Shown: one piece after another, positions 1 through 64,000 of the stretch
Position numbering within the stretch: position 1 is the stretch's first letter
Layout of the letters: each line of letters starts with the position of its first letter
Origin: Macrostomum lignano
Lineage: Eukaryota
Assembly (NCBI GenBank): GCA_002269645.1
Contig: NIVC01000303.1
Location: 565,819 to 629,818 of the forward strand
DNA length: 64,000 nucleotides
Direction of reading: 5' to 3'
Translations under genes and position numbers: made by a program
The notes under the pieces: model-generated
Told to the model about the DNA's origin: nothing
Database searches by the model: none
The model's input: the letters and a program-made list of their open reading frames with translations, nothing else

Positions 1-60
1 TCTTGCTTTCTAAAAAAGTACTGCTCCATCTATGTAGATAACTAAAGAAGATACACCGGG

Positions 61-762
61 AGAGTGAGAATGAAATACACAGGGGGAGGGTGAGATACAT
101 GGGGGGAGAGTGAGATACAAATGGGAGAGTGAGATACACAGAGGGATAGAGTGAGATACACAGGGGGACAGAGTGAGATACACAGGAGGGAGAGTGAGAT
201 ACACAGAAGGACAGAGTGAGATACACAGAGAGACAGAGTGAGATACACAGAGGGAGAGTGAGATACACAGGGGAGATACACAGAGGGACAGAGTGAGATA
301 CACAGGAGGAAGAGTGAGATACACAGGAGGAAGAGTGAGATACACAGGAGGGAGAGTGAGATACACAGGAGGGGGAGTGAGATACACAGGAGGAAGAGAG
401 AGATACACAGAGGGGGGGTGAGATACACAAATGGGAAAGTGAGATACACCATGCTTGGGCGCAACCTAGGGATTCACCCGGCCGTTTCTATTGGCAACAC
501 ACACACGTAAGTCGCTATTGGACAGAATAGTAGTCACGTGACTGCTCTCAGCCAATGGGGACTTACATGTGTGTGTTGCCAATAGAAACGGCCGAGTGAT
601 TCCCAAGGTTGCGCATGTATGAGATACACAGGGGAGAGTGAGATACATGGGGAGAGTGAGATACACAGGGGAGAGTGAGATACACGGGGAGAGTGAGATA
701 CACAGGGGAGAGTGAGATACACAGGGGAGAGTGAGATACACAGGGGAGAGTGAGATACACAA
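61..762. repeat. Minisatellite (~21-24 bp, GAGAGTGAGATACACAGGG...) in DDB1 intron 10, interrupted by a MITE
   Basis: Tandem degenerate units visible directly. Confidence 0.95.
450..621. mobile_element. 172-bp palindromic hAT-type MITE (copy A)
   Basis: 8-bp TSD AGATACAC (442-449, 622-629), CAT...ATG termini, long internal inverted repeat centred on GTCACGTGAC; second copy at 42246-42417. Confidence 0.85.
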
Positions 763-788
763 GGGTAGATAAAGCAGACACACCGCAC

Positions 789-1154
789 CTTTCTCGTGAG
801 TCCCTGAGCGACAGTCTCGAGTTTGTCGCGTCCCAAATCGAGCGCAGCTTCCAACAGATCGCCATCAATGAAATCCTTAGCCGGTTCGGTCCTGTGCTCA
901 GTCTCAAACGATCGATATTTGGCGTGCTCAACTCCGCCAACTCCGACTATAAGACTGGCTAGCCGGCGTTGCAATTCGTTGAGAAACTCAAACAGAGGCG
1001 GCGGTAGCTGACAGATGAGACCAACTGCGCCGCTTTGAGTAGCAAATAGAATTGGAGTGCTCACAGTGACCAGGCGTTCGCCTAATTGGCTCATTACTAA
1101 TGAGCCGTGTTGGAAAGTGTTAACTGTGTCGCCTAGGTGGTACCAGGCGTTCTC
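789..1154 (-). CDS. DDB1: DDB1 coding exon 10
   Basis: [21 protein letters not shown]...FIDGDLLE...GLTRK, donor GTGCGG. Confidence 0.94.
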
Positions 1155-4100
1155 CTGCGCGTGTGACGGGGTGCATTGCTTCTAAGAGATGATAATTGAT
1201 CGGTAGTGATCAGTTGTAAGAACTTTAGTGTTGCTTCAAAACAGCTACATAGCAGAGTAACACAAAGGATAGGTGAGAGTGACACACAAATTGATAAGGG
1301 TAGTGTAAGCAGAAAAGCCAGCGAAACACGCAGATCTAAGAGAGTGACCCACGAAAATCTAAGAGACATGCAGATCTAAGAAAGTGACCCATACATAAGA
1401 GACTGGTACACGTAAGTGAGTGATGCACACGGATCTAGAAGTGGCACACATAAGAGAGTGACGCACATAAGAGAGTGACACTCGCAGGTCTAAGGTAGTG
1501 ACACACATAAGAGAGTGACACACAGAGTGACACACACGGATCTAAGAGTGACAAACATAAGAGTGACGCACACGGATCCAAGAGTGACACGCATAAGAGA
1601 GTGACGCACACGGATCTAAGAGTGACACGCATAAGAGAGTGACGCACACGGATCTGAGAGTGACACGCATAAGAGAGTGACACAGAGTGACGCACAGGGA
1701 TCTAAGAGTGACACGCATAAGAGAGTGACGCACAGGGATCTAAGAGTGACACGCATAAGAGAGTGACGCACACGGATCTAAGAGTGACACGCATAAGAGA
1801 GTGATGCACACGGATCTGAGAGTGACACGCATAAGAGAGTGATGCACACGGATCTAAGAGTGACACGCATAAGAGAGTGATGCACACGGATCTGAGAGTG
1901 ACATGCATAAGAGAGTGACACAGAGTGACGCACACGGATCTAAGAGTGACACGCATAAGAGAGTGATGCTCACGGATCTAAGAGTGACACGCATAAGAGA
2001 GTGACGCACACGGATCCAAGAGTGACACGCATAAGAGAGTGACGCACACGGATCTGAGAGTGACATGCATAAGAGAGTGACACAGAGTGACGCACACGGA
2101 TCTAAGAGTGACACGCATAAGAGAGTGATGCTCACGGATCTGAGAGTGACACGCATAAGAGAGTGATGCTCACGGATCTGAGAGTGACACGCATAAGAGA
2201 GTGACGCACACGGATCTAAGAGTGACACGCATAAGAGAGTGACGCACACGGATCTAAGAGTGACACGCATAAGAGAGTGATCCACACGGATCTGAGAGTG
2301 ACACGCATAAGAGAGTGATGCACACGGATCTAAGAGTGACACGCATAAGAGAGTGATGCTCACGGATCTAAGAGTGACACGCATAAGAGAGTGATGCACA
2401 CGGATCTGAGAGTGACACGCATAAGAGAGTGACGCACACGGATCTAAGAGTGACACGCATAAGAGAGTGACGCACACGGATCTGAGAGTGACATGCATAA
2501 GAGAGTGACACAGAGTGACGCACACGGATCTAAGAGTGACACGCATAAGAGAGTGATGCTCACGGATCTGAGAGTGACACGCATAAGAGAGTGACGCACA
2601 CGGATCTGAGAGTGACACGCATAAGAGAGTGATGCACACGGATCTAAGAGTGACACGCATAAGAGAGTGATGCACACGGATCTAAGAGTGACACGCATAA
2701 GAGAGTGATGCACACGGATCTAAGAGTGACACGCATAAGAGAGTGATGCTCACGGATCTAAGAGTGACACGCATAAGAGAGTGATGCACACGGATCTGAG
2801 AGTGACACGCATAAGAGAGTGACGCACACGGATCTAAGAGTGACACGCATAAGAGAGTGACGCACACGGATCTGAGAGTGACATGCATAAGAGAGTGACA
2901 CAGAGTGACGCACACGGATCTAAGAGTGACACGCATAAGAGAGTGATGCTCACGGATCTGAGAGTGACACGCATAAGAGAGTGACGCACACGGATCTGAG
3001 AGTGACACGCATAAGAGAGTGATGCACACGGATCTAAGAGTGACACGCATAAGAGAGTGATGCACACGGATCTAAGAGTGACACGCATAAGAGAGTGATG
3101 CACACGGATCTGAGAGTGACACGCATAAGAGAGTGACGCGCACGGATCTAAGAGTGACACGCATAAGAGAGTGATGCACACGGATCTGAGAGTGACACGC
3201 ATAAGAGAGTGACGCACACGGATCTAAGAGTGACACACACAAGAGAGTGACACAAACCTGCAGCCTTGGCCTCTCCTCCCCGCCAGAATTCTCCGACTCT
3301 CTTGAGCACACAAACAGATTGCCGCAATTCTCTGCACCCAGAAACGCATCATCGTCGATAATTTCAATGGCTAACATCCAGTTAGGCGCGTGATCTCTGA
3401 CGATCTCTTCCAGACTGGTTTCAACCGGCTTGTACAGCAGCAGGGACATGCTGCGTAGCAGGTCGCCAACCAGAGCGAAGTCGCCTTTAGTTTTGAGGTA
3501 CAAAGCGATGATGTTGTTAAAGTGGGAACATTCCAATCGGAGTTCCCGTTCGTTTTCGCTCCATTCGAATAGGCGGACGGAGCTGTTAACGCAGACCAGA
3601 AGGCGCTGGTTGAAGCAGCACATTGAGTAGGGCGCGCCTCGGATCTCCTTCTCAGCTACCTGGCAGGCGGGAAATTGGGGAGCTACTAGTGAGCTACAGC
3701 TGGCAATGATGGGGAATCTTTGCTTCAGAAAGAAGATTCTCTCAAATGGGGAATCCCAGCTTGGGGGAGATTCTATCAGATTAGGGAAATCCCAGCTTGG
3801 GGGAGATTCTATCAGATGAAGAAAATCCCAGCTTAGGGGAGATTCTATCAGATGGGAAAATCCCAGCTTGAGGGGGAGATTCTATCAGATGAGGGAAATC
3901 CCAGCTTGAGGGGGATTCTATCAGATGAGGGAAATCCCAGCTTGCGGGAGATTCTATCAGATGAGGGAAATCCCAGCTTGTGGGAGATTCTATCAGATGA
4001 GGGAAATCCCAGCTTGTGGGAGATTCTATCAGATGAGGGAAATCCCAGCTTGTGGAAGATTCTATCAGATGAGGGAAATCCCAGCTTGAGGGGGAGATTC

Positions 4101-7100
4101 TATCAGATGAGGGAAATCCCAGCTTGAAGGGGAGATTCTCTCAAATAGGGAAATCTGGAAAAATACGCTCGTAGTACACAAAAAGTTTAGGTAAATAGCA
4201 GAATCATTACCTTAGTAAGATAAGGACTATCCGCGGTATACTGCAGCATTAGCAACCTCCCAGCAGACGGTTCAGACTCATTAGGCCGTATATAGCAGGT
4301 GCCAACTACGAAATAGGTGGCGCAATCGGTGCCAAACTGGCCAGAGGTGATACTAGTGGCAGTCTCAACGCAGCTCGGATTCGATGGAAACTGCATCGAG
4401 CAGAGCGGTTGCAAAGAATTCTGTTCTAGCACTACTACAGAGGTCACTTCGAGTTCTTCATCAACTTCGGCTGATGAGGCTGCGGCGACGGCGGCAGCAG
4501 CGGCGGCGGAAGCTACGGTGGCAGCGGCGCCGACCATCCCGGATGCGTGCGCATGATGCCGCTTGCCGGCAGCTGTGGCGGCTCCATCCGGGGTGAGCTG
4601 GATCGGGGCAGTGACAGAGACAGAGGTTCTGGCCGGAGCGTAGCCGCCTTCGTGGCGCAGATCAACCCGGGAGGTCACCACGGCAAGGGTGCCGGACTCG
4701 GGTTGGTGAGCCACTTTTCTAGCGGATTCGCCTAGCGGTACAGTGCGAATGTGCAGCTTCTGCATGTCGTCTATGGTGCCGAATAGTAACTGGCTGTTGG
4801 TTACTAGGCAGATGCACTGTTGCGGCTGCTGGGCATCGATAGATGCTGCTGATAGTAGTATAGGGCACACGTAATTCACTTGGCGGGTGTTCACGTGGGA
4901 GATTACCTGGTTGAAGGATTTGATCATTTCTGTTTTTTATGATAGGGATATACTCAGGTGAGTAATAGGGATATACTCAGGTGAGTGATTAGGATATACT
5001 CAGGTGGGTGATAGGGATAGACTCAGGTGAGTGATAGGGATAGACTCAGGTGAGTGATAGGGATAGACTCAGGTGAGTGATAGGGATAGACTCAGGTGAG
5101 TGATAGGGATATACTCAGGTGAGTGATAGGGATAGACTCAGGTGAGTGATAGGGATAGACTCAGGTGAGTGATAGGGATAGACTCAGGTGGGTGATAGGG
5201 ATATACTCAGGTGAGTGATAGGGATATACTCAGGTGAGTGATAGGGATATACTCAGGTGAGTGATAGGGATAGACTCAGGTGAGTGATAGGGATATACTC
5301 AGGTGGGTGATAGGGATAGACTCAGGTGAGTGATAGGGATAGACTCAGGTGAGTGATAGGGATAGACTCAGGTGGGTGATAGGGATATACTCAGGTGAGT
5401 GATAGGGATATACTCAGGTGAGTGATAGGGATAGACTCAGGTGAGTGATAGGGATATACTAGGTGATGAGTGGGGATACCCTCAAGTGATGGGTGAGAAT
5501 ATTTTCAGCTGAGAAGTGGAAACATTCACAGATGATGGGTGGGGATAGGGGATATACTCAGGTGATGGGTGGGGATAAATAGTAAAAACTCACCAGCTTC
5601 CCCGAAACGCAATGAGCAATGGCTGGTCTGTCAGTGCAGACAAACAAACTCTGAGAAGGCAGCCAGCACAATCCCATAGGTTGAGTACCAATAATCACGT
5701 GCTTCCTATTAACCAGAGCGGGCCCGGGTACAACGGTAAAGTACACCATTGTGCCGTCCCCGATGCCAACGAATAGATAAACACCGCAGGGCATTGTGGC
5801 CAGGACTATGGAGCGCGGAATGATCTGCAACAGAGATTGGAGTGGAATGAATAGAGATAAATCTAATAGGTCAACATGACACACCTGCATATAGATCTAA
5901 TGGGTCAACATACTGCATAGATCTAATGGGTCATCATACTGCAGATAGATCTAATGGATCAACATACTGCAGATGGATCTAATGGGTCATCATACTGCAG
6001 ATGGATCTAATGGGTCAACATACTGCAGATAGATCTAATGGGTCAACATACTGCAGATAGATCTAATGGGTCATCATACTGCAGATGGATCTAATGGGTC
6101 ATCATACTGCAGATAGATCTAATGGGTCATCATACTGCAGATAGATCTAATGGGTCAACATACTACAGATAGATCTAATGGGTCATCATACTGCAGATAG
6201 ATCTAATGGGTCAACATACTGCAGATAGATCTAATGGGTCATCATACTGCATAGATCTAATGGGTCATCATACTACAGATAGATCTAATGGGTCATCATA
6301 CTGCAGATAGATCTAATGGGTCAACATACTGCAGATAAATCTAAGCAGGTCAAAAACACAAACCTGAACGCCAAGCGGTTCCACGCAGACCTCCTCAAGA
6401 TTTCTCAGCCGCAGCAGTCGCACAGAGATCTCAACCCACAGGCCAACAGCCACAATACCGCCACCATCATCAAATCCGTCTGGCAATGGCGTGGCATCGA
6501 TGCAGGCCACTTCGTTTGGCAGCTCGCGCTCGGCTAGCACAGTCAAAGTGCCTTCGCCAATCGCTAGACAGGTGAGCTGTCGGCCAATAGCTATTAGCAG
6601 GTGACGCTGTCCGGCTCCGCAAACGGACACTGTCCGACCAGATGGTGGCAGCCATTCAGCTAATCGACGCTTGCCAGTGGAATCCAATAGGCGAGCGGAC
6701 TGCGGCGTGACCTGAGATTTTAAAGAAATTTAATTTTGGTTAATTTATTCATAATGCGCTACTAATAAAATATTTAATAAGTAGTGTAGTGTGGAAATAA
6801 ACTGCAAAAATATTTGAAAATTCTATACTTGCTACTTAAACAAAGGTAAGTAGTACAGTAAAGGACAGAGATAAAATTTGCGAAGTTCTATTTTGTGTAT
6901 GAGACTACTAAGGGATTCCGTATGTGTTGATTTTGGAGGTGGGGTGGGTGTCAACCCTCCTCGCCTCTCATTGGCTGGCGCCCCGATCACTAGGTGATCG
7001 ATACCCGTATCGATATCGGCGCTCGGCGCGCGCGCGCCGCAGGCGCGTGGCGCCAAGCGCCGTCCAGCCGCAGGCGACCCTCCCGAGCCACCGGCGACCC

Positions 7101-10100
7101 TCCCCAGCCGCAGGCGCACCTACCGATATTAGATCCCAATAAATCAATCAGATCCCAAATCAATCAGATCCCAAATCAATCAGATCCCAAGCGCACCCTC
7201 CCGAGCCGCAGGCGCCCATGCAGCAGGCGCCCCTCCCCGCCGCACGCGCCCTCCCCCGACATGTATGCCGCAGGCGCCCTCCCCGTCTCAGGCGCCCCTC
7301 CCGATATGTATGCGCACTCTCCCTATATGTACACCGATATGTATGCAGCAGGCGCCCGAGTGTACACTCCCCCGATATGTGTGTACACCGATATGTAGTC
7401 ATCGATACGGGCCTCTTCCCCTCTCTCACCTACATCTCAACTAGCGAAATCGAACCCAGGTCGCGCCCATACTAGGACACTACACGGTTGTGGGGTATAG
7501 GGAGCGAGAAGTTTCAACCCTAACGCTGACGCAGCCCTGTACAGTGAGAGTGTACGGGCAGAGAGGGGTGGCGCGGACAGAGAACCAGCCACTAGGTTGT
7601 TATACTGTTGAAGCATAGGGAGCGAGAAGTTTTAACCCCGATGCTGACGCAGCCCTGTACACTGAGCGTGTACGGGCAGAGGGTGGGTGGAAAGAGATGT
7701 GAATAACACAGCCTGCTGCAGGAGCCGGATAGAGAGGCGCATGCTAGGACAGAGAGGTAGTGTGAGTCACACACACCCCACAGAGAAAGCCATACAGAGG
7801 ATAGAGAGCTCCCTCCCCAGTTGCAGGGGACAGAGAGGCAGGCAGGGTATGCAGGGGCATGCGAACCGTCAAGGGGCCACGCGAGGATAGAGTGGAGGAG
7901 CAGAGATGTGTTTGGACAGAGAGCCAGCCACGTGTGCGTAGTGTGAGGGAACAGAAACATATGGAGCAGGAGGGAGATAGGAAGCAAACGCGCAGGGTAA
8001 GGGAGCCACACAGGGCGGTACAGTGAGACACGGGCAGGGGTGGAGCCGTGCGTGGACAGAGCTGAACGGCACGGTCAGCTGCAGGAATAGGATGATAGAG
8101 AGGCGCGGAGGGGGACAGAGAGCAGTGTGCAGGGGTAGGCAGCCACGCAGGCTGGGGAACAGAGAGGCGCGTGTCAGCCAGTTGCAGCCCGGGACAGAGA
8201 AGTATGAAGGGGGGCCTGGGACAGAGTTCCGAGCAAGGCACAGAGGTAGGGTCCTGTAGCTATGTATAGGCAGGGAGCCACGCGAGGGCAGGACAGGGGA
8301 GCAGACATGCAAGTTGCATGCAAGGCCAGAGAGGTGTGCGCGGAGGGAGACAGAGAGCAGTGTGTAGGGGTAGGTAACAGCAAACTTTAGTAGCGGCGCG
8401 TGCGGGGACGGAGAAACCAGTCAGAGCATACAGAGACGTTACAGAGAGGTACACAAGCAGAGACCAAAGCGAGCAGAGCACATGTGTAGGGACAGAGACG
8501 TGAGGGAGAATCGACCAAAACACGCTATGTATTTTCAAAAGTTGGTTTTAGTGCAACATGTTTAATAGTGGGTAGTATAATAGTATGTACATAGTAGGTA
8601 TAATAGTAGTAATAATAGTAAGCATATTAGCCCAAAAGGTAGACTAAAACAGGCTAAACTGTGTGTACGCATCCTCATCACCCCACAAGCCCCCTCTCCC
8701 GCCAGACTCACTCTACCAAACCCTCCTGTATTGCTGCATGAAGGAAAATATAGTGTAAAAATACAGATCTTAACCGTCAGACCGCTGAAATCAGGGCACA
8801 CTAGAGGGGGTTTCGGGGTCTGCATGCTCTATGTAAGCTGCTTGAGGAGGTTCCAAGGGCGTTGTGAGGGTTTCCATTATGTTTTGAAAAAAACTAGAGG
8901 CTTAAATACAACGTTTTATTCAAAAGTAGGTTATTTTAATGAAATAGCTGACACAATCATTGTCGAGAGTAGAAATTTTTATAAGAAACCAGGCATTTTA
9001 GCAAAAATAAACCTTCAAACCACATAAAATTGAATAAAAAGCAGACATTTTCAATTATAAACCGCAAGTATTTTAATAGAAAAGTAAGCAAACAAGGCAC
9101 AAAACCAGCAAATTTTACCTTTTTATTTTAATGTTACTGATAAGGTAGAGAGTAGAAACTTGTGAGCTGTACGGAGTTAGAAAGTATTAACCATTATGTA
9201 TCGTATGAATTATTAGTTCAGTACCAGCCATTGGTCAAGCGAGCATTTATGAAGTTATTACGAGTGATGAAGGGATAGAGAGCTATATACAGGAAGACAG
9301 TATCCTTCTAAACCACCACGAACAGATTGCTAATAGAGATAAGCTTTGTCTGTGTGCAGTATGAGTAAGCGAAGGCGGGGCAAATACTTTTCCACATGCC
9401 GGACAGAACAGTATTGTGCTAGGATTTCTCTCGAAATCGCGGTACGTTACTAGTTTTTATCACACCATCCAGATGCGTCAACTAGTCAGCAGTAGTCATT
9501 TATATGTTATTAGAACTTACAAACCCAGGTCAAGTAAATATTACAAAGAGTATATTACGTACACACACCAACTCCGAATACCAAGCCATACTAGTCTACT
9601 TGCAGTGCTCCTGGAGGGAAGGGACGGCGGGGTGTACATCCGGCAGGGTGGGCGTCCAGCGAGTGTACATCTGACAGGATGGGTGTTCAGCAAGTGTACA
9701 TCTGACAGGGTGGGCGTTCAGCAAGTGTACCTTCAGCGTCGAGTAGGTGTACACCCGTCAGTGGGAACTCAGCCCCTCCCACCAATGTCGTGTGCATGCG
9801 GTTAGTCAGTATAGTGGTGGGGTAGACGGTGCAGGAAGGAAACCCAGATGCTGACGCTGCCCTGTACAGCGAGCAACCAGCCCTCCTGTAGCAGGAGGGG
9901 GACAGAGAGTGCGTGGAGGCAGTAGGAGATAGAGGACGCTACCCGGCATGTCGCAGCACGCGGCGCGGGACAGAGAGGCAGTGTGTAAGTCACCCCCACA
10001 GGGAGAGCTGCCCTGGCAGGAGGCGCGGGACAGAGAGGCGGTGAATCACACCCCACGGAGAGAGCCGTACAGCGAGCTTCCCCACCCGAGTCCGGTAAAT

Positions 10101-11508
10101 ATTACAGAGTATTACGTGCACACGCCAGCCCTGAATACCAAGCCATACTAGTCTACCTGCAGTGCTCCCAGAGGGAAGGGATGGTCAGGAGTTACACACC
10201 AAGAATGCATTCATACAAAGAGTACACAACTCGAGCCCAGACACCAAGTCACAGTCTACTTACAGTAGAGATGGTAGATTAATAGCAAGATTATATTACA
10301 ATTAGACCTCCCTAGCACATGAGGAGTGAAATTCAATAATAATTGAATTCAATAATAATACAACATTTAGACGTAGTAATTTAATTACAAAATACCACTA
10401 ACACTGAGCCAACGAATTGTAGGTTACAAAGGAGTTGCCACTCATATGGAAAGCCAGTATAATGCAGGTGTATATTATTAAAACATAGACAAAAACGATG
10501 CAGACGTATATACACACTATTGATTTTGTACATGTACATTTCGGCATATTACCACACATCGCAGGCACATATTATATATCGGGGGATAGGTTAAAATACA
10601 CACATCGTAGATGTAGAAGCAGACACAATGCAGGAAAATTATGATACGAGTGTACATATTAGTGCGTAAAAGTATCATATTATGACACCCTGTAGCACAT
10701 ATTGACATAATGCAGGGGAAAATATTGACAGAAATAGTACACAATTGTAGAGGTAACAACCCGCCAACTAGTAAGGACATCCAGCACTTGTTCAGGTTTT
10801 TATTATTTCGAGACGAGTGTCATGCCCCCGCAAGAGATCTTATCAGAAATTTGTTGAACTCCACTGCAACTCTCCCCAGAGCCTCCAAATGTGAGTTTTT
10901 AACCCAGGGTCGAGTACAAAGGACCCGCCCACTCTTAACCCCAAGGGGTGATCGTAGCGGAGACCAAGTACAGTGCGGACGGAGAGGGGTAACAGAAAGC
11001 GCTGCATCAGACCGCAGGGCTGCATTCCTCCCCGAGGTAGGCGCGTCAGCTCCCACTCCTCATTTAACCATCAAGTAAACTAAAGAAGTCAAGCAGAAAG
11101 CCTTACAATCACCCGCAACCAGCACAAGTAAGAGTACTTTCCACTAGAGAGCCATAGTGCAAGATTCGCGAGCCAAGTTGAAGAAGCACACCAAATTACA
11201 CTAAAGACATATGTATTAAAAAGCATACCGGCACCTCTACAAAAACACAGTATGTACCGATTAAAGTTGCTTTTGGTGCAGTGTATTTAATAAAAAGCAG
11301 GTACCTAACACAAAAGTAGGCATCAATGCAGTGCACGGACTAAACTGTATTTACAAACGCAGGGCAACGAACTACACACAATGTAGCGCATAGACATAAT
11401 TGTACGCATAAATGTACGCAATTTCCGGTATATAGGACCACATGTACGCAAATGTACACAATGTACACAAACAAACACACACACACACAAACACACACAC
11501 ACAACACA

Positions 11509-11543
<35 letters not shown>

Positions 11544-11634
11544 CCTCAGGCGTATTCACAGCAAGAGCTTCCTGCCGATGGCGCCATCGCCTGCGGCGAT
11601 CGGCGCTGCAGGATGCGCTCTGCGGGATGCGCCT

Positions 11635-11685
<51 letters not shown>

Positions 11686-14600
11686 TGTTTGTGTGTGTGT
11701 GTTTGTGTTTGTGTGTGTGTGTTTGTTTGTGTACATTGTGTACATTTGCGTACATGTGGTCCTATATACCGGAAATTGCGTACATTTATGCGTACAATTA
11801 TGTCTATGCGCTACATTGTGTGTAGTTCGTTGCCCTGCGTTTGTAAATACAGTTTAGTCCGTGCACTGCATTGATGCCTACTTTTGTGTTAGGTACCTGC
11901 TTTTTATTAAATACACTGCACCAAAAGCAACTTTAATCGGTACATACTGTGTTTTTGTAGAGGTGCCGGTATGCTTTTTAATACATATGTCTTTAGTGTA
12001 ATTTGGTGTGCTTCTTCAACTTGGCTCGCGAATCTTGCACTATGGCTCTCTAGTGGAAAGTACTCTTACTTGTGCTGGTTGCGGGTGATTGTAAGGCTTT
12101 CTGCTTGACTTCTTTAGTTTACTTGATGGTTAAATGAGGAGTGGGAGCTGACGCGCCTACCTCGGGGAGGAATGCAGCCCTGCGGTCTGATGCAGCGCTT
12201 TCTGTTACCCCTCTCCGTCCGCACTGTACTTGGTCTCCGCTACGATCACCCCTTGGGGTTAAGAGTGGGCGGGTCCTTTGTACTCGACCCTGGGTTAAAA
12301 ACTCACATTTGGAGGCTCTGGGGAGAGTTGCAGTGGAGTTCAACAAATTTCTGATAAGATCTCTTGCGGGGGCATGACACTCGTCTCGAAATAATAAAAA
12401 CCTGAACAAGTGCTGGATGTCCTTACTAGTTGGCGGGTTGTTACCTCTACAATTGTGTACTATTTCTGTCAATATTTTCCCCTGCATTATGTCAATATGT
12501 GCTACAGGGTGTCATAATATGATACTTTTACGCACTAATATGTACACTCGTATCATAATTTTCCTGCATTGTGTCTGCTTCTACATCTACGATGTGTGTA
12601 TTTTAACCTATCCCCCGATATATAATATGTGCCTGCGATGTGTGGTAATATGCCGAAATGTACATGTACAAAATCAATAGTGTGTATATACGTCTGCATC
12701 GTTTTTGTCTATGTTTTAATAATATACACCTGCATTATACTGGCTTTCCATATGAGTGGCAACTCCTTTGTAACCTACAATTCGTTGGCTCAGTGTTAGT
12801 GGTATTTTGTAATTAAATTACTACGTCTAAATGTTGTATTATTATTGAATTCAATTATTATTGAATTTCACTCCTCATGTGCTAGGGAGGTCTAATTGTA
12901 ATATAATCTTGCTATTAATCTACCATCTCTACTGTAAGTAGACTGTGACTTGGTGTCTGGGCTCGAGTTGTGTACTCTTTGTATGAATGCATTCTTGGTG
13001 TGTAACTCCTGACCATCCCTTCCCTCTGGGAGCACTGCAGGTAGACTAGTATGGCTTGGTATTCAGGGCTGGCGTGTGCACGTAATACTCTGTAATATTT
13101 ACCGGACTCGGGTGGGGAAGCTCGCTGTACGGCTCTCTCCGTGGGGTGTGATTCACCGCCTCTCTGTCCCGCGCCTCCTGCCAGGGCAGCTCTCCCTGTG
13201 GGGGTGACTTACACACTGCCTCTCTGTCCCGCGCCGCGTGCTGCGACATGCCGGGTAGCGTCCTCTATCTCCTACTGCCTCCACGCACTCTCTGTCCCCC
13301 TCCTGCTACAGGAGGGCTGGTTGCTCGCTGTACAGGGCAGCGTCAGCATCTGGGTTTCCTTCCTGCACCGTCTACCCCACCACTATACTGACTAACCGCA
13401 TGCACACGACATTGGTGGGAGGGGCTGAGTTCCCACTGACGGGTGTACACCTACTCGACGCTGAAGGTACACTTGCTGAACGCCCACCCTGTCAGATGTA
13501 CACTTGCTGAACACCCATCCTGTCAGATGTACACTCGCTGGACGCCCACCCTGCCGGATGTACACCCCGCCGTCCCTTCCCTCCAGGAGCACTGCAAGTA
13601 GACTAGTATGGCTTGGTATTCGGAGTTGGTGTGTGTACGTAATATACTCTTTGTAATATTTACTTGACCTGGGTTTGTAAGTTCTAATAACATATAAATG
13701 ACTACTGCTGACTAGTTGACGCATCTGGATGGTGTGATAAAAACTAGTAACGTACCGCGATTTCGAGAGAAATCCTAGCACAATACTGTTCTGTCCGGCA
13801 TGTGGAAAAGTATTTGCCCCGCCTTCGCTTACTCATACTGCACACAGACAAAGCTTATCTCTATTAGCAATCTGTTCGTGGTGGTTTAGAAGGATACTGT
13901 CTTCCTGTATATAGCTCTCTATCCCTTCATCACTCGTAATAACTTCATAAATGCTCGCTTGACCAATGGCTGGTACTGAACTAATAATTCATACGATACA
14001 TAATGGTTAATACTTTCTAACTCCGTACAGCTCACAAGTTTCTACTCTCTACCTTATCAGTAACATTAAAATAAAAAGGTAAAATTTGCTGGTTTTGTGC
14101 CTTGTTTGCTTACTTTTCTATTAAAATACTTGCGGTTTATAATTGAAAATGTCTGCTTTTTATTCAATTTTATGTGGTTTGAAGGTTTATTTTTGCTAAA
14201 ATGCCTGGTTTCTTATAAAAATTTCTACTCTCGACAATGATTGTGTCAGCTATTTCATTAAAATAACCTACTTTTGAATAAAACGTTGTATTTAAGCCTC
14301 TAGTTTTTTTCAAAACATAATGGAAACCCTCACAACGCCCTTGGAACCTCCTCAAGCAGCTTACATAGAGCATGCAGACCCCGAAACCCCTCTAGTGTGC
14401 CCTGATTTCAGCGGTCTGACGGTTAAGATCTGTATTTTTACACTATATTTTCCTTCATGCAGCAATACAGGAGGGTTTGGTAGAGTGAGTCTGGCGGGAG
14501 AGGGGGCTTGTGGGGTGATGAGGATGCGTACACACAGTTTAGCCTGTTTTAGTCTACCTTTTGGGCTAATATGCTTACTATTATTACTACTATTATACCT

Positions 14601-17600
14601 ACTATGTACATACTATTATACTACCCACTATTAAACATGTTGCACTAAAACCAACTTTTGAAAATACATAGCGTGTTTTGGTCGATTCTCCCTCACGTCT
14701 CTGTCCCTACACATGTGCTCTGCTCGCTTTGGTCTCTGCTTGTGTACCTCTCTGTAACGTCTCTGTATGCTCTGACTGGTTTCTCCGTCCCCGCACGCGC
14801 CGCTACTAAAGTTTGCTGTTACCTACCCCTACACACTGCTCTCTGTCTCCCTCCGCGCACACCTCTCTGGCCTTGCATGCAACTTGCATGTCTGCTCCCC
14901 TGTCCTGCCCTCGCGTGGCTCCCTGCCTATACATAGCTACAGGACCCTACCTCTGTGCCTTGCTCGGAACTCTGTCCCAGGCCCCCCTTCATACTTCTCT
15001 GTCCCGGGCTGCAACTGGCTGACACGCGCCTCTCTGTTCCCCAGCCTGCGTGGCTGCCTACCCCTGCACACTGCTCTCTGTCCCCCTCCGCGCCTCTCTA
15101 TCATCCTATTCCTGCAGCTGACCGTGCCGTTCAGCTCTGTCCACGCACGGCTCCACCCCTGCCCGTGTCTCACTGTACCGCCCTGTGTGGCTCCCTTACC
15201 CTGCGCGTTTGCTTCCTATCTCCCTCCTGCTCCATATGTTTCTGTTCCCTCACACTACGCACACGTGGCTGGCTCTCTGTCCAAACACATCTCTGCTCCT
15301 CCACTCTATCCTCGCGTGGCCCCTTGACGGTTCGCATGCCCCTGCATACCCTGCCTGCCTCTCTGTCCCCTGCAACTGGGGAGGGAGCTCTCTATCCTCT
15401 GTATGGCTTTCTCTGTGGGGTGTGTGTGACTCACACTACCTCTCTGTCCTAGCATGCGCCTCTCTATCCGGCTCCTGCAGCAGGCTGTGTTATTCACATC
15501 TCTTTCCACCCACCCTCTGCCCGTACACGCTCAGTGTACAGGGCTGCGTCAGCATCGGGGTTAAAACTTCTCGCTCCCTATGCTTCAACAGTATAACAAC
15601 CTAGTGGCTGGTTCTCTGTCCGCGCCACCCCTCTCTGCCCGTACACTCTCACTGTACAGGGCTGCGTCAGCGTTAGGGTTGAAACTTCTCGCTCCCTATA
15701 CCCCACAACCGTGTAGTGTCCTAGTATGGGCGCGACCTGGGTTCGATTTCGCTAGTTGAGATGTAGGTGAGAGAGGGGAAGAGGCCCGTATCGATGACTA
15801 CATATCGGTGTACACACATATCGGGGGAGTGTACACTCGGGCGCCTGCTGCATACATATCGGTGTACATATAGGGAGAGTGCGCATACATATCGGGAGGG
15901 GCGCCTGAGACGGGGAGGGCGCCTGCGGCATACATGTCGGGGAGGGCGCGTGCGGCGGGGAGGGGCGCCTGCTGCATGGGCGCCTGCGGCTCGGGAGGGT
16001 GCGCTTGGGATCTGATTGATTTGGGATCTGATTGATTTGGGATCTGATTGATTTATTGGGATCTAATATCGGTAGGTGCGCCTGCGGCTGGGGAGGGTCG
16101 CCGGTGGCTCGGGAGGGTCGCCTGCGGCTGGACGGCGCTTGGCGCCACGCGCCTGCGGCGCGCGCGCGCCGAGCGCCGATATCGATACGGGTATCGATCA
16201 CCTAGTGATCGGGGCGCCAGCCAATGAGAGGCGAGGAGGGTTGACACCCACCCCACCTCCAAAATCAACACATACGGAATCCCTTAGTAGTTATGAGGAC
16301 TAGTACAAGAGCCCCCTTAAGGGGAATGTACTTGATCTCGTACTATATAGTTTTGTAAGTGGCTATTAACTGCAAGCAAAATTTTATGAAAATTAAAAAA
16401 ATCAAGTAGACAAAAGCAATCTGTTTGATTCTGTACACTCTTTGTACGAATTCGTGTGTGAGTTGAAAGCTCAGTGAAATGGCCATAACGGCTCCCCGTT
16501 GGAAAAGTTATGCACCTGCAGAGGCATAAAAGGTGAACGAGGTGCACAAAAGAGGCACTTTGGTGGTCTATTTCGTGTGTGTTTTGGAAATGCACCTGAG
16601 TGCACCTTTTATGCCTAAATGTCACCAATATTTTTGAAAAGAGGCATGAAAGGTGTAAAATAGGTGAAGTGGTCAGGCAGTAGGTGAATTCTCAATTTTG
16701 ATTGGTTGCGGCGGTAGGGGCAGTAAAGGTGTATAAGGGGCACTGGAGGTGCGCAAAAGGTGAAGAGTAGGCTCACAAGTGAGGCACATCAGGTGCACCA
16801 GAGGTGCTGAAGGGGCGCAGAAAGCGCGTGAAAGGTGAATTAGAGGTGCATAAGGTGTACATATGCGGCGTAAATATGTATACAGGTGCATTTCCAAAAC
16901 ACGCTCGAAATTATAGACCCCTAAAGTGCCTCTTCTGTGCACCTCGCTCACCTTTCATGCCTATGCACGAATATTAACGCATTAAGAATTCGTAACAAAA
17001 AATTAACTGAGAGTTACATATATGCTAATCGCTGTTATCCCCTTCCTAATCCTGACAAACCACGAAAAAACATTTCCAAAACTGATCACCTTTCGTGCCT
17101 CCAGTGCACACTGTACACCTTTTCTGCACCTCCACCGCAGCACACCTTTTTTCACCTTTCACTCCTCCAATGCCCCCAATTCCTATTTTATTCACCTTTT
17201 GTGCCTCAACGCACACTGTGCACCTTTTATGCACCTAACTCACCTATGACACCTGTGCCCCTACCGCCTATTTCGTGCCTTAAATTCACCTTCCGCCCCT
17301 GCAGAGGCACTCAGGTGAACAAAAGGTGCACAAGTGGCATAAAAAAGGCATAGGAGAGGCCAAAGTGAGGCAGAAGGTGCAAAACTCTTCACCTTTTATG
17401 CCTACTTTAAAAACTCAAAATCCAACGGGCTCGCCTCTTAATCTGAGGCGGTGCCCTAAACGCCCCCTCCCCCAGCAACTAAGAAGATTAATGATTCTCA
17501 TTACCTGAACAATCTGTCCGCCAAGAACATTCTGGCACAGGTAGGTGCGCTCGGCAGTTTCAAATGCGGGCATTGGCACCTCTTCAATCTCCATAGCCGG

Positions 17601-20600
17601 ATCGCAGGGCGAACAGCTCATTAATAGAGTCTTGGTCTGATTCTGGAAGGTGATAATGATGAAGTTATCGAAGCTGCTGCCAGCTGTTCGCAGATTCCAG
17701 ACACCTTTGATGCCAGCCAAATCGATGTTAACCATCTCGTTGATGCCGACTCCGCTGCGAATGATTCTCAGACTGCCGTCCTTGAATGCGCCCGAACATG
17801 TGACTAGCTGTCCCTGGCCCAGGTTGTCAATGTCAACAACTGCCATGTCAACCACTGGAGCAATATTGACAAAGCTTTCCAATACGCTGACAAAATTGCC
17901 CGAACTATCGGCCTCTACTAGTAGGCGAATCAATTGACTGTCGCCAAAACGGGAGCCAATGAAAACAACATTGTTGTCAAGGTAACTGATTGTCTCCGGT
18001 ATAGAAATTTCGCCGAGTAGTTCAACCTGGAAATGTTTTTACATTGAAGTCAGTTGTAGTAATTAGATGCCGAGGCAATTATTTCATAGTTACTCCCGCC
18101 GTTTACCCAGCAGGAATAGACTTGATCCTGCTAGTTAGAACAAGTTCTAACAAAACAATAAAACTGAGCTAAAATGTAATTTTAAACACCAACAGACCTT
18201 CATATCTTTGACTCGGTCGCCTTCCCTCTCTAGAAACAGCATGAACAGCCGGCCGGCCATGTCGCCCAATAGGAATCGATTGCAATCTAATCGATCAAAG
18301 GCCAGCATTGGCGAAGTTCGAATCACTGGCGGAGCGATGGTTTTTAATGAGCCGTCCTTTGAACGGATTGTCACGGTCTCTTGGCCTACTATTAGTAGGC
18401 CCGGATGCGGCATTGGCAGCGGAATTAGCATAGATGCCTGTCAATGGAAATGAGTAATTTAACAATTAGTTGAGTTTCTTAAGAAGCACAAGAGCCAATA
18501 ATCGGGTAAGTCGGACCAGTTTCTTAGAAAGCGATTTCATAGAATGGCGAGGTGATTGGTTTCTTACAAATATTTGATAAATGATTTCTTAGAATGACAA
18601 CGTAGTTTATTTCTTAGAATTGCTTGAATATTTATTTAAATGGCTGGGTATTTTTTGAATTGCTAGGTAAGTGATGCATTAGAATTGCTGGGTGAGTGAT
18701 TTCTTAGAATCTCCGGGTAAGTAATTCCTTAGAATCTCCAGTTAAGTGATTCCTTAGAATCTCCAGTTAAGTGATTCCTTAGAATCTCCAGGTAAGTGAT
18801 TCCTTAAAATCTCCAGGTAAGTTATTTCTTAGAATCGCTGGGAAAGTGATTTCTTAGAATTTGTGGGTAAGTGATTTCTTAGAATCGCTGGGTATGTGAT
18901 TTCTTAGAACTTGTGGGTAAGTGATTTCTTAGAATTTCTGGGTAAGTGATTTCTTAGAATTTCTGGGTAAGTGATTCCTTAGCATTGCGGGCTAAGTGGT
19001 TTTCTAAAATAAGAATTGCTTTGTAAAAGCGATTTCTCGAATGAACATTAGAAATCGATGTGGCTAATTAATAGATAATCAAATATGCAAGTTTTTGTAC
19101 CTGCGCTTGAATAGAATCGATTTTCCAAGGCCCCGGCGCCAGATCTCTGGTGTCGCAATTGATTTCCACAGTTTTCAGATGACGCCCCACAGAATCCTGA
19201 GTTATATAGGCAATCGTAGGATTCACTCCGTCGATGAAAGTCATATCGACCAAGTCGATCTCTTCGATTCGAACATTGAAAGCTTTCAACGTGTCCGATC
19301 CGGCCTCCGGATTGTAGGGTTTCTGAACAAAGGACACTGGAATAACCTTCAGTAGGCCTTCGTATAGTTGCAGAGCCACTACACGACCGCGAGGATCCAC
19401 AATGCCCAGCGGGCCGTTCTCAGATTGTCTACCAATTCGTTCGTGCAGATTGCCAGAGGCCAGGGTCACCACCTTCAGGCAGTGGCTGTTGTCAGCTAAA
19501 TAATCACCAGCAGCCTCAGTAGCTTCCATCGCTAACGAGCCAGCGTTGTCTACCTGGCATTCCAGTATCATGGCATCTTTCTTCTGTGTCAGCAGGAAAA
19601 TCAAGTCGGTGCCAGATGTTCGACCCTGCGCGAAAGAAATAAAAAGTATTTCAAAGAAAGATCTAGGAGTATTGCAGACTGTTCTTTTGGAACATAATAC
19701 TTAGACACGATGTGGCAAATTTACAGTGCTACTTGGCATCCAAATAAGGGTTGTAGTCTAGTGGTTAGAGCGTCGAAGTCATGACTGAAGGGCTGGGGGT
19801 TCGATTTTCGACCCACTCGGAGCAATTTGTGTTCCTGAGCAAGACACTGAACTCTGAATTGCTTCATTTCACCCAGCAGTAAAATGAGTACTCAGCATTA
19901 TTACCTTAATGGAGTAATTGAAGGTGTATGCAACCTTCAGATATGCTGCACAATAGCAGCAGCAGAGTTGTTGGTTGCACATTATGGCAGGTGTAAAAAT
20001 TATTACTATTATCAGCATCCTGGGGTCTAAATTCGTGACGCCAAGTTGAAAAAGTTCAAAGTCAAATAAAATACATACTAAGCTACTCTGACCCACAGAA
20101 GTCTGCAGACTCTATACTTACAGATTACTTGAATCTGACAGATGATATATGAATTGAAATTCCAAAAATTATTAAATGGCATCTAGCTTGGATAAAACAG
20201 GGTACGATTTGGCGTCTGGAGTTGACATGCTATGACACAGAAACCCAGCTTACAATACTAGATAATAAAATAGATACCTGAGGCTGAAATCCAAGCAGTA
20301 CACTGATCTTGCCATATATAGAGATCTCCTTAATAGTCTTGACACCACTGGAGCTGACAACATGTAACTCGAGAGTGTTGTGCTTGGCAACTAGCAAATT
20401 TCTATAATTATTGCCAGTAAAATGACCTGTTGTTGAGTTGATGTTATGATTAATTATTATTAAGTATAAGTGATATATATAACTTATCAAAAGCAATATA
20501 AACTTGAAAAAGATGATATCAAAACAAAAAATAGGCCTGAAAAATGTTACTTTTACAAACTAGGAAATAAAAAAATGCTTAAAAGCCCACTAAAATAAAA

Positions 20601-23600
20601 TAAAACACTACCAAACCTTTGTAAGTTGAGAACTTGAAAAGCCCAATAAATCAAAGTATAAGCAAATAAACTAAAATACTATATTTTAGCCAAGGTCCAA
20701 ACTACCAGGTACATTAGACACCCCCTTTGAATACTTAATTGTGCCAACATGCCAGACTGTGTCTATATAACTAGGAGTCAATCCCCATAAGACAATGTCT
20801 ACAATAATGGCCATTGGCTGCAATAAGGATTTAAAATACATTTTTCTATTTTTCTTTTATTTTTGACCTATATACCCTTTTAAAATTTTTGGTATTTGGT
20901 TAGATTGATTTTGCAACAAACTCTTTATGGCCACCATCACCTAGCTAAGTTAGCTGAATATTTAACATATATAAATAAATAGCAGAATAAGTTTTAGTCT
21001 TTAAATAGGTTAGCCTTATAAATAACAAGCCTTTGAAATAGCCAAAATTCAGTCAAAAACCATAAGAATGAAAGAATTATTCATTTATTACTTTACATCA
21101 ATGGTGGTGCAGCACCTCCCATTGGAGGAGGGGGAGTGGTAGTTAGGTGGTCACCCCCTCTCCTAGTAAATTTTCAGAATTAGAGCAGCCCATTATGCTA
21201 AAATCTCACAAAACTGAATATAATAAGCTTGTAATAAAAAATCATAGTGGGTCACCCCACAAAATGATAGGAAAGTAGTCACCCCTAGGGGAGTAAGAAG
21301 GTGGTCACCTAGAATCAATAGCCCTCTACCCCCCACCTGTGCCCCCACTGCTCTATATTGCATTCCAATATAGATTAGTACCAATAATGTTTCTAGACAA
21401 ACTTAAAACATTAAATAAAAAAGGATATACCAAAAAATTAATATGAAAATATTATATTATTGAACAAAATTATTATAATACAAAAACATTTATTATATAA
21501 TATATATTTGGCGAAATCCAAAAACGTGGGATAAAGCAGTAAAACAAATCTGCAGACTTTGAATGGAAGGTAATGTATTGGAAAAAAGCATTTTAAAGGA
21601 CAGGTAAGTCTTTAAAAAAAGTTCAGGACACAAACTTAGGAGAAAGAATTCTGTGTTTAACTTTTTACTTTTTTTAAAAAGAACAAGCAGTTCAAAAGAT
21701 TTTGAACTTTTTCTAAAACAACGTAAACTCTCAAAAACTCAATACTAACTCAAAGCGCAAACTTTGCCAGCAAACCTTTTTCTCCCAAAGTAAATATACT
21801 ACTTATTTCTTGTTGCAAAATAATCTTTAAGATGTCTTCTTTGATTTAAGTATTGACTTGTATGGTATTGTTCATAAATAGGCCCATATTCACACTATTC
21901 AGGCTTTAAAAATTTCAGTGAAAAATTTCAGACCACAAAATTTAAATCCGGAAATCAAATCAAATGCATCCTATAGACAAAGTAAGCAATGAAATATCAT
22001 AAACCTACACTTAAATATGCATCATTGCAGCATACATGCAGGAAAAAAAGAATTTCTGAAATTGCTTTAGTAGAAGCTAAGTAAAATGTAATTTTCTGAT
22101 CCTTATGGGAATTTTAATGTGTTTCCCAGCTTCCAAATCAGATGCTTACTATACGCATATTAATCAACAAAGAACAATGAAATTACACTTAAATATGTAT
22201 AATCGCGGCATGTATTCAGGAAAAAAAGAATTTCTCAAATCGCTTTAGTAGAAGCTGAGTAAAATGCAATTTTCTCATCCTTATGGAAATTTGTATGCTT
22301 AAAAAGAAACTTATGTTGAATGCAGTATTTATTGCAGACGAACTCTACAAAATACACATTGTCATAGTAATGAAAATGATAAACAAATAAACTCTCAAAA
22401 GAATGTTAAATATGTAGTAAAATTATAGAAATTAATAGTAAAGAATACTGAAAGTTAATAAATACATTATTAGAGCTTTTTTGAATTCTTTTTATTAGCA
22501 GTTATTTTAGTCGTAATTTAATTTACCGTTTTAACAAATCATCTTATTAAAGATAAGACAATACGTTATTGATTTTTGCTTTTATAGATGTTTGCAATTT
22601 TTTTTTAACTAAAATGAATTTATTTTTAGCTTTGTAGCTTTCGAATTGCCGAAAAATGAAATTTCAAAAAACTTGCCCCCGATTTTTGGATTTCGCCATT
22701 TAAAGTAAGTCTAATAGACTCTGTCTAACAAACTACCTAACAAAGTTAATAAATGACTAGGCTTAGGCCTAGCAGAGGATCTATATACATATTTTTTAAT
22801 CAGAAGTTTTTAGATAATAAACTCAAAATTAGTTAAAATCTAAAAAAAATTCTATTAGGGTAAGATCTCATCAACCGAACAAGGGATCTTCAAAACCGAA
22901 CATGCAAGTGACTTTCGTTTTTACTGTCTCATTGGAAATATATTTAAAGAGTCTATAAAAGTGCCATATCATTTGAAAGAAAACATTCTCATCTACAAAA
23001 TGAGATAAAGTTTAGACAATCTACTCAATAGATACTCGAGAAAATGAGCATTATTGATAGAAATTATTAAAGAAATACGCGTTTCAGAGTTTTTTCTTGA
23101 TTTGGGATGTCTGCAGAAGAATTGGTCTACAGACCACAATTTTTAACTTACATTCAAAACAAAATACTTTTTGAATTCAGTGTTAAATTTTCTACAAAGT
23201 AATATAACACACATACCAATCTGATGTATAGTTAAGCAAAAAATTCTAGTGTTCGGTTGATGATACCAAATTACATGTTCGGTTCGGTTTTCAGATTTCA
23301 GAATCATCAACCGAACAGAAGAATCTTCAAAACCGAACGAACAAAAATTGTCCAAAAAAACTTATTTCTCGCTTGATTCTTCTACCTTACATTGAATAAG
23401 ATCTTTTTTTTAAAAGAACAACTCATTTAAGCCACGTAATTGCAAATATTTTTTGCTTAAAAATGTACCTATTTTTATGCAAAATACATAGGAGGATTTT
23501 TCCATTTTGACAAAATATTCCTATTAAATGCTTTTATTTCTACTAACAGTAGCTAAAAGCGACATATAATTCCATATACATTTTCTTTTAAGAATTCTGC

Positions 23601-26600
23601 AACATAGAAAAGAAGATCGAATCAACAAGACAGGCCAAGATAGGCGCGGCCTACTAGGCCTAATGGTTGCCGCTTTACTGTATAATTGAAGAGTAAAAGG
23701 CCTAGTAAACGTCTAATTTAATTTAATTGTAAATAAGTACAATTACGAGTATTGTAACTGTAAGTAATACGAGCAAAGCCAAAGGCACAATATAAAATTT
23801 AATAATATGACTACAATAATATACATTTAGTAAAACCCTTATTAGAAAAGAAACAGATATATGCTAGGCTATAGGCCTAGGCCCTATCAGAACGGGGAAA
23901 TTTCAAAGATCTGACAAATTATATGATGGTAGGACGGAGAACTATACAAGGCGGTGAAGAGTCGCCTACTCCCAGATATATTAATAGACAAATGCAGAGA
24001 GGCGCCCTTAATACATGTAGATTGATGGACAGAAGCAGTTAGAGAGGCGCCCTTCATACATGTAGATTGATGGACAGAAGCAGTTAGAGAGGCGCCCTTC
24101 ATACATGTAGATTGATGGACAGAAACAGTTAGAGAGGCGCCCTTCATACATGTAGATTGATGGACAGAAGCAGTTAGAGAGCGCCCTTGATCCAAGTAGA
24201 TTGATAGACAGAAGCAGTTAGAGAGGCGCCATTCATACATGTAGATTGATAGACAGAAGCAGTTAGAGAGGCGCCCTTCATACATGTAGATTGATAGACA
24301 GAAGCAGTTAGAGAGGCGCCCTTCATACATGTAGATTGATAGACAGAAGCAGTTAGAGAGGCGCCCTTCATACATGTAGATTGATAGACAGAAGCAGTTA
24401 GAGAGGCGCCCTTCATACATGTAGATTGATGGAAAGAATTCGCAGTTAGAGAGGCGCCCTTCATACAAGTAGATTGATGGACAGAATTCGCAGTTAGAGA
24501 GGCGCCATTCATACATGTAGATTGATGGACAGAAGCAGTTAGAGAGGCGCCCTTCATACATGTAGATTGATGGACAGAAGCAGTTAGAGAGGCGCCCTTC
24601 ATACATGTAGATTGATAGACAGAAGCAGTTAGAGAGGCGCCCTTCATACATGTAGATTGATAGACAGAAGCAGTTAGAGAGGCGCCATTCATACATGTAG
24701 ATTGATAGACAGAAGCAGTTAGAGAGGCGCCCTTCATACAAGTAGATTGATGGACAGAATTCGCAGTTAGAGAGGCGCCATTCATACATGTAGATTGATG
24801 GACAGAATTCGCAGTTAGAGAGGCGCCCTTCATACATGTAGATTGATGGACAGAAGCAGTTAGAGAGGCGCCCTTCATACATGTAGATTGATGCAGGACA
24901 GAAGCAGTTAGAGAGGCGCCCTTCATACAAGTAGATTGATGGACAGAAGCAGTTAGAGAGGCGCCCTTCATACATGTAGATTGATGGACGGAAGCAGTTA
25001 GAGAGGCGCCCTTCATACATGTAGATTGATGGACGGAAGCAGTTAGAGAGGCGCCCTTCATACATGTAGATTGATGGACAGAAGCAGTTAGAGAGGCGCC
25101 CTTCATACATGTAGATTGATGGACAGAAGCAGTTAGAGAGGCACCCTTCATACATGTAGATTGATGGACAGAAGCAGTTAGAGAGGCGCCCTTCATACAT
25201 GTAGATTGATGGACAGAAGCAGTTAGAGAGGCGCCCTTCATACATGTAGATTGATGGACAGAAGCAGTTAGAGAGGCGCCCTTCATACATGTAGATTGAT
25301 AGACAGAAGCAGTTAGAGAGGCGCCCTTGATCCAAGTAGATTGATAGACAGAAGCAGTTAGAGAGGCGCCCTTGATCCAAGTAGATTGATAGACAGAAGC
25401 AGTTAGAGAGGCGCCCTTCATACAAGTAGATTGATGGACAGAATTCGCAGTTAGAGAGGCGCCCTTCATACATGTAGATTGATGGACAGAAGCAGTTAGA
25501 GAGGCGCCCTTGATCCAAGTAGATTGATAGACAGAAGCAGTTAGAGAGGCGCCCTTGATCCAAGTAGATTGATAGACAGAAGCAGTTAGAGAGGCGCCCT
25601 TCATACATGTAGATTGATGGACAGAAGCAGTTAGAGAGGCGCCCTTGATCCAAGTAGATTGATAGACAGAAGCAGTTAGAGAGGCGCCCTTGATCCAAGT
25701 AGATTGATAGACAGAAGCAGTTAGAGAGGCGCCCTTCATACAAGTAGATTGATGGACAGAATTCGCAGTTAGAGAGGCGCCCTTCATACATGTAGATTGA
25801 TGGACAGAAGCAGTTAGAGAGGCGCCCTTCATACATGTAGATTGATAGACAGAAGCAGTTAGAGAGGCGCCATTCATACATGTAGATTGATAGACAGAAG
25901 CAGTTAGAGAGGCGCCCTTCATACATGTAGATTGATGGACAGATGCAGTTAGAGAGGCGCCCTTCATACATGTAGATTGATGGACAGAAGCAGTTAGAGA
26001 GGCGCCCTTGATCCAAGTAGATTGATAGACAGAAGCAGTTAGAGAGGCGCCCTTGATCCAAGTAGATTGATAGACAGAAGCAGTTAGAGAGGCACCCTTG
26101 ATCCAAGTAGATTGATAGACAGAAGCAGTTAGAGAGGCGCCCTTGATCCAAGTAGATTGATAGACAGAAGCAGTTAGAGAGGCACCCTTGATCCAAGTAG
26201 ATTGATAGACAGAAGCAGTTAGAGAGGCACCCTTGATCCAAGTAGATTGATAGACAGAAGCAGTTAGAGAGGCGCCCTTGATCCAAGTAGATTGTTAGAC
26301 AGAAGCAGTTAGAGAGGCACCCTTGATCCAAGTAGATTGATAGACAGACTCCCTGTAAGCCTGTTTTTTGAAAATTGAATGGAAAATAGGTTTGATATTA
26401 TTGTAAAAGTTTAATGTACTTTACCTTAAAAGCTGGTTGTCAATTGATAGGCGTTACTCAAGAGCTTTACTACAGCTAGATATATTTCCAAAATGGCCTA
26501 AATGATAACAAGACTTGGATAAATACTCAGGGCCTAGCCTTTTTAGAGCTAGCCTATGCCTAGTTTTAAAGCTGGCCTGTAGTGAGGAAATACTAGGCCT

Positions 26601-29600
26601 ACCAATGTAAGAGTCAGCCTACTTGAGCTGTGGGATTTCAAACCAGCCAATAGGAACCAGACCGCGAATTTTTACTCTTGGATGACTAACGCGAATTCTC
26701 ACATTCACATGCCACAGCCAGGCTCCATATCCTTATTTTTGCGCAGAACTAGGACCATTGCGCGTACGTCGGCCTAGGCCTCATCAATACAACCAGTGGC
26801 GGCGCCAAGTTGGGGGCAGAGAGGGCTGCTGCCCCCGGGTGACCACCCTCCTAAGACCACCCTACCATCCTTCCGTGGGGTGACCCACCATTAGTTTTTT
26901 AGCGCTCGTAGTATGCGTTTTTGTGAGATTATAGCGTATACTCTAATTTTAAAAATTCGCTGAGGGAGGGGTTTGAAAACCCAACCACCGCCCCTCCCCC
27001 TTAATCCACAGAATTTACCTTAATCAGCATCGCCGCCACTGCGCACCGCCAAGGCTGCACCGCCACTAAATAGAACCAACATTAATGGGCATATCGAAAG
27101 AAAATATACATTTGGCCTATCGGAAATTTCAGTCACTAGGGCCTAAAGCAAAACGTAGGCCTATAGTACTCGTATAGGCCTAAAACACCTTGTTTAAAGA
27201 TTAGTAATTGAAGATACATATCTACATAACTTAATAAACTCTAATTTGTACCTAAACTCCTAATTTTCTCCGAGAACTCATCCTAGATTTATGGCTATCA
27301 ATTACTAACTACCGTAATTAGCCCTAATTGGTTGTTCTGGTCAATTACGCGAAAGAGCGAAAGAGCGAAATGGTTTCTGTATTTTAAAGTTAAAATGCTG
27401 AGCTAGGCCAAACTCAGCTCATTCTGAATTCATGATAGACTCAGGTGCTGGGATACACAGAGACAGTTAGAGAAGGAATCAGCCGGTTTGATGAAGATTA
27501 TAGCGGCTCTCAAGTCCTCTGTGTTTGAGTGAAAATGCTGAGCTAGGCCAAACTCAGCTCATTCTGAATTCATGATAGACTCAGGTGCTGGGATACACAG
27601 AGACAGTTAGAGAAGGAATCAGCCGGTTTGATGAAGATTATAGCGGCTCTCAAGTCCTCTCTGTGTTTGAGTGAAAATGCTGAGCTAGGCCAAACTCAGC
27701 TCATTCTGAATTCATGATAGACTCAGGTGCTGGGATACACAGAGACAGTTAGAGAAGGAATCAGCCGGTTTGATGAAGATTATAGCGGCTCTCAAGTCCT
27801 CTCTGTGTTTGAGTGAAAATGCTGAGCTAGGCCAAACTCAGCTCATTCTGAATTCATGATAGACTCAGGTGCTGGGATACACAGAGACAGTTAGAGAAGG
27901 AATCAGCCGGTTTGATGAAGATTATAGCGGCTCTCAAGTCCTCTCTGTGTTTGAGTGAAAATGCTGAGCTAGGCCAAACTCAGCTCATTCTGAATTCATG
28001 ATAGACTCAGGTGCTGGGATACACAGAGACAGTTAGAGAAGGAATCAGCCGGTTTGATGAAGATTATAGCGGCTCTCAAGTCCTCTCTGTGTTTGAGTGA
28101 AAATGCTGAGCTAGGCCAAACTCAGCTCATTCTGAATTCATGATAGACTCAGGTGCTGGGATACACAGAGACAGTTAGAGAAGGAATCAGCCGGTTTGAT
28201 GAAGATTATAGCGGCTCTCAAGTCCTCTCTGTGTTTGAGTGAAAATGCTGAGCTAGGCCAAACTCAGCTCATTCTGAATTCATGATAGACTCAGGTGCTG
28301 GGATACACAGAGACAGTTAGAGAAGGAATCAGCCGGTTTGATGAAGATTATAGCGGCTCTCAAGTCCTCTCTGTGTTTGAGTGAAAATGCTGAGCTAGGC
28401 CAAACTCAGCTCATTCTGAATTCATGATAGACTCAGGTGCTGGGACACACAGAGACAGTTAGAGAAGGAATCAGCCGGTTTGATGAAGATTATAGCGGCT
28501 CTCAAGTCCTCTCTGTGTTTGAGTGAAAATGCTGAGCTAGGCCAAACTCAGCTCATTCTGAATTCATGATAGACTCAGGTGCTGGGATACACAGAGACAG
28601 TTAGAGAAGGAATCAGCCGGTTTGATGAAGATTATAGCGGCTCTCAAGTCCTCTCTGTGTTTGAGTGAAAATGCTGAGCTAGGCCAAACTCAGCTCATTC
28701 TGAATTCATGATAGACTCAGGTGCTGGGATACACAGAGACAGTTAGAGAAGGAATCAGCCGGTTTGATGAAGATTATAGCGGCTCTCAAGTCCTCTCTGT
28801 GTTTGAGTGAAAATGCTGAGCTAGGCCAAACTCAGCTCATTCTGAATTCATGATAGACTCAGGTGCTGGGATACACAGAGACAGTTAGAGAAGGAATCAG
28901 CCGGTTTGATGAAGATTATAGCGGCTCTCAAGTCCTCTCTGTGTTTGAGTGAAAATGCTGAGCTAGGCCAAACTCAGCTCATTCTGAATTCATGATAGAC
29001 TCAGGTGCTGGGACACACAGAGACAGTTAGAGAAGGAATCAGCCGGTTTGATGAAGATTATAGCGGCTCTCAAGTCCTCTCTGTGTTTGAGTGAAAATGC
29101 TGAGCTAGGCCAAACTCAGCTCATTCTGAATTCATGATAGACTCAGGTGCTGGGATACACAGAGACAGTTAGAGAAGGAATCAGCCGGTTTGATGAAGAT
29201 TATAGCGGCTCTCAAGTCCTCTCTGTGTTTGAGTGAAAATGCTGAGCTAGGCCAAACTCAGCTCATTCTGAATTCATGATAGACTCAGGTGCTGGGATAC
29301 ACAGAGACAGTTAGAGAAGGAATCAGCCGGTTTGATGAAGATTATAGCGGCTCTCAAGTCCTCTCTGTGTTTGAGTGAAAATGCTGAGCTAGGCCAAACT
29401 CAGCTCATTCTGAATTCATGATAGACTCAGGTGCTGGGATACACAGAGACAGTTAGAGAAGGAATCAGCCGGTTTGATGAAGATTATAGCGGCTCTCAAG
29501 TCCTCTCTGTGTTTGAGTGAAAATGCTGAGCTAGGCCAAACTCAGCTCATTCTGAATTCATGATAGACTCAGGTGCTGGGATACACAGAGACAGTTAGAG

Positions 29601-32600
29601 AAGGAATCAGCCGGTTTGATGAAGATTATAGCGGCTCTCAAGTCCTCTCTGTGTTTGAGTGAAAATGCTGAGCTAGGCCAAACTCAGCTCATTCTGAATT
29701 CATGATAGACTCAGGTGCTGGGATACACAGAGACAGTTAGAGAAGGAATCAGCCGGTTTGATGAAGATTATAGCGGCTCTCAAGTCCTCTCTGTGTTTGA
29801 GTGAAAATGCTGAGCTAGGCCAAACTCAGCTCATTCTGAATTCATGATAGACTCAGGTGCTGGGATACACAGAGACAGTTAGAGAAGGAATCAGCCGGTT
29901 TGATGAAGAGACTAGCTAGCTATAGCTTTTATATACTCAAAGGTGCTTTTGGGTCCAATCTAATCACTTTGACCTTAGCTTATCTAAAATCTTACCTAAG
30001 AGGGCCCCACAAAAAGTAGGCAAACTTTTACGCAAACAAAAAGTATGAAATCTTTCAGTCCTTTTACGAATTGATGAGTGGCCGAAGCTGCCTTGGGCAA
30101 TTCCATCTTCACACCCGTGCCAAAACATAGACAACGTGTGCGAATTGAGCCGATTTTCGAGTTACTTTTTACTCGTAGGTGCGAAAAATTGGGTGACAGA
30201 CGGTTTGCGATAAGGGCTGTGTCTATTAATTCATTTTTACTGGGAACCGAATTTAAATTCGCACATTTTAAGTCCGTAGGATTAGGCTCAAATTCTAAGC
30301 ACGATTTTTCGCACCCAATAGTCAAGTATTGGTCTATTGTCTAGAATCCCAGACCCTGGGCCTTTTCTGAGGCAATAGGCGGCATGATCCACCTATCCTT
30401 ATCTCTGACTATCGACTGTTTTGCAAAATTCGGTTTGTTTTCGCACTTCGTGGTGAGCCTGGAACCAATTCGCGCACATTTTAGACATGATGGGCCTAAC
30501 GAAGCGCCAGAAGCATTATGTCATAACTTCACGCCCTTTCCACGAAGTAAATAAATGATATGGCCTAAATAGCGACCGCAATGAAGCGAGAGAGATAAAT
30601 CCATGCTTTGCATGCAGCATCCCGTTCATACTCCTGTTGCTCAATTTTGATATTTATTTTTAGAAGGAGCAGATGGAAAGAAAAAAGCAGATGGAGAGGA
30701 AGAGGCGGATGCAGAGGAAGGGCGGATGCAGAGGAAGGGGCAGATGCAGAGGAAGGGATGGATGAAGAGGAAGGGATGGAATCAGAGGAAGGGCAGATGC
30801 AGAGGAAGGGGCGGATGCAGAGGAAGGGCGGATGCAGAGGAAGGGCGGGTGTAGAGGAAGGGGCAGATGCAGAGGAAGGGCGGATGCAGAGGAAGGGGCG
30901 GATGCAGAGGAAGGGCGGATGCAGAGGAAGGGCGGGTGTAGAGGAAGGGGCAGATGCAGAGGAAGGGCGGATGCAGAGGAAGGGGCGGATGCAGAGGAAG
31001 GGCGGATGCAGAGGAAGGGGCGGATGCAGAGGAAGGGATGGATGAAGAGGAAGGGATGGAATCAGAGGAAGGGATGGAATCAGAGGAAGGGCGGATGCAG
31101 AGGAAGGGGCGGATGCAGAGGAAGGGATGGAATCAGAGGAAGGGATGGAATCAGAGGAAGGGCGGATGCAGAGGAAGGGGCGGATGCAGAGGAAGGGGCG
31201 GATGCAGAGGAAGGGGCGGATGCAGAGGAAGGGCGGATGCAGAGGAAGGGCGGATGCAGAGGAAGGGCGGGTGTAGAGGAAGGGGCAGATGCAGAGGAAG
31301 GGCGGATGCAGAGGAAGGGCGGATGCAGAGGAAGGGCGGATGCAGAGGAAGGGCGGGTGTAGAGGAAGGGGCGGATGCAGAGGAAGGGCGGATGCAGAGG
31401 AAGGGCGGGTGTAGAGGAAGGGGCAGATGCAGAGGAAGGGATGCATGCAGAGGAAGGGCGGATGCAGAGGAAGGGCGGATGCAGAGGAAGGGGCAGATGC
31501 AGAGGAAGGGATGCATGCAGAGGAAGGGCGGATGCAGAGGAAGGGATGGAATCAGAGGAAGGGCAGATGCAGAGGAAGGGCGGGTGTAGAGGAAGGGGCG
31601 GATGCAGAGGAAGGGGCGGATGCAGAGGAAGGGCGGATGCAGAGGAAGGGCGGATGCAGAGGAAGGGCGGATGCAGAGGAAGGGCGGGTGTAGAGGAAGG
31701 GGCGGATGCAGAGGAAGGGATGCATGCAGAGGAAGGGCGGATGCAGAGGAAGGGATGCATGCAGAGGAAGGGCAGATGCAGAGGAAGGGATGGAATCAGA
31801 GGAAGGGCAGATGCAGAGGAAGGGCGGGTGTAGAGGAAGGGGCGGATGCAGAGGAAGGGCAGATGCAGAGGAAGGGCGGATGCAGAGGAAGGGCAGATGC
31901 AGAGGAAGGGCGGATGCAGAGGAAGGGCGGATGGAAAAGGAGTGGATAGGGAGAAAGGATCCGCTGGCTTATTCTAGTCCCAGTGTCAGCAGATTTAAGC
32001 ATAAAAAATCCTTTGGCTGATCCAGAATTTGGGATTCCAACTGTAAATAAAAAAGCGCTACATATAGATGTGGCCAGAGTGAGAGATGGATAATTCCCAT
32101 CTAAAGTTCTTGCATCCAGATTTCAAAAACTGAACGACGAGGAGAAAATTTGGCCTACGCAGACATGACCAGTTTTCCTCGTGCTGTCATTGGTTAGCCG
32201 AATTCCTTGCGCAGTCATGAGGATTGGCTGTTTCTGTTTGCTTTCCTGCGGCACCAATCAACTTTCCAACGTCCATTCATGCGTTTAAAATATTTGAATC
32301 AGGTTAAAAACCAATTGGCCCTAGCTACGTTAGACATTTGATTTTCAAGGCTCATCAATATCAACTGACATCTGCAACATCGTTTCGAGATCGGACATCC
32401 GGATTACTGCTGCCTTCGCGAAACGCTTAAAAATTTTGCTTCTAATTATTGACTTTGTATTCATAGTCTACGTTAACGGCCTCTCTATCTCTCCATCAGC
32501 CGCCCGTCTACTCTCTATCAGCCGCCCGTCTCCTCTCTATCAGCCGCCCGTCTCCTCTCTATCAGCCGCCCGTCTCCTCTCTATCAGCTGCCTGTCTCCT

Positions 32601-35600
32601 CTCTATCAGCCGCCCGTCTCCTCTCTATCAGCCGCTTGTCTATCTCCTCTCTATAAGCTGCCTGTCTCCTCTCTATCAGCCGCCCGTCTCCTCTCTATCA
32701 GCCGCCCGTCTCCTCTCTATCAGCCGCTTGTCTATCTCCTCTCTATCAGCGGCCTGTCTGTCTCCTCTCTATCAGCTTTCTGTCTCCTCTCTATCAGCCG
32801 CTTGTCTATCTCCTCTCTATCAGCGGCCTGTCTGTCTCCTCTCTATCAGCTTTCTGTCTCCTCTCTATCAGCCGCCCGTCTCCTCTCTATCAGCCGCTTG
32901 TCTATCTCCTCTCTATCAGCGGCTTGTCTCCTCTCTATCAGCCGCCTGCCTGTCTCCTCTTTATCAGCTTTCTGTCTATCTCCACTCTATCAGCCGCCCG
33001 TCTCCCCTCTATCAGCCACCCGTCTCCTCTCTATCAGCCGCCCGTCTCCTCTCTATCAGCCGCCCGTCTCCTCTCTATCACCCGCCCGTCTCCTCTCTAT
33101 CAGCCGCCTGCCTGTCTCCTCTTTATCAGCTGCCTGTCTATCTCCTCTCTATCAGCTGCCTGTCTATCTCCTCTCTATCAGCTGCCTGTCTATCTCCTCT
33201 CTATCAGCTGCCTGTCTGTCTCCTCTCTATCAGCTGCCTGTCTATCTCCTCTCTATCAGCTGCCTGTCTATCTCCTCTCTATCAGCTGCCTGTCTATCTC
33301 CTCTCTATCAGCTGCCTGTCTATCTCCTCTCCATCAACCATGCCTGTCTGTCTCCTCTCTATCAGCGGCCTGTCTGTCTCCTCTCCATCAACCATGCCTG
33401 TCTATCTCCTCTCTATCAGCTGCCTGTCTATCTCCTCTCTATCAGCTGCCTGTCTATCTCCTCTCTATTAGCTGCCTGTCTGTCTCCTCTCTATCAGCGG
33501 CCTGTCTATCTCCTCTCTATCAGCTGCCTGTCTATCTCCTCTCTATCAGCTGCCTGTCTATCTCCTCTCCATCAACCATGCCTGTCTGTCTCCTCTCTAT
33601 CAGCGGCCTGCCTGTCTCCTCTCCATCAACCATGCCTGTCTATCTCCTCTCTATCAGCGGCCTGTCTCCTCTCTATCAGCCGCCCGTCTCCTCTCTATCA
33701 GCCGCTTGTCTATCTCCTCTCTATCAGCCGCCTGTCTGTCTCCTCTCTATCAGCCGCCTGTCTGTCTCCTCTCTATCAGCCGCCCGTCTCCTCTCTATCA
33801 GCCGCTTGTCTATCTCCTCTCTATCAGCGGCCTGTCTGTCTCCTCTCTATCAGCCGCCTGTCTATCTCCTCTCTATCAGCGGCCTGTCTATCTCCTCTCT
33901 ATCAGCGGCCTGTCTGTCTCCTCTCTATCAGCTGCCTGTCTGTCTCCTCTCTATCAGCGGCCTGTCTATCTCCTCTCTATCAGCGGCTTGTCTCTTCTCT
34001 ATCAGCCGCCTGCCTGTCTCCTCTTTATCAGCTTTCTGTCTATCTCCTCTCTATCAGCCGCCTGTCTGTCTCCTCTCTATCAGCCGCCCGTCTCCTCTCT
34101 ATCAGCCGCTTGTCTATCTCCTCTCTATCAGCGGCCTGTCTGTCTCCTCTCTATCAGCCGCCTGTCTATCTCCTCTCTATCAGCGGCCTGTCTATCTCCT
34201 CTCTATCAGCGGCCTGTCTGTCTCCTCTCTATCAGCTGCCTGTCTGTCTCCTCTCTATCAGCGGCCTGTCTATCTCCTCTCTATCAGCGGCTTGTCTCTT
34301 CTCTATCAGCCGCCTGCCTGTCTCCTCTTTATCAGCTTTCTGTCTATCTCCATTCTATCAGCCGCCCGTCTCCTCTCTATCAGCCACCCGTCTCCTCTCT
34401 ATCAGCCGCCCGTCTCCTCTCTATCAGCCACCCGTCTCCTCTCTATCAGCCGCCCGTCTCCTCTCTATCAGCCGCTTGTCTATCTCCTTTCTATCAGCTG
34501 CCTGTCTATCTCCTCTCTATCAGCTGCCTGTCTGTCTCCTCTCTATCAGCGGCCTGTCTATCTCCTCTCTATCAGCTGCCTGTCTGTCTCCTCTCTATCA
34601 GCGGCCTGTCTATCTCCTCTCTATCAGCGGCCTGTCTGTCTCCTCTCTATCAGCGGCCTGTCTGTCTCCTCTCTATCAGCGGCCTGTCTATCTCCTCTCT
34701 ATCAGCCGCCTTTCTGTCTCGTCTCTATCAGTCGCCTGTCTGTCTCCTCTCTATCAGCCGCCTTTCTGTCTCGTCTCTATCAGTCGCCTGTCTGTCTCCT
34801 CTCTATCAGCGGCCTGTCTGTCTCCTCTCTATCAGCGGCCTGTCTGTCTCCTCTCTATCAGCGGCCTGTCTGTCTCCTCTCTATCAGCGGCCTGTCTCCT
34901 CTCTATCAGCCGCCCGTCTCCTCTCTATCAGCCGCTTGTCTATCTCCTCTCTATCAGCGGCTTGTCTCCTCTCTATCAGCCGCCTGCCTGTCTCCTCTTT
35001 ATCAGCTTTCTGTCTATCTCCACTCTATCAGCCGCCCGTCTCCCCTCTATCAGCCACCCGTCTCCTCTCTATCAGCCGCCCGTCTCCTCTCTATCAGCCG
35101 CCCGTCTCCTCTCTATCACCCGCCCGTCTCCTCTCTATCAGCCGCCTGCCTGTCTCCTCTCTATCAGCTGCCTGTCTATCTCCTCTCTATCAGCTGCCTG
35201 TCTGTCTCCTCTCTATCAGCGGCCTGTCTGTCTCCTCTCTATCAGCGGCCTGTCTGTCTCCTCTCTATCAGCCGCCTTTCTGTCTCGTCTCTATCAGTCG
35301 CCTGTCTGTCTCCTCTCTATCAGCGGCCTGTCTATCTCCTCTCTATCAGCTGCCTGTCTATCTCCTCTCTATCAGCTGCCTGTCTATCTCCTCTCCATCA
35401 ACCATGCCTGTCTGTCTCCTCTCTATCAGCGGCCTGTCTGTCTCCTCTCTATCAGCGGCCTGTCTGTCTCCTCTCCATCAACCATGCCTGTCTGTCTCCT
35501 CTCTATCAGCTGCCTGTCTGTCTCCTCTCTATCAGCGGCCTGTCTATCTCCTCTCTATCAGCGGCCTGTCTGTCTCCTCTCTATCAGCGGCCTGTCTGTC

Positions 35601-38600
35601 TCCTCTCTATCAGCGGCCTGTCTGTCTCCTCTCTATCAGCGGCCTGTCTATCTCCTCTCTATCAGCCGCCTTTCTGTCTCGTCTCTATCAGTCGCCTGTC
35701 TGTCTCCTCTCTATCAGCCGCCTTTCTGTCTCGTCTCTATCAGTCGCCTGTCTGTCTCCTCTCTATCAGCGGCCTGTCTGTCTCCTCTCTATCAGCGGCC
35801 TGTCTGTCTCCTCTCTATCAGCGGCCTGTCTGTCTCCTCTCTATCAGCGGCCTGTCTGTCTCCTCTCTATCAGCGGCCTGTCTGTCTCCTCTCTATCAGC
35901 CGCCTTTCTGTCTCGTCTCTATCAGTCGCCTGTCTGTCTCCTCTCTATCAGCCGCCTTTCTGTCTCGTCTCTATCAGTCGCCTGTCTGTCTCCTCTCTAT
36001 CAGCGGCCTGTCTGTCTCCTCTCTATCAGCGGCCTGTCTATCTCCTGTCTATCAGCCGCCTTTCTGTCTCGTCTCTATCAGTCGCCTGCCTTTCTCCTCT
36101 TTATCAGCTTTCTTATCTCTATCAGCTCTATCTCTATCTCTATCAGCCGCCCATCTATGTCTTTATCAACGGCCTGCCTATATATTCTCTATCAGCCACC
36201 TGTCTGTCGACTTCATGCTGTTTATTATCAGATGGCTATCTGCATGTACGTATACATGTATAATTTTTACTTTATATATACGAGCGTAGATAAGTAGATT
36301 TTGAATATTTATTGCGAGCTTTTTCTTTCTTGTCTTTGCAAAAAATCTACATGTATACAAGGCTGGGGTAAACAGATGAAGCCAATGAGCCTATGGTTTT
36401 GGCGGTCCACCTTGTTGCAGTGATTGCAGTCTGAGAACGAGGTGATGGTTTTCTGGAAAATTTTAAGAATCCACAGCATTTTTTCTTCACATCTTGCATG
36501 CGACTACTTGAAGTAAAAATTTACGAGTATGATGAGAAAAAATAAAATATAAAATTACAAGAACTTGTTTGCAAAAAAATCGTTTTTTTTTACAATTTTT
36601 TACTTTTACTTTATTCTTCTTCCTTAAGTTTTGAAAAATATTAACTATATGATAAAAAAAGGTTAAAAGTATACTAGAGGTACTTTTTTCTTTCAAAAAC
36701 AAGGTAATAATGCCAAAATAAATGCTTATGTTGAAAGCTGAAACATTAGTAGGTCCTTCAGAAGAACTCCGAAATGGGCAAAGTATCAGCTCTGCTTTAA
36801 AGAACTTGTGTTTTTTAAAAATTCTTTAATGCTTTTCCGATTTGACTGTCTAAAATAAGTAGAAAAATATGGCTTTTTATCAATTTAGCATGAAAGAGTT
36901 TAAAGAAATGGCAAAAAGGTAAAAATTCACGATTTTTCTATTCAATGGGGGGTACTCTATTCAAATGCAGATAAACAATATTTTTCTACATTTATCTAAG
37001 CGAAAGTTATACTTTTTAGAAAGAGTATGAATTAATCTTTACAATGATATATATTTTAGAAAAAACGAACGAGAAATAAAAAAGTTATTAGTGTTCAAAC
37101 ACAAAAACCGAACGTCAGATACCCTGTTCGGTTTGAAGATACCCTAGAATCATCGTTCGGTTTTGAGATAAAATCATCAATAACTTTTTTTCTACTTGTG
37201 CAATAAAGTAAAGCGAACATTCATTTGAAAGAAAAAAATGTTTTAAACAACTTCGGAGTAGTTTCATTTTATTACACATTAAACTTTTTTTGCTATCTAT
37301 GAGAGAATGTCGAAAAATGACACTTTCATTAGGGACTTCAGTGAGTTATAAGAAGTGCGTGCCAATGGCAAAAAAGTAAGAAAAAAGTCCAATTTTTCAA
37401 GGGCGATTTTAAAGAAACTATAGAAGCCAGGATGAAAGTAAAATATGCATTTAAAAGGTAAAAAGGAGCTCTTTCAAATGACACCAACTGCAAGTCTAGC
37501 TTTGTTATACTTTTTGCACTGTCTATTTTTAAAGTTGACCATTTTTTAGGAGGAATATAAAATTGAAGCCAAAATGAATAAAAAAACAGTGGTTCAGAAA
37601 ATGCTTTTTCTTAGCTGCAATGTGTTTCTTATAATGGAAACAAAGGTTTTATAGTGTAAAGGGATAATTTAGAAACATTTTTCTGGTGTTAAAAAAAATT
37701 TTTTTTTTCTTTTAATGCCCATATGGCTCTATGCAAAATTTCAAATCCAAAATTTTCCATGAAATCCTTTTCCTGCATTGTTTCTCTTTATATTTTTCAT
37801 TACCTATTGACAATACAAGCACAGTAAAAAAAACCGCTTGCCAATAGCTATAGGCGCAAAAATTTTGTGGAGGTTTCTTTTTTTGATACGTTTACATGTA
37901 AAATACCCATTGAAACGTGTATTTCGTGTTTTTTGTGAGACTCTGCCTTCCGGCAAACTAGTTCTCTGTGTCATTTAACTAATTCTGCTATGCTGAACAC
38001 GATAGACAAAACCGTTTTTTAATAAACCAATGCGCAAAGCCTGTACAGCACATTACATTGCAGTTGGGGTGTCTGTCATGCATTAAAAATTTAGGGCAAG
38101 AAGTAGAATAGTATTATAGTAGGTAAAAACCTGAACAAAATGACACTAGCCTTGTATAAATTAAGCAAGCAGAACAGATGCTATTGTATTTTTAAAATTG
38201 CAATCATTGCGTATCTGGTTAAAATAGTCAAAATTTCATACACCCATCCTGTTTCAATTAGCTTAGCAACTTGGGCATATAAAATAATATTAAAATATAT
38301 AATTCATACAATTAACACTAAAAAACTGAACAAAATGACACCAAGCACAGTCATTTTGGTTGGCTAGAAAATTAATTACAAGTGTTCAAAGACAAAAAGC
38401 CAACTTTTTGGCCAAAAATGATCACAAACCGTAATGTAAAAATTCCATTGGCTAAAGGCACAAATCGGGGTTACTAAAATAGCTGTAGTTTCCTTATTAC
38501 TCAACCAAATCACTAAAGTTTGGCCATTTTGGAAATGGGAAAGTAAGATCTATCTAGTGAAATAGCAGCCTATAACAATTTCTGAAATTTAATTTTCTCA

Positions 38601-39214
38601 CTGAAGTGCCTACTTTCATGTTCGGTTGATGAGATCTTACCCTAGTACTACTCCTATGCTTAAGGTTTGAATAAAATATTCTGGCTTTATTCTATTTTCA
38701 AAGATCTTACTAATAAAACCAAATAATAAATTTAAAAGATTTAGTTTTTATATATGAAATTAATTTTGATATCATTATTTTTATATATACCAAAAACTTG
38801 AACAAAATAGTTCAATAGGCCTAGTTAGAACATAATTAGAACAACAACATTATATGCAAATTTGCAGTTAGTATAGCCTATTCAATTATATGGATAGGTA
38901 GTTTTTTATATCATATTCATAAATCATAGCATAGGCCTAGGTCTATATTGTAAGCCATGGGCAAAGGCATAAGTTAAGTAAGTCCTAGCCATGCAAGTTA
39001 AATACAATGTAAATAAGAACATATTATTAGAAATAAAAAAATTAATATATAAAACCTTTATTTAAAATTATGACACTAATGAACTTTCATAAATACAAAA
39101 AACAAATATATTACATGGATTTACTATTCAGTATTCGATTTTATTCAGCATACCTGTAAGAGAGCAGCTTACTGCAGTAGATCGTTGGGCTGTTACAATA
39201 TAATTTTTCGACAT
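789..39214 (-). CDS. DDB1: DNA damage-binding protein 1 (CUL4 adaptor), spliced, 3'-partial: join(39154-39214,20278-20426,19101-19625,18198-18437,17505-18026,6364-6711,5594-5824,4211-4906,3258-3659,789-1154); 3540 nt = 1180 codons; final exon lies left of the window
   Basis: All junctions are GT-AG with consistent phase. Peptides match DDB1 in order: [111 protein letters not shown]. Confidence 0.96.
1415..3250. repeat. 38-bp minisatellite in DDB1 intron 9
   Basis: Unit GAGTGACGCACACGGATCTAAGAGTGACACGCATAAGA; period 38 (1561 to 1599). Confidence 0.97.
3258..3659 (-). CDS. DDB1: DDB1 coding exon 9
   Basis: [13 protein letters not shown]...[15 protein letters not shown]...[13 protein letters not shown], flanked by AG and GT. 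Confidence 0.95.
3740..4143. repeat. 36-bp minisatellite in DDB1 intron 8
   Basis: Unit ...GGAGATTCTATCAGATGAGGGAAATCCCAGCTTG; period 36 (3901 to 3937). Confidence 0.95.
4211..4906 (-). CDS. DDB1: DDB1 coding exon 8
   Basis: [15 protein letters not shown]...[17 protein letters not shown]...YFVVGT...EPSAGRLL, flanked by AG and GT. Confidence 0.95.
4940..5470. repeat. 23-bp minisatellite in DDB1 intron 7
   Basis: Unit GATAGGGATAGACTCAGGTGAGT; period 23. Confidence 0.96.
5594..5824 (-). CDS. DDB1: DDB1 coding exon 7
   Basis: IIPRSIVL...GIGDG...IGTQP...CTDRP...SGKL, donor GTGAGT. Confidence 0.93.
5885..6345. repeat. 28-bp minisatellite in DDB1 intron 6
   Basis: Unit GATAGATCTAATGGGTCATCATACTGCA; period 28. 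Confidence 0.96.
6364..6711 (-). CDS. DDB1: DDB1 coding exon 6
   Basis: VTPQSARLL...[10 protein letters not shown]...[12 protein letters not shown]...LGVQ, flanked by AG and GT. Confidence 0.93.
6904..16291. mobile_element. 9,388-bp fully palindromic (foldback) element with 6-bp TSD, no recognisable protein gene; Maverick/Polinton-like end signature (inference)
   Basis: TATGAG at 6898-6903 and 16292-16297. Ends ACTACTAAGGGATTCCG... and ...CGGAATCCCTTAGTAGT. Mirror-image ORF pairs (e.g. 10710-11078+ and 12119-12487-) have identical translations. Centre near 11593. Confidence 0.92.
11466..11729. repeat. (CA)n and (TG)n microsatellites flanking an imperfect GC-rich hairpin at the palindrome centre
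   Basis: CA tract 11466-11539, spacer 11540-11636, TG tract 11637-11729. Confidence 0.95.
16516..17410. repeat. Degenerate inverted-repeat element built of AGGTGCA/TGCACCT motifs (probable old MITE/foldback)
   Basis: 16520-16598 is an imperfect reverse complement of 16884-16964; motif strand bias switches near 16930; ends and TSD not resolved. Confidence 0.55.
17505..18026 (-). CDS. DDB1: DDB1 coding exon 5
   Basis: [32 protein letters not shown]...GQIVQ, flanked by AG and GT. Confidence 0.95.
18198..18437 (-). CDS. DDB1: DDB1 coding exon 4
   Basis: ASMLIPLP...[16 protein letters not shown]...KDMK, flanked by AG and GT. Confidence 0.94.
18680..18985. repeat. Degenerate 25-bp minisatellite in DDB1 intron 3
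   Basis: Unit GTAAGTGATTTCTTAGAAT-NNNNNN; period 25 (18731, 18756, 18781). Confidence 0.9.
19101..19625 (-). CDS. DDB1: DDB1 coding exon 3
   Basis: [13 protein letters not shown]...[11 protein letters not shown], flanked by AG and GT. Confidence 0.94.
19748..19897 (+). mobile_element. tRNA-derived SINE in DDB1 intron 2 (antisense to DDB1)
   Basis: A-box TAGTCTAGTGG and B-box GGTTCGATT in a tRNA-like head that lacks a proper acceptor stem, followed by GTGTTCCTGAGCAAGACACT...CACCCAGCAGTAAAATGAGTAC, resembling conserved invertebrate SINE core domains (subtype not assignable by eye). Confidence 0.7.
20278..20426 (-). CDS. DDB1: DDB1 coding exon 2
   Basis: ACAG|GT CAT TTT ([15 protein letters not shown]...GFQPQ), donor CAG|GTATCT. 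Confidence 0.93.
21101..21370 (-). mobile_element. Diverged copy of the small element at 26794-27068, opposite orientation
   Basis: Its reverse complement shares GGTGACCACC...GTGGGGTGACCCAC...TTTTGTGAGATT...CTCTAATT with 26838-26950. Confidence 0.55.
23995..26345. repeat. 45-bp minisatellite (with 48-bp variants)
   Basis: Unit GACAGAAGCAGTTAGAGAGGCGCCCTTCATACATGTAGATTGATG; period 45 (24001 to 24046). Confidence 0.97.
26794..27068. mobile_element. hAT-type non-autonomous element, 275 bp
   Basis: Ends CAGTGGCGG and CCGCCACTA; flanking 8-mers AATACAAC and AATAGAAC (7/8 match). Confidence 0.6.
27392..29908. repeat. 142-bp tandem satellite, ~17.7 nearly identical copies
   Basis: Unit starts AAAATGCTGAGCTAGGCCAAACTCAGCTC; first unit 140 bp, then 142 bp (27532 to 27674). 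Confidence 0.98.
30690..31935. repeat. ~18-20-bp purine-rich minisatellite
   Basis: Unit GCGGATGCAGAGGAAGGG(G) with variants. Confidence 0.96.
32480..36190. repeat. Compound ~20-24-bp pyrimidine-rich minisatellite with higher-order duplications
   Basis: Core TCTCCTCTCTATCAGC followed by variable linkers; source of the spurious 1275, 1121 and 863 aa ORFs. Confidence 0.97.
39154..39214 (-). CDS. DDB1: DDB1 coding exon 1 (61 nt)
   Basis: ATG at 39214-39212, [21 protein letters not shown], donor G|GTATGC; phase 1 completes with exon 2. Confidence 0.9.
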
Positions 39215-40559
39215 TATTATTGCAGAAAGTAAACTCAATATAAAAAGTGCGAATTTTCTATATGTCCTTCCTTTCGATCGCTGAACTACTCGCTGAAACG
39301 ACGAACAAACTACGAAAACAAATAAATGTAAAGCTTCGGCGCCGACAGACTCCGAGACGCACATGTCGTAAATTTTTCAGTAACCTAATTTTTTCAACCT
39401 AATTTTTTTTTTCAAACTAACCTAATTAGTTTTTGCCTAATTTTTTCAACTACAATTTTAGAAATTCGTCAAAAAGTTTAAATATATTTCGTAGCAGTAC
39501 AAAGTTTTATAATGTATTTTATTCTTGTATATTTTGTGTTATAATTTTTAGTATTTTTAGCAAAAATTTAAAAAGCAATTTAAATTTAATTTGCTCTATA
39601 GATCCTCAAGTGCAGACTCAAACTGATCAATGCTGATCAAGCATCGCTCCATACTCTACTTGAGTAGTCCTTGGAATTTGCCTGCTCGTTTGTTCATATC
39701 CTCTCTGTCCAAAGATTCACACTAAGCTGTTGTTTTTTTGTTAAAATAAATTAGTTCCTCTTAGAAATTAATATTTCAAGTCTGATTAGAGCTGCATAAT
39801 TTTGCAGTTTCTATCTAAATCTAATTTAATGACTTGCTTTTCTAATTCTAATTGCTTCTAATATATAATCTTTATCTTCAGAAAAAATAGTAGTATTTTT
39901 CTTTTTTTCTTTACTTTATTCTATTTATAACTTATGATTTAAAGTAGGCCCTAAAAACAAATTACTTTAGTGATTGTTCATAATTTAAATATTTAGCAAA
40001 GTCTATGACTAAGGATCTATGACTAAAATTTAGTGCCTATCCTCTCAGCAAGATTGAAATATAGAAGATAGGGCAGCTATTTCATCAGTGTGCCATGTGA
40101 ATAAATAGAAAATTATTCTCATGCCATATTGCGGAAGGTTTTCTGTGTACGCCGGACACATTTTTATTGAATTTTCAATTGTACGCCAACAGATTTTAAA
40201 TGTATGCCAACTTAAAAACGGTAAAAAAATCAGCAAACAAAAATTGATAACGACATGACGATTGTCGTGACAACTCCGGTAATTAAAATGATTGGTAAAT
40301 GAAAAAATAGTAGCAGAAAAAAATGTTTTTTTTTAAATAACTTAACACAGAAAAAGCACGAAAAAATTATTTATATTAATTTCTATGCCAGTCATATACA
40401 CCACACTGTATACCACACTGTACACAGCCAATAAATGTACGTTGGTGTACGCCACAGGAATCAAATGTATGCCAGAATTTTCTGGCATATACCCCACCAT
40501 CCACAAAATGGTTCTCATAGTATTACTAGAATAAAACCATAGTCTTAAGTATGAATTAT

Positions 40560-42510
40560 GGTTACTTTGGTGACATCCATTTCAGTGACAGGTTACTTTG
40601 GTGACAAAATAATGTGTGTATAATTTCACATTTAAACTGAAATTAAATACTCTAGATTAGTCACTCCTAATTTAATGCCTTGCTTAAATAGGTCAGTTTT
40701 GAAAAGGAAGTATATTGTGAGGTAGGGGTGGAGAAGAAAAATAAATTTTTGAATTGGCAGTTTGAATTGTTAGTTGACACTAGTGAAGTGGGGTGGATTC
40801 TTTGTTTGAATTTCTGCAGGTGTTGTCTCAACACTCGTAAAGCCAGAAAATTTCTTGAAGTGATACACTGATTCTTCTCCTTGGATACTCCATCTGCCAG
40901 GGTCCTCAATTCCAGGGGGAGGGTAGTTATAATTGTAGTCGAGCAGTCTTGTAGCGGCCTAGGTTGTTCAGAATGGGTCCTCAGACACTGTGAACTTGTA
41001 ATTTGTCAAGAATGCTAGTTGTGTTACTCTCAGTAGTAAAGTAGTGTTTCCACTACTGTAAATTTTATATTATGGAACGTTAAGGGTCTTAGAGCTTTCT
41101 TTGAGTTGAGACTAATCAGTTATTTTACACCCTACGGGCAAAGAACTCAATTAAAAGTAACAGCTTCGATGGAGATTAACAGAATAAATATTATTATTAG
41201 ATTGAGCTGGTTATTATTAATTATTATGGTAGTTGATTACTAAAGTAAAATGTTACTACGCATGAGATTAATTCAACAGCACCAAGGGTGAGCAAAAAAT
41301 TAAACTAAAACTTGGAACTAATAAATGAATGCAAAGAGCTAGACTTATCTACACGAGACACTAACATTAGCAATAAACAAAACTAAGGAAAATGACAGCA
41401 GGTTCCAAAAGTAGCAAAGGGAACTAGACAAAAGAAGGAAACTGAAAGGAAAAAAACAAAAAACAAAAACTAAGCAAACACTTCCAACAACAAAGTAACT
41501 TATAGTAAAAGCATGGGATCCCAGGGGATGGGACAGAGGATGGGACAAAGGAAGGGACAACAATGGGAAACAAGAAAACCTGGCCACTGGAGTCATAAAA
41601 CACAGGGGCCAAAATGGGAACAATAAGGGGAACAGACGAGGGAACAAAGGTGGGGACAACCAGGGAAACAAACAGGGGAGCATACATTGAAAATAGTGAC
41701 AACAATCCGTCTTGTCACCATTTGGAAAAATGGGCCCGGTCGTCCCCTAGTCGTCGTCCACGCGGAAGGTCTGCTGTCGTTCGCCCCAGTGGTAGACCAG
41801 CCTACCACAATTGCTTGTTTAAAGTTAGGTGTTTCTAAGAAAAAGAACATATATTTTAATCTTGAAGATTTCTTTTCAAAGTAATTTTCAATTGCTTTTG
41901 AGATTCTTTACAATTTTGTCAAACACATAATTTGTCAAAAGCTGACAAAATAAATGTATAAAATACTATGTCCATGCACATCGGCAAAGCATAGATGTAA
42001 AGGTAAAATTATAAGATAGATTAATTAAGGGTTAGAATTATTTCTTAGAACAAATTTTTCATGTTTATTTCTTAGAAACCCTTTGCTTAAACAAAAAATT
42101 ATATTGTACCTTACATATATTTTGTATCTTCACTTAGCAGAACATTGAAATATAGTAATTTCTAAGAAAACTATTTCAACTTAAATTCAAAATTGATTTT
42201 AAATTATTGACCAAAAGGTTTTTTATTGAACCATTCACATTGGCTCATGCTTGGGCGCAACCTTGGGATTCACCCGGCCGTTTCTATTGGCAACACACGC
42301 ATGTAAGTCGCTATTGGCTGAGAGCAGTCACGTGACTACTGTTCTGTCCAATAGCGACTTACATGCGTTTGTTGCCAATAGAAACGGCCGAGTGAATCCC
42401 AAAGTTGCGCATGTATGCATTGGCTCGACATACATGTTTGTCACCAAAGTAACCTGTCACCAAAATGGTTGCCACCGAAGTGACTGTCACTAAACTGACT
42501 ATCATCGAAG
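40560..42510. mobile_element. Probable degenerate DNA element bounded by inverted subterminal repeats
   Basis: AGGTTACTTTGGTGACA (40590 region) is the reverse complement of TGTCACCAAAGTAACCT (42441); both sit in short tandem clusters. True ends and TSD not found. Confidence 0.4.
42246..42417. mobile_element. 172-bp palindromic hAT-type MITE (copy B)
   Basis: Perfect 8-bp TSD CATTGGCT (42238-42245, 42418-42425); same family as 450-621. Confidence 0.88.
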
Positions 42511-43589
42511 TAACCAATTCCCTTAAGTATGCGCTGTGCACACATATAATGCAGGAACATCTCCTAGCCATGCATGCTGCATGTGGAGGGAGAGCTGGAA
42601 GGGTAGGTCCATGCTGCATGCCAATGGACCAGGGCAAGTGACTTTGATAAATATAATAGTAAGTAACTTATCCACTTGGACCACTTAGCTCTCTCCTCTC
42701 TGGTTTCCTAGACTCTCTGTCCATCAACAAATTGAAAAAACTACATTAAACAAAATACTTTCTAATAACACAAAAACAGTATTTTGTCTAAAGTAAACAA
42801 TAAAACCTACAAAATTTTAAAATACTTGTATCTTTTTTATTTTAAAGCATATTTTCTGTAGGCTAGTTTTCATTTTTTGGATTTTTAATTTTCTTGTCAT
42901 TGTTATTATTACTTTTTGAACTTTGAAGTACTGTATGGCATGTGCAGTGTCTAGTGTGCCATGCCAGTGTGTGTGTGTTGCACAGTGCACGCTGTGCATG
43001 TGGCGTATGCAGGCCTTAGACCTAGTTATGCGCAGGAATAATTCCCACAGAAAAGCATACTCAAGAGTGTGAGAATAAGACAAATTATTCCTATAGTCCT
43101 ATGCAGATAAGCAGAAAATTATTCCCATGGCACATATAGAAGATAGGGCAGATATCTCATCAATGTGCTATGTGGATAAGTAAAATTTTTTTCTATAGCA
43201 TATGTAGAAGATAGGGCAGATATCTTATCAATGTGCTATACAGATAAGCAGAAAATTATTCCTATAGCATATATAGAAGATAGGGCAGATATCTTGTCAG
43301 TGTGCTATATGGATAAGCAGAAAATTATTCCTACAGTACTGTGGAGATAAGCACTGCCTTTAATAAAATAGAGTCATAATATTTAATTTTTTTATTACGA
43401 TATGTATTCTTTGTATATTTGGAAAAAAAAACTTTTAACGTTATTTGAATTGAATATAATATTTGAAAATGGAGTAAGTACATATTTACATGTCACACTT
43501 TACATGTAAACTAAGAAGATTTTACTGTATAGACTGCATTGAGTGTGGCATACCGTGTGCCATATGCACCATGTGCACTTTGCATTGCA

Positions 43590-44471
43590 TAGATTGCTTT
43601 GCATAGATGGGCAATCAGATTGGCATAGTAGGCACCTATGACTGTCTGCTTGTTTGGCAGAAAGTCTAGCAGCAGTTGGCCTTTGGCATCCCAAAAGACA
43701 ATAAGCATTATCTTGCCTGTACTGCATATAGTCCATGCATTCAATGGTGCAGATGAACCAACTGGCAGCCACTACTTTGACTCTTCCTTTGATTGAGGAT
43801 TGTGGTGGTGGATCCATGTTCATCACCAGTCACATCGCAGGACAGAAAGCTAACAGGATCTGGATTGTAAGCTTGCAGGACAAGCTTCGCATATTGTAAC
43901 TGTGTGGATTTCTGGTTGCTTGTCAAGATTTATGGAATCCATTAAGGCCAAGACATTTGACAGATAAAGATGCTGGTGTAGGATCTCAATGACTTGTGTC
44001 AGAGAGCCCAGTGTCTGCTGCAAGTTCCCTGACCTTTACTTGCCAGTCACTATCAACCAGGGCCTAGATGTGCTGGATGTTTTCAGCAGTGACAGCAGTT
44101 CAGGGGCATGTGCATCGAGGGTCATCTTTGAGAGAGTTGCAGCCAATGCTTGAACTCAGCTGCCCAATGCTTCACGTGGTGTATGAGGGGGCAGCCCCAG
44201 CATACACGCCAGCCATTCGACTTGATATTTCAGTCAGGTTTTGAGCCCTCCAGGGTCAGGAATTTGATTACTGCCCTGTACTTAATCTTAAGTTCTTGAG
44301 AATTTGCCATAAGTAGCTGGAAGTATTAAGGTGCTATGAAACGTAAGTAAAGCCTAGAGAGCTGAAAATTTTGTCAGAGACTATTAATATATTATTGTGT
44401 TAGAGCATCAGTTTTCAGCGCTTTGTGACCATGGGATCTTGGTTAGGCTCAGAACTTTTTAGTGCCTCTCG
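43590..44471 (-). pseudogene. Degenerate, 3'-truncated mariner transposon
   Basis: TA|CGAGAGGCACTAAAAAGTTCTGAGCC is a mariner-like TIR. ATG at 44310: MANSQELKIKYRAVIKFL (HTH start). Broken frames give VTGDE and GKIMLIVFWDAKGQLLLDFLPNKQTVIGAYYANL. Multiple stops and frameshifts. Confidence 0.88.
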
Positions 44472-44703
44472 TATTGTTCAATACAGTTTTTCTAGTAATA
44501 AACTTTTATTGTCATTTTACTATCAAAAAAATCAGCTGAAAACTTAAAACATTGATTAGTGTAAGCCTGTACTTTCATTTTAATGGAGGCGTTTTTCAAT
44601 GGAGCTACTATTAGAGCTGTCATCTCATTTCTAATTCTTTATTTTAATCGAACTATTTGCCTATACAAGATTGCTTAAATTGGCCTCTGAAACCCTTACA
44701 CAG

Positions 44704-45144
44704 TAGCCGTCTCCGTGTACCCACATGCCCCACAATTGCAGGAGTTTGTTCCTCATCCCAGCCCGTCGGGCAGTCTCATGCACGAGATCCAACGCCTGGT
44801 TGCTACTCCAGGCAGTGGATCCGACATCGCTGCAGCTGGGGCTGCTGAATCTTCAAATCAGCAGCCAGCGCAGCAGCATCACCAACAGCAGCATCAGCAG
44901 CAGTTATTAGCTCAGCATCATCGATATTATTCCGGCGATTGGAAAGCGCCTAGAGCTGTCAATCATGTAGAGTGCGACAGCTGCGGCGCTGACGGCGACC
45001 TGCTGTGCTGCGACCGCTGCCCGGCCAGCTTCCACCCGGAGTGTCTCAATCCGCCACTAGAGAAAGAGGCTGCCCCCACTCATGATTGGTAAATTTGTCT
45101 GTCTCTACCAGTTAGATAGATAGATGGATACATATAGATAGATG

Positions 45145-45196
<52 letters not shown>

Positions 45197-45249
45197 TATA
45201 GATCGATAGATGGATAGATAGATAGATCGATTGATAGATAGATAGATAA

Positions 45250-45286
<37 letters not shown>

Positions 45287-45289
45287 CAC

Positions 45290-45328
<39 letters not shown>

Positions 45329-45602
45329 CATACATGCGCAACCTCCGAAATTCGGTCGGCCATGCGACTTAGTTTTAACAAAAATGCGACGTAGTTTTTG
45401 GCCAAAAATGCGACTTACATGTAAAAAACCCTAAAGCAAAATTAACGCAACTTTGGGTAAACGGCAGGAGTAACTATAACTGTCTTATTAAGACAAAATG
45501 CCTCGTCAGCTACTTAGTACTACTACAAGTGGGCATTTTAGCGACTTCCTTGGTTGGCCGCCAAATCGGTCGGCCGGATCGGCCGACTGTTGTGCATGTA
45601 TG

Positions 45603-45646
<44 letters not shown>

Positions 45647-45735
45647 CACAGACACACACACAGTCAGACAGACAGACAGACAGACAAACACACAGACAGA
45701 CAGACAGACACACAGACAGACAGACAGACAAACAC

Positions 45736-45774
<39 letters not shown>

Positions 45775-45775
45775 C

Positions 45776-45806
<31 letters not shown>

Positions 45807-48114
45807 CACAGACAGACAGACAGACACACACACACACACACACAGACAGACAGACAGACACACAGACAGACAAACACACAGACAGAAAAACACACATCAG
45901 TCAGAATTAAGCACACGTATTTACACGTGTCGGCCACCAAACCAGGTACTGCCACGAGTGCTCTCTTCGCCTGCTCAACGCCGGAGATTCATCAAACAAA
46001 GCCGACAGCGAGTCGCTGGACAGCCCGGGCGGCTGCCTCCTCGCCCTAGCAACCGCAGTCCAGGCCGCTAATCCTCGAGAATTCGCTCCGCCAGTCGCGT
46101 GTGGAGCCGACGCCACGGGCGGCCTCTTAATCCAGGGCCTCGCCGAGCGAACCAACTGCGGCGCCGCTCGAACTATCGAACTCGAATTGGGCGCATTTGT
46201 GCCCCAACCAGTTCGAAGATGCTACGTCTGCGGCGGTAATTGCCGGCGTGCACCGCTGCTGCCGTGCGACTACTGTTCGTTGTGCTATCATCTGGACTGC
46301 TTGGATCCGCCGCTGACTGTGCCGCCATCCCGATGGGATTTGTGGATATGCCCGGCTCATCCCGAGCATCTGATCGATCGATTTCTGCTCAGCAGTTCGC
46401 GATTGTCTGAGCGGGCTCAGCTGTGGAATCGACTGGCTAAAAAGCCCGTATCTGTGCAAGAGGTTCGGTCTCGTATTGGGCTTATTTATTGTAGTCTTGT
46501 CTTTGTTGTTTGAGTTTAGTGACTTGTGCCGTACTGTCTTCCGCTATCTCCATCTTCCCTGTCTCCCTCTACCCCATCTCCCTGTCTCCCTCTACCCCAT
46601 CTCCCTGTCTCCTTCTACCCCATCTCCCTGTCTCCCTCTACCCCATCTCCCTGTCTCCCTCTACCCCTTCTCCCTGTCTCCTTCTACCCCATCTCCCTGT
46701 CTCCCTCTACCCCATCTCCCTGTCTTCCTCTCCCATCTCCTTGTTTCACTATCCTTCTTCCTGTCTCCCTCTCCCCCATCTCTATGTCTCCCTCTCCTCC
46801 ATTTCCCTGTCTCTGTCTCCCTCTCCATCCATCTCTCTGTCTGCCTCTTTCTACCTCCGTCTTCTCGTCTCCCTCTCCGCCACCATTTCCATGTGCTCCA
46901 TTCCCTGACTCCCTCTCCTTCCATCTCTCTGCCTACCTACATCTCCCTGTATCCCTTTCCTTCATCTCCCTGCTCCCCTCCTCCATCTTCCTCTCTGTTT
47001 ACCTTTCTGTCTCCATCTCCTCCCCAATCGTGTCTTTTGTTGCCCCCTTCCAATATCCGCCATCTCCCTAAGCTTGTACTGTCTGCTATACTCCTTGTCC
47101 AGTAAATTGTTTCCTCTGTCCGCAATACTGCTCAAGCCTGCTTGATGAGTTCAGTCTACAAGCCAGTGCTCACTCTGCACTCTCCCTCATCAGGTGCTGC
47201 ACAATTTCTGCTCCAAACGTCGTCTTTGGCGTCGACTTCAACAGCGCCGATTTAGCGGCAGACTGAGACGCCGACAGCTGCCGCCACCAGCTGCGGCCAC
47301 CACTGTCCCGGCAGCCATCAAGGCAGCTTACCGCTGTCCCGCATCGCCGCCAACTCCACCGCGATCTCCGCCTCGAGCTTCGTCAGCGAAGCCTCCAACA
47401 GCCAAGGCAACGACAACAGGTCAGCGCACTGAGTTGGAACGTTGCGCAGCCGCCGCGCTGGAACAGCTGCAGAGCGGCAAGCAGCAGGTGCCATCAGCTC
47501 CAGGACAGACACCCTGTTTTGCCTATCTAGTTCGCTACTACGATTCATCTGATACTACTAGTAGTATGTCAGTTTATCGTCTAACTAATCAAGTAGTTAG
47601 CGTTGGACTATTAGATAGTAACATTTTATCTCTGGCTAGTCTGTGGAGCATCGACTGTTCGCTAATTGATCCGGAACAGCACGCCGTAATCTGCTGCTCA
47701 ACCGATGACGATGATAATAGCAGCTTCGAGTTGTTGAACTACAGTCAGTACGGTACTGTTGTTGATGGAGTAGTCTACGGTGTGGATGCTGACGCTAGCC
47801 GGTCCAGTAGAGAGCCTGTACTGTCTCATCTGGTTCAGACGGTTGATGATTTCTTGAATCGTAACGACGACGACAGCGATAGTCTCAACTCGTCTCTGTC
47901 CGACTCTGAAGCTAAGCCGGATGTTAAACAGTCGCTAATTAAAAGTACATCTCCACAGCCGCTGTCTCCGTCGACGCGTCGAATGCTGCGCTGCCGATGC
48001 GGCTTTGAACCGCTAGAAGCTCCAGCTGGATGGGAGGGCAGCGCTGTGCTGAGGCACGGGTCTGTCATTCGAATGGGCTGTCTGTCTATGCTATTTGTAC
48101 TGCCGCTGGGTTGA
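44704..48114 (+). CDS. PHF12: PHD finger protein 12-like (Sin3/Rpd3S-type subunit), 5'-partial: join(~44704-45088,45946-46462,47194-48114)
   Basis: [15 protein letters not shown] resembles the PHF12 N-terminus. PHD1 [28 protein letters not shown]...W|YCHEC is completed across the TG|G junction. PHD2 [19 protein letters not shown]...[10 protein letters not shown]-terminal [14 protein letters not shown] and [18 protein letters not shown]. Start codon exon not identified. Confidence 0.88.
45329..45602. mobile_element. 274-bp hAT-type MITE carrying a 28S rRNA-like fragment
   Basis: TIRs CATACATGCGCAAC and GTTGTGCATGTATG; 8-bp TSD GACAGACA (inside a GACA microsatellite, so not independent evidence). 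Same TIR as the right end of the 172-bp MITEs. Confidence 0.82.
45455..45518 (+). other. Diverged 64-bp fragment of eukaryotic LSU (28S) rRNA, H69-H71 region; not an rRNA gene
   Basis: 52/64 ungapped identity to the conserved GGGTAAACGGCGGGAGTAACTATGACTCTCTTAAGGTAGCCAAATGCCTCGTCATCTAATTAGT (reference recalled, aligned by eye). Confidence 0.8.
46555..46730. repeat. 23-bp pyrimidine-rich minisatellite in PHF12 intron
   Basis: Unit CCCTGTCTCCCTCTACCCCATCT. Confidence 0.9.
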
Positions 48115-49830
48115 GTCTGCTTGTGTACTTGCTATATAATACTGGCTTTAATATTAATATGACTGACTCGCTTTAGTACCCAATCTCCCTGATGCCATTC
48201 CCGTTGAAAACGTTACCGTTCTCGACAAGACTAAAGGTGACTGTCGTATATTGTATCTTATGAGTTGTTAAAATCGTAAAGGAGTCGCGAAAAAGGTCGT
48301 CCTAAGACTCGTTGTGTTAGCGCTTAACTTTCTACTAACTCAAGTAGTCTAAATAGAGTTGTTATCAATTCAAAATGCGATTCTAATTCATAAAGTGACG
48401 TAGATTACACTTGGACGCAATTCAATGCACTCTACAGCGACTCTGGCGCGTCTCATATACGACTCTTTTTTACCTTAAGATCTCCTCGTTTTAGAGTCGT
48501 CGAAAGTCACTTCTTTCCTATTTTACCTGTGTTACCTGGCTCTGGGACGCTTCTTGGCCCGTGGCGACTGTGGCGACCGTTTAAGAATTGTTTTCATCGG
48601 GGTTTTCGTGTGATTCTCACCCATTAGGGCCCTATAAACTTGAGTTGTTGTTGAAAAGTTTCTCTTAGTAATCATTTTTGCATATGTTTATATTACAGTT
48701 AGTAACTAGCAGTATTTTATTGTTGCAATTTGTCTAGTTTATTTTATTATTGTAAACAATTTTGTTTGTTCGTAAACGCAAATACAAAGTAACACGCATT
48801 CATAATATACTGCTAACCTTATGCGTTGTTTTAATTCCGGTATTTTAATTTTAATGGACTGTTAAGAGATAATTGTTAGATTAATAAAAGTCGTTTGTTA
48901 AAATAGAGGAAGTTGGCCAAGTGTGTTCTTTCCTTAGTTAATGGCAGCTTGTCTATGGCCAAGATGTGAAGCAGTTTCACTGAGACTGTCTTTGGCAAGT
49001 GGTTGGCAGCCCGCGAAGCCTCTGTCGGATTTTGAAACTTCACTTCACTGTGGCAATCCGGCCTGCTTTCTTGTCTTCTCACTTTCTCACTTCTCCTCGT
49101 CTTTCACTGTCCTCTCCTTTACTATCCTCTCCCCTCTCTCCCCTCTCTTCTCTTCCCTCTCAACTCTCCTGTCTACTCTACTTTCCCCACTACTCTTCTC
49201 TCCTCTCCTCTCTCCTATTTGGCTCTGTCTTCTCTCCCCTCTTCTCTCTTCTCTCACCTGGCCCGCTGCCATGAGCTGGATTGTGGCCCTTTAGGTAAAA
49301 AAATTTATGTCCCTTCGTCTGTGCTAAAGCCGTTTGATTCAGTGCAAAGCCAGCTGGCGTGAAACGCCAAGACCGACTGTGTGGTTAATCTTACAAAATA
49401 ATATCAAGGAAGCCTCTATATTTGCCCTTCGAATATAGCGAAGTGAACACAGGGGTTTCCTTGAATAATATGCTGTGCTGACTATACCAAACTATAATAT
49501 TTCCATATTTGTATGTTGGAGATAACTAAATGTGCTCAAAAGATTGGTTCAGGGGTGTGGAAATGATACTTGATACACTCGGTGGCTTGAGTGTCTGTTT
49601 TCTATGTTCTGAACATAAATTCTATGGCTTTTCTGGGGTTTACATTGCAGTAGAATTTCTTTCTTTTCTCCATTTTCTCAATCGACAAAGAAACTTTACG
49701 ATCCAAAATTTGCGAAAAAGGATTTAATTAGTCAGTTTTTTGCTTCTCGTGTTTGTAAAACCATAATTTATTTCGTCGTTAAATCTCTGCCCGACAGTCG
49801 TTAAATTTTTTAAAAACATCTCCAGCAACA

Positions 49831-51493
49831 ATGAGCCTAAAACGTCACAGCGACAGCTCAAGTTCGGACGCGCCTCCCGCTACCCCAACTCCTCTCTGCA
49901 TCATCTGCAACCAAGCTGCAGTCGGTGTGGCTCCGTTCTCCCGCTGCCACATGTGCAGTCAACACCTCAGTGTCGATGTGGCCAATCTATTCAAGCTCAA
50001 GGAGGAGGTCGATGAGCTGCTGCGTGTCTACTCACAAGAGTCACAAGACTCACAAGGAGCACCAGGTGCAGCTGGCCGTGCAGCGCTGCTGCAACCAAGA
50101 CAAGACGCTGAGTCGCTGCGTCGTCTCGCTCTCGACATCCAACAGCAGCTGCAAGAGGTCAATCACAAATTCGATTTGGTACAGCAACACATCGACTCGT
50201 TTCGTAGCAGGGTGACGAGCCAGCTCTCAGGTGTGCTTGAGGCAGTGCGTGTATGCGAGCGGGACCTCGAGGACGTCTCCAGCTACAAGCAGGAGGTGGC
50301 CACGGCGGAGGCTGCAGGCGACATGGCGGAGCTGCTTCGCCTGGTGCAGTCCATGCACGAATCGCTTGGAGACTTGGAGGCCGACTTTGAGAGGTCAGAG
50401 CGGCTGCTCAGAGACCAGAGCGACAATGAGGAGGTGCAGCTGCGGCTTCTGGGCCAGCTCGAGCGGCTGGTCGGCATTTGTGCGGGACGCAGTGAAGAGG
50501 GCGACTGGTCGAGAGACGCATCGGTGAACGCCAGACCGGAGGTGAGAGACACTGCGGTGACGGCGAGACCCGAGGACATAGACGATCCTCAGAAAATGTT
50601 GCAGCCGATGGTCTTCAGTCACGAGGTGAAGCTGGATGGCGATGTTACATGCCTGGCTGTGTGCAGCGACACCAGCGGATTTGTTGGTAACCGCTTAGGC
50701 CATGTGGTTCCCACCGATTCAGCGGAAGACGGCAGCGAGGCTCTGCATCAGCCCTGCATTATTGCCTCTCTATTGAATAGAGACCACCTACTGGTGCTGT
50801 CTGTGGACGGCTCACAGAAGCTGCAGTGCCACTGCGATATCGACTGGAAGCAGCGCATCTGTGGCCTTCACTGCGATCGTCAGCTGCTGTTCATTGCTCA
50901 GGATGACGCAGTGACTGACGGGCCTGAGCGGTCGCGCGGTGCGTCGAGTCCGCCCACACATCGAGGGCTTCGGTTACATCAGGGGAATCGGCGGCAACGC
51001 AATCTCCGTGTTTGTGTCCAGTGGAAACAAAATTGCTGCATTCAGCAAAGCGACTTGGCAGATGGAGACGGTCATCACGCTGTCTCAGCTTCCTAGTGCT
51101 CTACTGGGTAACCTGGCGACTCACGACAACTGTATTCTTGTGAGAGACTGGAAGCGCAAGCAGGTGCACAGAGTGCGCATCGACACCCAGCGGCTGGTCG
51201 CCTCCTTCACAAATCAATCTTCTGGCATCAAACAATTTGCTCATCCAGTGGATGTGGCCGTCGACAGCAGAGGCCGCCTTTTCGTGTGTGAATTGTGGGG
51301 TCACTCAGTGCGAGCGGTGGCTGCAGACGACGGCTCGCCACTGTGGACTCTGGGGACTCCGGGCAAAAGGGGCATCGGAAACGGCAGATTCGACGGTCCA
51401 TGGGGTCTGGCGGTGGTGACGGGAGGTACGCGCGAGCAGCTGGTGGAGGCTGACTGTAGGAACAGCAGACTGCAGGTGTTCAGCGCATCCTAA
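49831..51493 (+). pseudogene. Intronless B-box-like/coiled-coil/NHL-repeat gene, copy 1; 2-bp deletion near 50915 (pseudogene or sequencing error)
   Basis: ORFs 49831-51096 and 50939-51493 join into one protein collinear with copies 2 and 3. CxxC...CxxCxxH N-terminus; NHL motifs PVDVAVDSRGRLFVCE and FDGPWGLAV. GTGACTGACG here versus GTGACAGTGACG in copy 3. Confidence 0.85.
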
Positions 51494-52182
51494 TTTTATC
51501 CAGAGACCGAATAAACTGTGGAGTGATTGGTTTTGTGGAGGCTGGTCTATCGTTCGAGTTTTTCTTATTATGGAACGGGTACGGATAGTCTTAACCAGCA
51601 CTACTGTGTGAGGGCGTCAGAGGCCAATCAAAGTAATATAGATGACTTAGAGGAGGGAGTGGCACTGAGCGCTATACACTGATACTAATATAGCTCAAGT
51701 GAACTATCTAGGTTACATAGTATCGTTGCATCTGTGTAACAATTGTTGGTTGATATTTTTGCGCAGGTTTTTTTACCTATTTTTTATGTTTTGTCTTTCC
51801 GTAGTAAACAATTAGTAATTTAATTGTAGCTTTTTAACATACCCTGTAATGCGCTGCATGTTGAGGAAATCATTAATAACATATTTCATAGCTTGTTTAC
51901 AAAATTTATATTGAGTGACAAACTGGTATTTGACTAAATAAGCTTTGATTATTTATCTTTATCTGATATGAATCTCCGTTCAAACAATCAGTCACAAAGA
52001 TTAAAATAGACAGGTAATTTAAGCCAATATTTTTAGGTTTTTATTGTTCCAATTATGTTTTACACGACATGCCGTGTACCATACTCGTACATATACTTTT
52101 TACTACCAGTTACCAAGAATTCAATTCCCTTCTATAAGCCTAGTCTTCTCTTATCTTCTTTACAGATAATTCCAATCTAAGC

Positions 52183-53892
52183 ATGAGCGGCGCTCAAAAT
52201 ACCGACGATAAATCGGAATCGAACCCGCGACCTTCGCCAGACAAGCCGCCCCTTTGTTTTGTCTGTCGCAAAGCTCCAGCAGCTGGTGTTGGTCCGTTCT
52301 CGCTAAATAATCTGTGCCAAGAACACCTTGCAGTTGATGTTGCTGAAGTAATGAAGCTGCGAGACAGTGTTGATGAGGAGTTGCGTCGTTTCTTCGAAAG
52401 CGGGACATCTTCCACCGTCGTTGCGCCGGGAACTCGACCTCTGGTGCAAGAGTTGCAGATTAGCGGTCAGCTAAAATGTATTGAAAACGAATGCCTATTG
52501 ATGCAAGGCGAATTAGATAATTTTCATCAGCGAGTTCAGCTTCAGATTAAAGAATACTTGAATGCTGTACGAACTTGTCATAATGGTCTCAATGATACTC
52601 AAAACTACAGACAGGAAGTGGCCGCAGCGGAGGCTGCAGGCAATATTTCAGAAATTGCAAAGCTGTCAATGTCTATGCAGCTGTCCATTCCCGATCTGCA
52701 AGCTGAATTTGACTTGGCGCAACGCCTTCGGCTTGAAAATGACTGTGTCGAGATGCAGTTGCGACGGTTTAGACAGATAGAGAAACTTGTTGGCAGTGTT
52801 GCAACTGATAGGAACTCAGGTGTGACTGACGCAGCTGTTTCTGCTCTACCAGATGTTAGAGACGCCGAGTCAACAGCTAGTCCAACTGTGCTTAGCGCTG
52901 CCGTTACTGCAAGACCAATTGGTATTGATATTGAAACGACCGTCGCACCCGAGGTCTGTGACGCCTCGCTCACCGCTAGCGACTCGCCGTTTGATCCAAT
53001 TGTGTTCAGTCATCAAGTTCCATTAAATGGTCAGGTGGACCTGTTGACTGTGTGCAGCGACACTCGCGGATTTGTTGGCGAACCAAGCTCAGGTCTTGTG
53101 GTGTCCATTAATGCAGCTGGTGACGATCGCGAGGCACTGCCTGAGCCCTGCATCTTTGCCAGAGTCAGTGGCTGTAGCCATTTAACAGTGCTGTCCGTGG
53201 ACGGAGCGCGGAGACTGCGCTGTCAGGGTGACTTCGATTTCAAACAGAACATCTGCAGTCTTCACTGCGATCGTCAGCAACTGTTTATTGCCCAGCGCAG
53301 CTCCGTGAAAGTGACAGTAACTGACTTGAGCGGTCGCGTGGTTTTTCAAATAGAGCCACAGATTGAAGACTTCGACGAGATCAGAGGCATCAGTTGCAAC
53401 GCAACTAATTTATTTATTAGTTGTGACAACAAAATTGCTGTATTGCACAAGTTGATTGGCCAATTGGAGACGGTCATCACGTTGCCGGGTGCTTTGGATA
53501 TGCGCAACCTGACGGTTTATCGCGACAGTATCATGGTGGTAGACTGTGAGAGTTGGCAGGTCCATAAAGTGCACATAGACAGCCAGCAGTTGGTCTGTTC
53601 TTATCCAAGTGATGCTTCCGGCCTCCAACACTTTGCTTGGCCAATGGATGTGGCCGTCGACAGAAGAGGCCGCCTGTTCATGAGTGAAAACGATGGTCAC
53701 TCAGTGCGAGCGGTGGCTGCTGACGACGGGTCGCTGCTGTGGACTCTGGGCACTCCGGGCGAGAGCGGTTTTGATGGCAATAGACTCAACCGTCCTTGGG
53801 GTCTGGCGGTGGCCACGGGAGGCCCACGCGAGCAGCTGGTGGTGGCTGACTATTTTAACTCGCGATTGCTAGTGATTGATGTAGATTCTTAA
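52183..53892 (+). CDS. Intronless B-box-like/coiled-coil/NHL-repeat protein (RING-less TRIM-NHL-like), copy 2, intact, 569 aa
   Basis: Open 569-aa frame. CFVC...CQEH, heptad-like middle region, NHL blades FAWPMDVAVDRRGRLFMSE, LWTLGTPGESG, LNRPWGLAV, QLVVADYFNSRL. Confidence 0.9.
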   Translation: MSGAQNTDDKSESNPRPSPDKPPLCFVCRKAPAAGVGPFSLNNLCQEHLAVDVAEVMKLRDSVDEELRRFFESGTSSTVVAPGTRPLVQELQISGQLKCIENECLLMQGELDNFHQRVQLQIKEYLNAVRTCHNGLNDTQNYRQEVAAAEAAGNISEIAKLSMSMQLSIPDLQAEFDLAQRLRLENDCVEMQLRRFRQIEKLVGSVATDRNSGVTDAAVSALPDVRDAESTASPTVLSAAVTARPIGIDIETTVAPEVCDASLTASDSPFDPIVFSHQVPLNGQVDLLTVCSDTRGFVGEPSSGLVVSINAAGDDREALPEPCIFARVSGCSHLTVLSVDGARRLRCQGDFDFKQNICSLHCDRQQLFIAQRSSVKVTVTDLSGRVVFQIEPQIEDFDEIRGISCNATNLFISCDNKIAVLHKLIGQLETVITLPGALDMRNLTVYRDSIMVVDCESWQVHKVHIDSQQLVCSYPSDASGLQHFAWPMDVAVDRRGRLFMSENDGHSVRAVAADDGSLLWTLGTPGESGFDGNRLNRPWGLAVATGGPREQLVVADYFNSRLLVIDVDS

Positions 53893-54984
53893 GCTTTATT
53901 TCATGGTCCGGTGACCATAGACTGATGGTCCGGTGTTTATATTCTTATCAAGAGCAGTCTGTCTCACTGTTTTACGTGTACATATATTTATCAGATAAAG
54001 ATTAGTACCTTAATTCCTATTTCTAAAAACTGAATTTTGCATTTAGCGTAGAATATCGTCATATTTGCCAGAAATGAAAATTCTGCATGTTATTTTTTAA
54101 TAATGATTTAGATCTAAAAGTAAAAAAAAATTAATTACTATTCTGTGACTTCGGCTTTCAGTTTTGTTGGCGGTGAAAATAACCATAAAGGAAAATTGTC
54201 CTGTTTGACACTATACAATATCTTCATTTTTGCCAGTGACTTTAGAATGATTTTTATATATGGATTTACCAATTTCTAAAATTACAAGTTTAACAAAAAA
54301 TTACAATTCTAGGATAAATGGTAGCTACTAACAGCAGCTATAGGTCCACATTGTATGACTTCAAACTTAATGAAATAATAAGTGTCCCAGTAAAACAGCA
54401 GTCTCAAGTCTGCGCAATTCTAGGCGTGGTTGGAGACTTTCCGGAATGAGCTTAATGTAACGTCATGTCCCGGACATCTACAAAATTCTATGACCAAAGA
54501 ATGGCTGGATGACCAGGGAGTCATCGTTGCGAGAGTTGGTTACAGAGACCTTCCTGGCCTACCCGAAGTATTCTGCGACAACCACGACTCGCGACATATT
54601 CATAATGCTGAGACGCTGGGCCGTTTTTAAGAAAAAAAAATGTATAAGCAGATTATATAATCTAGCTATCTGTATTATTCATGTGCTCCGGAAAAGTGAA
54701 AAAAACTATATTTCAGGTTCCATTCTGATCTATTTCTATCAGGCATGGTATCTTTTGTTTTAATCAATAATTACTTTTAATCTTTCTTCAAACGGGTAAC
54801 AATTCTGCATTATAATTTTTTTTTATTTTACGATATATAGTTTCGTCTAAAATTACTTTTAACAGGTATATATTTTTGGCCGTGTCAAGCGCAACGCACA
54901 TGCATGTAATGCAGCCACTTGATGTTGCAGTCTTCAGCTAAGTTAAGGCATCGTGGAATGACCTCACGAGCTGCTTGCACACGG

Positions 54985-55800
54985 CTAGTCTGGGACTCAC
55001 TCGTGTTCTCTGGGACTCACTCTGTGATCTCTGGGACTCACTCTGTGATCTCTGGGACTCACTCTGTGTTCTCTGTGACTCACTCTGTGATCTCTGGGAC
55101 TCACTCTGTGTTCTCTGTGACTCACTCTGTGTTCTCTGTGACTCACTCTGTGATCTCTTGGGACTCACTCTGTGATCTCTGGGACTCACTCGTGTTATCT
55201 GGGACTCACTCTGTGATCTCTTGGGACTCACTCTGTGATCTCTGGGACTCACTCTGTGTTCTCTGGGACTCACTCTGTGTTCTCTGGGACTCACTCTGTG
55301 ATCTCTGGGACTCACTCGTGTTCTCTGGGCCTCACTCTGTGATCTCTTGGGACTCACTCTGTGATCTCTTGGGACTCACTCTGTGATCTCTGGGACTCAC
55401 TCTGTGATCTCTGGGACTCACTCGTGTTATCTGGGACTCACTCTGTGATCTCTGGGATTCACTCTGTGATCTCTGGGACTCACTCTGTGATCTCTGGGAC
55501 TCACTCAGTGATCTCTGGGACTCATTCTGTTTTGCAATCCTGACACTGGGATTCAGCGATCCATATTTTCTTCGCGGTCAAGGCCGCAGATCGAGGATAA
55601 CCATTTGGACTCACCCACGATTATTGCGCCCTGCAAGCAGAGTCCCAAGAGATCACAGAGTGAGACCCAGAGATCACAGAGTGAGTCCCAAGAGATCACA
55701 GAGTGAGTCACAGAGAACACAGAGTGAGTCTCAGAGATCACAGAGTGAGTCCCAGAGATCACAGAGTGAGTCCCAGAGAACACAGAGTGAGTCCCAGAGA
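54985..55800. repeat. 21-22-bp minisatellite present as two arrays in opposite orientation
   Basis: CTGGGACTCACTCTGTGATCT array 54985-55530; AGATCACAGAGTGAGTCCCAG array 55641-55800. Confidence 0.93.
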
Positions 55801-56194
55801 ATCGCAGCTCAGATCCCAAGTCTGTCTGAATTCAGAATTCTGAAACCAACCAGCTGCAGCTCATAAACCTGACCAAACAGCCCACAGCGGCAGTGTCTGC
55901 AGCCCGTCAATCCTTCTCTCTGCTTTTCTGTGCTGCACCGCCCTTTGAAGTTGTGCCCTCAGCTGTTAGCGAACTCCGATGTACCACACTGCAACAAATC
56001 AGTGACTGTCTTTGCCTTAAAACTAAATATAAAATAACTAAAAATAAATCCAGTTTATCCCAATGAGAAATATTTTACTAATAAACCTGAATACTCAATC
56101 AGGTTTATTAAGTAAATCATAAATGTAAAACTTGTTTTCACTACTCAGTTTTGACTTTGAAGCCAATTTGAATTAATTCTGGGCAGATGGAGAC

Positions 56195-57110
56195 TGGGAG
56201 TTGGAGCTGATGAGAGACTGGATGTTGATGCAGCTAATGAGAGACTGGGTGTTGATGCAGCTGATGAGAGATTGGGAGTTGGAGCTGATGAGAGACTGGG
56301 TGTTGATGCAGCTAATGAGAGACTAGGTGTTGATGGAGCTAAAGAGAGAATGGGTGTTGATGGAGCTAAAGAGAGAATGGGTGTTGATGGATCTAATGAG
56401 AGAATGGGTGTTGATGGAGCTGATGAGAGACTGGGTGTTGATGGAGCTAATGAGAGAATGGGTGTTGATGGAGCTAATGAGGTAAGAATGGGTGTTGATG
56501 GAGCTAAAGAGACTGGGTGTTGATGGAGCTAAAGAGACTGGGTGTTGATGGAGCTAATGAGAGACTGGGTGTTGATGGAGCTAAAGAGAGAATGGGTGTT
56601 GATGGATCTAATGAGAGAATGGGTGTTGATGGAGCTGATGAGAGACTGGGTGTTGATGGAGCTAATGAGAGACTGGGTGTTGATGGAGCTAATGAGAGAC
56701 TGGGTGTTGATGGAGCTGATGAGAGACTGGGTGTTGATGGAGCTGATGAGAAACTGGATGTTGATGCAGCTAATGAGAGACTGGGTGTTGATGGAGCTAA
56801 TGAGAGAATGGGTGTTGATGGAGCTAATGAGAGAATGGGTGTTGATGGATCTAATGAGAGAATGGGGTTGATGGTGCTAAAGAGAGAATGGGTGTTGATG
56901 GAACCAAAGAAACTGGGGTGTTGATGCAGCTAATGAGAGAATGGGTGTTGATGGAGCTAATGAGAGAATGGGTGTTGATGGAGCTAATGAGAGAATGGGT
57001 GTTAATGGATCTAATGAGAGAATGGGTGTTGATGGTGCTAAAGAGAGAATGGGTGTTGATGGAGCCAAAGAAACTGGGGTGTTGATGGAGCTAGTAAGAG
57101 AGACTGGGAG
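56195..57110. repeat. 27-bp minisatellite
   Basis: Unit GAGAGAATGGGTGTTGATGGAGCTAAT. Confidence 0.96.
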
Positions 57111-57884
57111 GCTGATGCTGCTCAATTAGTGAAGGAGACTGAAGAATGAGACAGTTATCCGGAAAATTCGGGTTCATCATCCACCCCAGAAATTCTGCTG
57201 ACAGTCCTGCTCAGTGAACTTAACTCGCTGAATTGACTGAACCAGTTGCCAGTGCTGCACATGTAGTTCCAGAATCACAGATCCCATCCCAATCTGTTAG
57301 ATGCAGGAGTGCATCCGGAGTTTCTGACAGCGCTTTAATGCACGAGTACATGAAAATTGGGTTTTGTATGTGCACTTACTTTTTTGTACCTTCCATCAAT
57401 TTCCAAAAACTTCAACTTTTCAAAGCACCCATATTTTAACAACAATTTCCCAGCTAAAAATATCTGAGCCAATGCATATAAAACACAGCAGTGACCCATT
57501 GAGAAAAATGCAACACAGAAGCGAGCGCTGAGTCTGCAGCGAGTGAGGAGAATTAAAGCAAACTGCATGCCATTTTTGCTGAAATTCAATTCAAAGTCAA
57601 GTCCCAGTTTCTGGTGCTGAAACTTCTAGAAATAGAAAAACAATGAGAGAAGTTATGAGGACCGTTTCATTTAATTACTTAATACATTCATAATGTTTAT
57701 TGTGCTTCTATTCAATAATTATCAAATTCTGAATATGCTGGACGGAACAAACAATTATCGGACAAAGAAATTCATCGCGTGTTGAAAATTTATTATAAGA
57801 GAAACTCGATCGAAAACCCGACCTTTAATAAATCAATCACTCCAGTAAGACTACAGTTTAATTATTTTCGGCAAGTGAATAAAA

Positions 57885-60800
57885 TTAGGATGCACTGAAC
57901 ACCTGCAGTCTCATGTTGCCTCTGTCAGCCACCACCAGCTGCTCGCGTGGACTTCCCGTCACCACCGCAAGACCCCATGGACGGTTGAATCTGCCGTCTC
58001 CGCTGCCGCTCTCGCCCGAAGTCCCCAGAGTCCACAGCAGCGACCCGTCGTCTGCAGCCACCGCTCGCACTGAGTGACCCCACAATTCACTCACTAACAG
58101 GCGGCCTCTGCTGTCGACGGCCACATCCAATGGCCAAACAAACTGTTTAAGGCGAGAACTCTGAGTCGGGAAGGAGGCGACCAGCTGCTGGGTGTCGATG
58201 CTCACTCTGTGCACCTGATCGTGCTTAAATTCTGTCACCAGAATGCAGTTGTCGTGAGTCGCCAGGTTGCGCAGATCAGCACGAGGAAGCTGAGACAGCG
58301 TGATGACCGTCTCCATCTGCCAAGTCGCTTTGCTGAATGCAGCAATTTTGTTTCCACTGGACACAAATACGGAGGCTGCGTTGCCGCCGATTCCCTTGAT
58401 GTCACCGAAGTCCTCGATGTGTGGGCGGACTCGACGCACCGCGCGACCGCTCAGGTCCGTCACTGTCACTGCGTCAGGCTGAGCAATGAACAGCAGCTGA
58501 CGATCGCAGTGAAGACCCCAGATGACCTTCCTCCAGTCGATGTCGCAACGGCACCGCAGCTTCCGTGAACCATCCACAGACAGCACCAGTAGGTGTTTTC
58601 TGTTCGGAAGGAATGATGCAAAGATGCAGGGCTGAGGCAGAGGTTTTCTGCGTTTTCTGCGGTCTCCCGCTGAGTCGGCGGGAACCACACGGCCCAAGCG
58701 GTTACCAACGTATCCGCTGGTTTCGCTGCTCACAGCCAGCCATTGAACTGGGCGATCCAGCTTCACCTCGTGACTGAAGACCATCGGCTCTAACATTCTC
58801 TGAGCAGCGTCTATCTCCTCGGATGTCGCGATCACAGCAGCGTCTTTCGAACAGTCGCCCTCTTCACTGCGTCCCGCACAAATGCCGACCAGCCGCTCGA
58901 GCTGGCCCAGAAGCCGCAGCTGCACCTCCTCATTGTCGCTCTGGTCTCTGAGCAGCCGCTCTGACCTCTCAAAGTCGGCCTCCAAGTCTCCAAGCGATTC
59001 GTGCATGGACTGGACCAGGCGAAGCAGCTCCGCCATGTCGCCTGCAGCCTCCGCCGTGGCCACCTCCTGCTTGTAGCTGGAGACGTCCTCGAGGTCCCGC
59101 TCGCACTAGGGGGCGACCCAGTCCCGGGCCCGGGCCCGAAAAGTCGGGAATCCCGACCAAAATCGTGGCCCGACCCGGGCCCGGGCCCGAACCTAAAAAA
59201 GTCGGGAAATCGGGACAAGTCTTTTTTCCCTAAAGGCACTAACCGCGTGCGAATAAGAAAAAATTATTTTTCAACACATTCACACTAATTTACCCTTAAT
59301 TCCAGCCCCAGGAAAATGCAACTGCAACTGCAAGGCATGACTGCATGAGGCATCTCTGTCTCTGGTCGGTCACTGACCTCACCTCGACCTCACTTGACCT
59401 GACTGTGAGCGGTCTGTGATTCTATGAAGCTGTCGGTCACTCACTGTCACTGGTTACTGGTGTCAGTCAAGCTCAAGCCTGTCTGCCCTGCCCCGGCTGT
59501 CCGTGAAGTTCGGTGATGTCTGGTGCTGCTCCCATCCCGATTCCCGATGTCCAGTCCAGGTCCAGGCTGCCAAGTCCGAGTGCCGATGCCGACTCCCGTT
59601 CCCGTTCCGTCACCGTCCTGAGTCTTGGACAGCTGGACTCCTGTCCTGAGTCCTGACTCCCACTCGAGCTTGAGTCAAGTAACCCACTCACTTAACTAAA
59701 CAGTCAGATTCGAATTTTCGAGTATACATGTACGACAATAAAATTACATACTGTTCAAAATTGATGATACATATCATACAATATACATACAATATAGATA
59801 TATGTATATATATATATATGTAATACTGATAGACTGATAGTGATATCATATCTGATACCGATTTATTGAAATTGACATCGTAAAAGATTACTGACTTCTG
59901 AGTTTTGACTTTTTCCTTTTTTATCACTTTCGTTTCGTCTGGACTCCTGGAGTGGAGAAGAGAAGTTGAGTGGAGGCCGAGGCCCGAGGGTGGACTGGAC
60001 TGGACTTTGAACTTTCTGGGCTCGTGGAGTGGAGTCGTGTCGTGTCTGAGGCGTGAGTCGTGACTTGTGACTGATTCGTGATTCGCGAGTTTTGTTTTGA
60101 CCGTGACGGTGACTCGTGATTGTGTAGTGACTCGTGAGTCGTGATCGTGACTCCGTAAGTGACGGACTACAGACGGAGTGCTAAAAATCACTGCTAGGCT
60201 AGTGCTATAAGTATCGAGTAATTATTACTGTCACTTTCGTTAGAATTATACAGTGTAGTGTAGTGTACTCTAATCAATAATCATTTCATCGTCATCCGTC
60301 ATGTCAGGTCAGTGGTCAGGACTCAGGACTCAGGATCAGGACAGCACAACACTCAGTTAAGCATCGCATCAGCAATAGTAATAGATTTAGTATATTTAGA
60401 TGATATGATGTGAAGTAGCAATATCATTGATTCGTAGTAGGCTCTTAGCGTGAGCGTCTGTGACCGTGAGCGTCAGCCACAGCCAGTTTCCACTTTCCAG
60501 GAAGATCGGATTTTTTTCCAGGAAGATAAAATTAAAACATAGTTTTGCAATACTTTTTTGCAATATTGATTCCACTTTACACGCTGCAGGCTGCAGCCTA
60601 AAAGCAAAAATATGATTCTTTAAAAAGTTTATTTGTCATTTTTAAGCTTTTGTAAATAACATTTCCTATTTACATTCCAAGAAGGCTACCATTTTTCCAA
60701 GAAGTTTGCTATCTATTAGAGTTTGTAATCGTGTTCATATTTGTATCGTAGGTAGTCGTAGTCGTAGACTTGTAGTATTGTATTCGTAATCATATTCGTT

Positions 60801-62151
60801 TAAGTAGGTAGGTGAGCAGGTAGGCAGGTATCAGCTAATTACTTGTATTTCCATTGTCTGTTTGCCTGTTCTGTTGAGACAGTTGAGTGTTGTGTTGTGT
60901 TGTCACTTCATTTGTGTTCTGTTCTGTTATCTTGTCTTGTTGTCTTACTGAATACTGACTGTGTACATGGCTCTTTACATTGAAGCTATGTAAAGGATCT
61001 AAAAATTCAAATAAAAGAATCAATCAATTGATTTGGTTCTTACTTCCTTACTGCTTCCTATGCCAAGTGCCTTATACTTAATGCTTCAGCTTTTCTTCTT
61101 TTGCTTACTGCCACTGCCAGTGCCAGCCGCACTGCCGCAGTGACTGCTTGCCTACCTCACTGCTTGTTAGTATCACTGTCACTGGCACACACACAGTACT
61201 TGTGCCACACACTCACACAGTGACATTGAATTTGAACTATTGAGTATATTGATATTTGAGTATTAAGTCTTTTAATGTAACTCTTATCTTATTCTGAAGT
61301 CTTAACTAATGTATTAAATAATAATAATATTTATTGTATATTTATTATATTTAAATTTAAATATTTATTATATTTAATATAATATATTATATTTATTATA
61401 TTTATATATTATTATATATTTAATATATTTATATATTATAATATATTTAATGTTTATCATATATTTATTATACATTTAATATATTATATTAAATTTAATA
61501 TATTGATATATTTATTATATATTTAATAGTAATCCGCATATGCTAAAAGTATTAAGATTTATTATGATTTTTTTCCAATTATTGAGCTGTCCTAAAGATC
61601 TTGTCCCGAATTCCCGAGGCCCGACCCGGGCCCGAGTCCTCATTCCCGGGCCCAACCCGGGCCCGACTTTGGCCGTCCCGGTCGCCCCCTAGCTCGCACA
61701 CACGCACTGCCTCAAGCACACCTGAGAGCTGGCCCGTCACCCTGCTACGAAACGAGTCGATGTGTTGCTGTACCAAATCGAATTTGTGATTGACCTCTTG
61801 CAGCTGCTGTTGGATGTCGAGAGCGAGACGACGCAGCGACTCAGCGTCTTTTCGGTGTCGCAGCAGCGCTGCATGGCCAGCTGCACCTGCTGCGCCTTGT
61901 GACTCTTGTGACTCTTGTGACTGTTGTGACTCTTGTGAGTCTTGTGACTCTTGTGAGTAGGCACGCAGCAGATCGTCGACCTCCTCCTTGAGTTTGAATA
62001 GATTGGCCACATCGACACTGAGGTGTTGACTGCACATGTGGCAGCGGGAGAATGGAGCCACACCGACTGCAGCTTGGTTGCAGATGATGCAGAGAGGAGT
62101 TGCGGGAGGCGCGTCCGAACTCGAGCTGTCGCTGGAGCTGCTGTGGCTCAT
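57885..62151 (-). pseudogene. B-box-like/coiled-coil/NHL gene copy 3, interrupted by a hAT-type element; reconstructed join(61692-62151,57885-59098) = 1674 nt, open
   Basis: Removing 59107-61691 and one TSD copy restores AVRVCERDLEDV as in copy 1 and gives 557 aa plus TAA with no other lesion. Confidence 0.88.
59107..61691. mobile_element. 2,585-bp non-autonomous hAT-type element
   Basis: 12-bp TIRs TAGGGGGCGACC and GGTCGCCCCCTA; perfect 8-bp TSD GCTCGCAC (59099-59106, 61692-61699); subterminal CCCGGGCCCGA repeats at both ends; no transposase. Confidence 0.93.
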
Positions 62152-62204
62152 TGTTGGATTGGCTGTGAGGAGTTGAAATGTAGATGAAGTCAAAACTCAA
62201 CGTA

Positions 62205-62370
62205 GGATGCAGTGTGGGGATGGGGTGCAGTGTGGGAATGGGGTGCAGTGTGGGAATGGGGTGCAGTGTGGGAATGGGTTGCTGCGTGGGAATGGGGTGC
62301 AGTGTGGGAATGGGGTGCAGTGTGGGAATGGGGTGCAGTGTGGGAATGGGGTGCAGTGTGGGAATGGGAT
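62205..62370. repeat. 18-bp minisatellite
   Basis: Unit GGGGTGCAGTGTGGGAAT. Confidence 0.93.
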
Positions 62371-62814
62371 GAAAAGAACCCGTGACACTGCAGGTGTCAG
62401 TAAATGCATATGATAGTCTATCAAACACTAAGACAGCTATAAGTATAAATAAAAAATATGTTTAAAAAGTAAAGCAAATGTTATTGCATGGCATGAAAAC
62501 TAAACTGTGGTAAATAATGAGCATATAAAAATGCTGTCATTAAATTCAGTATATTTTGCATGCAGCACATAGTTAATGAAAAGGCAAATCACAATTATCT
62601 ATTTTGAATTAGATAATCAGAATTATTCGACAGATAATTTTATAATATACAATAGTACACTCATAAATAACAGTACACTATTATTAGTACCCAGATTAAA
62701 AGTGCAATGCCAGCGGAATACTAAGTTTGTAGTAGCCGGTAAATGATGACTCATCAAAAAAGCAAAAAATTAATTAAAGCCTGTTCAAGAACTCATAATG
62801 CCCATAGCAGCACA

Positions 62815-63217
62815 CAGATACTCAGGCTACTCAGCCAAGCAACCACAGCAGCTCAGGCTACTCAGCCAAGCAACCACAGCAGCTCAGGCTACTCAGCCAA
62901 GCAACCACAGCAGCTCAGGCTACTCAGCCAAGCAACCACAGCAGCTCAGGCTACTCAGCCAAGCAACCACAGCAGCTCAGGCTACTCAGCCAAGCAACCA
63001 CAGCAGCTCAGGCTACTCAGCCAAGCAACCACAGCAGCTCAGGCTACTCAGCCAAGCAACCACAGCAGCTCAGGCTACTCAGCCAAGCAACCACAGCAGC
63101 TCAGGCTACTCAGCCAAGCAACCACAGCAGCTCAGGCTACTCAGCCAAGCAACCACAGCAGCTCAGGCTACTCAGCCAAGCAACCACAGCAGCTCAGGCT
63201 ACTCAGCCAAGCAACCA
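62815..63217. repeat. 31-bp minisatellite, ~13 copies, overlapping the apparent TSC2 stop codon
   Basis: Unit CAGCAGCTCAGGCTACTCAGCCAAGCAACCA; period 31. Confidence 0.97.
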
Positions 63218-63879
63218 ATCCCAGTCTCTCGATCAGCCAGACTCCAGACCCTCCTCAGCTGCAGCAGCCTCGCCAGATAGACGTTGCCACCAGGATTGGC
63301 GGCATCCCTGGGCGCACCGGTGGCAACCTGAGCTGCCAAGTCTGTCAGCAGAGCCAACTGCGAGGCAACCAGAGGCAGCGCGTTGTCGCTAACCAAGCAG
63401 AGCCGCCAGTCGCTGAACGAGTCTGCCAATCCCGGCACATCCTTGACAACCAATCGAACTCGATTGAGCCCGTTCGGCAGCGGCTGAATCACTAAATGGG
63501 AGAAGAGGCATTGCGTTGCTATGGACTCAACTCCATAGCGACTGCCAGCCTCTTGATAAATTACTGCGGTTAGATCGTTGCCAACCAAGCGCTTCTTCCG
63601 ATTGATGCCTTCCCGACCTCTGCCGCTCTCGGCCGGTCGCATCGCTGTCACGGCGTGGAAAACCGCGGACTTCAGACCCAGCCTCAGCTGCCACAGCCAC
63701 CTGCCGTCATCCTCGGCATCCCAGCCTCCGGTTCCAGCGCCATCATCGCGAAGTAGATCCCTCGGAGTTGCCAGGCGGCGAAGGAAGGCGGCGTAGCGAG
63801 GGGAACCGGCCTGGTTTGAGAAGAACTCAGACTCGGCTGACTGGTGCTGGTCGGCGTATACCAGGCCGATGGAGTGCAC
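63199..63879 (-). CDS. TSC2: Tuberin (TSC2)-like Rap/Rheb-GAP domain, apparent terminal exon; 5' exons beyond the right edge
   Basis: Acceptor GCAG|GTG CAC. HSIGLVY, SNQAGSPRYAAFL, VFHAVTAM, KKRLVGND, LVSDNALPLVASQLAL and YLARLLQLRRV align with the tuberin GAP domain and its downstream helix. RalGAP-alpha is the less likely alternative. Confidence 0.8.
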   Translation of the reverse strand: MHSIGLVYADQHQSAESEFFSNQAGSPRYAAFLRRLATPRDLLRDDGAGTGGWDAEDDGRWLWQLRLGLKSAVFHAVTAMRPAESGRGREGINRKKRLVGNDLTAVIYQEAGSRYGVESIATQCLFSHLVIQPLPNGLNRVRLVVKDVPGLADSFSDWRLCLVSDNALPLVASQLALLTDLAAQVATGAPRDAANPGGNVYLARLLQLRRVWSLADRETGIGCLAE

Positions 63880-64000
63880 CTGCGGGTGGGGAGGGTTGGG
63901 GACATTGCTGATGGCGGAGGAGGCTGGCTGATAGGGACAGACTGTGTGGCTGGATCATAAAAACTGGGTGTCTGGAGTGCTAAACTGGGTGTCCGGAGTG

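Follow-up and report, generated by a model that had tools for sequence, protein, structure and literature searches.

The palindromic element at positions 6904–16291 of the window (the whole stretch analysed, 64,000 nucleotides of the Macrostomum lignano contig NIVC01000303.1) is probably a non-coding satellite, hereafter class P, of a bipartite Maverick/Polinton whose genes are divided between two segments, classes B and C. The observations behind this assignment are ends common to the three classes, gene sets carried separately, 6-bp duplications and common terminal blocks. No published report of a split Maverick with a palindromic satellite was found in the literature. The features of the element and its flanks are as follows.

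6349–6714, minus strand: host DDB1 exon adjoining the insertion; the element lies in the neighbouring intron
6898–6903, plus strand: left copy of the duplication, TATGAG, present as a single copy in the empty site of L149
6904–11487, plus strand: left arm, non-coding by arm comparison and ORF check
6904–6910, plus strand: terminal ACTACTA repeat, common to classes B and C; putative slide-back initiation site and integrase end
6904–7233, plus strand: stretch also present at the beginning of the class B (pPolB segment) terminal repeat, 89–96% identity
6911–6928, plus strand: hypervariable 18-nt terminal block, with the same sequence at the two ends of the element
9628–10044, plus strand: remnant of the terminal repeat of class C (integrase/capsid segment), 73–88% identity, in pieces
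11465–11539, plus strand: (CA)n tract, its length differing between copies and between arms
11543–11637, plus strand: conserved non-palindromic centre, folding as an imperfect hairpin
11637–11732, plus strand: (TG)n tract mirroring the (CA)n tract
11710–16291, minus strand: right arm, reverse complement of the left arm
13153–13569, minus strand: class C repeat remnant, mirror copy of 9628–10044 by symmetry
16267–16284, minus strand: 18-nt terminal block, mirror copy
16292–16297, plus strand: right copy of the duplication, TATGAG

The element is 9,388 bp long, has the termini 5'-ACTACTA...TAGTAGT-3' and lies between the two copies of TATGAG that an earlier, sequence-only reading had reported. 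The same reading described a perfect palindrome whose arms differ by two one-base indels. The arms are indeed near-identical: aligned over 4,544 bp they show 0 substitutions and 2 gaps, the one-base indels at 7253 and 8806, and their symmetry is exact up to 11487/11710. The palindrome is not, however, perfect in its middle: a (CA)n tract of 71 nt and a (TG)n tract of 93 nt enclose a non-palindromic 95-bp spacer (11543–11637). Folded as DNA, this centre gave z −3.9 on the plus strand and −2.25 on the other strand; changes among the copies were too few for covariation. On the left flank, an ORF at 6313–6729 (minus strand) matched DDB1 (best E 1.4e-17). Contigs from three of three RNA-like runs, none of the listed runs being recorded as RNA, left the window at 6715 and did not cover 6738–6906, which places the insertion site in a DDB1 intron, as had been proposed. 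Insertion as a unit, also proposed earlier, is borne out by the duplication and by an empty site: contig C4518 (L149) has both flanks joined by one TATGAG. Contig C3287 (L150) also crosses the insertion site.

The arm is devoid of genes, in agreement with the sequence-only reading. None of its six longer frames had a Pfam match, none of the seven ATG-initiated ORFs of at least 70 codons was intact throughout 24 other copies (homopolymer errors may inflate the number of breaks), and six-frame comparison with classes B and C revealed no coding match; a coding function of the arm was rejected on these three grounds. The search for RNA genes with Rfam gave just a microsatellite match, below the gathering score. 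Contigs from the three RNA-like runs covered most of the arm without GT-AG joints, but a multicopy element can appear in such data via DNA carry-over, whether expressed or not. Read depth in one run of unrecorded kind was 419–1335 over the arm and 16 over the flank, which fits integrated copies and does not indicate a large free pool.

Other palindromic copies with different 6-bp duplications, for which the earlier reading had suggested a search, were found in number. The genome contains 46 matches to the conserved 95-bp hairpin centre, and 21 independent class P insertions have both ends and their own 6-bp duplication, which indicates that class P is a long-lived lineage and not a one-off fold-back. 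The insertions measure 8.1–9.4 kb, five of the 21 being shorter or rearranged, and copies L029, L032 and L033 have central deletions. Sub-lineages are 2–4% apart, the arms within each copy are near-identical, and all full copies have one common centre, which has been kept between lineages 4% apart. The match of the arm to class B is confined to its first ~330 bp and that to class C to arm positions ~2725–3141, leaving ~85% of the arm with no traced source; the interiors of B and C do not match. Class P has neither pPolB nor integrase, but it has its ends in common with partners that encode enzymes, and we infer that it is mobilised in trans by them.

These partners have the same ends and encode pPolB, integrase, ATPase, capsid and also a protease, so that the suspected Maverick link is real, although the single autonomous helper of 15–25 kb that had been envisaged was replaced by two elements of ~9.5 and ~10.5 kb. 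Class B comprises ten loci of 9.38–9.71 kb with terminal repeats of ~850–940 bp. It carries a pPolB (PF03175 match) with GT-AG introns, their motifs having been checked in ten copies, of which L034 and L099 are not counted, and a PC4-like gene, and lacks integrase and capsid; the integrase, capsid and ATPase of a canonical Maverick had no match in either of the two copies tested. Class C carries an integrase, a double-jelly-roll capsid, a protease and an ATPase and lacks pPolB, a gene content taken from the one element read end to end, C150 (duplication TACAAC, rve E 2e-9, no polymerase). Its ATPase matched that of a canonical Maverick (E 3e-21), and the protease-like ORF had a weak C48 match (E 0.073). 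The capsid matched an F54H12.2-like protein and the canonical Maverick from the same genome, and its predicted fold, modelled from seven sequences with a mean pLDDT of 61.7 (the single-sequence model, pLDDT 34.6, was unusable), matched the double jelly rolls of PBCV-1, Sputnik and mavirus (E 3e-13). Among 17 paired class C ends, 16 enclose a capsid match and 14 span 10.35–10.74 kb; two spans, C4 and C2210, are 3.4 kb longer, with interiors outside the sequence read. None of P, B and C has pPolB and integrase on one element, and the gene sets of B and C complement each other on separate molecules whose termini match, as in segmented viruses. The genome search with PF21738 found other capsid groups and not class C, that with the rve family was flooded by long retrotransposon-type frames and was uninformative, and a viral contig collection contained no relative.

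A diverged sister family appears to be split likewise and has a long-armed, apparently non-coding satellite of its own. Its polymerase is 63–65% and its capsid 82–88% identical to those of the main family, and the layout of the ends is the same (two 2.5-kb right ends of its capsid class, C', were read). The satellite measures 7.6 kb, its arms are 99.8% identical over at least 2.1 kb, and the centre piece read has no ORF above 91 codons.

These data bear on the proposal that a full-length ACT-ended Maverick, whether exogenous, unassembled or unscored, gave rise to B, C and P as defective derivatives, or that all three borrow the enzymes of AGTAGT Mavericks, with no obligate bipartite system. 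Intact canonical AGTAGT Mavericks of 16.8 and 17.5 kb do occur in this genome and could lend enzymes, and most relatives of the class C capsid are monopartite: polymerase, integrase and ATPase occur together at 18 of 27 metagenome loci of at least 7 kb. No B-type polymerase match fell within C or C' spans (0 of 66), although the candidate lists were scored in part (66 of the 225 candidates for polymerase and 98 of the 451 for capsid) and a rare full-length element could fall outside. We nevertheless regard this proposal as unlikely. The terminal repeats of B and C diverge after ~32 nt, unlike two deletions from one parent; the long frames of both have been kept open in many copies, with 15 capsid matches 99–100% identical over their full length; the sister family appears to be split too; the polymerases of class B and of the C114 Maverick could not be aligned (best E 0.92); and the AGTAGT elements have no DNA similarity to the ACT family.

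The ends common to P, B and C have the form ACTACTA-N18-GATTTTG. In the genome, 158 ends of B/P type and 46 of C type were detected (controls, 0), and 34 of the 35 two-ended P/B loci have an exact 6-bp duplication. The 18-nt block (end positions 8–25) is hypervariable and recombined: three exact 18-mers are present on all of B, C and P, different blocks occur on bodies 0.0% apart over 1,363 bp, and 103 of 153 site pairs fail the four-gamete test. Block and body distances are weakly correlated (Mantel r 0.46 for B and 0.21 for P, p about 0.02), and exchange of the block is thus not free. Mismatched blocks at the two ends were observed in 6 of 18 C elements and in none of 31 B/P elements (Fisher p 0.0013), whereas for B and C alone (0 of 10 vs 6 of 18) the difference was not significant (p 0.06); both mismatched-end C elements checked, C150 and C633, have an intact duplication. 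The idea, derived from L029 and the window, that the block is copied from or matches the target site was rejected (32 elements, p 0.16 by both measures).

From these sequences we propose the following mechanism, including co-replication and packaging. Class B would supply the protein-primed polymerase and the PC4-like protein, and class C the rve integrase, capsid proteins, protease and packaging ATPase. The B polymerase would start at the ACTACT repeat and displace one strand; the displaced P strand would fold back on itself as a 4.6-kb stem, with the conserved hairpin at its closed end, rebuilding a duplex origin, and copying round the hairpin loop would restore the P duplex and keep its arms identical. 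The C integrase would insert P. The closeness in size of P to B and C points to packaging of P, an argument weakened by the five shorter or rearranged insertions. Recombination or end repair would exchange the 18-nt block between molecules that replicate together, and the block would in this way record which of them had met; its most likely role is that of a tag, either for origin specificity or for escape under conflict. A broader reading, which we advance tentatively and with slightly less than even confidence, is that of a segmented integrating double-jelly-roll animal virus, with two co-transmitted Maverick segments, two sister lineages each with a long-armed non-coding satellite, and the recombining 18-nt tag, next to the start of replication, as a lock-and-key contested by segments and satellites.

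That P is a giant foldback or cut-and-paste element moved solely by integrase, its arms being kept alike by chromosomal gene conversion and not by polymerase-driven replication, seems improbable to us. P does carry everything required by an integrase, palindromes in chromosomes can undergo extrusion and repair, and central deletions occur, as mentioned above. Foldback (FB) elements and giant non-autonomous TIR transposons also resemble P in being gene-less, in their very long inverted arms and, presumably, in their mobilisation in trans. However, the partners of P are of Maverick type, and no DDE transposase element with ACTACTA ends was seen among the loci read (100 of the 158 ends covered). 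Moreover, blocks have passed between P and its partners B and C at distant loci, with the bodies remaining distinct, and free molecules undergoing replication would allow this more easily; lineages 4% apart have kept the hairpin centre; and the terminal tandem repeat is of a type linked to protein-primed initiation in the available text of PMC8097293.

The sequence-only reading had explained the palindrome by snap-back of a helper end. As the origin of class P this is plausible, but the arm is collinear with a helper end only for the ~330 bp in common with B. That each palindrome is a fresh snap-back fixed on integration is very improbable: as a mechanism for every copy it is contradicted by the single centre of all full copies, by the single arm, collinear with neither B nor C, and by the diverged sub-lineages, and it would account for one origin only. 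The system nonetheless appears capable of mirror derivatives, as C1313, a 14.4-kb span with an interior outside the sequence read, has the same terminal block at both ends, flanks matching at 5 of 6 positions and inverted capsid matches 1,914 and 1,915 bp from its ends. Finally, an assembly or long-read chimera artefact is extremely improbable, for although inverted duplications are a known long-read artefact and no record spans the stretch in a comparison confined to the left arm, duplications are exact at 34 of 35 loci, an empty allele exists, lineage-specific variants are copied symmetrically and 63–85% of the arm's words occur in 20 runs from 7 studies.

The bipartite system with its satellite, our preferred reading, resembles Mavericks/Polintons (Polintoviricetes; adintoviruses) in its 6-bp duplication, terminal inverted repeats and short tandem end repeat, and B and C together have their pPolB, rve integrase, ATPase, protease and major and minor capsid genes. 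In contrast to Mavericks, polymerase and integrase are on two elements, and class P has no genes. P (8.1–9.4 kb), B (9.4–9.7 kb) and C (mostly 10.35–10.74 kb) are each smaller than intact vertebrate Mavericks, which the available text of PMC8097293 gives as 12.7–24.6 kb and describes as intronless, unlike the class B polymerase with its GT-AG introns; none reaches the ~13–25 kb expected of a Maverick. The ends begin with 5'-ACT as opposed to AGT, AG or AC in Mavericks. The suggestion that this start might indicate a distinct helper lineage or superfamily was not supported as stated: it inverts the published motif 5'-(AGT)2//(ACT)2-3' (same source), and marks the split family. Bidnaviruses and Drosophila Vesanto virus, according to the available portions of PMC8502044 and PMC8363768, are segmented; one segment has a pPolB derived from a Polinton, and the termini of all segments match. 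They are, however, ssDNA viruses with a parvovirus-type capsid and NS1, whereas the system described here has a double jelly roll, an rve integrase and integration with 6-bp duplications. No ORF for a bidnavirus-type capsid or NS1 helicase was found in B or C. Protein-primed linear plasmids of the pGKL type yield copy-back/snap-back, hairpin derivatives, which like P are gene-less and hairpin-capable, with two copies of one origin; unlike these, P is integrated, multicopy and long-lived, with a conserved centre and a mosaic of two helper repeats and untraced DNA. Bipartite begomoviruses, rolling-circle ssDNA plant viruses, have a common region, iterons and satellites, and their common region may be an analogue of the 18-nt block, as a short variable origin block on cognate components that is passed to captured molecules.

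Polintons are defined by polymerase and integrase on one molecule. A split system would escape screens that require all core genes within 20 kb, as described in the available part of PMC10748475. The split form may represent a route from Polintons to segmented viruses (bidnaviruses) and to polymerase-only linear plasmids, and suggests how the polymerase could be exchanged with the capsid module left in place; if the segmented-virus reading is true, a split-off polymerase would be a route to the polymerase swaps reported in Polintons. With a palindromic satellite and terminal tags, the long-standing but little-tested model in which elements excise, fold as panhandles and are copied by protein priming becomes checkable, as hairpin DNA, protein-capped ends and tag conversion can each be measured.

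The PDB sequence search with an exon of the class B polymerase, which carries a putative VSR-like insert, gave 0 matches. Many copies of these elements appear very young, and the polymerases in UniRef with 97–100% identity are labelled Macrostomum lignano, a flatworm maintained in laboratories. A 178-aa ORF of class B is homologous to the first ORF of the canonical Maverick (E 5e-9), and also to a protein that itself matches PC4 weakly.

The palindrome at 6904-16291 of the window had been described, in a sequence-only reading, as a gene-less and perfect palindrome that integrated as a unit within DDB1, and most of this description stands. TATGAG hexamers border the element and ACTACTA starts both of its ends, and contig C4518 has the insertion site unfilled, with a single TATGAG. 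The adjoining exon is that of DDB1, and three RNA-like runs yield contigs that leave the window by splicing at position 6715. The arms are nearly perfect, with 2 gaps but no substitution in 4,544 bp; the middle is asymmetric and has a 95-bp spacer between a (CA)n tract of 71 nt and a (TG)n tract of 93 nt. As single-stranded DNA, this spacer folds better than its shuffles (z -3.9 for the + strand and -2.25 for the other strand); in two other copies z was -4.05 and -6.01. Pfam matches were seen in 0 of 6 arm frames and 0 of 7 arm frames are kept across all copies, in line with the claimed absence of genes. At 16495-16900 of the window the right flank enters a second repeated element, whose interior shows inverted similarity and which is present in dozens of copies (90-98%). 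Long tandem arrays also occur in the surrounding DNA:

23996-26348, tandem array, period 45
27388-29909, tandem array, period 142
32506-36108, tandem array, period 26

The palindrome belongs to a real, young and multicopy class of non-coding elements (class P), and is not the accident of one fold-back. A genome search with its first 501 bp yielded 311 candidates and, among them, 40 scored matches. Other copies with their own 6-bp duplications, as predicted, were found: 35 of 41 loci were two-ended and 34 of these 35 had an exact duplication. After three repeats of the same site (loci L023, L030 and L031) were dropped, the insertions numbered 21 of class P, 10 of class B (polymerase-coding elements, see below) and one mini element; of those of class P, 16 retain all or nearly all of the palindrome and measure 8.1-9.4 kb, and the other 5 carry deletions or rearrangements. 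The centre motif, almost invariant among parsed copies, has 46 genome matches, haplotype repeats included (control, 0). Sub-lineages are 2-4% apart, yet the arms of most copies differ from each other by 0-12 substitutions (L092 has one block that is more diverged), which argues that the palindrome is passed on by descent and its symmetry maintained. Each arm starts with approximately 330 bp of the class B repeat, and pieces of the repeat of class C (integrase/capsid-coding elements) occupy arm positions 2725-3141; the rest of the arm matched nothing in the interiors of B and C.

At 32 insertion sites the duplications tend towards a target of the symmetric form N-(A/T)-Y-R-(A/T)-N. Mini elements of 0.15-1.4 kb with ACTACTA ends are also present, and a short ACTACTA-ended element (L091, C558:43471-53355) contains a tandem pair of LTR-retrotransposon-like sequence. 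Same-orientation centre motifs pair on single contigs at C1607:205874 and 205995 (121 bp apart) and at C261:128016 and 135725 (7.7 kb apart), and are possibly multimers.

A single autonomous helper of 15-25 kb had been anticipated; instead, polymerase (B) and integrase plus capsid (C) reside on separate elements. Class B elements (9.38-9.71 kb, terminal repeats of approximately 850-940 bp) encode a protein-primed polymerase (PF03175), the gene being split by GT-AG introns at shared places (e.g. L100, element positions ~4600-7750); all 8 copies that were read in the correct orientation have the donor and acceptor motifs of the second intron. The closest polymerases in UniRef are from Macrostomum lignano itself, and the nearest non-host relatives are merely 26-29% identical. 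A 178-aa ORF shares homology with the first ORF of a canonical (AGTAGT-ended) Maverick of the same genome (E 5e-9) and is PC4-like via a weak second-hand match; a 360-aa ORF was assigned to no family, and the two class B copies compared gave no match to the integrase, capsid or ATPase of the canonical Maverick.

Class C was discovered at contig C150, where an element of 11.9 kb, of which 1.4 kb is an internal repeat, was read end to end (TACAAC duplication, repeats of approximately 650 bp). Its genes, all on one strand, are Fic, small ORFs, an rve integrase (E 2e-9), capsid, a protease-like ORF and ATPase, and we read one further frame as putatively penton-like. The 443-aa capsid has a predicted double jelly roll fold and resembles F54H12.2-like protein. 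L154:835-1641 and 3177-3713 are the coordinates of the Fic-domain gene (E 7e-14) and of a TBP-like match, which is weak (E 1e-4) and lies narrowly under the cut-off. The class C end pattern matched 46 times, with both ends on 17 contigs; 16 of the 17 pairs enclose a capsid match and 14 span 10.35-10.74 kb. No polymerase was found in the C150 element, and C spans contain none of the 66 B-type polymerase matches (225 candidates, 66 of them scored). A full-length parent element behind the classes may nevertheless exist.

B, C and P share one terminal layout, ACTACTA followed by 18 variable bases (terminal positions 8-25) and GATTTTG; the search pattern itself prescribed positions 1-7 and 26-36, and their constancy is therefore no result. 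Among 86 ends (distinct by flank, haplotype repeats included) 41 different 18-mers were counted, and all four combinations occurred in 103 of 153 site pairs in a four-gamete test. Since copies with 0.0% body difference over 1,363 bp carry different blocks, and three exact 18-mers are common to B, C and P, blocks move between classes. A weak correlation of block with body distance remains, and exchange is not free. A mismatch of at least 3 bases between the two ends of an element was seen in 6 of 18 elements of class C and in none of 31 of classes B and P (p 0.0013; against B alone, p 0.06). Two such C elements keep exact duplications, so that insertion needs no matching ends. The idea that the block mirrors the target site was rejected (p 0.16).

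A diverged sister family appears to be split likewise, into polymerase (B') and capsid (C') segments, both with blocks from a second pool. Its polymerase is 63-65% identical to that of class B; capsid identity is 82-88%. B' ends, ACTAC-N20-GATTTTCAGAT, matched 29 times (control, 1), with uninterrupted spans of 9.6 and 9.9 kb, and C' ends of the same layout 72 times (control, 0); 23 of 27 C' end pairs, mostly 9.6-11 kb, enclose a capsid match. Element size and the absence of matches suggest that C' lacks a polymerase. A 7.6-kb element with sister-family ends has arms that are almost identical over at least 2.1 kb, and the piece of its centre that was read contains no long ORF. It lies at G000:C816:51991-59604 (L157-L161) with a GCTGTC duplication, has counterparts of equal size at C356 and C1588, and starts with the C' repeat, with sequence resembling DNA near a B' end also present (about half read). 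Its make-up appears to mirror that of P, where the B repeat comes first and C pieces follow. A 14.4-kb sister capsid span (G000:C1313:243594-257956) with two symmetrically placed inverted capsid genes is likely a palindromic derivative of a coding segment. At G000:C1485:44228-62496, a 9.6-kb B' element is nested in another B'-type end pair with a different block.

We consider class P to be, quite probably, a satellite without coding capacity, and the Maverick on which it depends is most likely bipartite. No single class answers to the definition of a Polinton; the gene set is complete only in B and C together. Metagenome relatives of the C capsid are mostly monopartite (polymerase in 18 of 27 loci of at least 7 kb) and the B polymerase could not be aligned with that of the C114-type canonical Maverick, and the two segments may therefore differ in ancestry. 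Likenesses exist to pGKL, begomoviruses and copy-back genomes. In the sources consulted (PMC8502044, PMC8363768), segmented pPolB viruses are known only as ssDNA bidnaviruses. A bipartite Maverick, a palindromic Maverick satellite and Macrostomum lignano Polintons were absent from the full-text literature searched, a scope outside which lie Repbase, Dfam, supplements and most subscription papers, so that earlier entries for single classes may exist.

At the sequence level, direct support extends to shared ends, complementary gene sets, integrase-type duplications, arm homogenisation and block exchange. The B polymerase would prime at the ACT repeat and displace one strand; terminal repeats permit jump-back initiation (PMC8097293). 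The displaced P strand would close to a 4.6-kb stem capped by the conserved hairpin, an origin would be rebuilt by this stem, and copying round the tip would regenerate a duplex with identical arms, to be inserted by the C integrase. A size similar to B and C hints that P is packaged, and a single early fold-back at a (CA)n/(TG)n pair is a plausible origin. Against this mechanism count the depth in one sequencing run, which fits integrated copies, and the short P derivatives.

Help could also come from canonical Mavericks. The search for pPolB in the genome gave 119 matches (91 of 974 candidates scored), and AGTAGT-ended elements, measuring 16.8 and 17.5 kb and belonging to two or more types, were observed (L106-L108, C114; L109-L111, C2506; L116-L119). 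A different element (L132 and L133, C67; L134 and L135, C3178) encodes a 463-aa PF21738 capsid, has ATPase and integrase-like frames and a putative frame that looks like a D5-type primase-helicase. In both copies one end is an imperfect hairpin of approximately 105 bp, which begins AGTAGTAGT and ends ACTACTACT, followed by unrelated DNA.

Follow-up and report, generated by a model that had tools for sequence, protein, structure and literature searches.

The window analysed, a 64-kb stretch of contig NIVC01000303.1 of Macrostomum lignano, contains a palindrome of 9,388 bp (6904-16291) with a central hairpin as its axis (Table 1). The palindrome is inserted in a spliced intron of M. lignano DDB1: the exons on either side match a DDB1-type beta-propeller in sequence searches and are in order across the element, and the spliced exon join was seen as a loose contig end at 6715 in public run X12. 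Run X12 also has depth along the arm, and since DNA may be present in it, we make no claim of expression. Both ends of the element are identical (5'-(ACT)2//(AGT)2-3', that is, ACTACT...AGTAGT) and, at the one insertion examined, a 6-bp target-site duplication, TATGAG, is found on each side; contigs coming from the flank (runs X4 and X16) stop exactly at 6903. Outside the centre the two arms show no substitutions and only two 1-nt indels, which fall in C and G runs, and the perfect mirror symmetry stops at 11488/11709. The arm has no blastn match elsewhere in the 64-kb window. These features support a head-to-head dimer, integrated with both of its identical ends open and with the centre as its axis. 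The preliminary description had proposed an integrated dimer of a ~4.7-kb linear DNA, and the dimer axis, the open identical ends and the 6-bp duplication agree with it, while the hairpin-closed molecule that it also implied is plausible.

Table 1. Features of the palindromic element and its insertion site (positions within the 64-kb window).
Feature	Position	Strand	Basis
DDB1 host intron, 10.8 kb (~1.4 kb minus element), GT/AG ends	6712..17504	-	exon matches, spliced join
Target-site duplication, left copy (TATGAG)	6898..6903	+	flank contigs of X4, X16 end at 6903
Palindrome left arm, starts 5'-ACTACT, no recognised gene	6904..11487	+	
GC-rich subterminal zone: bulged hairpin (GCA loop 7039-7041), short tandem repeats	7010..7360	+	
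GCCGCAGGCG decamers in left subterminal zone	7036, 7067, 7107, 7205, 7267		
Five TGTACRCA copies, left cluster	11401..11469	+	
(CA)n tract, interrupted, 76 nt	11465..11540	+	
GC-rich imperfect hairpin core	11541..11636	.	folding, column match; multicopy by depth
Apex: 6-bp stem, C(GCA)G triloop on minus strand; decamer at 11588-11597	11586..11600	-	
(TG)n tract, interrupted, 96 nt	11637..11732	+	
Palindrome right arm, reverse complement of left bar two 1-nt indels, ends AGTAGT-3'	11710..16291	-	
Five TGTACRCA copies, right mirrored cluster	11728..11796	-	
Target-site duplication, right copy (TATGAG)	16292..16297	+	

No recognisable gene was identified in the arm. In 30 of its 55 stop-to-stop frames of at least 50 aa, compared with Pfam and PHROGs, there was no Pfam match at cut-off and no named PHROG, the best matches being weak (E 0.02-0.09) and none credible; these 30 frames contained no protein-primed PolB, retroviral-like integrase, Rep/HUH, resolvase or capsid family. 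The open reading frame at 10710-11078 gave no usable Atlas match, Rfam gave no match to the element at gathering score, and none of three host proteins was retrieved by an exact cluster search (0/3). Exact scans retrieved neither a 26-mer of the core (viral_contigs, metagenome_contigs) nor a 23-mer of the end (metagenome_contigs). An end 16-mer occurs at seven viral loci, none of them like the element past the pattern, and was taken as chance. Two below-cut-off Rfam matches to mir-3149 over the CA/TG hairpin were dismissed as microsatellite-driven, and a Helitron-type 3' hairpin was dropped, because this element's ends are inverted and flanked by a duplication. In the literature we found no Polinton record for Macrostomum, and Polinton/Maverick is absent from three text supplements of PMC5730564, although its table of repeats is perhaps an image or missing from the text. 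Outside Repbase and subscription papers we found no published description of the element; an earlier annotation is possible.

The core is an imperfect, bulged hairpin with 68% GC, whose halves pair at 36 of 53 columns. Its plus strand folds at -31.6 kcal/mol (z -4.0, equalled in 1/500 shuffles) and its minus strand, which bears the GCA loop, has the weaker overall fold (-26.0 kcal/mol, z -1.8, equalled in 19/500 shuffles); with part of the CA/TG tracts included z reaches -9.9, a value inflated by CA/TG pairing. We recovered the hairpin as previously described, with the apex ATCGCC-TGC-GGCGAT starting at 11586, the bulge-separated stems GCGCC/GGCGC (11581/11602), TCCTGC/GCAGGA (11570/11608), GAGC/GCTC (11565/11617) and CAGGCG/CGCCTG (11547/11630), as well as the unequal tracts (76 vs 96 nt) and the five TGTACRCA copies at 11401, 11413, 11443, 11453 and 11462, mirrored at 11728-11796. 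The CAGGCG motifs of both core halves face inward, as they do at the outer ends of the element, and TGTACA directly adjoins both tracts (11462-11467 and 11730-11735). The window contains 16 matches to TGTACRCA where 2.97 would be expected, a number reached in none of 100 shuffles, and 100 shuffles of the arm never produced a cluster of more than one copy. The repeats earlier characterized as iteron-like do form a non-random cluster beside the hairpin, but their spacings are uneven (12, 30, 10, 9), and the arm is rich in TGTAC over its full length (10.7 per kb, vs 3.1 after shuffling and 1.1 elsewhere in the window), so that the cluster is its densest patch and the five copies do not constitute a centre-specific motif.

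The apex decamer GCCGCAGGCG, with its C(GCA)G triloop, occurs 11 times in the 64 kb, always within the element: five times near each outer end and once at the apex. Any 10-mer with five arm copies was obtained in 8 of 2000 core shuffles, and C-GNA-G hairpins with stems of at least 6 bp number three in the element and none in the 54,612 bp outside. The sharing of GCCGCAGGCG between apex and outer ends is a new observation and argues against a random fold-back point. That part of the earlier proposal, in which the centre is no accidental fold-back point, is thus favoured; the parvovirus/poxvirus-type resolution site that had been proposed there is not supported. Homology of the whole core to the end region is not claimed, as 7/200 shuffles but 16/174 GC-rich control windows were as good, and beyond such controls the core resembles the end region only through the apex motif.

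Comparison with public runs, the 24 listed being all assembled contigs, whose depth does not equal copy number, revealed a multicopy family with variants, including an 88%-identical subfamily. In three DNA-like runs the arm has 12-56x and the core bin 4-18x the depth of the flank, giving a core/arm ratio of 0.31-0.45 raw, or 0.50-0.72 when 52 skipped repeat letters are counted as zero; in run X12 the ratio is 0.84-1.33, not 0.5. Judged by depth, the core bin is multicopy at a likeness of at least 88%, and since its depth is 4-18x that of the flank and about 0.3-0.7 that of the arm, other copies probably share the centre. No aligned contig crosses the centre into the second arm, in a comparison that skipped 11460-11552; contigs of the 88%-identical subfamily extend 95-265 letters beyond 11458. 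Young copies would share a centre simply through descent, so comparing centres is a weak test of function, and as the arms are identical, flip versus flop amounts to mere insert orientation. Contigs of other copies differ in letter at 14 arm sites, among 40 of the 130 rows listed. In 4/4 runs the entire depth at positions 9567 and 10777 corresponds to another letter, yet both arms here keep the letter of the window; the two arms of this copy thus share the same minority letters.

The ends and the 6-bp duplication point to an integrase-type mover. Polinton duplications have the same length, and 6-bp tri-/dinucleotide end repeats were linked to jump-back priming (PMC8097293, PMC10045372). We hypothesize, giving it slightly less than an even chance, that this is a non-autonomous Polinton-like snapback element of M. 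lignano, whose displaced strand would become a 4.7-kb hairpin with no need for a nick or a resolvase. We infer that it is copied as a snapback (fold-back defective) Polinton/Maverick-type replicon, by the proteins of a putative autonomous partner; AAV snapback subgenomes are, in fact, replicated by helper proteins (PMC8235507). Synthesis would begin at an element end, whose (ACT)2 repeat is suited to protein priming by jump-back, and would displace one strand. Being self-complementary, this strand would fold back on itself as a 4.7-kb duplex with the central hairpin closing it, restoring a duplex end. Synthesis from this restored end would pass round the hairpin and regenerate the dimer, the sole form with two ends that an integrase could insert. 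Pairing of the arms within the folded strand would keep them identical, with the centre and the microsatellite escaping, and the role of the hairpin end would be that of a passive intermediate, not of a nicked and resolved telomere. We saw no autonomous partner, which counts against this scheme, as does the polarity of the termini: vertebrate Mavericks carry (AGT)2, (AG)3 or (AC)3A at the 5' end (PMC8097293), and 5'-(ACT)2//(AGT)2-3' is the reverse of their (AGT)2//(ACT)2 and outside these three types. A bolder form of the hypothesis, which we regard as unlikely, is that a Polinton-like virus has a satellite replicon in the germ line of an animal. This would be a 4.7-kb DNA without genes, having one protein-primed open end and one selected hairpin end, each built from the C(GCA)G mini-hairpin; it would alternate between the integrated palindromic dimer and a free monomer closed by the hairpin, its arms correcting each other. 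In the terminal-protein-capped telomeres of Streptomyces, GNA loops have been characterized as compact and possibly resistant to nucleases (PMC5449611).

Long palindromic non-autonomous transposons, such as Drosophila FB and C. elegans LONGPAL, are known, and the long inverted arms, modular internal repeats, absence of coding capacity, target duplication and multiple copies found here are those of foldback non-autonomous transposons. The element may thus be a foldback-type cut-and-paste transposon whose founder folded back a single time, either through CA/TG pairing or at an imperfect inverted repeat already present, leaving an inherited, roleless centre between arms kept alike by youth or gene conversion, a possibility that we consider real although rather less likely than not to be correct. 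Descent alone predicts a shared centre, and the core as a whole is not significantly similar to the end region; the subterminal decamer is, nevertheless, present at the apex, and the arms share letters not found in family contigs. The duplications of FB and LONGPAL are of ~9 bp, from which the 6-bp duplication and ACTACT ends differ. Duplications of 6 bp are also produced by IS3EU/GingerRoot, but their termini are TA..TA or TG..CA (PMC10045372) and those of this element are AC..GT. Short imperfect inverted repeats were shown to prime inverted duplications via hairpin-capped intermediates, duplications that have, like FB and LONGPAL, long inverted arms, a short imperfect centre and no coding capacity; in yeast, mismatches of the priming repeats were corrected (PMC10622511), whereas here the centre is heavily mismatched, 17 of 53 columns being still unmatched, and its apex repeats a subterminal motif.

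In the preliminary description the centre would be a genuine hairpin telomere terminating a linear replicon of 4.7 kb; the dimer junction would be nicked or resolved at or near TGTACRCA, as in parvoviruses, poxviruses and asfarviruses, and the dimer would integrate. The anatomy is that of their dimer junctions, with an incompletely paired hairpin between perfect arms and a non-random cluster of short repeats adjoining it, and the centre is multicopy. Poxvirus-type termini are AT-rich, the core here being GC-rich, and the scanned frames (30/55) contain no Rep/HUH, resolvase, capsid family or other viral gene. The supposed nicking motif TGTAC is irregularly spaced and arm-wide, a strand-displacement route would make the hairpin nick-free, and no observation requires resolution, so that we find this telomere improbable. 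Integrated virophages and PLVs have terminal palindromes proposed as hairpin primers, but these sit at the outer ends, not at the centre (preprint 10.64898/2026.07.28.741278). Still less credible is that the CA tract, core and TG tract together form a miniature palindromic element of their own, 262 bp long, which inserted at the self-complementary TGTACA axis of a once-perfect palindrome, duplicating TGTACA and stabilising the palindrome through broken symmetry. TGTACA does flank both tracts and the CAGGCG motifs point inward as at the ends of the large element, but mirror symmetry forces a flanking hexamer, the arm has many copies of TGTACA (3.5 per kb), the outermost 20-odd bases of the tracts remain perfectly mirrored and core depth does not exceed arm depth in DNA-like runs, giving no excess from solo copies. 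We attach hardly any probability to an assembly or fold-back read artefact. It would agree with the lack of a contig spanning the palindrome, with both arm differences being homopolymer indels and with the reported difficulty of assembling M. lignano (PMC5730564), but the second arm leads out into unique sequence of the host intron, with an exact duplication of 6 bp, the DDB1 exons are ordered on both sides and spliced, and in three runs the core has about half the arm's depth. A point against the snapback scheme is that polishing of the assembly could have made the two arms seem more similar than they are.

Returning to the Polinton-like snapback hypothesis, the element shares with Polintons/Mavericks the 6-bp duplication, terminal inverted repeats, repeated-trinucleotide termini and copies in the low tens, but lacks polymerase, integrase and capsid genes in the scanned frames, has an end motif of opposite polarity, is shorter (9.4 vs 13-25 kb) and has inverted repeats of 4.6 kb, nearly the whole element, compared with 46-1,447 bp in vertebrates (PMC8097293, PMC10748475). 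AAV snapback genomes are also self-complementary, helper-dependent subgenomes with one end type doubled, and their alternation between monomer hairpin and dimer may have a counterpart here; unlike the chromosomal element, with open transposon-like ends, a target duplication and no recognised viral gene fragment, AAV has Rep-nicked hairpin ends (PMC8235507).

Near-perfect palindromes of kilobase length are usually unstable, and yet this one has multiplied into a family, the present copy being lodged in a conserved gene, within an intron that is spliced. Streptomyces has long palindromic plasmids that arise by intra-strand annealing. Its linear replicons likewise have small palindromes with GNA triloops clustered near the DNA ends, although these are bacterial, their loops are on the 3' overhang strand and those here on the 5'-ended strand, and no homology is claimed (PMC5449611). 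If the snapback hypothesis is right, a replication intermediate of Polinton type would be observable in a cultured animal, as a 4.7-kb hairpin with a blocked end readily distinguished from chromosomal DNA, and fresh mutations would be expected in both arms simultaneously. The satellite replicon would join adenovirus-type and parvovirus-type ends in a single molecule, and in its folded strand the proposed Polinton single-strand intermediate would take a form that is unusually stable and open to direct detection; an ordinary foldback element would be an unusually large example with an incidental centre. In public contigs, with no gene shown there, the first 350 bp of the element are covered deeper and variant ends are present, which hints at related families.

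The central hairpin is a real feature, and the preliminary description of the sequence between 11380 and 11820 was correct, with the apex starting at 11586 and all named stems found in place. When folding was compared with shuffles, the plus strand of the core formed a bulged hairpin (z -4.0; 1 of 500 shuffles as good) and the minus strand showed a weak fold excess (z -1.8; 19 of 500), the two core halves matching in 36 of 53 columns. On each side of the centre stand five TGTACRCA copies, as had been written, and the whole window holds 16 against 2.97 expected, a number reached by none of 100 shuffles. These repeats had been called iteron-like; their cluster is indeed non-random (the largest cluster in 100 arm shuffles was 1 copy), but since TGTAC is enriched throughout the arm (10.7 per kb versus 1.1 in the remaining window) and the copies are irregularly spaced, the "iteron" label is a resemblance only.

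A palindrome has this hairpin as its axis; outside the centre, its two arms differ by two single-base indels, each within a short homopolymer run. ACTACT is present at both 5' ends, and TATGAG flanks the palindrome as a direct repeat on either side. The exons bounding the host intron match consecutive portions of a DDB1-type propeller, and the upstream one agrees at every residue with a Macrostomum lignano protein as far as the splice site, the named homologues being DDB1; six arm frames were also included in the domain search that gave these matches. In X12, a public sequencing run, a loose end at 6715 continues with the other DDB1 exon, and the intron is therefore spliced, in either the filled or an empty allele. 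Flank contigs of two DNA-like runs (X4 and X16) stop exactly at 6903, which we interpret as a word-graph fork just past the duplication, its simplest source being a filled plus an empty allele. If the filled allele is transcribed, DDB1 pre-mRNA would hold a 4.6-kb near-perfect double-stranded hairpin; A>G/T>C places were in no excess in X12 over the DNA-like runs, in contigs, which cannot reveal editing. No gene, mover included, was recognised among the 30 of 55 arm frames scanned against Pfam and PHROGs, and the arm had no match at Rfam cut-offs. To the right of the palindrome, the same intron holds a second, older-looking repeat module with many AGGTG/CACCT units and inverted arms, possibly another foldback-like element.

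Positions of the element, its parts and neighbouring features
Feature	Position	Length	Strand	Remark
Host intron containing the element	6712-17504		minus	
Palindrome	6904-16291			
Core	11541-11636			
CA tract		76 nt		
TG tract		96 nt		
Internal modules of the arm	7497-7690, 9523-10184, 9632-9730			mosaic
Second repeat module	16320-17450			
Inverted arms of second module	16517-16609 / 16872-16967			83-89% alike
NHL-repeat (TRIM-like) gene copies	49831-62200		both	several, diverged, 70-96% alike
Long minisatellite arrays	1-6350, 18650-19002, 23996-36200, 54989-57108			many, periods 17-142, host introns
Exons matching PHD-finger and Rap-GAP	44715-45092 and 63199-63879			neighbouring host genes

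Read on the minus strand, the apex is ATCGCC-GCA-GGCGAT. The window contains 11 copies of its decamer GCCGCAGGCG, all of them within the element: five in each subterminal zone (the GC-rich stretch near each outer end) and one at the apex. Any 10-mer with five arm copies was contained in 8 of 2000 core shuffles, a figure uncorrected for the search, the motif having been found post hoc. The first of the subterminal copies, at 7036, caps a bulged GC hairpin of its own; TGGCGCCA follows both this tip and the apex after two or three bases. C-GNA-G hairpins with stems of at least 6 bp number three in the element and none outside; with stems of at least 3, there are 13 in the 9,388 bp of the element versus 11 in the 54,612 bp outside. 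By its sequence, the centre thus appears tied to the element ends through the shared GCCGCAGGCG motif; against this count the likeness of the whole core to the end region, no greater than in 16 of 174 GC-rich control windows, and the strand fold, the GCA-loop strand being the weaker folder of the core (ViennaRNA).

Between 60 and 82% of arm words were present in 20 of the 24 listed runs (seven studies, one organism), and the assembly may derive from one of these 20. Four of the 20 (X3, X4, X12 and X16) were mapped onto 6600-11640, all as contigs, so that depth does not equal copy number. For long near-identical arm contigs, median depth relative to the flank bin was 56x (X3), 37x (X4) and 12x (X16), excluding diverged records 7, 12, 16, 19, 24 and 32 and subterminal record 10, and that of the core-holding bin was 17.5x, 16.5x and 3.9x, respectively. 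The core/arm ratio, expected to be 0.5 for one core per two arms, was 0.31-0.45 raw in these runs, or 0.50-0.72 assuming zero for 52 skipped letters, and 0.84-1.33 in X12, whose flank bin includes exon. Since core-bin depth in X3, X4 and X16 is a multiple of the flank and roughly half the arm, much of the element family probably shares this centre, as judged by contig depth. A diverged subfamily, ~88-90% identical over 11092-11458, was present at low depth in all four runs (records 7, 16, 24 and 32), its contigs extending 95-265 letters past 11458, toward the expected position of the centre. A loose end in X12 before 6931 closes with 27 letters that start with ACCACTGAGG and stand in register with the first 27 of the element (starting ACTACTAAGG), which weakly suggests, from a single long contig, a related end type. 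In X3, X4 and X12, the first 350 bp (6938-7275) are covered at several times the inner-arm depth and show many variant joints, and other elements may share this end region only. A variant in X3 and X4, in which arm position 10238 is joined to sequence resembling subterminal CCGATATGTATG repeats, represents rearranged family members.

Among the 40 of 130 difference rows listed, 2 were in the flank, 24 belonged to the diverged subfamily and 14 were arm sites, where leading contigs carry a different letter from the window; at 9567 and 10777 the other letter had all the depth in all four runs. This copy has the window's letter on both arms at 14 of 14 sites. Its arms are thus closer to each other than family copies are among themselves, which points to arm-to-arm templating, with the caveats that contigs drop rare variants and polishing may homogenise arms. 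The arm modules include 72-75-nt duplications, a 31-nt triple repeat and GGACAGAGAG units.

In adenovirus-type replication, the 5'-ended strand is displaced by synthesis from an end. Synthesis from the end of the element would likewise displace a 5'-ended strand, and this palindromic strand would fold on itself over its full length into a 4.7-kb hairpin-closed duplex, as the preliminary description had imagined, with the origin restored at the open end. Copying around the hairpin would give the dimer again, which alone would have two ends for integration. Such a route would need neither nick nor resolvase and would account for identical arms plus a mismatched centre. We infer every step of this strand-displacement mechanism, which we consider the most plausible reading and propose tentatively. 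No free molecule was seen among the contigs. AAV snapback genomes parallel the proposed dimer/hairpin cycle (PMC8235507), the GNA loops of Streptomyces telomeres resemble those of the element, by analogy only (PMC5449611), and the 6-bp duplication and repeated-trinucleotide ends fit integration as in Polinton/Maverick elements and protein priming by jump-back (PMC8097293, PMC10748475, PMC10045372). Compared with the commonest vertebrate type, the end motif has the opposite polarity, and it falls outside the three types listed in PMC8097293; therefore, we did not file the element as a Polinton/Maverick member.

A foldback cut-and-paste element, whose centre would be accidental and inherited, remains a strong competitor, if a rather unlikely one: there is good documentation that DNA folds back at imperfect repeats (PMC10622511), although in that system the mismatches were corrected. 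The nicked and resolved hairpin telomere originally proposed seems improbable; in integrated virophages, hairpins have been put forward as primers, though there they lie at the outer ends (preprint 10.64898/2026.07.28.741278). It is quite improbable that a nested mini-element was inserted at the TGTACA axis, and highly improbable that the palindrome is an assembly artefact.

Neither long non-coding foldback elements nor snapback viral subgenomes are new as kinds. The combination of 4.6-kb arms, a 6-bp duplication, ACTACT ends and a centre repeating the end motif had no description in the literature searched, Repbase being outside its scope, and the searched text of PMC5730564, PMC8717057, PMC6431247 and PMC5499653 contained nothing on the element. 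The abundance of minisatellites in the window agrees with the richness in simple repeats described for the species in the first of these papers (PMC5730564).
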